64,000 bases of DNA, taken from positions 6,058,237-6,122,236 of the forward strand of contig BFEA01000007.1 of the NCBI GenBank assembly GCA_003427395.1. Direction: 5' to 3'. The notes under the pieces are model-generated. The model made no database searches. It saw only the letters and a program-made list of their open reading frames with translations, and was not told where the DNA came from. This DNA comes from Chara braunii (lineage: Eukaryota > Plantae > Charophyceae). The position numbers and the translations under genes are program-made. The stretch's first letter is position 1, and the number at the start of each line of letters is the position of its first letter. This document shows positions 1 through 64,000 of the stretch, piece by piece.

Positions 1-3000
1 GGGAGCTAGCAGGGTTCAGATGGCTCTACATTAAGAGGCCCCAAACTCAGAAAGTACGGGGACATGGCTCGAAGCACAAGAGACATACAACAAGATGAGA
101 CTGAGAGTGACCTAGAGGGATGAGTGAGGACTCGAGTCTAGTGTTGGCCATGCTCTCTTCCATGTACTCTGTGAGATTATTATGAGTTCTCATTCTTCCC
201 TCACTTAACTATGTCATTGCTTGAGTCAGTCAGTCTTGCTTCTTTGCATTGCCATGCTCGATGTTTGCATTTCTCTAAAGGTTCTGTCAAAGTTCTCAAA
301 ATCAGATTGACATAATTGATGCATGCATAACTTTCTACAATTTTTATTATTATTATTTGCAAGATTCTGCTGTCCCGAATCAAAATAAAAGATTCCTAAG
401 ACCGGGGACCGGCGAAGACCGCAATTGAAGGGTCTCGCTCGAAGCCGGACGCACACAAAAGGAAGGGATCTGCATTATTTAATTTAATTTATTTGTTGCA
501 AATAGCATTAAATCGTGCGTGACAACCTGTTGCCTTTCTGGTCGCCCGAAGTGGCCCGACTACAAAAAGTGCGACAACGTGCGTGGGCGGGATCAGTGCA
601 CGTAACTAACTTTAGGGGAAACAATCGAAGATGGACTTAGTGTGCATGTAAGTTCCGACCGAAGGTTTAGAGGTGCGCTTTTTTTTTTTTTTTTTTTACG
701 TGTGGACGACTTAGGAGGCAGAGATTGTTGTGTGCAGGTCGGCGTGATACCGGTTGTATATATGTGGGTGGCTGGTTGTGTGTATTCATGTTTTCATTTG
801 TTTGATGGTAAGCAATTCCAAGGCGGGTGAGAGTCTAGGAAGGGCAAAGAATGCTGCGATCCTGTCGCTTTATGACCGAACGACAATCACACTACCGGTG
901 CAGCGTTATCAACGTCCAAATGCGGACGTGTTTGTGGGACAGATGCAGAAAATCGCGTTGAGTTTCCTCTTCCGCACATCTCCACAAACACGTTCAGATT
1001 CGGGGGTTGAGGAAACTCAATGCTGCTACCGTAGTGGGACTGGGTCCCTGCTCGAAGATACAGCAGCATCCTATGGTCACAAAAAGGTGCGTTTCCAGCC
1101 TGTGGTGGTCCTAGTGTAAAATGTGATCCACGTCCACCCTGTCGTGTATGAACAAAATGTGAACCCGGTCCAAACAATCGGTTCAGGTACAGGTCCAAAC
1201 CTTTGGTCCATGTCCAATATGTGATCTCCTTCCTTGTGGCTTTCAGGTCCAGCCTATGACCCAGGTCCAGAATGTGATCCGAGGCAATCTGTGCCGGTCT
1301 CGGGGCCAAGTCCCAGTTACCCGAATTCTAAATCTCCAACCATAGATCAGGAAGGTCAACGGTCAGAAATGAAGAATCAGCGTAAGTGCGAAGTGGGACT
1401 TGGCCCCTTACGTATCAAGTTCCATCATTTGGATTCGAACCTAGGTCTGTATTTCATCAGTTCATATGTAATTATGGCCGTGTCTGGACTGAAAGCTGCG
1501 TCAAATACAACTATAATGACCGGGCGTTCTATTCGGCTGAAGACGGGTTAGGCTTTTATGGGTTCAGTTACTGGAAGTTTTTTTTTTTTTTTTTTTTTTT
1601 TTTAATCAGGTACTGGAATTTCAGTTCGGCCCAGGGAAGCAAGCGGTCGCGCTCCAACCGCCAATGCTTGGCGATGACCGGTAGTCCTGGAAGTATCGAC
1701 TTAGGCGCACCAAACGAGCTAAATGTGAATGAACCTTCCGCTAGAACATGGAAAGATGCAATGCCATTATTTTGATATTTCTTTGGTGCATTTCCCCTTC
1801 CAACCCCCGCGACGCTGGGGGGGGGGCGGCAGGGGCAGGGGCAGCGAGCTCCCTGCTTCGGTGAAACGCCCGCCATCCTGGCTGCGCCCCCACGCCCAGT
1901 GTGGTATCAGTGCAGGAATTCCTAAACATAGACTAGCGGGAATTCCTAATCGTCTAGACTCAAAGTTGGTCCAAATACATCCCCAAAATACCCCAAATAC
2001 ATCTATATTGACCGTACGTTGTATTCGGGTGAAAATGGTAGTCTAACCGCCCAGAAATTCCTAAAATCCTAAAATCTCTAAGGACTCTCCTGTAAGTTTT
2101 AGGCCTCCGAAGTCCTGAATATAACCTATACTCCATTCTTCAGAGGCCGACGGGGCTTCGGAGCAAAATGGCTGTCGCCCGCAGCCAAAACGAAGGACAA
2201 GAGTAGCCCTAGCAGAAAGAGGCTTGGAGGTTAAGAAAAAAAAAGAAGTGGGCCAACAGTTTTTCATTCCATTGAATGTTGTCGCAACATGTCACACGGC
2301 GGCCGCACATTGTCGCACAGGGTCAACTACACCCTCTATCCAGTGCTAGTGGAACCGCTCTCTGAGTGCCAGTGGAACCAATCTCTAGGGACAAAGTCCT
2401 ACTCGCGGGGCACAGGGCTTTAGACTTGGTTTCGAACGCAGCGGTTCCTGCCATCCTATCTGAACATCTGGCGGTCGGACTGTGGCCACGTGGGAAGAAC
2501 TCGAAAGGAAGACCAAACCGGGAAACCTCACAAACAACCTGGGGGTACCGAGCCCCCGAGCTTTTCGGAATGACGGATTTTCGAATTCGCCCAGGGCGAT
2601 GTAGTGGCGGTTTCACCCATCTCGTGAGGAAGATCAGGTAGGCGGCCCTTCGGCGAAGAGTTGCAACTCAGCTCGCTGCGACATGCCCTTCTTAGCAGCA
2701 GCCGCGGCTCTCCGTCTTTGCTTGGCTTCCGTGGAGCTTGAATGAAATCAGAATCCGTTCGTTATTCGAGGCAGATGCAGATGCCCCTGTATCGACTGGA
2801 TCAAGGGTGGTATTGTATTGTGCTCCCATCGCGAGAAAGAAGGCACCTCAGTCCCGAAGTAGAGATTGGAGGGGGGCTGTTCTGCCGCAACTGGCAATGC
2901 TGGTTTGCTCTGTTCAGTCAGTCAGTCAGCGGAGACACAGAATCTGTCGTTTCCATGCCACGCGAATGTCAAGGAACCCGGCTTCAGGGAGCTCATGCCT

Positions 3001-3086
3001 GAGAGGGGCTGACCAGCGGGGGTGCGGGCGCGCGTGAGGGTGGGCGGGCGTGCAAGAGCGATTAAGAGGGATAGTCGGAGCGCTTC

Positions 3087-3088
<2 letters not shown>

Positions 3089-3135
<47 letters not shown>
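3089..3135 (+). repeat. (GA)n microsatellite just upstream of the putative gene; possible GAGA/BBR-BPC-type element in the 5' UTR or promoter
   Basis: Perfect GA tract ending about 40 bp before ATG 3178; the regulatory role is inferred from land-plant GAGA elements. Confidence 0.8.
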
Positions 3136-3139
<4 letters not shown>

Positions 3140-3177
3140 TTGATTGTGGTGCGCGGCACTCATAGCCAGGATCCTCT

Positions 3178-3739
3178 ATGGACATAGCAGGAGGGCTCGC
3201 AGTTTTTACAACTTTGGACGGCGTACTGAATCTCTCGTCGCAGTTCGGAAGCGCGTCGGCAGCAGCGGCTGCTGCCGCCGCTGCAGCGGCAAGCCAGGCC
3301 CAAGTGCAGCACGTCACATCCTCCGGAGGTAGCAGTCCGCAGGAGAAGAAAGGAGGTGGAGGAGGTGGACGTGAGCTTGTGCCCTTTTCGGCGACTAGCC
3401 CTGGAGGGACCGCCGCGAGCACTAATCCTAAACATCCAGACATGCCGTCCACCGGGAGCTACGCCAGTCAGGCCGCTCAGCGGTTGAAGGAGTACATGCC
3501 CGACTGTAATGCCGTGAAGGTGGAACCATTACTGCGGCCGATGATGACCAAACCGCCAGCAGCGCCCACGGCTGGCACCTCTACGGCTCTTGTCGTTCAT
3601 ACGGAATCAAGTTTCGACGAGAACCGTCTCATACAAGCAGAGTCCAGCCTTTCTGCGGCTAGCAGCTACGATACCGGGCTCAGCATAGATACGCGGAGTG
3701 CAGAACTGCATTCTAACGGCGCCGGAGCGAATAACACCG
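3178..3739 (+). CDS. Probable first coding exon of a host gene; low-complexity Ala/Ser/Gly-rich N-terminus, possibly a regulatory protein
   Basis: GC-rich ORF MDIAGGLAV...GANNT with poly-Ala, poly-Gly and a VKVE (psi-K-x-E) motif. Composition switches abruptly to T-rich at the donor-like ACCG|GTAATA (3739|3740, phase 1). Downstream exons were not identified. Confidence 0.6.
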
Positions 3740-5487
3740 GTAATATATATATATTTTTTGTTTTGTTTTTTGTTTTCCAAGTTCTACTTGTTGATGCTCG
3801 TTTGCTTTCCTTCCTCTCTCACTTGGCCTCCTCACGGCCTGTTTCCTCCTCCCCACCCCGTCTTTATGGCCACCTTTGTATCTCTTCCATTTTGCTCTCG
3901 TGCCCGACCTTGTCCTCCCTCCATCCTCTCCGTCTCATCTGCTCGCCTTTCTATACTCATATTGCTTTTTTTTTCACTGTTTCTCTTTCTACTTCTCATT
4001 TCTCTTGATTTCGCTCACATGTTCATTCTGTGTTTTTTTCTTTTCTCTGTCGTCTCGCTCATTGCCTTCTCTCTCTTCCTGTCACTGCCTTTCTTCTCCT
4101 GTCCACTCCCTTCGGGCTCGTCCTCTTTCCTTGTGCATTTGGAGCTTTGTGTGTGTTCTTTCTTGCTCATCTCCCTCTTCCGCCTCTCGTTTTGTTTGGA
4201 TTCTAGCTCATCTCGCTCTTTCTTTGGTCCCTACGTTCCTCCCTCCCTCTTAATCCCTCTTCCTTTCTTCCTTCCCTTGCCTCTCTATTTTTCATAAGCG
4301 CCTTCTTTCTGCTTCCTGTTGCCCGCGTCCCTTTTCCTTCTGTTTGTTTCTGCACTTCGTGAGTACCTGCAGTTACTGATGATGCACTCTTTTTTATTTC
4401 CCCTTCTTCCAGGCTTTTTTGTCTTGAAGCTTGCAACGTGCCAGCATTGTCAAACATAAGGGAACGAAAGGAAAAGCTAATACCGGGAATTTGCAGTAGG
4501 TTCTGGTGCAACGTGTTCCGCAGCATCAAGAGCGGCCCCGATTTCATCCCTTGTGCTCGCCCATACACATGTGCAGCCGTACACGCGTGAGGTCATCAGT
4601 CGTCAGTGGCCTCTTTACTTTATCCTGCCACACCCCCTGCCCCGTCCCGCCCTGTCCTTCCTACCCTTTCTCGCCCCGCCCCCCCCGGTCCCGCGCCCAC
4701 CCCCCCCCGAGCCAGTATAATGAGGACGGAGGCGGACAGCTTGTGCCCTATCATCATTTATCCTCGGCCTGACAGGCAAACGGTATACTATGCCGCTATT
4801 GCGGAGACGCTGCATTGAGCAAAAACCGACAGGATGAGGGCTATTCTGTCACCTTGTTTTACGTATCGGATTACTCTACCAGGTCTCCCAACGGGAGGCA
4901 TTTCTCCATGCACGCTTTTTGCCCTGCAGGGCAATGACATTTGAGGCACTGAAAGCAGCAATGTGCGTCGGTAACCTACGAAATTGACCGACCGATCGGC
5001 AGCAAAAGGTTGGTTCTCTGATTCCGGCTCACCTTGCCCTGTCCGTTTGCCGTGATGGGATGCAAAACAATCGCTCGATGTTTTTCTTTCTGATGTCACT
5101 CTGTGTTCTTCATTCATGATTGCGTCGAGATGTCGGCTACTGGATGTCGCATTGAGATGAGTCTGTGCTCGGGCTCTCGATTCGACGATTGACGGAGAGC
5201 AATCTGCAAGATGTCGAGGGGTGCGATGAGTCATCATCAGCCGGCTCAGCTATGTTGTGGCGCAGAGTGCGCACTTTGCGGAGAGAGGACCTTTGCAGAG
5301 TTGAGCAGCATGGATCCCACATAGATTGTGCATTATGAGAAGAGTGAGCGGCTAATGTTTTTTCAGTCTGCATCGGTGAACGTGCTTGCTATGAGGCAAG
5401 CTTTCCGCATAGCTTTCCTGGAGGGAGCATGCACAACGAGACAGACCGGAAGTTGACGCGCGCACGCTGGATATAATCCTATTATAT

Positions 5488-5985
5488 AGGAAATGCCGCC
5501 GTCGACAGAGCTTGAGGTGGATGGGCCGTATGAGCGAAATGCTGTCGGTACTCTGTAGGAACGTCTGAGCCAGAAAAACAAGCGCAGAGCAGATGTAGCA
5601 GGCAAGTCAGGGTATTAGTCGTTCTCTTCTCTCTCTCCCCCTCTACCCACGCGATGGTATGGGAAATGCCGCCGTCGACAGAGCTTGAGGTGGATGGGCC
5701 GGCTCAGCGAAGTGCTGTCGGTCCTGTGTAGGAACGTCTGAGGCAAAAAAAGAAGAGCAGAGCAGACGCAGTAGGCAAGTCAGGGTAGTAGTCGTTCTCC
5801 TCTCTCTCTCTCTCCCTCTAGCCACGATATGGTATGGGAAATGTCGCCATCGACAGAGCTTGAGGTGGATGGGCCGGCTTAGCGAAATGTCGTCGTTACT
5901 GTGTAGAAACGTCTGAGCCAAAAAAATAATAGCAGAGCAGATGCAGCAGGCAAGTCAGGGTAGTAGTCGTTCTCCTCTCTTCAGC
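5488..5985. repeat. Tandem triplication, unit about 175 bp
   Basis: GGAAATG.CGCC.TCGACAGAGCTTGAGGTGGATGGGCCG...GGCAAGTCAGGGTA.TAGTCGTTCTC occurs three times. Confidence 0.85.
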
Positions 5986-7273
5986 CTGCTGTCTCGCCGT
6001 ATCGCTCGATTTCCGCATGTTCGTTCTGGTGGTCTGGCTCCCGCTCTGACTCCCAACCTCTTCTTGTTTCCCGTATTTCTCTCTCCAGTCAGCCTTATCT
6101 GTCCATCCCAACCTCTCCTATGGCAAATATTCCATACCCTCCTTGGTCACCCCCTGTGGATATCGTTCACTCTACTTCTCCTGACCGATGTGTAACCCAT
6201 GGCTCTTTTTTCCTTTCCTTCAGCTGTCTGTCTATGGGCTCGGTCACCAGGAGTTGGCGTTCCCTTGAGTCTCAACTTCCTCCATTCTCCTTCCTTGCTT
6301 TCCCTGTCTCGCTCCGGCCCCGTCTCAAATAGCTGGCGGCCCCCTTGAGTGTCAGCATCCTTCCGTTCCCTTTCTCTTGTTCCCTGTGTCCGTCTGACTC
6401 TCATTTTCTCGTTCTCTCATTCTTGTCCTCACAATCTCGCTTCTGACCGCACTTTTTGTGTCCATCGCCGTCTATCACTTTCTTAGTAGTGTCGTCGTCT
6501 CCCCTTGCCTGTTTTGAACTCCAAGTTGGTGATCGATCATCACGAGGGACGCCACGCGACGTTGATGCAGTGCCCCCCACGAAAGTCTGCTGACAGCACA
6601 TTCCAGTTTTGAGCGCGTTCTATTGAGTCTCTTTCAACCCCCTTCAGCTATATAACACTTTAATGAGTCAGGGCTCGCAACTGCGAATCGCCATCTATAG
6701 CTTGCTTGGCGAAAAAGAACCATCACTATTGCCCCGTGTAAGGGAGAGAGGGGTCGGCTCCGAAACGGATGACCTGCTGAAATGGAGCTCCCAGAGAGAG
6801 AGAGAGAGCCTTTGTTGCAGGCTCGGAGCCCCTCTTGGCACTCGGCCTCGGAGAGCTCTTCCTCCCCCCCCCCCGGCCAGGGCTTGGACCTATTCCTCCT
6901 CGCCCTCCTGAGTGTATAAGCGTGCAGAGTCACTGCAGACGGCCGAGGTAGCAGGAATGCAGTTTTAGACGATGAGAGCTGGGATGGTCATACCTGAGCT
7001 TAGCGGAGGAGGTGCCGTTCAATGATTCTTTTTTCGAGTTAAAGACATATCCAAGTTTTCATCTTCTTTTTCATCGCTTCGCCTACGTGTCTGCTGTCGC
7101 TATTCTCGTTCTGTCTGCTCATCTCCCTGCCCGCCTGTCTCCGCTATCCGTAGATCTGTGTGTAGATAACCGCCTTCACTTCCAGTGTCTCTTATGTCTC
7201 TGAGTCAATCTTGTTTCTTCCCGGACGTTCATAGCTCCTCGTCTGTACATCTCTGTCCGTCCCGTCATGTCTG

Positions 7274-7639
7274 GTGCAAAGAGAGATACATTCACCTCCC
7301 TGACTTTGTCTATCGATCGAACTTTCTTTTTTCTTTATGTCAGCTTGTCCGTCTTATCGTACGTCTGCCAGACTCTGCCTTTCTCTGTGTTCCAGTTTGT
7401 TTGTTCTGATGGATGGGGCTGTTTGCCTGCCTGAGGCTGTTCGTTGTTTGTTTGTCTGTGCAAAGAGAGATACGTTCACCTCCCTGACTTTGTCTATCGA
7501 TCGAACTTTCTTTTCTCTTTATGTCAGCTTGTCCGTCTTATCGTACGTCTGCCAGACTCTGCCTTTCTCCATGTTCCAGTTTGTTTGTTCTGATGGATGG
7601 GGCTGTTTGCCTGCCTGAGGCTGTTCGTTGTTTGTTTGT
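7274..7639. repeat. Near-perfect tandem duplication, 184-bp unit
   Basis: Near-identical translations start at 7337 and 7521 (period 184). Confidence 0.9.
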
Positions 7640-8819
7640 GGATATTCCGAATGCACCTATGCCTCCTGTGCATGTCTGTCTGTGGGCCCCGCGCAGGAGT
7701 GCGTTTTGCATACATGGCCTTACGTGGAACATGCACGCTTCTTTATATTGTGCCGTCAATCTTTTCCAGTTTAAGAAAGATTGCATGTATCCACCAATGC
7801 GCATTGCGCATGCGTGAACGCGGACATGGAGGTGTGCGGAAATCGCGGGCTCCTTCGAACACCCGAGCACGTTTATGTTTACATGCATGCGCATCGCCGA
7901 TCTGCATAATCACGTGTCATCCACCCACCCATCTTGATTATGGACGAGCTCACGCATCTACCTATGGCTCGTCACGTTCTAGGTTAAGGAAACCCAGGAC
8001 GCGACAGCTACGTTGGGATAGCATAATTTGCATTCTCGCCGCCGTGATGTCCGGTCAGGTGAATAGGAAGATGTATAGTTTCGTCACATGTGAACCGTTC
8101 TCTACACAAAGAAGCGCCTCCTAGCAACCAGCTCCTTGTTGCTGCTTATGTTCTATCGAGTCCCCTCCGCAATCGTGTACACCATACCAGCGAAGGCGCC
8201 GAAGACCATCACGCTCGTGCCTAAATGTTGCTCGAGCGACATGGCGTCGTTCCTGACGCTCGTGGTAATGGGAGGCAGCTTATACATATGTACATACAAA
8301 TACATACAACGTGGCTGGTCCGTGGCTGGTCCGTGGAATCTTTTTAAACAGATGACGAGACCAGATTGCACGCATTCCCACGAATCTAAGGGTGTAACGG
8401 GCCGACAAGCCACAAAAAACGAGTTACCTCTTCCATGGGTGGATGCTTGTGAGAAGTCTCAGACCCTGCGTCCATTACCCAATCGAACACTTGCGCTGCT
8501 CGGAAAAACATCCATCTTGTTTGTGGATGGAGATGATTCAAGGAGTTAGGTGGGTGTGGGGACGCAGCATCGCCGGCTGCAGTCCCAATTGGTGGGTGTG
8601 GCACACGTCCCTTCCCAATTTCAAAGCCCACGTCAACAGGCATGCATTTCTGGCGAGTTTTGTTCGGCAAACGAGCAATGACCGCGGACGACTGGAGTTG
8701 CAGGAACATAAAGAAAGTCGCTCAGCACTGTCTTTCTGCGGCCTTCATTCATTCTCCTCTTGACTCCTACTACCTTCCTCTCCTCCCCCTCTCCCGCTGA
8801 GTTTTTCTCTGACCGTACT

Positions 8820-8822
<3 letters not shown>

Positions 8823-8895
<73 letters not shown>
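8823..8895. repeat. (TG)n microsatellite
   Basis: Seen directly. Confidence 0.95.
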
Positions 8896-8896
<1 letters not shown>

Positions 8897-9861
8897 TCTC
8901 GTACGTTCTCGTTCTTCGCCGTACACGTCTCTTGTTCTTCAAGTTCCGTTCAGCTTCCCCGCTCTCATTTCCCCCCAATCGACCTTTCTGATCCATCCCT
9001 CTCCCAGTGTCCTCTGTATCTGATCCCCCGGTATTTGTCTATCCGATGCAACTCCCAATGATATCGAGAATGCGGGGCCGGCAGTAGGACGCATGGCGAA
9101 AGGTCTGTCATTGGCGACGGCCGCTGTTTAACTTCATGAATAGCGGTGTCTTCACTGCTCGCCGCTTAGCCCGTGCAAGCTCTTTCGCTCTCCTGCTCTC
9201 TCGAAGGTTCTGCAGGAGACTGAGAGACTGCACGTGATCTGACGGAGGAGATGAAACCACTGTACCGCAAAGATCCGGACTGTCTCCTAGCAGGGCGAAT
9301 GGCTTCCTGCAACAGTCAGTATGGCCTTCGTGGTTGTTTGTTAATCACGTTTAAGAAGTATAGTTCTATGGAAGAATCGGTTTTGATGTTCCCGCTCCGT
9401 CGAGTGCGTTCGGGAACCGTTTTCTCTATCGGAGAAAAATGAATCATCCTATTAGAGGTGAGTAGACTACCGTGTTCTGTCGGAGGACATAAGGGAATAT
9501 GTTATGAGGTTAGGTTCGCTGTCATGCTGTCCTGCAGAAAGGGAAAAAGAAGAGGAATAATGAATATACTAATAACCAAGCTACCCAGGAAACGAACAGT
9601 CTTACCTGTGACTGAAGATGACATTCAGATAGCACACGCGATCAGGTCCATGATATTGATCGGGACTACTCGGCAACATCTGCCGGGATACGATTTCCCG
9701 AATACAGTTGGTCCGCTTGTGTCTCCCTATCTTATGGAAGGTTGTTCCTCTCGACTTTCACCTACAAGTTTGGTGGAAGGTTGTTCTTTTTCTCTCTCTC
9801 TTTTGTTCCTCTCGACTTTCACCTACAAGTTCGGTGGAAGGTTGTTCTTTTTCTCTCTCTT

Positions 9862-9902
<41 letters not shown>

Positions 9903-10431
9903 CATTGTCTCCGTACCTGGGTCTCTGAGCAGACTCCTGCAACGGAAGATGTAGTAAGGGCGAGATGGATGCTTTCCTCTTACGTTTGTCTTGATGTTGT
10001 CATCTCCGCCCAACTACGGTTTTAGCGATGGCGATAAATGCGGGCATGGGCTCCACATTCAGCGCGGAGGTATGAATTTGGATGGCTAACCTCTTCGCTG
10101 TTGTCGGGGATGGTCACTGAAGCTTACGTACCGGTGTTGGTGTCGTCCCGACTTTCTAGTAATTCTACTTCCGCGTGGTATCATGAGCGTGCGTGCTGTT
10201 TTCGGGGATGGTAGATGATGAACGTTGACGTGTCGCGGAGTGAAAGCATGTCCGAGTGTTGGTGTTGTGACGTCCTTTACTCAGCGCAAGGCAATTCTCC
10301 GTACCTGCTCTTGTCAGTTGCCTCGCTGTCTTAAATCTGCCGATTGCCTCTCTTACATTCTCAGTTCCACTCCATCACTGTGTCTGCTTTTTTCTCCCCA
10401 TCACTTTCGATCTCGCTACAGCTCCTTTTGA

Positions 10432-10443
10432 ATTCTCTCTCTC

Positions 10444-10521
<78 letters not shown>
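10432..10521. repeat. (CT)n microsatellite
   Basis: Seen directly. Confidence 0.95.
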
Positions 10522-10524
<3 letters not shown>

Positions 10525-13500
10525 GACAACGATGACCAACATCAACGTTGCCAGGTCAGGTCAGGTGGAGGGCATCGGCATGCTTCTCCAGGTCAGGTCT
10601 GTAGTGGTTGCTACTCCGTACGGTTGTCGTCTCGTTCATCCTCCGCAGCGCCTCGAGCGAAGAAGTGAAAGAGGCTTTCCACACTGGTGATGCAGGACAG
10701 GTATTACGGAGAATGCCTGTAGCAAGTTGTTGTATCTGTTCCTTATTTGCATTCCCCAGTGGCATGATCTCTCTGTCGCTTTGTGTCTGCCTTCTGTCTC
10801 TTCATATCGCTAGGCGTTGGAGGGCATCGTCGTTGTGGTGGTGTGACTGGTGTCACCTGTAGTAGTAGTGGCACTGGTTCGACCTTGATTTTTATGGCCA
10901 GACATCTTCAACGGCATGAGGCGCTCGGAATGAACTAAATGGCGGTAATTGATTCAAAGGCACCAATGCTTATTTCTGTTTTATAGTTTTCCCAGATGCC
11001 CCTCAAAAGTGGTTAGCTGGCATGTTCGATTTTGGGCCCATAGGTTAGCCCCCATCACTGAAATAGGCATTAGGAGGTCGTTTTTCTCAGCTATCTCCCG
11101 TATCTATTTTATCTTCGATCTCGATTTTGGGCCGTTTAAAAGAACAAAAAATGAAAGATTCTAGGTCAACAATGTAGATTGGTGTTTGTCGGATTGTTGG
11201 GACCTAGAGGGTAGATTTGGTGTTTGTCGGATTGTTGGACGTGGCTGTTTTTTTTTCTTTTTTTTTGGGTTAAATATGGTCGGATGGACCAGGGATCAGA
11301 TCTTGAACTTGTCAGCAAGCCCCAAAGTCCTCCAAAATTGCCGCCGAGGCCCGATGGTGTGTTTTGCATGGAAAAGCTTTCTTTGTTGTTGTAATCTTTA
11401 AGAGATGATGATCATAGCACCCTGATCCGAACGGATACTGCACCTGATCTTCTGAATGGAAAAACGATTTCTTTTTACCTCTCAGCAGGATTTGAGGCCT
11501 TTTTTTCTGCGGTCGATTTGTTTGATGTCCACATTGTGGAGTGGCGGCAAGTTTGAGGGAACTAGCGTCCTATATGGTCATGCAGCTAATGCAGTTTTGG
11601 CATTCTCTTCGCACGATCGAACGAGATTGAACGAGTATCTTCCAAACAAGTACGTTCAGGCAGACTGCCACGAATCCCGAGCGATTGAGACGCTCACGGT
11701 CAAGATAAACACTCACTCGAGGTAAGTTCTCTCTGTCGAAAAGCCTTGCGAGTCATTTTTTGAAACTCACATACTGAACTTCTTTGCGGAAAACGTAATG
11801 CGTACGGGTATGAGAAACTACTATGCCATAAAAATATGCAGTCAGAGGCTGACCGCCCATGACTGACATACACAAAAAGACATTTACGCATGATGTCCAT
11901 ATCTCTCGCGTTTTCATTACCTTGTACTTAAACCGGCATTCGCGCTTGGAATGCTGTGTTCGGGTGTCTTCTTTTTCTTTTGTCCCTTATACAGGGCGAC
12001 GGCCTTGAGATATCACCTTTGAACTGACCGTCCGCAGGTAAATTCAGAGATATCACCTTTGAACTGACCGTCCATCGGAATTCGAACTCAGGTCAGACTC
12101 TGTGTTACAGCAGTTTATGGGTATAGCAACTGAGCTAGGACAGTTGGTTGGATCTTTCACATGCGCGCACGCGCGCGTTTGTGCTTGTGCTTGTGCGTGA
12201 GCGCTTGCGTTTGCGTTTGTGCGGGTGTGTGTTTGCGGGTGCGGGATGTGTGTGGCAAACGAGTGCACACTCCTCCCGCTTTCCCTCTTGTTGGTCATCC
12301 CGTTTCCTCACCGTATTTTCCTGTATCAGTGTCACTTGTCGTTAGTCTCCCTCTGCCTCAACCTTGGCCATGTGCTATTCTGTTTCTCATGTGTTAGCTT
12401 TCGGAGATGTCAAGGGGAGCGAGGGGGAGGGCGGGGTGAGGAGAGAATCTATTCGCATCTTCCCGCGGGAAAGAGGTAACCAACGGGTACCGGTGTTGAT
12501 TATTATAAAGTGCCTTTGCGCTCTTGCCGCGGCATGCATTCTTGTTGCCATCCATGACTTTCTCTCTTCGTCTATCCCTTAAACCGGTTAATTGCGAAAT
12601 AGGATGTGCAACGATGCGTTGATGCCTGCAATGAACGACTCATCCCAATCCGTTGACGACATGTGCCCCCACCCTGCCAGAACACTCGTTCCCTCCGGCC
12701 CGCGAACCCCTCTTATAAACGGGCCGGCTGATTGCTCTGAGGGTCGGTGGGGCGGTTGTGGTCTGAGTGTGGTTGTGTGGCTCGAGCATGCTTGCCACGT
12801 TGCCGAGGCCTGATTGTATGCGGATTGCGGTCGGTTAGTCAGTTGGTCAGTTCGCTGCGACCCACGGAAAAGGCACCTGACATGTTACTTACGCGCCATG
12901 AATGTGCAACAGGCATGCTTTTGACATCGACTAACTTGAAAATGTGCCGCGGCGGCTTGCAGTCCTCCGGGTTTCTGGGAGTGAGCGATGGAACAGCAGT
13001 TGCCGTACGCGTATAATAAATGACAGCGCAGCAGCTGAGTGAACGTATAGTAAAATTTCGTCTTCCCGTGCGCCAGCGCGGGCTCGAACCTCTCTCCATC
13101 ACCAGCACAACTATCTCACCTGCCAAAAGGTGGGACATTACAGGCGCGCATTACTGGCACGCATTTGTCAAGAAAGCCCACGAATTTTTGAGTGCTTTCA
13201 TGCGGGATGGAATTCTAGGTAGGCCTAGGGGCGCACTCCGCTACACTTGCTGATGATGTGGTTTTCTGCAGCGGGACGCGTGTGCGTACGTGCGAGAGTA
13301 CAGTTTGGCACAGGTTTGTCGCCCTCTATGTGCATCTTTTCTTTTCCGTCGTTTTGCTGTTCGCATTCGGTATCTGGAAAGACTTGGCGTGCAAGCCTGC
13401 AAGGCGATTGCGGATTTCGGAAGTTCCACCGAAGGCCACGGCAGAGAGGACCTAGCCAACCGCGCTTCCAAGTACAGAGGGACTCACCAGTCGTCCTGTC

Positions 13501-14404
13501 GTTCCGATTCTTTTTTTTCCTGTTTCGCTTGTTTTTAAGATTTTAAATGGCTATGGCCTTGAGATCTCATCTTCCAGCCGACCAGCCCCAGGTAAAGGGC
13601 CTCGCTCCACTACTCACAAAATGTGCAAAACAAGAACGAGTCTTGTGCTAGAACATGGAAAGATACACCGCCTCGCAGTTATTATACTCATCTGATGTCA
13701 GTGACATCGGATCTCACTTCAGTGGGCTGATGCCGTTTTAGCCGGATTACCAAATGGGCCTCGTGAGCCGCCCCCAATAAGGCCGTGGAAACAAGGCGCT
13801 TTACTGTCGATGAACAAAAGATAACGATCAGAGCGAAGCACGTGCGAGAAGACAAGGGGGAAAAGAGAAGGCAGAGAGGGAAAGGAATATTTTGCGGTGA
13901 TATTTTCACACTGTGGGCCTCGCTGCACTACTCTCGAAATGTGCAAAACGAGAGTGAATCTTCCGCTAGAACATGGAAAGATACACGGCCATGATTTTTG
14001 TCTTTTGTGCATTTCAAGAGTAGTGCAGCGAGGCCCTGTCTTCGGCGAAATTCGTTTGAGCGACAATCGCGCCTTTCATTGACAAATTGTCGCATTCACG
14101 CACTCCATTACGTAGCCTCACGGTTTGCGCCGCCTCCTTGCGTGGCGCCGGCCTTGAGACATCATTGCCGAGCGCACCAGGCATAAGTTATTATTTGATG
14201 TCACCAGGCATAAGTTATTATTTGATGTCGACCATCTAGTTCCGTCTGGTCGCGAACATAAGGTTGCATTTTCACATTTCACGGTTGCACCGACTAATGG
14301 CATACTCACACGGCGACCCCAAATCCGCAAAATATGCGGATCTGGGGGGGGGAGGATGAACATCATGCAGAGGAGAGCCTGACACGAGTAGCTCCTGCAT
14401 TTTT

Positions 14405-14405
<1 letters not shown>

Positions 14406-14459
<54 letters not shown>
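14406..14459. repeat. (TAA)n/(TTA)n microsatellite
   Basis: Seen directly. Confidence 0.9.
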
Positions 14460-14641
14460 AAGGGGGCCCTTTTCAGGCTTCCATTATGCTCAAATAACCA
14501 TGAGGCCGGGAATCCCTCAACAATCAACCCGGAAAAGAAAGGTCTGGGAGCATTACCCAGTTTCGCTTCAGGCATTGGGAAAATCCTTCTAGGAACAGAA
14601 TGGCCAAATCTAGACCGATGTCCTGAAATTCCACAACCCTG

Positions 14642-15314
14642 GGGCCTGGACCCACTAGCAAGGTATTCTACCACGCCGTTCAGGATTTCGATCACGTGTG
14701 GCATCGAGTGACTCAGTACAGCCGTCGAATAGATCGGATCTCGACGGCCTGGTAGTTTCCGAGCGGGGACTGTAAAGATGCCCACCTCCCGTCCAATGAG
14801 ATGCGTCGAAAAAAGAAAAAAAAAACAGAAGTTGGGCTAACTTGGACATGATAGCTCGTGGCTTTGCGTGGGCGGGAAGTCAGGATTTTATGGGCTCTAA
14901 AGGGGGGGGGTTGATTTCCAGACTTGGTTTTTCCTTTTTTTTGGCTCTGAGAAATAGAACTTGAAATGTGAAATTCGAATATTGTGGTGCATCTGTCGGA
15001 TGGCCTGCTAAAGGCATCATGAGATACATTGCGAGGAATGTATCCCAATACCCGTTACTTGTTCATCCTCGTGAATGTGTTTGTGGACACATTTTATGGC
15101 CACGGTACATCACTATGAAGACTTACGTGACGGAGATCGTACCAACCCATGAATTCAGGTGCATAGCTGTTCTTCATAGTTTTATGTGCTATTTCAATTC
15201 ATTTTAAATCAGAAAACGATCCATTCATGCAAATAAAAAATCACTTTGTATTTTCCAAAAAACCATAAAACTGTGTCACACGTCCTAGAATACTTCGCTA
15301 GTGGGTCCAGGCCC
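14642..15314. mobile_element. Non-autonomous TIR element (MITE), PIF/Harbinger-like
   Basis: About 29-bp TIRs GGGCCTGGACCCACTAGCAAGGTATTCTA / TAGAATACTTCGCTAGTGGGTCCAGGCCC; 3-bp CTG duplication at 14639-14641 and 15315-15317. Confidence 0.8.
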
Positions 15315-15319
15315 CTGGG

Positions 15320-15830
15320 AAAAAAAAGGGAAAAACAAACAACAAGCATCAATGCCACCAAGGCCTGCAAAGCCACACAAGTCTACAAAAGAAAAAAGAA
15401 AAAAAGGAAAGGAGAAAAAAAGAAAAAAAGAAAGAAGAGAAAAAAAAACAAGACGCACCAACCACCCACAAAACAAAACCCACCTCTCCCCCCCATTCTA
15501 GCCTCCTCTCCAATTAACTACCCCACTCCTACTCCAACCAAGGCTTCTACTGCTATTCTACTAGTTTCGTACTTCACTTCAAACACTCATTATATCTCAC
15601 TCTACCACACCAACTAGCAATCCTCCCTAACTACATACCACCTAAAGCGGTGGTGGGTAACTCCGCTCGAGATACCACTACCTGTTTCATCCGTCACTCC
15701 CTCCTTCCTAAACCCATCTGCCTGTCCACTGCGACCCAACCATCAACCGAGCGGATAGGTTGTTCCTTCTGACAGATTTAAAAATATAGCCACTCCTTCA
15801 GTACCAACTTGCCTTCCTCCGAACCAAAGA
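15320..15830 (-). mobile_element. LINE 3' fragment (end of ORF2 plus probable 3' UTR)
   Basis: EEGKLVLKEWLYF matches the LINE tail EEDKLVLKEWL at about 16350-16385. Confidence 0.5.
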
Positions 15831-15989
15831 CAAGCAGCCATACTGTGGCTACTGTCAATGGTTGCCACCCCATCAGCAGTATATCTAGTAGAGCATGGAA
15901 TGAAGATTGAGATGACATGTCAGCCATGCCAATGGGCATTTGAATCAACAGTACATCTGTGGTGGGGCTGCCCAGCATAGACACAAATC

Positions 15990-16390
15990 TGGAAGTGGTG
16001 GACCAGTAAATGGAATCAACTATCGAATGCAGCTGTACCATGGGACAAAATCTGGACCTTGCTAGGCGGAGTACCAGACGGAATACCGTTGATGGAAGGT
16101 TGGGGCTACGTGGCCCAAGTCTCAAGGGCTGTAATCTGTGCAACGATATGGCAGAGCAGGAATGACCGAGTGTTTAAACATGAAGACTGGACAAACAAAC
16201 AGTTACGAGCAACAGCGCAACAAGGCATCAGACAGCCAGTGCTAGCAGACTGGAGAAGAAAGGTAACGAAGGCAGACAGCACAGCAAGAGGGATCGTTTG
16301 GTTCAAGAAGACATGGTGCTGCAATGGCACCTTTACCTCCATTTCGGAGGAAGACAAGTTGGTACTGAAGGAGTGGCTCCTGCATTTTAA
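15990..16390 (+). mobile_element. LINE ORF2 C-terminal fragment, interrupted at TTAA by a DNA transposon
   Basis: ICATIWQSRNDRVF is the W-x-I-W-x-x-R-N-type motif of L1-like ORF2 ends; it stops at TTAA 16387-16390. Confidence 0.7.
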
Positions 16391-16749
16391 ACCACCAGTA
16401 CCTCGCCCAGCTGTAAACAAAAGTAGCCGTCATTAACGCGCCGCCACTTTCGGGGGTCGGGGAGACCAATGCCCGGTCGCTGCAATTTTCTGAAAAAACA
16501 AAATTCGCAAAATTAGAAAATAACAAACCATTTTCCACGATTCAAATTTCCCATAAAACCATGGTGTCGGGTGGGCCTAAAATGTTTTCGTTACCGGTAC
16601 CCCTATGTGACACCCGCGGCCTAGGCCGTGGGCATTTTGGCCGCTGCGGCCGAGATTCTCGGCTGCGGCCGTGGCCGATGAGGCCCAGTCCGCGGCCTGT
16701 TTTTTCAATATTTCTCCCCCCCCCAAAAAAAAATACGTAAAAAAAAAAA
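16391..16749. mobile_element. Left end of a TTAA/ACC-terminus DNA transposon, running into the gap
   Basis: TTAA|ACCACCAGTACCTCGCCCAGCT matches the TIRs of element 60621-61569. Confidence 0.65.
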
Positions 16750-17550
16750 NNNNNNNNNNNNNNNNNNNNNNNNNNNNNNNNNNNNNNNNNNNNNNNNNNN
16801 NNNNNNNNNNNNNNNNNNNNNNNNNNNNNNNNNNNNNNNNNNNNNNNNNNNNNNNNNNNNNNNNNNNNNNNNNNNNNNNNNNNNNNNNNNNNNNNNNNNN
16901 NNNNNNNNNNNNNNNNNNNNNNNNNNNNNNNNNNNNNNNNNNNNNNNNNNNNNNNNNNNNNNNNNNNNNNNNNNNNNNNNNNNNNNNNNNNNNNNNNNNN
17001 NNNNNNNNNNNNNNNNNNNNNNNNNNNNNNNNNNNNNNNNNNNNNNNNNNNNNNNNNNNNNNNNNNNNNNNNNNNNNNNNNNNNNNNNNNNNNNNNNNNN
17101 NNNNNNNNNNNNNNNNNNNNNNNNNNNNNNNNNNNNNNNNNNNNNNNNNNNNNNNNNNNNNNNNNNNNNNNNNNNNNNNNNNNNNNNNNNNNNNNNNNNN
17201 NNNNNNNNNNNNNNNNNNNNNNNNNNNNNNNNNNNNNNNNNNNNNNNNNNNNNNNNNNNNNNNNNNNNNNNNNNNNNNNNNNNNNNNNNNNNNNNNNNNN
17301 NNNNNNNNNNNNNNNNNNNNNNNNNNNNNNNNNNNNNNNNNNNNNNNNNNNNNNNNNNNNNNNNNNNNNNNNNNNNNNNNNNNNNNNNNNNNNNNNNNNN
17401 NNNNNNNNNNNNNNNNNNNNNNNNNNNNNNNNNNNNNNNNNNNNNNNNNNNNNNNNNNNNNNNNNNNNNNNNNNNNNNNNNNNNNNNNNNNNNNNNNNNN
17501 NNNNNNNNNNNNNNNNNNNNNNNNNNNNNNNNNNNNNNNNNNNNNNNNNN
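16750..17550. other. Assembly gap (N run)
   Basis: Seen directly. Confidence 1.
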
Positions 17551-19039
17551 GAGAGAGAGAGTGATACATGCCTAGTTGGGCAATGTATGTACAGCCAAGG
17601 ATCCGCAATGTGATGAAGAGGACTGAATGGACAATGCATTGTTAGTGAAACATCAACAGGCAATGTACACCCTGATACATACAAAACGGCACAAAATAGC
17701 GCAGTGGAAGACTTTGAGATAAGTCCTGACCTGACCGGGACTGACGTGACACCCCATCACTCATCACACTTGTGAGAGAGGAGGGACCACGCACAGAGAA
17801 GAAAGGTCCCTCCTTTGCTCACACACACACACACACACACATGTGGGGAGATACCACAGATGAGAGATGGGGGGAGATGAGAGACGACGATGGATGTGAG
17901 GGAGAAGACCAAGATCGCAATAGCGAAGTCCAAAAATAGTCCCTTGCCGAGGTCCAATCAATGTCTGCCTCAAGAATGTCGAATCAGATCCTGGGCCTTC
18001 TGCCCATTGTAGCCTTTGCCTGTAATCCCTCTCAGTCTCGTATCTGAAGAAGAAAATGAAGAAGAACGAGGGGGGCGGAGGAAGGAGGGGAGAGGGAGAC
18101 GAGATGGAGGGCGAGAAGGAAGAACAAGATGTCGCCCTCCTCGCTGCCTCACCTGCAGGTAACTGCCTTCGTACTGAGCGAGATGAAGGAGGAGGACAGA
18201 GGAAGGAGGAGAGAGGGAGACAAGATGGAGGGCGAGAAGGAAGAAGAAGATGTCGCCCTCCTCGCTGCCTTACCTGCAGGTAACTGCTGTCGAATTGACC
18301 GTCGTGGTCATCCTGTGCAGGTACCGCACGGAGCCCCGGCTATGGTGCCAGGTAAGTTCGCCACTACAGGCATGGCCTCCGCCACTCTCTCCCTCCTATG
18401 CCTCTCCTTCCCAGCTTTGCATCGCAGCGCCAAAACAGCGCAGCCTCCAACCAGCAGCATGTCGCTCAAGAAGTGCGCTACCCGGACTGTTCCCAGCCCA
18501 GCCTCAGCCCAGCTATAAGTAGCGCTGGGCCTGCTGGGCATCCTCAGGTACTGGCCTCAAAACGGCCTACTTGGTATGGGCCCCTACTGGGTATCCAGAC
18601 CGCGCTGGTGATGCAGCGAGGCGCCACAACGTGCCTGCGCTCAAAAAGGTCTCGTCCCTGTGTACCTGGGGCCTGTAAGTCTGAAACAACATCTGCACAG
18701 ACAAGAATAAGACAGCATGTAAGTAATAACTAAATAAATAAATAACTGAGTGCTGCCTCAGGCCAGGGCGTGTGCTGGATGGCATGCGGCCTGGGGCCCC
18801 TCATCAATCGTCAGGCCTTGAATGGGGCCCATGTGCTCCTTATGAAATTAAGCCGGGTCGGGGCGGAAGTTGACGATCTGAAGGCGGAACGTGGATGTGA
18901 GTGCGACGTGGAGCTGAAGATGTCGGCTTGCCTTGCAACTTGCGTTCGTAGCGTGGGAGAACATCCAAAGCTGTTGCTTGAAGTTCCACGCGGGTCAACC
19001 AACGAACAGCTTTATGGGTGCAGTACACAAAATGTACTA

Positions 19040-22000
19040 AGTACTCGACCGGATGCCAGTCCACGCCATCGTGTTGTTTGAGGACGACACCAATGCCATA
19101 GCCGGACGCATCAGTAGTGACTTGCGTTGGCAACAACGGGTCGTAGATACGCAAGACCTCCGCGGATAGTAACGGGGCTTTGAGGGCTAAAAATGATTCT
19201 TGCGCATCCTCTCCGGAGTCGAACGACCGATCCTCACATTGAAGCTTGGTTAAGTGGGCCGCAATCTTTGAGTATCCCTTGATAAAACGTTGGTAGTAGC
19301 CGACAAGGCCAAAAAATGAATGGACATCGGTGACGGTCCGCAGCTCCGGCCACTCTTGGATGGCTTGAATCTTGTTCGACAATGGACCGATGCCCTTCGG
19401 TGTGACAAAATGGCCCAAGTATTCCAGCTCTAGCCGGACAAATTCACACTTGTCACGGTTGGCTTTGTACTTGGCGCGACGGAGCGTCGTCGACACTCGT
19501 CGAAGGTGCTGAAGATGATCCTCCAAGGTCCGGTTATAGACGAGGATGTTGTCTAAGTAGGCCAGCACGAACCGGTCCAACATCTCATGAAGCTCGTTGG
19601 TCATCGCCGCTTGAAAGATCGCCGGGGCATTTGTGAGGCCAAAAGGCATGACCACCCACTTGAACTGCCCGTACCATGTCTTGAACGCGGATTTATAGCA
19701 ATGTTTTGGGCGTATCGAAATTTGATGATAGCCCGACTTCAAGTCCAACTTGGAAAAATACTTTGCGTCGCCCAATCGCTCAAGGAGATCGTCAATACGA
19801 GGAAGAGGCCCCACATTCTTGACGGTTTGCTCGTTGAGCTTGCGGTAATCGATGCACAATCGTAGATCCTTGGTTCTTCTTTCGTACAAAGAGAACTGGC
19901 GTGCCATATGATGAGCTACTAAGGTGGATCTAACCCTTGTCCAACAAGTCATCGAGTTGTGCGTGGATGATCGTAAGCTCCTCGTCGCTCATCCGATAAA
20001 TGCAACCTTTAGGTGGCACGGTACCGGCCTCGAGAATAATCTCGTGAGAGATCGGTCGATCCGACACGACACCTGTAGGTGACTCGAAGATGTCGGCGAA
20101 CTTGTCAAGCAACCGCACCACATGGGGGTCTGAAGACAAGTCCGTGGGTGAAGAGTCGGCTACCGCGACTGTTCGCAGGAAACATAGGTCTATCTTGTTG
20201 GGCTGCTAGTAAGCACAAGTAGTTCGAAACGACTTGGCCGTCACCACTTGGCACTGGATCGAAGGGTGCGGAAGAGGAATAGTACACAACATTTTGGCAT
20301 CAAAGGCATTGTGGACGGTAAAAGTCTGTCCATGGAAGTTGACCGTGCGATCCGCACTTGCAAGCCAAGTGATTCCCAAAATGATATCGAAGTTTATGTC
20401 CAAAATGTCGAACGTCACCTATTCACATGCATGAGGTGCGAAGTACATCGGGCAGCCTCGATGAAGCGGTCGGAATTTGCTGGGTCTTTCCGTTCGCCAA
20501 CTTGATCGTTGTTGGGTTTGCTTTCCTCCGAACTTGTGCGCCAAGGCGAGCCCTTTGCATAAAGGCTTGGCTCATGAAATTGCGAGTCGAGCCGCTATCC
20601 AACGAAGCGCTGCAGGATGCTTGCCCAACTTGGATGCAGACATAGAGGAGCGGTGCGTTGTTGTCATCGTACCGCAGCGTGCGAAACTCATGGGCCACCT
20701 TGGTAACATATGCAAGGATGTCCCCCACCGCAGTTTTGTCATCCGTTGGCGAAGTTGGTGGTGCATAGAAGGATAACTATGTGTGAAGATGAGCGCATAG
20801 TGTTGTGCATTGCGGTCCCAACAAGCTGCCCGTGGGCGGGAGAGGAAGCCATGCGAAATCCTTGGATGTGAGCGGGTCCAATACCTCTATGTTGAACTCA
20901 CGAGGCGAATCCCGTGAAGAACTGCTGGAAGACGATAAGTCGCCGTTGTTGGATGGAGAAGATACCGCACACACGTCTTGTCCTTGAGCATGAGTACCCA
21001 GCGTAGGAACGAGCCGGGCAGCATAGTCCTCAAAATAAGATAATATGGGAGGTATTGACTTTTGCGTGTGCCTTGGAACGAAGGGCGGTCGCATGCGTAG
21101 CAACAAGTTTCGAAGGCGTCGAGAGTGTCGTTGACTCACTCTCGGCGGTGCTCCCTTTCTCGACTGTTTGCCCTTTGGCTTCAAAGGACAGCCCACTGCT
21201 TCGTGGAGATCACCGTTACACCATAAACAATAGGGGAATCTCGTGCGTAGCTTGTATACGTGCTCCGAGAGACCATAGTGGGTCCATGCATCATGCGCTG
21301 GTGCGCCAGGCCCGGGGTTTGACGTCGTGTTTGTTTTCGATTTGCCGCGTCCTCGGCCTTTGCCGGGGCGGCCACCATCCCGGGCGGTTGCGAGTCTGTC
21401 CCCTTCATTGGTGGACACTGCCTCGCTTGAAGGGTCGGTCGGCATTGCCGCAGCGACCACGGCCACCTTCGGCCGATGCTGTTCTCTGGTTGGGCCTGCT
21501 GCAGACGAATGGGGAAGGTTCTTGGCCTCCATGTTCGTGACAGTAATCTGCGCGGCCTTGTCGAAGTGCTCCGCTGTTGTCGTGAGAGTCTTCGCAACAT
21601 GAGTCAATGCATTGGATAGTGTCGGACACAACCTCGTAATGAACTAGTGTTTGATGGCCATAAAGCCCATCGGTACGCCCGACTTTGATGCCAAGCGTTG
21701 GAACTGGGCAATCCAATCGCCGCTCGGCAGCGTGCCTTGTTGGAAAGTCAGCAACTTGTCCATTACCTTGATTTCCGGTCGCTCTATTTGTAAACGTTTA
21801 TGCCACGCCGCCTTCAGATCATCCCGACTGATCTTGGTATACAAGTCGGCAGCCACCACCCCGTACTTGGACAAGAGATTGTCCAATCTCGCTTGGCACG
21901 CGCCCCTCGATCGGGAGTACAAATACGCGTGTTTCATCTCCTCACTGGTGTGGTGGAGCTGAAACTTTAGTTCGAACATGCGGAACCACAAAATTTGGTC

Positions 22001-22900
22001 CGTCTTCATAGAGTCGCAGAAAATCTCTTGACCATCCAACTTCGGAGTCGTTTTGCGTGGTGACATTCTCGAGTTAGCAGCGGCAGCGCAGATCCGCTGC
22101 TGAAGTTGTCGAGTCGCGGTTTGCTGTAGCTGCGTGCCGTTCTTGAGTACTCCGACGTCGACTTCCAATGCGTTGAGGCGATCAAAAGTGTTGGAGGAGC
22201 TGGCGACGGGTCGTTGCTCCAGCTGCTGTAAGCGGCTGCTGACTCGCTTGACCTTGTAGTCGAGGGAATGGATGTCCTCTTGTTGTGCAATGCACGTGGC
22301 CAGGAGGTCCGTGACGAGGAGAGTAACAACGCGATCTTGAGTTCGCTGTCGCTCATCTTAACACCCTCGGCCTCGGACCGCCATTCCGCTGCCATGTTGA
22401 GTAAGGCCCGCTCTCCTCCAAATATGTTATCACATCGCATGTTGCATTCCTCATCGGCAGCCTTTGTTGCCGCCTCGTCATGCGGGCGCTTCTGTTCGAA
22501 CGCCAGCAGACGTGCTTTCTCTATATCCTCGGCCTTCTTCTTCTCTTCGGCTGCTACCCTATCTGACCGTTGCTTGGCCTCGTTGATCAAGGTCTGCATT
22601 CGGGCCTGATAGGCCTCGCCCGTTTCCCCTTGCTTCTGGTCCATGATGGCTGTTTGAGACCAGGTTGGAGGAATGCTGGCGTGGCACTTCCAGCTGCTGA
22701 TGTGGCACTGCCCGGTTGCTGATGTGGCACGGTTGTCGGCTGACATGTTGCTGATGTGTCATTGCTGACATGGCCTGCTGATGTGGTCTGCTGATGTGGT
22801 CTGCTGATGTGGTCTGCTGTTGTGACCTGCTGATGTGGCCTGCTTATGTGGTCTGCTGAGGTGGTCTGCTAACGTGGCAACTCACCAATGCCGCAGTAAG
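19040..22900 (-). mobile_element. Decayed Ty3/gypsy retrotransposon G1: gag, zinc knuckle, protease, RT, truncated RNase H; no integrase
   Basis: CLWCNGDLHEAVGC (CCHC knuckle); LDSGSTRNF (protease); LRLCIDYRKLN, FSKLDLKSGYHQ, MPFGLTNAP and YLDN (mutated YxDD); TDASGYGIG (RNase H) ending at DWHPVEY; many stops and frameshifts. Confidence 0.92.
22694..22878. repeat. Tandem 13-bp repeats (TGCTGATGTGGTC) in the 5' leader of G1
   Basis: More than 10 degenerate copies seen directly. Confidence 0.85.
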
Positions 22901-23001
22901 GGTTACCAGGAGACAGATGGAGAAGGAAAGGAGGAGGGTGCAACAGCATAGGTGGGGGTGGGTGGGATTGATCGCCCAGATAAGGAGTCGCTAATCAAAC
23001 A

Positions 23002-23208
<207 letters not shown>

Positions 23209-23222
23209 TCAAGAAATTAATA

Positions 23223-24457
23223 GTTAAAGAACAAACTCGACATGCAAGTTCAGTAGGTCTCCCGATCCCCCTCAAATTCGAAATTATGTAAAAAATTCGG
23301 CTTTTCAGACTGCAAACGAATAATAATAATGAATAATAAATAACGAAACTGCGGAAAACTGTCCGCAAGTTCCAAGGATTCCAAAAAGTAAAAATGTGGA
23401 ATCAATCAGATGTGCAAGGAACATGAATGTGGACGAAGCACAAAAATCCAGATTGCAAAATGACACTGAAGTCCAAGTAGTCAAAGCAAGAGCAGATAGC
23501 ACAATGGAACCGAGTAACCATCCCTTTGAGAATGATACATAAGAATCGTGAGTCAATGTCCAAGCCCAATCGGGCAACACAAACAGCATAACCCAATGTA
23601 GCTCTCTCTCTTGAATGGCGCCAAGCGCCCTACCTACTCTACAGCCTATTACTACAACTACAGCATGAAAGCAACCAGAAAACTTGACGACCAGCGAGTG
23701 ATGATGTCAACACCAATGCCGACCTCCTCTCCACCAGGTACGTCTCTCTCTTCTCCCTCACTCTCCCTTGTTATCCCACACAGCGCCCTTCACCTCCGAA
23801 GAACCACCTTCGCCCTTCACCTTCTCTGCGCCCACAGGCAGCCCAGCTATGGCTGCCAGCGCCCTGCGCCCAGGCTGCGCTCTACCGCTTAGCGCCAGCC
23901 TGCCCTCACTCAGCCTAGCGCAGCGCAGGCGCACTCACAATGCAGCAGCGTGCCGGCCTTGCTCACAATGGCCAAGATTTCCTGCCCACTCGCCCTCCCT
24001 GCCTATATGCCAGTGTTGCGTGTGGGCGGCCTCCCTTGAGCCTGCGCCCGGGCCCCAATACCTTTACCCGGGCCCAATGCGGTTGGGGCCCAGGAGATGC
24101 AGTTGTGCCCCTTTCACCAAGGCCTGCGACCAGATTCAGATAGTGGACCGGTTTCCCATTGGCATTTTCGGCCTCTATATCCAGCATGCATTGTCGGCCT
24201 CACGTTTATGTGCCCAGGGCCTAACCAATTTTGGGGCCTTGGGATTTCTGCATTTGCAGAGATCCGATACTCGGTGCACTCCAACCAACTGGCGTGCGGC
24301 AACTGTATGGACCCCACTTCGTGAAATGTTTGAACAAAGGGCTCTTGTTGATTTGCTGGCCCGCCTTCACTTAGGGCGGGCACGAGGCTTGCTGGGGGCC
24401 TTAGCCCAGAACATGTACATCATGGCAAGGCCCCTTTTTGAGGGCTCAATCCTCACA
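23223..24457 (-). repeat. 3' LTR of G2 (far end approximate)
   Basis: Begins TG directly after the PPT; the distal end abuts the AT-rich plastid insert. Confidence 0.7.
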
Positions 24458-26080
24458 TTCCATCCCCCTTAGCTTTGAAAGTCCGTTGAGATGCTTACTT
24501 CGCAGGTGCCTTTTTTAACATTCTCTCATAATCTGCCACCACTTGAGGAGCTGTGTCAATCAGTTCCTCTCTAGTAAACCACCGATCTTCCTTCGGATCC
24601 GTATGATGCCTGAATCTGACGCGATACTCCCGCTTGGGTTTTGGAGGTCTTCCTTTACCCAGTGGCTTTGGAACAGGCAGATCTCCGTGATCCACAATGT
24701 CGTCGATGTCCACTTGACCATCCATGGTTGGGGGCAGCATTGATCTCCTGGAAGGGAATTGATCTGTCTCAGCGAAAGGTGCAAGCTTTGAGGCATGAAA
24801 GACAGGGTGAGTGCGCAGATGACCAGGGATGCGGATAACATAGGTAGGACCATCCAATTCATCCCCAACTCTGTCCAGGACCTCCCAGGGACCAAAATAC
24901 TGAGGCATTAGTTTACGAGAGATTCCGAATTCCTGTCCTAGCTCACTAGCCTTGACCCAGACCCGCTCCCCTACCTGAAATGAGGACTGCCAACGATGTT
25001 TGTTCTCAGAAGCAATCATTGCTTGCTGAGATTTCTTGATATGCTCGACAACTTGCTGTAGCAACTTCTCATAGTGCACATCGTACTCAAGTGTGCCTGG
25101 AGTTTTAGAGGATCGATTTTCAGGCAGGAGGAAGTCTAGTGCTGATCTAGGTTTCCATCCCAAGTGTAGCTGGTTAGGACTGACGCCGGTACTGCTGTGT
25201 ACAACATTGTTGTACATGCTGGCGATGAGAGGCAATTTCTCATCCCAGTCATCCTGGCTGGGCTTGATGTAATGCCTCAGCAAGTGTTGTACAACTCTGT
25301 TCATCTGCTAGGCGTGTCCGTTTGCTTCGGGATGATTCCCTGAAGTCATCTGAAGTTGAGTGCCCGTCTGTTCAGCAGTCTTCTTCCACAACTCACTTGT
25401 GAAACGAACATCTCTGTCACTAACGATTGACTTTGGTAATCCAAAATCACGCACCCAGTTGTCCAAAAACAACTTGATGACGTGTTCAGTCCTTGCGGTC
25501 TCTGGCATGGCAATTAGTCTAGCGTACTTGGTGAATCGGTCTATGATGACAAAGATGTGCCTCTTGCCATTCTTGCTGGTCACCAGGGTGTCCATGAAAT
25601 CCATGGAAACACTCTGTCTTGGACCAGCGGGGATAGGTAAGGGCTTCAGCAACCCAAGCGGTGCTTGAGTTCGCGGCTTGTCCCGCTGACAGACCTGACA
25701 GGTCTCAACATACTTCTTTGCATCTTCTAGCATTCCGGGCCACCAAAATCGCTGTACTAGATTGGCACTCGTCTTTTTGTAGCCAAAGTGTCCGGTTGCG
25801 TCATGACATTCTCCTAAGAATAAACTACGCAAACGTTCACTAGATGGAACAACTAGCCTTATCAAGAAAGAGAATCCCGTCCACCATCACAAACTCATCT
25901 TCTGTGGCCTTGTCTTTTGCCTGAAGTTTGCATATGATGTGCATCGTGACAGGGTCTTCCTGATAGGCTCCCATAAGCGATTGAGTTAGTTCCTCAGATA
26001 CACCAAACTCGGAAACTAGCGCCCCTAGGTAGTCTGCTCTACGGGACAGCGCATCTGCAACCTTGTTGTACTCTCCCTTC
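23223..26080 (-). mobile_element. Ty3/gypsy chromovirus G2, 3' half: RNase H tail, integrase, chromodomain, PPT and 3' LTR
   Basis: HHCC (ECHDATGHFG...CQVC), DDE core (SMDFM, SDRD, HPEANG), YFGPWEV and HPVFHAS, then a chromodomain. PPT AGGGGGATGGAA (24458-24469) is followed by LTR start TGTGAGG at 24457. An in-frame TAG lies at 25308. Confidence 0.92.
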
Positions 26081-26965
26081 GACTCCTTTTTCTTCTTCTT
26101 CTTCCTCCTCCTCCCCCTCTGGTCTTCTTCGTTTTCTTGTTTTTCCTCTTTTCCTTCTCCCCTACTCGTTTTCTTTCTCCTCCTTTTCTTCTTAGTTCGT
26201 CAACATTCGGTAGGTAATGTGAGACACGGCAGGTAAAAAAAAAACAAAAAAAAATGAGGGTCGTTCTCCTCCCCCTCCTCCGCTCATCTTCTTCTTCTCT
26301 CCTCGTTGTCCTCTCGTTTTTTTCTTCTTCCCCTCCCCCTACCGTTTTCATCTTTCTCCTCGACCTTTCTTCATCTTCTTCTTCCTCCCCTTCTCACCTA
26401 TTCTTCTTCTTCTTCTTCTTCTTCTTCTGCTCCATTCGCTAGGTCTTCTTCTCTCCTTGTCTTCTTCCCTTCCTTCCCTACTCCCTCCCTGCTTTTCTCC
26501 ATCCTCCCATCCATCCTTCCCTCCTTCCATCCCATCCCGCCATCCTCCATCCTCCATCCATCCATCCATCACTCCCTCCATCCCATCTCACCATTCTCCA
26601 TCACTCCCTCCCTCCATCCCATCTCGACATCCTCCATCATCCATCCATCCATTGATCACTACCTCCATCCCTCCCTCCCCCCCCCATCTCGCCATCCCTC
26701 GCCCCCTCCATCCATCCATCCATCTTCTTCTTCTTCTTGGACGTTGTTAAGCAGTCTCCCTCCATCCCTCCATCCTCCCATCTCGCTATCCCCCCCCACC
26801 CTCCATCCATCCATCTTCTTCTTCTTCTTCTTCTTCTGCGACGTTTTTAAGCAGTCTCCCTCCATCCTCCCATCTCGCCATCCCTCCCCCCTTCCATCCA
26901 TCCATTCATCTTCTTCTTCTTCTTCTTGTTCTCGTCGGTCTTCTTCATTTTTTGTCAGTCTTGTT
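26080..26965. repeat. Low-complexity (CTT)n/(CCAT)n pyrimidine tract
   Basis: Seen directly. Confidence 0.85.
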
Positions 26966-29776
26966 CTTCTTCAGAATGAATGGGTTGATAAAATGCATGC
27001 AACAGACATCAGAGCAGCAGGCAACAAACATGCAGAGCCCCCAACCCAGTACATATCAGGTGACATACATTCAGCATACAGCAGGCAATATACATGCAGT
27101 GCCCCCAACGCCCAGACACCCCCCCAACCAGCCCCCCCCCCCCCCTAAACCAACCCCCCCCCCCCCCCGCCCCCCCAAAAAAAAACAAAAAAAAACAGAA
27201 TGTTATTGCAGATTCGGGGTCCCAGAACGACCCCGGTTTTAAAAAAATAAAAAAATAAAAATCTGGGTGTTTTTTTGGCCTGCTTCCCTCTCAGATTTCG
27301 TTCGTAACTTGAGATAATCTGGGAAAGAGTCTTCCTTAGTTCTTCTCTTGTAAAGCACCGATCTTCTTTAGGATCAGTATGATGCCTGAACCGCACTCGA
27401 TACTGCATCTGTGGTTTCGGGGGGCGTCGCCTTCCTGGAGGCTTGGGCACAAGCATCAGCTTGTGCTCAGCGATATCGTCAATGTCCACATGTCCGTCCA
27501 TGGCTGGGGGCAGCATCGATCATCTGGAGGGAAATCGTTCAGTTTCTGCGAAAGGTGCGAATTTGGAGGCATGAAAAACAGGGTGTGTGCGAAGGTGACC
27601 AGGGATGTGAATGACATATGGGCCATCTGGTTGATCTCCCACTATATCAAGAATTTCCCAGGGTCAAAAGTACTGTGGCATTAATTTACGGGAAATTCCC
27701 AACCCTCTCCCAACTCAGATGACTTTACCCAGACTCGTTCACCTGCCCTAAATGCAGACTGTCTTCTGAGTTTGTTCTCAGATGCAACCATGGCATCTTG
27801 AGTTTTCTTGATGTGCGCTACAGCTTGCTGCAACATTTGTTCATACTTGACAGCAAACTTTATGCTTCCAGGTGCTGCAGTTGGCTGATTTTCAGTTAAC
27901 AGAAAGTCAAGAGCACATCTGGGCTTCCAACCAAGATGCAGTTGGTTGGGGGTCTTATCGGTACTGCTGTGCACAACATTGTTATACAGGCTGGCGATGA
28001 GAGGTAACTTCTCATCCCAGTTATCTTAACTTGGCCTAATATAATGCCGAAGCAAGTGCTGTAGTACTCAGTTCATCTGCTCGACATGTCTGTTTGACTC
28101 AGGGTGTTCCCTGATGTCATTTGCATTCGGGTGCCCATCATCTGTTCGGCTGTACTTTTGCCCATCTGTTCGGCTGCACTTTGCCACAGTTCGCTAGTGA
28201 ATCTGACATCCCTGTTACTCACAATGGACTTAGGTATACTGAAGTCATGTGCCCAGTTGTCCATGAATAGCTTGATGACGTGGTCAGTCCTACTTACTGA
28301 ACCTGTCCACAATGACGAAGATGTGTCTCTTACTGCTCTTGCTGGTCACAAGAGTATCCATGAAGTCCATGGAAGCACTTTGACCAGGTTCAGCAGGGAT
28401 AGGCAAGGGCTTGATAAGCCCAAGTGGTGCCTGCGTCCTTGGCTTGTCACGTTGACAAACTTGGCAAGTCTCGACATATGTTTTTGCATCATCCATCATT
28501 GAGGTCCACGAAAATTTTTGCACTAAATTTGCTTGTCTTTTCATACCCAAAATGTTCGGTTGCATCGTGACACTCTCCTAAAAATAGAATGGGCAAAAAC
28601 TCTTTATTTGGAACAGACAATTGTTTATTCCATCCTTGTTAAGGAATAGTAAGCCGTCAATCAGTAGAAACTCATCGGAAGTAGCCTTGTCTTTAGCTTC
28701 CAGTTTCTGAATGATCTCAGACATGACCCCGTACTTTTGATAGGCTTCCACCATAGATCCAGTAACATTTTCAGAAATTCCAAACTGAGTCACTAGCGCG
28801 TCCAGATAGTCTGCCCTTTGCGCTAGTTCGTCAACCATTTTGTTGTACTCTCCCTTTAGAGGGTCAAGCTTGAAGTCATACATGTCTATGACTTCAATCC
28901 ACCTCTCGAGTGCGTCGGAGAGCACGGGCTGTGTCTTAACCCAGCGCAGCGTCTCATGTTCAGATCTCATATAATGGAATCTGCCTAGGAGGTAGTGCCT
29001 CCAATGGACCCGCGCTCTCTAAAGGGCATAGCGCTCACGCTTATAAGTGGCATCGTTTTGCTCATGTACTTGATTGACCTCAACTCTTTCCCCTCCTTAT
29101 GCGCAAGGACCGCACTTATGCCATATTGGTTGGAGTCTATGGTCACAACAAAGGGTTGTTCAAGATCTGGAGGACTTCATAGTGCGTCAGGGCATACTTC
29201 AATCTCTTGAAGGCTGCCTCACACTCTTCAGTTCACTCCCAAGGGGTGTTAAGGAACACGAGGTTCGTTAGAGGAGAGGCTATCGTGCTGTATTTTTTTC
29301 ACAAATGGGCGATAGTAGCCTGTCATGCCCAAGAACGACCTCAGTTTCACCTCAATCACAAACTGAGGTCTAGGCCAGTCGCATATGCTGGCCACTTTAG
29401 CATCATCCAACCTAAAACGATCCGGGGAAATCTCATGACCCAGATACAAGATCTTGGTACGACAAAATTCGCATTTCTCCATGTTAGCTTTGTACTGGTG
29501 CTGTCTTAGGAGCCCTAAGACTGTTTTCACGTGCTCGACATGCTCCTCTACAATTTTACTAAAGATAGGATATCGTCGAGGGACACGACGATAAACTTGT
29601 CTAAGTACTCCTAAAAGATCTGATTCATTGCGTGCTGGAACATCCTAGGAGTGTTGCATAAGCCAAACAACATCACCACAAACTCGTCCAGACGGTACGT
29701 GGTCTGAAAGGCGGTTTTGTGCTGGTTTTCGGGTCTAATAGCAATTTGAAGGTATTCGGAATTCAAATCTATCCAA

Positions 29777-30828
29777 ACTTTTGGCTCTTCGTGAATTCAT
29801 GGAAGATATGGGCGTCATCGGTAGACGCTGGGTAGAGCCCCGACGGAGGTGCGAAGGTCGTTTGTTTCGAAAACGAGAAGGAACAACCACCGAACACAAG
29901 AAAAAGAAAAAATCACTTCTCACGAGAAAAAAAAGCAGGAAAAAAAATGAAAAGGTTTGTCCTCTGCGCAGGTGGTATCCCGTATTTGAAACGAGAACGA
30001 AAACAGAACTTATGCATCCCGTGTTTCCAACGAGAATGTATCTTCCTCCAGAATGTCGACAAATACAACGAAGATTACATGGCTTTGCACAGGGACAACA
30101 TGCATAAATCGAGAAATGATTTAAGGGGGGGGTAAGGCCACTCACCATCATTTTTGTCTTTTCTGCACGTGGACCTTTGCTCTGACAAGGTGCGCTATCC
30201 GCATGTGCCAAAAATTCGTGGAGGGCCATACCTACCAACACTACATCTTATTATGCCTGTATCGGACCGGAGATACCGTCTGCGTACACTCGACACCAAA
30301 AGACTTCCAGAGAGACTGTCGGGGAAGTGCCTGACTGAGGGCATAGTAGCATTAGTATTGCTAGAATGTATCCGACGACAAACATGCCCAAATCGTTTTT
30401 TTTTTTTTTTTGTGGCCTCGCCAGCAAGTCAGGGCACTTTTCACGTTCATCGGAAAGGCTGTCACCGAGGGTGTATTCTCACTCGCACTCTCAAGAATGA
30501 ATCTGATCGCACTCAGGGCCTAATCTTCACTTTCTTTTTTTTTTTCGTTCCTTTTGTTTTTTTCCTTGTATTACACATGCTTGGTCGCCCGACGTTGAAG
30601 AGAAGTTAGGGATTAGAAAAAAAAAACAAAAAGAAAGAAAAGATGAGAAGAAGAGAAGGGAAAAAAAAAGCCGTTCTTGGTAGATGTACCGGTAACCTGA
30701 CGTTGAAGGAGCAATCGACAATTGTATATTTGCTTTTCACCAACTGCCTCCTATCGAAATAGAGAGGTTGGGTATCTCAAAAAAAAAAAAAAAAGGTTTG
30801 GAGGATTGCTGCGGAAGGTACTACTGGT
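29777..30828. mobile_element. Insertion in G3 RT ending in an ACC-family TIR plus TTAA; left end missing
   Basis: GCTGCGGAAGGTACTACTGGT|TTAA at 30828/30829-30832. RT resumes as RMCIDYTGLNAITVK on one side and an FSKxDL..YLQIAI-like motif on the other, with the PLPRIDDLL segment missing. Confidence 0.65.
30063..30118 (+). pseudogene. U6: Degenerate U6 snRNA 3'-half fragment
   Basis: ATACAACGAAGATTACATGGCTTTGCACAGGGACAACATGCATAAATCGAGAAATG aligns by eye to U6, including a 17-nt exact match GCATAAATCGAGAAATG to plant U6. Confidence 0.75.
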
Positions 30829-33800
30829 TTAACGGTGATGGCATTGAGGCCCGTATAATCAATGCACATCCTTAGGGTCCCCCCTGTAGGGGGACGTACT
30901 TGGTCGAATCCAGCCCTTCTCTTTGAGTTCCTTGAGCTAGCGGCGAAGCTCATCTAGCTCCCAGGAGATATTATATAGATTTGCCCTCTAGGTACTGTGC
31001 CATTGGAGACGACTTCTATCGTACGGACAATCTCTCTTTCCGCCACACCCCTAGGCTCCTTGAAAAGGTTTGAATACTGTGCAACGATTGCTTCTTTGGG
31101 GGCGATCTTACAGCCTCCCCTTTCTCAGAGACAAATACTAAGTACATACCTTCTTCGCTTTTCTGCTTGTAGTTATAGAAAGATGAGGCGCACATGCAAC
31201 CGTAGTTGTCCACTAATCTGCTAACCTTAAACTTCTGCAGCCTAACGGTCCTTCCATCTAGTAACTTGTGGACCATTACCTTCCTATCCCAATAGAATTG
31301 AGGCTTATCAACCTCGAGGTAGTACATGCCTAGCAACCTCGAGGTAGAACATGCCTAACATGTCGAATGGCAGCTCGTCGCTAATAAGGAACGGGATTTT
31401 ATGTCTTAGTTCCCCTCCTCCATTGGAGGTGCAGAGTACATCCTTTACTACCACAAAGTGCTTGTTGGCTAAGGTAGATGCTACAGATCTGCTAAGCTGT
31501 TGCACTTGGTCCCCTAAGCGCAGCCTATCCACACAGGCATGGCTGATGAAGTTTCGCGTAGAACCTATGCCTGCGAAGGTTCCAACCTTTCGGCCACCTA
31601 CATTGACTTCTATTACAAAATGTTCACCCTTTGGACCTTTGTTCAACATCGCTGAAGAGTCTCTAGGGTCTATCTCTAACAACTCAGTTTCTAACTCCTG
31701 TAAGGACGCAGACACACATCCATCGAACAAAGCATCGATTGGTTTAGATCTGTCTGTAGGGCGATCAATGGGTCAATAGCCTTGGCCATTGTCTGAAATG
31801 GAGAAGGTAAGGTTACCACTTCGGCACGAGTAAGAGCATCTAACACTCCTACTGGCCCGAGGTGTTTCCCTACAAAGTGCTCGCAGAAGCACCACCAGAG
31901 TTAGAAGATCGCACCGTCACTATGGAGATGCAACCTTCGTAGCGACTCACTTACTCTTGCACTTGACCATTGTATGCCCATACTGGCCACAATTGAGGCA
32001 AGCACCTCGAGCAGCACGGTCTTGCCACACCTAGTACTCTATTCCAAGCTTTACCTATATGGGTGCTCCTTGGTCATATTGACCATCGGGCCGACCTGCT
32101 TTCTGCTTCCCGACCCCCTTAGCCTTTTCCCTGACAGGAGCGACGACTCCACCATTTGAAGTGTCTACACTCCTATTTGACTTTGGCTCTTCCCCAAGGT
32201 TAGAGAAGTTGTGGATCTCAATCGCTTGACCATCGTGGTTGACGAACATGAGGTTGCCCTTCTTTCTCCAGTCCTGAGGAAGCTTCTTCTTCCTTTCATC
32301 TTTGGGTCCCCTATTGGGCACTCCCAAGCTTAGCCTCTGTGTCTAAGGCCTTCTTGTTGAACGAGGCGAAGTTATGTACATCTACGGAGGCCTCAGTGAC
32401 CAACTTATTTTTGACATCTGTGGGCAGACATCGCAAATAAGTTGTTAAGAGGACCTGCGGATCGTACGACACACCAGAAACAACAATCAGTCGTTCTACG
32501 GTGTCTGTAACGTCGCGAACTATTCGGTATCTAGCTAGCGAATCGGTGGCCTTTTGAGGCCCCTGGGGGTCATGCCACCTCTTATAGACCATCCATACAA
32601 ACTCTTCCAATGTTCGAGCCTGTGCCCAGCCTTCGAAGTTCTTACCGTATCCTTGCTGCTGTACTATTCTGTTCAGCCATGTGGGTGCAGATCCTTCTAA
32701 AATGGATGCAGCGACTATGACTTCTTCCTTGGTCCTTGTGAGCTTATGCCTCACGTACGTGGGCATAGCTCTCACCCAGGTATCCAGATCCTCTTCTTGT
32801 CGTTAGAGAAGGGTTTAGGACTCAACAAGGGCATCTTGGGGGTCCACTGCATGTGTTGTATAACACCCTGTGTCCAGGCGGTATCCCGCGAGCTTGCAGT
32901 GGACCGCCAAGATAACCTTGTTGAGTCCTAAACCCTTCTCTAGCGGGGTACACTGCAAGGCGGCGGGGTATCTCTAGGGTTGTATACTGCAAGGCGGCAG
33001 GGCGGCGGGGTCTTGGTTGTACACTGCATGGGTTGTATACCGCAAGGCGGCGGGGTATCTTGGCGGGCTATCTTGGTTGTACACTGCATGGGTTGTATAC
33101 CGCAAGGCGGCGGGGTCCACTACAAGGCGGCGTCACTGCATTGACTGTGAAACCAATGGAACAGTTTGTTGCTGCGCTCAGGCGACGTCCTACCAGCTCC
33201 AGACCTGTCTCACCACTACGCAGTCTAATAGACAGTGTTCCAAGGTAGCTCTTTTTTGTGGTGTGGAATTGGTGCAGTACATGCACAGTGGGGAGAGCTG
33301 TCCTTTTGCCTCTAAGTCGGTTCTTGTTGTTAGCCAATCTGGAGTTGGCAGGTGTCTATGTATGATCTGCCATCGCAGTGCTCTGTGATTAGTCGACTTG
33401 ATGTGTGAAAAGGAGGTCCATTTGAAGTGTTGGAAGTCCCGCTTGTCCAGGGGAGAGTCTCTTTCCCAACGATGGATGATTTGTTGTGTCACTTGCACTC
33501 GTTTTCGGTCTATCCTACAACCGATCTTAACAATGTATTGCCACAGGGCCATTGTCTGAGACTCACCCCATGACCATTTTCACTCTGCAGGGTCGAATGG
33601 TAGGTCGTTGAGGGGGATGGATGGCTCATAGAGATAGTCCATCCTACTACTCTGATTCTAGTGAGCCTGGATGTCGGGCGTTGTATGTCCATGTCTTATT
33701 GTCTATGTATTGCAAACCAGTGTTCCTCGGAGAAAGTCAGGCAGTGGGCGTGTAGTACTGTGTTCCCATTTTTGTTGCTCTGCACCTCATACACCGCCAT

Positions 33801-34859
33801 GGGGATGGGCATAGATTGTGTGAGCACCACCCAATTTTTTGGTTGTATCGTCGGACCCGTTTTAAGGGCTTGAATCCAAGCCAAAGGGTTGGCTTCTTGT
33901 AGCTCCATCATGCAAGCGGCCATATTTTTTAAGGGGCCCGAGAGGTTCTTCAGAGAGTGCTCAAATTTTGACTTCCTTGCCTGGCCATCCCAGAGGTGGC
34001 CCACTGTGCATACCCCTTTTTGGACCCACTGCCTCCATTTGGAGGTCCCTTGAAGGGAGAAGGGGTTGCCTGTTTTGTCTGTGATGTTCGGGTGTTCGAA
34101 AAGTGGTTGGTGACCCACTACCCATCTGGGCGATGTGGGGGTGCGGTGCGGCCCTCTTTCTCTCCATAGTTTAACCATTGCTGCCCCTAACGGGTCGACT
34201 TGACGGTCCTCTTTTGCCCTTCCTTCCGATGAGTGGTCATCCACCCTTCGTGAGCCCACGAACAAGGATCAGCTCAACCATTGCAATGGGTGAACTGGAT
34301 GGAGGGGAAGAGAGGGGGGTGCAATGCAGTGCAGTTGGATGCAGGTGTACGGGGCCCACAGGATGTTGTTCCCCAAAAGGAGGCGAATTAAAAATTTGAA
34401 AAGAAGCGCCTTGATCTCTTTTTCGGGGTCAATTATTCCTAGGCCACCTTGTGTTGTGGGCTGCACAATGGTGTCCCACACCACCCTTTTTATGGATTGG
34501 GTGTGATTGTGGTTATTCTTCCAGAGGTACATCGTCGCGACCTGTTTCAACTTGGTAATCTGTTTTCTGTTGAGCTGTCAGAATGCCACCTTGTACCATA
34601 TGGATGCAAAGATGAAGTTATTAATTGCGAGCACTCTGCCTGCCAGAGAGATTGGTTTGCCATCCCAGTTAGAGGGCTTTCTGATTGCCAGGTCCACAAG
34701 TGAGTCACCGTGGTCTGGTGGCGGGCCCATCGCTGTGATATTTACACCTAGCATCTTTATTGCTGATTCTTTATTTTTTCAAGCCACTCGAGGATCAGCC
34801 GATGGGACCCCTCCCTGGGGGTCCAACCACCAGCCTTCCGTTTTCGTTCTCCAAACTTT

Positions 34860-37800
34860 TTTTTTTTTTTTTTTTTAACACATCCCCTGCAGTGCTAGTG
34901 GTACTAGTAGAAGCAGATACCACTAGCACCTGGGAAAGGCTCCATCTATTGGTGGGGAGCATCACGTGCTGGAAAACGGGTCCAGCGTCCCATATACGAA
35001 TTGAATCTGGAAGATCTGGAAAATACGAGGAAGGGAGGTTAAGGAAATCTTGCCAGCATGGATTACTTTGGAATCCAGAGGATTGACTGTGCAGGTTTTA
35101 AGAAAAAGGTTTTAAGAAAAGTAGCCCCCCCAAACTCCTACTCAGATGTTATTATCCAGTATCCTTGCCTGCCAGCATACAAGGGTAAGCATTTGATAAT
35201 CATTTCCCTGGGGCCACCGGGAGAAAAGTATTGCAGAGACATCTCTTCAGCCCTGATCCGGCCGCCAGATTGAGCACCTCTCCTTGATGCGACTGCATTG
35301 CCTACTCTAAATCTGAAGGATTTCACCCATTGCACAAACTTGCAGTCGAAGCTGTTGCAGAACCTTTTGCTACCTTGGGGGGCACCGGGGGTGATTCTTG
35401 ACCGATGGGCAGGGGGGTTTTCAGAAAGGGGCCTCGACTAAGGAAAGCAGGTGGGGGGAAGGGGTCCGGGAAATCAGAAGGGTGTCTCATAGGGAATGAG
35501 GGCTCAAAATTAGTCCAATCATTAAACACCAGGCGTTAATCCTTGGGGTGGGCCTGTTCCGCCTTGGTCTGTCCTCTTGGTTGATCCCCTCCCCACTGTA
35601 CCCTAGCTACCCATCCCCCCCTGTCCCCCTCAAGCCAGTCCGTGCAAAAGGCCGTGAGGGCCGGCTTAATATCCCGGTCCGTTTGAAAGGTATCCATATG
35701 GTTTTTCAAGTCATACCATCTACGTAGCAATTCCAGTTGGATCTGTTCCTTGATTTGTTCTATGTCCCCCCCAAGCCAGTCTGTGCAAAAGGCCATGAGG
35801 GCCCGCTTAATATCCCGGTCCGTTCGAAAGGTATCCATCTGGTTTCTCAAGTCATACCATCTACGTAGCAATTCTAGTTGGATCTGTTCCTTGATTTGTT
35901 CTATGAACTCCCCCTCCATCACTAACTTTTTCCATATTGAGAAGGCAACGCTGCCACCTCAGGGCCCAAAGGACTGTTTTTCTTCCAAGACTGAACCAGT
36001 TTCCTGTATAGGAGGGTGCGGTAGCCATTTCAGGGCAGTGTCCAGTCAGGATTGCTCGCCAAGACCACGACCAGGGTGTGTTCGGCATCATCTTGCGCCA
36101 CAGTCTGTCCCACCAGCGCCACGTCAGTACGACCATTGGACACTGCATGAAGATGTGTTCGATGGTCTCGTTCCATTTTCGTGAGGGGAAGACCGTGAGG
36201 CACCGTTGACACCAAGGTAGTGCAACACCTTTTTGCTTTAGATGAGTGTGGTCAATTAACCAAGCGTTTGTGGGGAGGCAGCGGTGGGCGATCTGCCATT
36301 GTAATGAAGTAATTTTGGACGACCGGGCTTTGTTTTCGCTGAACCATTTGATGGGCGTGACGAGGGCCCGGTCCACGTTAAGATATCTGGCCCACCTGTC
36401 GTTTATCTGATCTCTCAGTTGCCTCTTTAAGCGGAGCATCCTGTATGTGGTTTTGACTGACAAATCTTGAAGGTAGATCTTCTTGGTTGGCCCAGTTGTA
36501 GGTTCGCCTGCAGGCCTGGTTGTTGGTCCGCCTGCAGTCCCAGTCTTTGGTCCGCCTGCAGTCCGAGTCTTTGGTCCGCCTGCAGGCCCAGTCTTCGGTA
36601 TCCTGGCAGGCTGCCATTTCCATTCTGAGGGGTCCAAAGCCAACTCTTGAACGGGGGACTGAGGCTGAAACACAAAAGTCAGTGTCATTTCCTAGCACAC
36701 ATACACGAAAGACCTCCTCCCTCTCCCTCCATTCGAAAGGGTTGCAAGAACCCCTCAGCTGGTTTGTCGGCCTAAATGAATAGTATTCCACTAGTACGTA
36801 TGTGTGTCGAAGTTGGTGGATTCTGCCAATCCTGTGCAGCTCCCCTCGCAGGCCAACCCAATCGCCCTTCTGGAGGGTAGGACCCTGTCGCAGTATTTTG
36901 TACCATGCAAGTGGGATGGCGCCAGTGATCATGTCCAAGCGATTGTCTATGTGGTGGCAGTACTTGAGATCGTCCCGCAGTTGCACTGTCGACTTCCGGT
37001 CTTTTCTTTCCAGATCCCATAGTTGTCCCACCCGCATGATCCCATGCTGCACCCACCCCTTCCACGGTGATGCTGAACTGCAAAGCACTTGCCATGAGTG
37101 GGGTGTAATCCACCGGTTTCCAAGAAGTGGTTGTCGGGCCACCTCCTCCCATCGTTCGGGTGCTTGCTTTTCAGGGAGGGGCAGTTGACGCCAGCATTTT
37201 AGTAAGGACGGCCAGAAATGTTCCATTGGTGGCCTTGAATTTTTGGAGGGATTGACCAGTACCTGTCTTCTAGCCATGTAAGCGGGTGGACTCCACTTGG
37301 GGCCGGCAAGGCCAAAAGGGCTATATGTTCCAGTGCCAGATCCCCCCATTTTTCGAGGGATTGACTAGTACCTGTCTTTTAGCCATGTAAGCGGGTGGAC
37401 TCCACTTGGGGCCGGTGGGGCCAAACGGGCTATATTTTCCAGGGCCAGATCCCGCCAGGGGCAGCGGGTGGAAAAAATCAGTTTCTTGATCCATTGGAGG
37501 CGGAGGGCTCGTTCTTGCGTTTGGAGATCAATGATACCCAAGCCTCCCCCCTTCTTTGGTTGAGTCACCGAATCCCATGCCACTAGGTTGAGCACATTTG
37601 CTCGCTTGTCGTCGCCAGGCCACAAAAAAGCTGCCACCCTGGCCCTAAGAGTCTGATATGCAGCCTTGCATAGTGGTTAGAGTACCGATAGTACCACAAT
37701 GTGGCAAAAACTACGTTGTTGATAGCTAGTGCTCGTCCCAAAAGCGAGGTGTGTTTGTTTCGCCACTTGGACATCTTGGCCAGGGTTGGTGCACTGATCC

Positions 37801-40608
37801 ATTCGTTATTTGACGGTGCGCGGTCGCACGCCGACATGGACATCCCCTCGACATGGGGGGCGACAGGGGGTCTCCCCCCTTGATGGTGGATCTACCACCC
37901 TTGGGTTTTACTTTCCTAATTCACGGCCATGTCCGAGACATTTGCAAAGCGTTTCATCAATTGTCTCACCTCTTCCATATTTTCTTGCGTGGCGTCGACC
38001 ATGATGGTTAGGTCGTCCGCGAACAGTGAGCACATTGGTATGGCTTCTTCCGGGATCCGAGATATGCTTATTCTGGACAAATCCTTATTTGCCCGCAGGT
38101 TGGCGAATAGAGCCTCGATAACGAGAAGAAAAAGAAAGGGTGCAATAGGATCTCCTTGTTGCACCGACCTTTCCAATTTTATTGGCGGGGTTAGGGACCC
38201 ACTGATCTGTACCCTTGTGGTGGCATTCTGGTGTAGTATCCTTGTCCAACGACGAAAGACCGGTCCGAAGCCCAATTTTTAGGCACTTGTCCAAAAAAAG
38301 CCAATCGACATAATCGTAGGCTTTTTGAAAATCGATGAAGATAAAGGCCGCGTTTGTCTTTGATTGATGAGTTAGCTGCACCATTTCGTGAATTAAAAGG
38401 ATGTTTTTGTGAATGTGTTTGTGTTGCATGAAGCCCGTCTGGGATGGGTGTATTAGCTCCTCTAGAATTGGGATCATTCGGTTCGCCAATCCTTTTACCA
38501 CCATCTTATAGGTAACAGTCAAAAGTGTGATGGGGCGGTAGTCTCGAATGTTCATCTTATGTCTTTTTTTGTAGAGGAGAGACAACACCCCTTGGCCAAT
38601 CAGTTCCCCTATATCTCCTGAATGTCGTACCCTATATCTCCTGAACGCCGTACTTCTGCGTAATAGTCCATTAGGTTCGAACTCAACTAGTTCCATGTTG
38701 TTTCCCAAAATTCCTTTGGGAGGTCATCTAGTCCAGCAGTTTTCTTGCGTGGCACAGTCGTTCATCTCTCTTCTTTTGAAAGGGGTGCCTCCAAGCTATC
38801 CCTTTGCTCCAGGGCGAGTGTTTTGGTCATAGGTTGCAAGAAGTCCTCAATCTGGCGCAGACGGGTTTCTTCCTCAGCGGCAAACAGATCTTTGAAAAAA
38901 TCACGGGCTATTTTGACGCAGCCAGCCATGGTGAGGATGGGGTTCTCCTTTGTCCTCTCCAGGTCGTACAAGGCTTCTACTACAGGGCGATTAGATCTGG
39001 TTTGGGCAAGCCCAAAGGATTTGGATAGATTCCCTCGGATTCTCGCACCTTGCCACCTATACTGAGCATGTTGGAAAAGTTTAGCTTTAAGCTTGTTGAT
39101 GGATTGTATATGCTGCTCTACCGTAAGCGGTTTGTGTTGCTGGTTCAATTCACGCTGTTCCAGCTCTTGGAGCTGCCGCATTAGGTTGATCTCATATTGG
39201 TGATGCTGTCTAGCGAATTGCTTAGAGAATTTGTTACATTTTTTGCCCAGAAAGAAGAGTCCATTGTTAAACCAGGTGACAGTAGAGTCTATTGCCGGGG
39301 GGCGCTCCCTCCAGTATGCCCATACCTGGTCCAAATACTGTTGGAATGCGGTGAGTCGAAGTAATGAAGTGTTTAGTTTATAGAAACCAGGCCCTTGGTG
39401 CGGTCTTTTCTTGAAGGTCAACGCCACCATGCACATCTTGTGATCCAAATCCGGGTATGGGCTACGGTGGAGGATGGCGGCCAAAGAGAGGCTTCCAACC
39501 ACTGCCTCCGATGCCAAAATCAAATCGATTCAAGACTTTGAGAGTCTGGCAGGATTGGTGTTACAGATACATGTGAAGGTGCGCTCGGTGGGGAATGTAC
39601 TGTGGAATGTGTCAAATAGTGAGAGTGAATTGCACAAGTAGTTGATCATGGCCTCATCCTCCTTTGCATTTCTTTCCATGGAGGGGGGGACTTGCCAATG
39701 GTCCAGCCAACGATCAGGGGCCGCATTGAAATCCCCTGTTAACATGGTTGCATCCCTGCCGACCGCCGACCCCGACCGCCGATCGTATTGCAGCCGACCA
39801 GTAGGGCCGACCGGTCGGCGGTCTGCCGACCAGTTAGAAAACAACCATCCACTATTTTTTTTTCAGATTTGAGTTGGAAGTTGTACTGCGCTTGCTGAGT
39901 ACAACCCAAATCCGCTGAGAAACTTTTGGGGAAGGGGTGGTTGGGGGTGGGGTGTATAGGCGGATATAGGGGCGTATAGGGGGTATTCGGGGGGGTTATG
40001 AGGGTGTTGGGGGGCGGGTTTGGGGGTTTGGGGGGGTATGGGGGGATTTGGGGGGGGTATGGGGGTGTTTGTGGGGTTATTAAGGGTTCTGGACCGAAAA
40101 AAAAAAAAAAAAGTTTTTTTGGGTGCTGACGACCCCAGATCGGTAGGTGCTGACCAGTCAGGGGTCGCCGACGGTCGGAGTGTGCAACACGGCCTGTTAA
40201 GATCATCGGGATACCTTGCGTGATCTTTGCCTGGATCCTGCAAAAAGCTCCTCCAACTCAGGAGCCGTATTTGGGGCGTAGATACAAAAGATACTGATTA
40301 CTTCTAATTCCAGCGCCCCCAAAATCGAAACCCATCGCCCTTCTTCTGTATCCTGTTGCGAGTGCAGCACCTCCAGCTAGGAGTCCGGTGGGATCCAGAT
40401 GGCTGTCCCAAATCTTGCGGGCCCAGGCGCATGGGCGAGGTAAGCTTCAAAGGGCCAAACCACTTTGTGGGCTCTATGGGGTTCGGGGATGTCCATCAGG
40501 TGGGTTTCTTGGATGCAGATCACGGTCGGCCAGGTGCGCCCCCCGACCCCTCGAAGCAGATCCCAGATCACCTGTGACTTATCGGGGTTAAGGGTGGCCA
40601 GCCCAGCT
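34860..40608 (-). mobile_element. L1/Tx1-like LINE B: nearly complete, frameshifted ORF2 with 3' UTR and poly(A), nested in LINE A
   Basis: CIQETH, LTGDFN, YRPITLL, DFQKAYD, QQGDPIAP, LFADD, CQRC...EHIFMQC; poly(T) at 34857-34876; candidate TSD AACTTT at 34854-34859 and 40609-40614. Confidence 0.92.
39743..40192. mobile_element. hAT-like MITE inside the LINE B endonuclease
   Basis: 8-bp TSD CCTGTTAA (39735-39742 and 40193-40200); imperfect TIRs CATGGTTGCA / TGCAACACGG; removing it restores MILTGDFNAAP. Confidence 0.9.
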
Positions 40609-54020: not shown

Positions 54021-54257
54021 CATACTTGCAAGCAGACCGACCTGACGAGCGTACGGTCCGGTCCGCTTCGCTGCGTGCGGCACCCTCCCCCCGGACCAGA
54101 CGCACCCGGACCGGACCGGACGGGGGCGGTTTTTTTTTTTTTTTTTTGGGGTGGGGCATAACTGGTCGTCGGGCGCACATTCGTGCACCGCGCGGGTCCA
54201 GTCCGGCGGTCTGCCGCACGTGCGGAACCGCCCGGACAGTGTCCGCTTGCAAGTATG
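54021..54257. mobile_element. hAT-like MITE
   Basis: Perfect 13-bp TIR CATACTTGCAAGC; 8-bp TSD ATCTCATT (54013-54020 and 54258-54265); GGACC subterminal repeats. Confidence 0.92.
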
Positions 54258-55929
54258 ATCTCATTGCATGGATCGAGAGATACTGTCCATAGATAAAGGA
54301 GATACGCGGTCAGCATCTCTTATCCGTTGCAGTGGAACCTTGTTCCATAGAAGCCCTTTTTTTTTGCTGTTATAAGCAACACACCGACAAGCCTGCTTGG
54401 GACAGTGATATGAGCCCCTGCCCCTAGCAGCTCGGGTAATGACTCCAATCCTGCTGGAAAACGGGTCTTGCGTAGAAGCCCTGCAGTTGCTGATTTGCTT
54501 CCATATGAGGCTCCATCTATTTGTGGGAATCTGCCCCTTCGGGGAACTCAGACCAGAGTCCAATCAATATGTAGGTAGAGCACTCCTGGAAGTGAAACTT
54601 CTCACCCCCCTGAGGTCTCTTTCACTGTGTACTTGGCCACTGGGAGGATAATAGTACCAGGGGGCGGTCCCTACGGAAGCTTACGAATTCCGGCGCTCCT
54701 CTGACAGTGCCCGCTATGGGTGAGAATCTGGCATCTACAACAACCACGTGTGACCTAGAAGGCAACCAGTCTTACCTGCGTTTTCTTTGTTTTTGTCCAC
54801 ACCGTATCTTTTTTTTTTTTTTTTTAACAGCAACATCAGCAGGGTGACGTACTCTTGGAGGGAATAAGTGCACCCTCCAAGGGTAGGGTCACCCTTATTT
54901 GATGGGCTCCCGTCTTAAAGGAGGACGATATTCCTGTATTCTACTTAGCCTCCGGCATTGCGCCTGTTTGTAAAAGAGTTTCTTTATTGCGAAAGAAAAT
55001 GAACATGTTGTAATTGTATGTCCTTCCGCACTGGCTGCAGTTTGGGGGAAAAGAATATTCACGAAACTAAAAAGAAAGAAAAGAAGAAGGGTATGACATT
55101 CATCCCGGGAAAAGAAAGAATGGGCAACTGAAGAAAGGTTTCAAGAAAGAAAAACAAAACAGTGCTGGAAAGAACATGATTGCCATCATGCTATGGGTAG
55201 TATGGTATTGTACCTGGGAAATTTCTGGGAATTAATGGATGAGTGTGCAATCTGATGAATGAGAATGAGAAATCTTGGATCTAAGAATGACATTGGCTAG
55301 CCATCGAGGCAAGATCGTGACAGACAGACCTGCAGAGGGCCGGTTCTGTCATTGTTTCTTTTGTGTCTGCAGCAGCTGTTTGGTTGTTGACATGGCCCTC
55401 AAGGTTAGACCACATCCGCTGGAACGCAGGTCCTGAGCTGTGGGAGGTGGAGTCACCTCAAATCAACCCCAGGCAGTCGTTTGTGTGCACGCAGACAGAA
55501 TCTCAAGGAAAAAGAAATAAAAAAAGGGGACATGATTCTCAAGTGGAATAGGGAAATTAAAGAAAACCATGCATGTGTCATGTTCGCTGTGTGTGGGGAG
55601 GGGGCGGGGGGAGGGAAAGGAGGGGGGCGTGAGGGGACCCACTCACTTTTCCCTCTAGAGCATGACCCCCCTAGCCACGTGAGGGGATAGGGGGATGTCT
55701 GGGTGGCAGCAGGACAGCACACACCTGTCATGTGATGTCTGTGTGACTTGAAATCTAGGACCAGTTGTTTTAACTGCTATCACCCCTTGGCTACTGAACC
55801 GTTGTTGGGGTTTGGCCTGGCGGTCTAGCCATACGCATGTGCCATTTGTGTCCTGATTTCTATAATATTCCTGTACCGTTTTGCACCCCTGCAGTCCCCT
55901 ACGAAACTTTCAACTCCGGTCGGTCGGGT

Positions 55930-56225
55930 GCCTAAGGTAAATCCGTCAGGAACAAACATGGTCCCAATTTGAGGCGCACAGGTTGCCACACCCTCTCCAG
56001 GCATGAGCCTCGCCCATTAGCATCAATGTGAAGCTCTCTGCCAATATTGAACTGATGCCCAGTGGGCTTGTCCATATCAATTAACAACGAACACATGAAA
56101 AGAGCTCGCTTACGTGAAGACCAAAGCTTGCCAGGTAAAATTGTGCTGATTCCTAGTAATCCCATTTCTCCGCCGCCATATAGACCATAACAAACCCACT
56201 CTTTTGGCTTCGGGCACATACTTAA
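55930..56225 (-). mobile_element. LINE ORF2 C-terminal remnant
   Basis: A frame not listed in the ORF track reads VGLLWSIWRRRNG. Confidence 0.6.
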
Positions 56226-57403
56226 TATGGGGTTAGGGTGCAGAATCAGGCGACAGGGAAGCTCACCAAGTCCAGAAATACCAAGGATTGATAGATTGAG
56301 AGCTCTTTCTTGATTCTATGGGTGGTGGTGTTCCTAGCTGGTGCAGTGGTTTCTACTGATTGAATGGTCTGGTGAAGTGTCCCGACCACGGTGATCCCGG
56401 CGGTTTGCCGCGGGGGATACTGTGAGAAGTTAGAGGAAGGAGAAGTCGTAACAAAAAAGAACAAGTTAAAATAAAAAGGTGCTGATAAAAGCAGACATCT
56501 CTAGCATGCTCGGGGAGGCTCCATCTATTGGTGGGGAGCGACACCTGCTGGAAAGCGGGTCCAGCGTCCCTGTAAACAACCAAACATGCCACGTGTCCCT
56601 CGTACTATAAGCGTGAGTGGTAATGAACCGACACGTAGGCACACACCTTTTACCTAACGAGCAACATTGATTGCCCTCAACTGAGGGGATTAACTGCCCA
56701 TCACATTCTAAAGTCATATCCCTACTCAAAAACCCTCATCATAATCTAAAAAAATCTCTTGCAGCACCATGAGGGGAAGAGGCAATCAGAATAGGGTGAT
56801 AAAAAGTTAATTGAAGCGAGTCCTTGAAACAGGTGCAATTCCACCATTACACTTTCTTATGTAAAATTACCCGCTCCAATACGCCCCCCACAATCCTGAT
56901 GATCTACAAAAGCACTCAAACGGGGAGGCGCCATTGCCAGAATTCGTAGAAAAAAAAAACACCCACGTAGCAGAACACTAGCAAAACACATAGGCTGCCC
57001 TGATGCATAGCACCACTGCACCTCTTGCGCTGCCGCATGGCCAAAGTTTTATGTTTATAGCAGAAATTATGTTCCCCCCGGACAGCCTGTTAAGAGGCAT
57101 GCTCAAGCAGGAAGAAATGAAGAAAATGAGATGACAATCCCCACGTGGCGGGCCACCAATCATTCACACAGCAGCCCCGAGGACGATCCTCACATCACCA
57201 TGCGACCCAGTTATCCAGCCCTCACTATCCCACCCCTACGCGCCACCATCCCTCTCCCTGCCCCCCCACACAAACTTCCTGTTTACACAGCACTCCAGTC
57301 ATCCAACCCTCTAGCCCCTGCCCCCGAGCAATCAGCAAAGAACACAGGAAGGAAAACAAGAGCGGAGGGCAGGGGAGAGGGGAAAGAAACTGCCCAATCC
57401 CAT

Positions 57404-58278
57404 TTACCACTCTGAAGTGTCGACTCCGTCACCTTTGTTGTTGTTGTTTTTGTTGCCACCAGCTGTATTGTCGTTGTCATTGTTGTTGTTGTAATCGTTA
57501 ACTCTCCAAAGCGTGCACAATCTCAGGATCCCTCGTCCCATTCCATCGTTGCGCACAGTGTAGTTGTTATTGTTGATGTTTGCGGCCTGCCCCACAGACA
57601 CCGTCAGTTTGTAGTTATTGTTGTTATTATTGTTGTTGCAGATTTCTGCGATGCAGATAAGATGATTATCGTCGTCGTCACTGGCAGTCTTGGTGGCGTC
57701 ATCAGCGATGGCGTTGTTGTCATGATGACCATCCGCGACATCGTCGTCGTCCTCGAAAAATTGCTCCTCCAACACGCTGCAAAGACCTTGCCCCTCCTCA
57801 AGCTCCTCATGGCAGCGCCTCATCAAAGCACGCAATCATGGCCGATCTATAAACGCTTCTAGATGGGGGGGCGACCCCTCGTCTGACCCCCATATAATCT
57901 CCAGCATACATTGCTGGACACTCCGAATCCACGACGTCGACGGCTCCATCCTCTCGGTCACAGTCGTTCGCAGCATCGCCACCATCTGGCTTAGCCGCAC
58001 GCCACTCGCTTGGACAGTGCTGAACCACTCGGCAGCTCCTGTCTGCAGCTCACCCATACTCGCCATCTCCATCCACCCTTCCCTCCTCGTCATTTTCTAC
58101 ACCGCTGTTGATGTCTGGTATGTCGCCGAGTACTCCTTTCGTTTGTCGCGCCGGCTTCACTGAATCACTCGCTTGCCACATGGCATTACCACTCCGGATG
58201 ATGTCTCCGGGGACGGCGATGCCGTCCGCGGGTCGCTAGGTGCTGGCTGGCTCCACGTTCCAAACCCTCCCAGCAACC
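57404..58278 (-). pseudogene. Possible decayed coding segment (Asp/Asn-rich, low complexity)
   Basis: Codon-like GAC/AAC periodicity broken by stops, ending near a donor-like TG|GTAAAT; no recognisable domain. Confidence 0.3.
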
Positions 58279-59039
58279 TTTTTTTTTTTTTTTTTTTTTT
58301 GGTTGGGACAAAGCTCAAATCTATTTCTGGGAGCAGCACGTGCTGGGAACTGGGCAGGTGTCCACAATTGAAAAGCACAGTGGAAAGATCGCAGTACTAT
58401 GTCCAGAAGATCCATAACTTTCACGAGCAAGGGCAAGGTACAGTGACCCAAACCCTCAAGGCAGCACATCCTTGTGGACGTCATGTGGCGAATGGTGTAT
58501 GCTTCCCAGAGCCTGAGAAAACCCAGGAAGCTGCTTATGAGCATTGAATATATCATCATGCTTTTACCACTACTTTTTTTTTTTGTTGTTGTTGAAAAAA
58601 ATAGCCCTTGTGTAAGCCCACTATTCCGGCGGTGGTAAGAGAACCGTCGGAATTGAGGGCTTATCTGTTGGGCTGCTCCATCTATTGGTGGGGAGCGGCA
58701 CCTGCTGGAAACCGGGTCCAGAGTCCCATTGATACATCTTATAACACAGAGAGTGTTACTTGTTCTTTCCTAGGACTGTGGCCATTTCACTACCTTCTTG
58801 AGGTGAAGGCTAAGTTGTGAATATAACCTTTACCGCATTCTTCGAAACCTGGGCGCCACCAGACCACATGGCTGATGGCACGAGCCAAAACAATGAGAAA
58901 AGGTCCTGGTGGCGCTTCAGCAAAGTTGCTGCACAGTTCTACTCCACCTCAGCAAAAAGAGACTCGTAGGTAGTGGCGGTTTAAGGGGCCCCAGTTCTCG
59001 AGTTTCGATCAAATTTCTCACTGTACCCATCCCTAAGCT

Positions 59040-60243
59040 TGTGAGGGCTGCGGAGCGCTACCAGGAGCGCTCCGCGGCCTGACGTTTTGATGCGACGGCG
59101 GGCTCCTTGGTGATGGTGGGAAACGAAGAGCGGTTGGGGCACCATGACGGCAGCTTCGATGCCGGAACGAGAGTGCGGGGCGAGAGGAAGCAGGTCGATG
59201 ATGAGGCGGGAGAGGGATCGTTGGGCATGGAGGAGCATGGAGGACCAGGCTAGTGGGCATGTGCTTGCTTGCTTGAGAGGAAGAACAAGGGGGCAGTGTG
59301 TCTCATATGATGGTCTCGTTGGAGAGGAGGGATGCTGCGTGGGGGAGTAAGGGGAGGCAGGCAGGGTTTCATGGGCTAGAGGGAGAGTTTTACAAAAAGG
59401 AATGGGAGGTGGAACGAAGGAGTGAGGATGTTCAAGACAGGTCTTCTATAGGCGGGGGACGTCTGCGACGATGACACCCCTTCATTTCTTTGGGCTACCT
59501 GCGAGGGGCGGCTGGCAGGCTCAGCGGTTTAGACTTGTGACGTGGGTTGGATTGCTGTGATGGTAATCCGAGCAGCGGTCCTGTTATCTTCATTGTTCGG
59601 TCATTTGGGATGGTTGAACAGTTGTCAACCACAGGCGGCTGAGCTGCTTGAGAGCCGATGAAGGAGGAGGTGAGGTGTGGAGAGAGAGGGGGTGTGTTTA
59701 GTGATTGTTGAGTGTAAGTTGTGTTCTTCCTCTTCACGTTTTGTAGTGATGATTCTGAGATAGTAATAACGATTAGGTTAAAGCTCCTGTAGATCCTGAT
59801 GAGATTCTTAATGATGTGATTCCCAGATTGCTTTGTCTGATTCAATACCTATTGGTTGTCTTTCTAGTCTTGAATTCTAGACAAGTACCTAAAATATAAC
59901 TAATAATTCTGATTAGATTTTGAAAATCAAGATTAATTCTGACCTAATTTGTTTGCCTTTTTTTTCTGAATTTCACATCACTAGTCTTGTCGACTGTCGT
60001 ATGTTTTGTTACTGACTTCCTGGGCAATACTTAACCTGAGATTCGTAAATCAGAGGTTGGGCACCTCTGATTTCTTAAAAGTAATTTTCAAATCATAACT
60101 CAATCTCGTTTGATCTTCTGAATTTGTGTTGATGCTTAAATTCATGAGGTAGGTAATCTTGATTTCGAATTTCTTGTCACTGTGTGTCTCGATTCAATCT
60201 CTAATTGTCTGATCTTGATTTGCGATCCTTTTGAGGGCTTACA
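59040..60243 (+). repeat. Possible solo LTR
   Basis: Starts TGTGAGG like the G2 LTR and ends GGGCTTACA, with a GC-rich half then an AT-rich half; no PBS, PPT or TSD. Confidence 0.45.
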
Positions 60244-60620
60244 TGTTCAACTTCATGAGTGATGACATCCGGTTCTCAATGCTGGAATTTGCAACAGGGT
60301 GGGAGGTTTGATGGGGTGAACGTAATGCATCTAGTTGGTGAGGGGGCTAGCGAGCTGGATGAAAATAGGGTATGGCAGTGCTGAGGCGTGGTAAGTCCGG
60401 CTGGAGCAGGGTCAACAGGGAGGGGGGGAAGTTTGGGGGATGGACCTCACCCAGCTGGCAAAAATTCATTTCTAAATTTTGATTCAAAATAAATATGCTG
60501 TGAATTAAACCACCAGCAGGGTCAACAGGGAGGGGGGGAACTTTGGGGGATGGACCTCACCCAGTTGGCTAAAATTCATTTCTAAATTTTGATTCAAAAA
60601 ACGAGTATGCTGTGAATTAA

Positions 60621-60854
60621 ACCAGCAGTACCTGGCCCAGCTATTGAGTCCGAGCCTCGGCCGACCGGTACGCCGATCCGTGCCGAGGCTCGGACTACCG
60701 GGCGCAAGCATCCCGATCGCTGGATTGAAACGAACGAAAAAAACAGAAAAAAAAAACGAAAAAAAGTATGGCAGTGTATATTCCCACGCTATAGCGCCGG
60801 ATTCATTCGATTTTGCTCATCCTATGGAGGGCGCAGTACCATGAGGCCAGTCGC

Positions 60855-60905
<51 letters not shown>

Positions 60906-60944
60906 CAGCGACCTGCACGGAGGGTCGCGGCGAACTCGCTGCCC

Positions 60945-60979
<35 letters not shown>

Positions 60980-61186
60980 TCACACAAAAACAAGTAAGGC
61001 AGTGTATAGTCCCACGCTATAGCGCCAGATTCATTCGATTTTGCTCATCCTAGCAAGGGCGCAATACCATGAGGACAGCCGCGACNNNNNNNNNNNNNNN
61101 NNNNNNNNNNNNNNNNNNNNNNNNNNNNNNNNNNNNNNNNNNNNNNNNNNNNNNNNNNNNNNNNNNNNNNNNNNNNNNNNNNNNNN

Positions 61187-61221
<35 letters not shown>

Positions 61222-61372
61222 GCGAGGTCGCTGCCCCTCTCTCTCTCACACACACACACACACTCACACAAAAACACGTAAGGCAATGTATATTCCCACG
61301 CTATAGCGCCAGATTCATTCGATTTTGCTAATCCTATCGAGGGCGCAGTACCATGAGGCCAGCCGCGACGCG

Positions 61373-61441
<69 letters not shown>

Positions 61442-61569
61442 TGGCGACCTGCATGGAGGGTCGCGCTGTGGCGCTTATTTACCGAGTACCCCCTAGGCCG
61501 ACCCCCCTAGGGCTGTGGCGCTTATTTACTTAGTGCCTGCGACCGATAGCTGAGCGAGGTAGTGGTGGT
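60621..61569. mobile_element. TTAA-flanked non-autonomous DNA transposon with about 25-bp imperfect TIRs beginning ACC
   Basis: TTAA|ACCAGCAGTACCTGGCCCAGCTAT ... ATAGCTGAGCGAGGTAGTGGTGGT|TTAA; the interior has about three tandem units with (GA)n/(CA)n and an N gap at 61086-61186. Confidence 0.8.
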
Positions 61570-61573
61570 TTAA

Positions 61574-62897
61574 GGGGGGGAGTTAGAACTGGAGGATGGG
61601 AGGTAGGGAGGGGTTGTTTGTTCAGGTAAGTAGAGTTAGAAGGACGATGCTGGGACGACACAAGACGGTGTTGGAGTTTCTACTCTGTGACCCGGGGGGA
61701 GCTTGAGGCCTGTGGAGTTTTGCCGAGGGTGGAAGGCATAACTGCACTGTCCGACGTAGCTGGCGCCGGGGTATTTACCCTGTAACCTGTCAGGGGCTTG
61801 CAGCTAAGGGAGATGTCAAGGGAGGAAGGCATTTCCTGTCCAGCAAAGCTAGGTTGGTCGGCACTGGGGAAGGTTGTGTTGCCCTATCACCCTAGCAGAA
61901 GGGGGTAAGAGACCAGGTGTGTTTTGGTACGAGGACTGAAAGCCCGGACCGACGATTTGTCCGTTAAGGGGGGCAGGTTTGGATAGCTGGCGGGTTCAGT
62001 TTTGACCCTCTGTCTTTCTTGTTCTAGGGTTGTCCATATGTAGATGGCTTCTTGTTTTTGGTAATTGTTTAAGGGGGGGTTTCAGCTGAAGCCAGGTAAA
62101 CGGTCCCAGTATCCCATAGAGTGACTATGCGGAAATCTGCCTATGATTAGGGAGATTGTGGATAGAATGTCAGGGGGTGAAGGAGAAGGTTAGAACTGGA
62201 AGATTGGAGGAAGTAAGGGGGGTTCAACATGGGAAGGGATGTCTGTCTAAGTAAGTAGGTCAGGAGGACAATGTTGGGACGACGCAGGATGGTGCTGGAG
62301 CTTTTGCTCTGTAACCTGGGGGAGCAAGAGGTTTGGGGAGTTATGTCGAGGGAGGAAGGCATAACCAGGTTGATCGACGTACCTGATGCCGATTTTTTCC
62401 CCTGTAACATAGGGGCGTGTGGCTAATCGGGAGTGTCGAGGGAGGAAGGCACTCTTTGCCGTCTGAACCAGGCTGGTCGGTACTGGGGAAGTTTGTGTTG
62501 CTCTGTAGCCCTAGCATAGGGGGGTATGAGATCAGCCGAGTTTTGGTACGAGGAGTAAACGCTTGGACTTAACATTTTTTCACTTGTTGAAGGGGAGGTG
62601 TAAACAGTAGTAGGTTTCAGTTAGGGTCTTCTGTTTCCAGGTTTGGACTGTGGTTGGGTAGATCATAGACGTTTTTTTTTTTGGAATTGCAGTTGTTCTT
62701 AAAGTTGTTTCTCATAGGTTTTCGCAGGTATGGTAATCGACTGATTGTTTCCTTAGCAGAAGCCGGGTAATGGCCCCGGAATTTCAAATGTGTTACATAT
62801 TCTCAGTTGTACTTCAAAGGGACGCTGAGCCCGGTTCTCAGCACGTGATGCTCCCCACGAATATATTGGAGCTTTTGTCCCCCCCCCCAAAAAAAAA
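61574..62897 (+). mobile_element. Non-LTR element 3' region: two diverged units of about 600 bp ending in the structured motif and an A tail
   Basis: Units start near 61575 and 62180 (GTTAGAACTGGA...); motif at 62819-62881; A tract at 62889-62897. Confidence 0.65.
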
Positions 62898-64000
62898 TAA
62901 GGGCCCCAGTTCCCAAGGCCTCGATTATGACATGGAAAACAGAGATAACACTGGGGCCATTACTTGTCTTCAGCTTCAGGGAGCTATTGCTCCATTACTC
63001 AAATGAGCTCCGAGTTAATTCCTAGGATGTTCAAAAGATATCAAAGCTGCCAGCGGAACCAAATGGCTGGTGGCACCAGCCAAAACAAAGCAAAAAGGTC
63101 GTGGTGGCACTTCGCGAACTTGCTGCACACCGCTTCCGCAAAAAGAGACTGTGGGTAGTGGTGGTTTAAGGGGCCCCAGTGCCCAAGGCTTTGATTATGA
63201 CATGGAAAACAGGGATAACACTGGGGCCATTACTTGGCTTCAGCTTCGGGGAGCTATTGCGCCATTACTCAAATGAGCTCCAAGTAAAAAGACTAAGCGG
63301 ATTCAACCTGATGATCCACTAGTATCTCTTCCTTCTTTTTTATTTTTTCTTAACATCTGCTGGTGGTACTACCGAGGGCTCCCTTTTTTTTTAATTCAGT
63401 CAAACAAAGGCTTGGGACGCTGGAGTCTCTTTTTTTTTTTCTTTTTTTTTTTGAAAAACTCCCTTCAGACTACTAGGGGTGCTGATATGAGCAGACACCG
63501 CTAGTATTGTGGGGGAGGCTCCATCTATTAGTGGGGAGCCACACCTGCTGGAAAACAGGTCCAGCATCCCATGTACAATGTATAAAAATATATCAGGAAG
63601 TTTTTTTTTTTTTTTTTTTTTTTAATTATATAAAGCCCAGGGTGTTGTAGAGCCAAGGACCAGCCCCGCGGTGATTGCTGGTAGCGGCACCCAATGGTTG
63701 TCCTGACAGGATAGGCCACCTACCCTACCCATCCCCACGTTAATACTTCCAGCGCACCCCCTTTCCCTACTATCCTACCTCGGTGTGACCAGCACTTAGG
63801 GCCATCGCCCTACCAGTATTGAGGGCAATTTGGACCAGACAGCATTGACAAGCACCAGGGCTGGGCCAACCTCCCAGCCCTAATGGAAGCGGAAGTGGAC
63901 AAACCTTGCCGTACGGGAACTTCGGACGCCAGGCTCATGCAATCTTCTACAGGCCCAATTCAGAGAGTCTACCCAGCAGGATTACCTAAGCAAGGCAGGC

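Follow-up and report, generated by a model that had tools for sequence, protein, structure and literature searches.

To our knowledge, template choice by L1-type elements has been well studied only in the 'relaxed' mammalian L1. For the L2/CR1 type, Kajikawa and Okada reportedly described in 2002 stem-loops in the 3' tails of LINEs and SINEs (UnaL2/UnaSINE1). Stringent LINEs of the L1 clade have also been published, namely LINE1-1_ZM with ZmSINE2/3 in maize and sorghum and L1-1_CR with a SINE in Chlamydomonas, and their 3' ends bear conserved, compensated hairpins common to the LINE and the SINE (Ohshima 2012, PMC3472496). From these few monocot and Chlamydomonas cases, the ancestral L1 of the green lineage was proposed to be 'stringent' (Ohshima 2012, PMC3472496). 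An initial annotation of the DNA studied here had attributed stringent 3' recognition to L2/CR1/R2-type LINEs and treated mammalian L1 as relaxed; this framing is too narrow, since stringent members of the L1 clade are on record in monocots and Chlamydomonas (PMC3472496).

In this study, a motif of about 60 nt was found repeatedly near poly(A) in a window of 64,000 nucleotides from the charophyte Chara braunii (contig BFEA01000007.1). The motif adds one more case to the known LINE 3'-tail signal rather than defining a novel element type. Like the L1s of PMC3472496, the Chara elements are poly(A)-tailed, putative members of the L1 clade, in which ~45-50 nt at the 3' end are conserved and the rest has diverged, and in which a hairpin carries compensated substitutions in its stem and conserved bases in the loop or flanks. 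Unlike in those L1s, at least four modules are put together differently from family to family in Chara and the stems of the two motif hairpins, SL1 and SL2, are also conserved; sequence and fold differ, the host is a charophyte, and no SINE partner was found in 441 kb. UnaL2/UnaSINE1 and ZfL2 (L2/CR1-type; Hayashi et al. 2014, PMC4176376) resemble the Chara tails in that a cis-acting 3' UTR hairpin lies by the 3' repeat, with a proposed role in template recognition by the ORF2 protein of the element itself. These elements belong to another clade and end in short tandem repeats, whereas the Chara elements end in poly(A), and their need for the tail was shown by retrotransposition assays, whereas in Chara such a need would be a prediction from computation. 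The human L1/Alu 3' UTR stem-loop is likewise claimed as a structural signal near an L1-type poly(A), and that claim is computational and concerns a loosely conserved hairpin position, in contrast to the sharply conserved 55-nt block and compensated pairs of Chara (Grechishnikova and Poptsova 2016, PMC5135761). Our literature search found no paper on Chara LINE tails. A charophyte tail module common to LINE families that are ~30-50% identical in protein is a well-placed data point on L1 stringency.

Motif copies, tail architecture and host elements

The tails are mosaics of at least four hairpin modules (SL1, SL2, HPa and HPb), which lie just upstream of poly(A) in an order varying by LINE family. 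SL1 reads GGGAC and then GCUGGR-CCCGGUU-YCCAGC, and SL2 reads GCUCC-CCACNAAUAGAU-GGAGC. Type A tails are arranged as HPa, SL1, SL2 and poly(A), so that the motif abuts poly(A), while types B and B' are arranged as SL1, SL2, HPb and poly(A); type B is commoner than type A. Type D has SL1, a short U/A-rich stretch and poly(A). Another form (L010:40414) has the HPa module after SL1, followed by about 100 nt and poly(A), and at L009:62200 a B'-type motif runs directly into poly(A) without HPb. The spacing between motif and poly(A) is 51-57 nt in five type B tails and differs between tail types. The copies and accompanying features in the window are given below, with scores from the R1 covariance model.

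34857..34877 (-): poly(A) that ends LINE A, 54 nt 3' of the motif
34892..34929 (-): HPb of the same type B tail, where it is the third hairpin; loop CUGCUUCUACUAG (RNAalifold on 13 tails)
34932..34991 (-): full copy of the motif in a type B tail, 873 nt past the C-terminus of LINE A ORF2 (85.7 bits; C-terminal ORF ends at 35864)
35864..40613 (-): LINE A body with several frameshifts; predicted endonuclease ~40613-39533, RT 38723-37919 (FADD box)
44195..44254 (-): full but decayed copy with AATAAA in the loop; run resembling poly(A) 78 nt further 3' (56.7 bits)
44359..44432 (-): partial, interrupted copy, beginning 7 nt past the poly(A) of another element (24.3 bits)
46430..46492 (-): full copy, type A; closing stem GGGAC/GUCCC of 5 bp; poly(A) directly 3' (78.5 bits)
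46522..46545 (-): HPa hairpin GCCGGG-UAAUGG-CCCCGG, ~30 nt 5' of the type A motif
48795..48881 (+): two further copies of SL1 alone, LINE C 3' UTR (24.1 and 27.2 bits)
48946..49000 (+): decayed type A-like copy (66.9 bits)
53838..53895 (+): full copy, then HPb at ~53901-53950; poly(A) 85 nt downstream (69.5 bits)
54503..54565 (-): rearranged, decayed copy, then HPb (loop CUCAUAUCA) and poly(A) (26.8 bits)
56512..56570 (-): full type B copy, tail 3'-truncated and without poly(A); adjoins an 18S rRNA-like fragment (79 bits)
58305..58363 (-): type A copy, decayed; 3 nt to poly(A) (51.5 bits)
~58612-58664 (-): long hairpin of the 58670 type B' tail, loop UUCUCUUACCA
58670..58727 (-): full copy in a type B' tail, with 82 nt between motif and poly(A) (73.6 bits)
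62759-62779 (+): HPa of the 62819 tail; poly(A) 6 nt past the motif
62819..62881 (+): full type A copy, SL1 variant GCUGAG/CUCAGC (compensated), loop AAUAUA (74.7 bits)
~63470-63507 (-): HPb of the 63511 tail; poly(A) at 63426-63453
63511..63570 (-): full type B copy in a ~170-nt 5'-truncated element (79.5 bits)

All ten copies listed in the initial annotation were recovered, with matching coordinates and strands, at 51.5-85.7 bits (E 2e-15 to 5e-27), and a degenerate 27-nt pattern of the motif had six matches in the window versus none in 100 shuffles, which bears out the recurrence. The partial copies suspected near 44400, 48800-48870 and 54460-54530 proved real as four additional matches of 24-27 bits (44359-44432(-), 48795-48836(+), 48841-48881(+) and 54503-54565(-)); the first 34 kb of the window contain no copy. 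As had been described for most copies within about 100 nt, an A-rich tail lies 0-85 nt 3' of the motif in nine of the ten; at the 56512 copy it is absent over the 260 nt searched. The three hexamers noted in the second loop are present as claimed: eight copies have AATAGA, copy 44195 has AATAAA and copy 62819 has AATATA. The variable site is G (that is, AATAGA) in 98.7% of the genome contig depth. The contig depth at the motif adds up to 3.4e5-9.3e5, compared with about 10-15 for unique flanks, and it is 9-80 times that of family-specific flanks, so the motif is common to many families. Read depth and copy density suggest a copy number of tens of thousands. The motif is also carried by poly(A)+ RNA reads, mainly in sense orientation (5.5:1 at a type B copy); the flanks of the subfamily dominant in RNA were searched for in the window and are absent from it. 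The scan of viral contigs gave no match, and that of metagenome contigs gave three short contigs only, all from BFBZ01 (GCA_003427375.1). An assembly gap at 61086-61186 sits in a tandem array, whose sides (60887-61085 and 61187-61369) are 83% similar; no motif copy lies within 1.6 kb of the gap, which has no bearing on the motif finding.

Judged by their predicted proteins, the host elements are L1-type LINEs with an APE-type endonuclease, an RT, a C-terminal Cys/His zinc knuckle and a poly(A) tail. Their RTs match Pfam RVT_1 at 2e-14 and 1.5e-11, while Exo_endo_phos (1.5e-4) stays below the cut-off and zf-RVT has a sub-threshold match only, in the relative P0156; the CxxC...HxxxC knuckle of LINE A was read from the translation near 36000. 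The closest solved structure is human L1 ORF2p, and among named proteins from outside Chara the nearest are plant ones with the name 'reverse transcriptase zinc-binding domain'. In an exhaustive protein search, the best relative of LINE A was GBG60615.1 of C. braunii (67%). The RT cores of LINE A and LINE B are 51% identical. The motif had been reported to follow ORF2 in LINEs B and C, and such a placement is corroborated by six LINEs in which it lies 645-1170 nt downstream of ORF2 and whose C-terminal domains are 29-57% identical to that of LINE A. Among them, the 48946 copy lies 645 nt past the stretch of LINE C that resembles the ORF2 C-terminus (47711-48301; tblastn), and the 58670 tail belongs to the same family as L008:3804, which lies 1167 nt past a LINE ORF2.

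Mean pairwise identity is 85% in the motif; the 100-nt blocks upstream of it reach 57% and 53%, and shuffles 54.5%. The motif is an island of conservation in the otherwise unalignable 3' UTRs of diverged LINEs, as the proposal of a conserved non-coding block near poly(A) had implied. SL2 and the single-stranded parts are conserved to the same degree as the stems, and conservation by itself is no proof of SL2 folding. The near-identity from family to family could also stem from recent exchange of modules rather than from long purifying selection.

Folding and covariation of the modules

The general covarying three-way junction proposed initially was not sustained, as only SL1 covaries within the motif and the closing stem is confined to type A tails. 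In SL1, by counts that rest on a model-fitted alignment of 32 copies, double changes occur at three of the six pairs and about 90% of the cells are paired; three of the single changes keep G-U wobbles. The compensated variants described for this stem (GCTGGA/TCCAGC, GCTGGG/CCCAGC and GCTGAG/CTCAGC) were all seen. Both sites of the A-U pair in the 62819 copy are polymorphic genome-wide, with G in 49% of the depth at 62828 and C in 83% at 62838. The covariation score of SL1 together with a tested 3-bp pseudoknot helix was reached by none of 500 shuffles, and slid registers were 23-56% paired. The H-type pseudoknot itself (GGG 5' of SL1 with CCC of loop 1) has almost invariant pairs and is hence uninformative. 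SL2 never covaries: its stem GCUCC/GGAGC is invariant or broken, with no compensatory change in 22 copies. SL2 was recounted with a flexible register, itself also fitted, because alignments A4 and A5 set the type A SL2 one column off. A small competing helix, GGUG/CACC, is predicted against SL2.

The closing stem had been described as full in some copies and weaker in others. It has the full 5 bp only in type A (46430, 62819 and L001) and 4 bp in 58305, but in type B tails it is out-competed, where the UCCC run pairs with GGGRG past the downstream hairpin and extends HPb. Since the 3' strand of the closing stem pairs downstream in type B, the three-way junction is not general and at best holds in type A tails only. 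The outer helix of type B shows compensatory changes at all five pairs (9 sequences), and 8 of the 11 HPb pairs are compensated (RNAalifold, 13 tails); when the outer helix is counted in, the figure is 14 of 19. The HPb loop family has a consensus of about UGCUCNUAYCA, and HPa is conserved in the tails 46430, 48946, 62819 and L001. In single-sequence folding, the junction is the minimum-energy fold in five of the ten copies, with weak z-scores from +0.6 to -1.9; in the 46430 copy it is both the minimum-energy and the centroid fold. The whole-tail fold of the 58670 type B' tail has z = -3.8.

Proposed template recognition and other readings of the tail

The position of the motif, its conservation, its sense transcription, the pairing of SL1 and HPb, and the linkage to diverged LINE bodies are direct observations. 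On this basis we hold the chances to be about even that the motif is a cis-acting 3' UTR RNA module for template recognition by the Chara LINE machinery. The LINE proteins (ORF2p, or an ORF1p/ORF2p particle) would bind the tail modules on their own transcript, and reverse transcription primed at poly(A) would then prefer RNAs bearing the tail, in the 'stringent' mode already proposed for some L1s of plants and green algae; retrotransposition might need the tail. Motif-less RNAs are also retroposed in this genome, as is evident from a U6 retrocopy that has poly(A) and a 13-bp target duplication; this counts against template recognition. The absence of HPb at L009:62200 and the distance between module and poly(A), which varies by tail type, point in the same direction. 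No motif-bearing SINE was found in 441 kb, nor a tRNA-like head upstream of any tail, and the lone tRNA gene found by ARAGORN in the window and 12 loci does not adjoin a tail. Target-site duplications were sought for 22 copies and none was convincing.

The initial annotation had left the choice between an RT recognition signal and a structure-presented poly(A) signal, and the latter is compatible with a recognition role. AAUAGA in the SL2 loop would then be the near-upstream element that directs cleavage and polyadenylation of the LINE transcript, and the LINE would thereby gain a poly(A) tail of its own, as L1-type priming requires. AAUAGA, AAUAAA and AAUAUA are all known variants of the poly(A) hexamer, AAUAGA is nearly invariant by depth, and type B tails have no other A-rich hexamer before poly(A). 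The spacing agrees in type A, where poly(A) starts 16-23 nt past the hexamer after a C, and at L009:62200, which is polyadenylated 16 nt past the hexamer instead of running on into HPb, but not in types B and B', which form the bulk of the genomic depth and have the hexamer about 70-105 nt from poly(A). Moreover, tails with SL1 only, which lack the hexamer, still end in poly(A), and a hexamer leaves the conservation of the whole 55-nt block unexplained. Molecule ends do not pile up in the reads, although genomic tails are templated and the reads are thus blind to real cleavage sites. A poly(A)-signal role fits type A tails only, and we regard it as rather unlikely for the motif. The block might instead have no selected RNA function of its own, being part of a single ancestral tail that template switching or recombination carried between LINE families before it was amplified; its similarity would then be a matter of recency and copy number. 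Module order and combination vary, SL1 is duplicated inside one UTR, the stems are nearly as invariant as the loops with no covariation in SL2, and motif fragments lie at element junctions (63415-63426 and L009:62200), all of which suit such a spread; the motif was also looked for and not found in an L1-like locus of Closterium, which leaves a deep age without evidence. However, the block is 85% identical across LINEs with 29-57% C-terminal identity while the remaining UTR is randomised, compensations occur at three different SL1 pairs, and the compensated A-U variant at pair 5 marks an entire subfamily by read depth. Repeated capture of the same module also suggests usefulness, and we consider passive spread improbable. 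Ribozymes are known in other retroelements, and the compact multi-helix shape of the motif would suit a self-cleaving ribozyme or another known structured RNA (hammerhead, HDV-like, or a tRNA/7SL-like domain). Nevertheless, the Rfam scan, at the gathering cut-off and at E up to 10, gave no existing family that explains the motif, in agreement with the mismatch to the hammerhead core observed earlier, and ARAGORN finds nothing there. Two raw-read RNA runs contain no site of many RNA starts or ends and the junction is not general, which makes an identity of this kind hardly credible.

Template recognition by the LINE machinery may be extended, tentatively and with more doubt than the recognition role itself, to a combinatorial hairpin code, in which Chara L1s would use SL1, SL2, HPa and HPb swapped between families. 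The LINE particle, or a host factor, would dock on the nearly invariant SL1-SL2 that the families have in common, which maybe doubles as a structure-presented poly(A) signal. If true, such a code would give direct evidence for stringent ancestral streptophyte L1s and a defined RNA-protein pair for studying template choice by L1-type RTs. SL1, SL2 and HPb are defined RNA elements for binding and retrotransposition tests, and for annotation the motif and HPb mark LINE/SINE 3' ends in the Chara genome.

Motif copies and tail architecture

The ten copies of the motif that the initial annotation had described, blocks of about 55-60 nt composed of hairpins SL1 and SL2 near the poly(A) ends of LINE-type elements, were all found on the strands given there. 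The covariance model R1, built from these ten, recovered the same ten and no other full copies from the window (51.5-85.7 bits, E 2e-15 to 5e-27), and no comparable match in its first 34 kb. Partial copies had been claimed as well, and R1 recovered four.

Partial motif copies recovered by R1
48795-48836, + strand, partial motif copy
48841-48881, + strand, partial motif copy
44359-44432, - strand, partial motif copy
54503-54565, - strand, partial motif copy

A degenerate 27-nt pattern gave six matches in the window and none in 100 shuffles. No existing Rfam family explains the motif: the copy sites gave no match under gathering thresholds, nor when E values up to 10 were allowed. This kind of element is already known; comparison with Rfam and with the papers searched turned up neither the motif sequence nor its combination of modules. 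The motif was not seen in one L1-like locus of Closterium, hence there is no evidence for it beyond Chara. No copy comes within 1.6 kb of the assembly gap at 61086-61186, which does not bear on the result. The gap sits within a tandem, partly palindromic array (60756-61465), with 83% likeness between the 200 nt before and the 180 nt after it. The array was rejected as miRNA precursors, its many weak sub-threshold Rfam matches being hairpin artefacts.

Tail anatomy was read from 32 model matches with their flanks, in the window and in other Chara loci (numbered with L, and written as locus:position). Four hairpin modules recur, and their order defines the tail types.

Hairpin modules and tail forms
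SL1: GGGAC, then GCUGGR-CCCGGUU-YCCAGC
SL2: GCUCC-CCACNAAUAGAU-GGAGC
HPa: GCCGGG-UAAUGG-CCCCGG
HPb: long variable stem, loop near UGCUCNUAYCA; window 34892-34929, 63470-63507, 53901-53950 and 58612-58664, also in L003, L005, L006, L008 and L009
Type A: HPa, about 30 nt, SL1-SL2, poly(A) at once
Types B and B': SL1-SL2, HPb, about 10-20 nt, poly(A)
Type D: SL1 only, short U/A-rich run, poly(A); L005:49588, L005:22849, L009:49667
Other: L010:40414, SL1 then HPa
Other: LINE C of the window, two additional SL1 copies within the UTR

The distance from motif to poly(A) is strikingly constant in five type B tails, at 51-57 nt.

Structural support for the hairpins

Pair counts draw on 441 kb, which yielded 22 strong copies and 10 weak ones. 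Across these 32 sequences 90% of SL1 cells are paired and three of the six pairs show changes on both sides, in an alignment of related copies fitted to a model that contains the SL1 helix. The top pair is A-U in 21 copies and G-C in nine, the 62819 copy has A-U in place of G-C at the pair next to it, and at the pair closing the base of the stem G-C is replaced by U-A or A-U in three copies; three single changes retain G-U wobbles. Both sites of the A-U variant of the 62819 copy are polymorphic genome-wide by read depth, which marks it as a subfamily trait and not one decayed copy. When SL1 was scored jointly with a 3-bp pseudoknot helix, the covariation score was reached by none of 500 shuffles, and in slid registers the paired fraction dropped to 23-56%. 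SL2, recounted with the register adjusted for the 1-nt longer loop in type A, has all five pairs in 15 of 22 copies and one or two mismatches in the remainder, with no compensatory change among the 22. Covariation is therefore silent on SL2, neither supporting nor contradicting it, and the covariation originally described stands for SL1 and not for SL2. A competing small helix, GGUG/CACC, is predicted once decayed copies are included. Single-sequence folds of the 60-nt motif give weak z-scores (+0.6 to -1.9), and a 12-copy alignment folds better than its column shuffles (z = -3.0, 11 of 1000).

HPb is the best-supported RNA structure in the tails, with stems that vary freely and a conserved loop. 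Its outer helix carries compensatory changes at all five pairs (nine sequences), and the extended form at 14 of 19; a separate count of the inner part gives eight of 11. The three-way junction proposed in the initial annotation is both the minimum-energy and the centroid fold in type A tails. In type B tails the UCCC run that follows SL2 is instead joined by RNAalifold to GGGRG beyond HPb, which forms the outer helix. Since the full 5-bp closing stem GGGAC/GUCCC is confined to type A, the junction is at best a type A feature. The 5' GGGAC is invariant even without its 3' partner (type D and several type B tails).

Position, abundance and transcription

An A-rich tail follows nine of the ten window copies within 0-85 nt, in agreement with the proximity to poly(A) first noticed. 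The motif lies 645-1170 nt past the ORF2 C-terminal domain in six LINEs (LINEs A and C of the window and elements in L003, L005, L008 and L009), whose C-terminal domains are 29-57% identical to that of LINE A. Mean identity of the motif across twelve tails is 85%; that of the first and second 100 nt upstream is 57% and 53%, no better than shuffled sequence (54.5%). The only window copy without poly(A) is 56512(-). Its 3'-truncated tail abuts an 18S rRNA-like fragment at 56258-56372(+) (40.6 bits, Rfam cut-off 50), which may be an rRNA retro-fragment inserted there. The motif's initial 12 nt (GGGACGCTGGAG), at 63415-63426(+), directly adjoin the poly(T) that represents the poly(A) of the opposite-strand 63511 element.

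Coverage of 62700-63700 was taken from two contig sets of DNA and from the raw reads of two poly(A)+ RNA runs. Summed contig depth in the motif bins is 3.4e5-9.3e5, compared with about 10-15 for unique contigs. Depth at the motif is 9-80 times that of family-specific flanks, and the other Chara loci (377 kb) hold eight strong model matches, about one per 47 kb. Depth and density together suggest that the copies number in the tens of thousands over many families, as an order of magnitude only because depth is not copy number. The motif is abundant in poly(A)+ RNA reads, with a direction bias of 5.5:1 at the type B copy and about 1.5:1 at the type A copy, which fits sense transcripts if the libraries were stranded in the usual way. 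One subfamily, minor in DNA (its markers at 63571 and 63573 make up 1-8% of depth), contributes about 80% of the RNA reads over the motif (63511-63577). Its flanks are absent from the window, and candidates for its identity are an active element, a SINE and a host transcript with high expression.

Possible function and host elements

The most economical reading is that the modules are putative recognition or assembly sites, where LINE proteins would bind or assemble on their own transcript in the stringent mode. Five observations argue for it: the modules sit beside the poly(A), are conserved in different families and are transcribed in sense, the SL1 and HPb stems carry compensatory changes, and the loop sequences are conserved. 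L2/CR1-type LINEs are the established case of the stringent mode. For L1-clade LINEs of monocots and Chlamydomonas the mode has been proposed on the same kinds of evidence as we have for the Chara tails (Ohshima 2012, PMC3472496). No SINE partner carrying the tail was found, with no tRNA-like head beside any tail in 441 kb, and no target duplications were usable to delimit families of motif copies. A strict tail requirement is argued against by L009:62200, where poly(A) follows SL2 directly and HPb is absent, and by a full-length U6 snRNA retrocopy at 49694-49794(-), which we take to be of plant type from its sequence. After the U6 sequence come CTTT and A17, and the 13-bp direct repeat AGGCACATCACAT lies on either side (49810-49798 and 49673-49661; whole unit 49661-49810(-)); as this RNA was retroposed without the tail motif, not every LINE machinery here can be strictly stringent.

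The other function initially considered, a poly(A) signal formed by the hexamer in the loop, suits type A tails and L009:62200, in which 16-23 nt separate the hexamer from poly(A). It does not suit B and B' tails, where that distance is about 70-105 nt, or tails with SL1 only, and may be a secondary function. Purely historical exchange of modules without function is favoured by the mosaic tails and the invariant SL2; the persistence of the block while the rest of the UTR is randomised and the compensated subfamily variants argue against it. A ribozyme or other known RNA class is disfavoured by the lack of Rfam matches, by the absence of any reported pile-up of molecule starts or ends in RNA reads over 62700-63700, and by ARAGORN, which finds no tRNA at the motif.

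The host elements are read as probable L1-clade LINEs from domains and relatives. LINE A, upstream of the 34932 copy, combines an endonuclease of the APE type with an RT that carries a FADD box and, at the C-terminus, a CxxC...HxxxC zinc knuckle; its closest solved structure is human L1 ORF2p. When the RT ORF (38088-38723(-)) was searched exhaustively against proteins, Chara braunii GBG60615.1 ranked first (67% identity), followed by several more Chara proteins; beyond Chara, the closest named matches are plant proteins labelled "reverse transcriptase zinc-binding domain". Scanning metagenome records with a pattern found three BFBZ01 contigs, which match parts of the window at 84-88% identity and belong to GCA_003427375.1, adjacent in numbering to the Chara braunii assembly GCA_003427395.1. 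DNA runs under a single species label contain 50-63% of the words sampled from 56300-59000. Together with the plant-type U6, these matches place the window in Chara braunii or a very near relative. LINE A seems to be inserted within the RT of LINE B (40380-40650 and 33187-34181, -), the two RT cores being 51% identical, and the C-terminal part of LINE B continues below the poly(A) of LINE A. No motif follows LINE B because other sequence interrupts its 3' UTR. Remnants of a Ty3/gypsy-type LTR retrotransposon occupy 18840-25304.

Ty3/gypsy remnants
18840-19952, - strand, RVT_1 and RNase H-like domain
24495-25304, - strand, Tf2-1 SH3 domain
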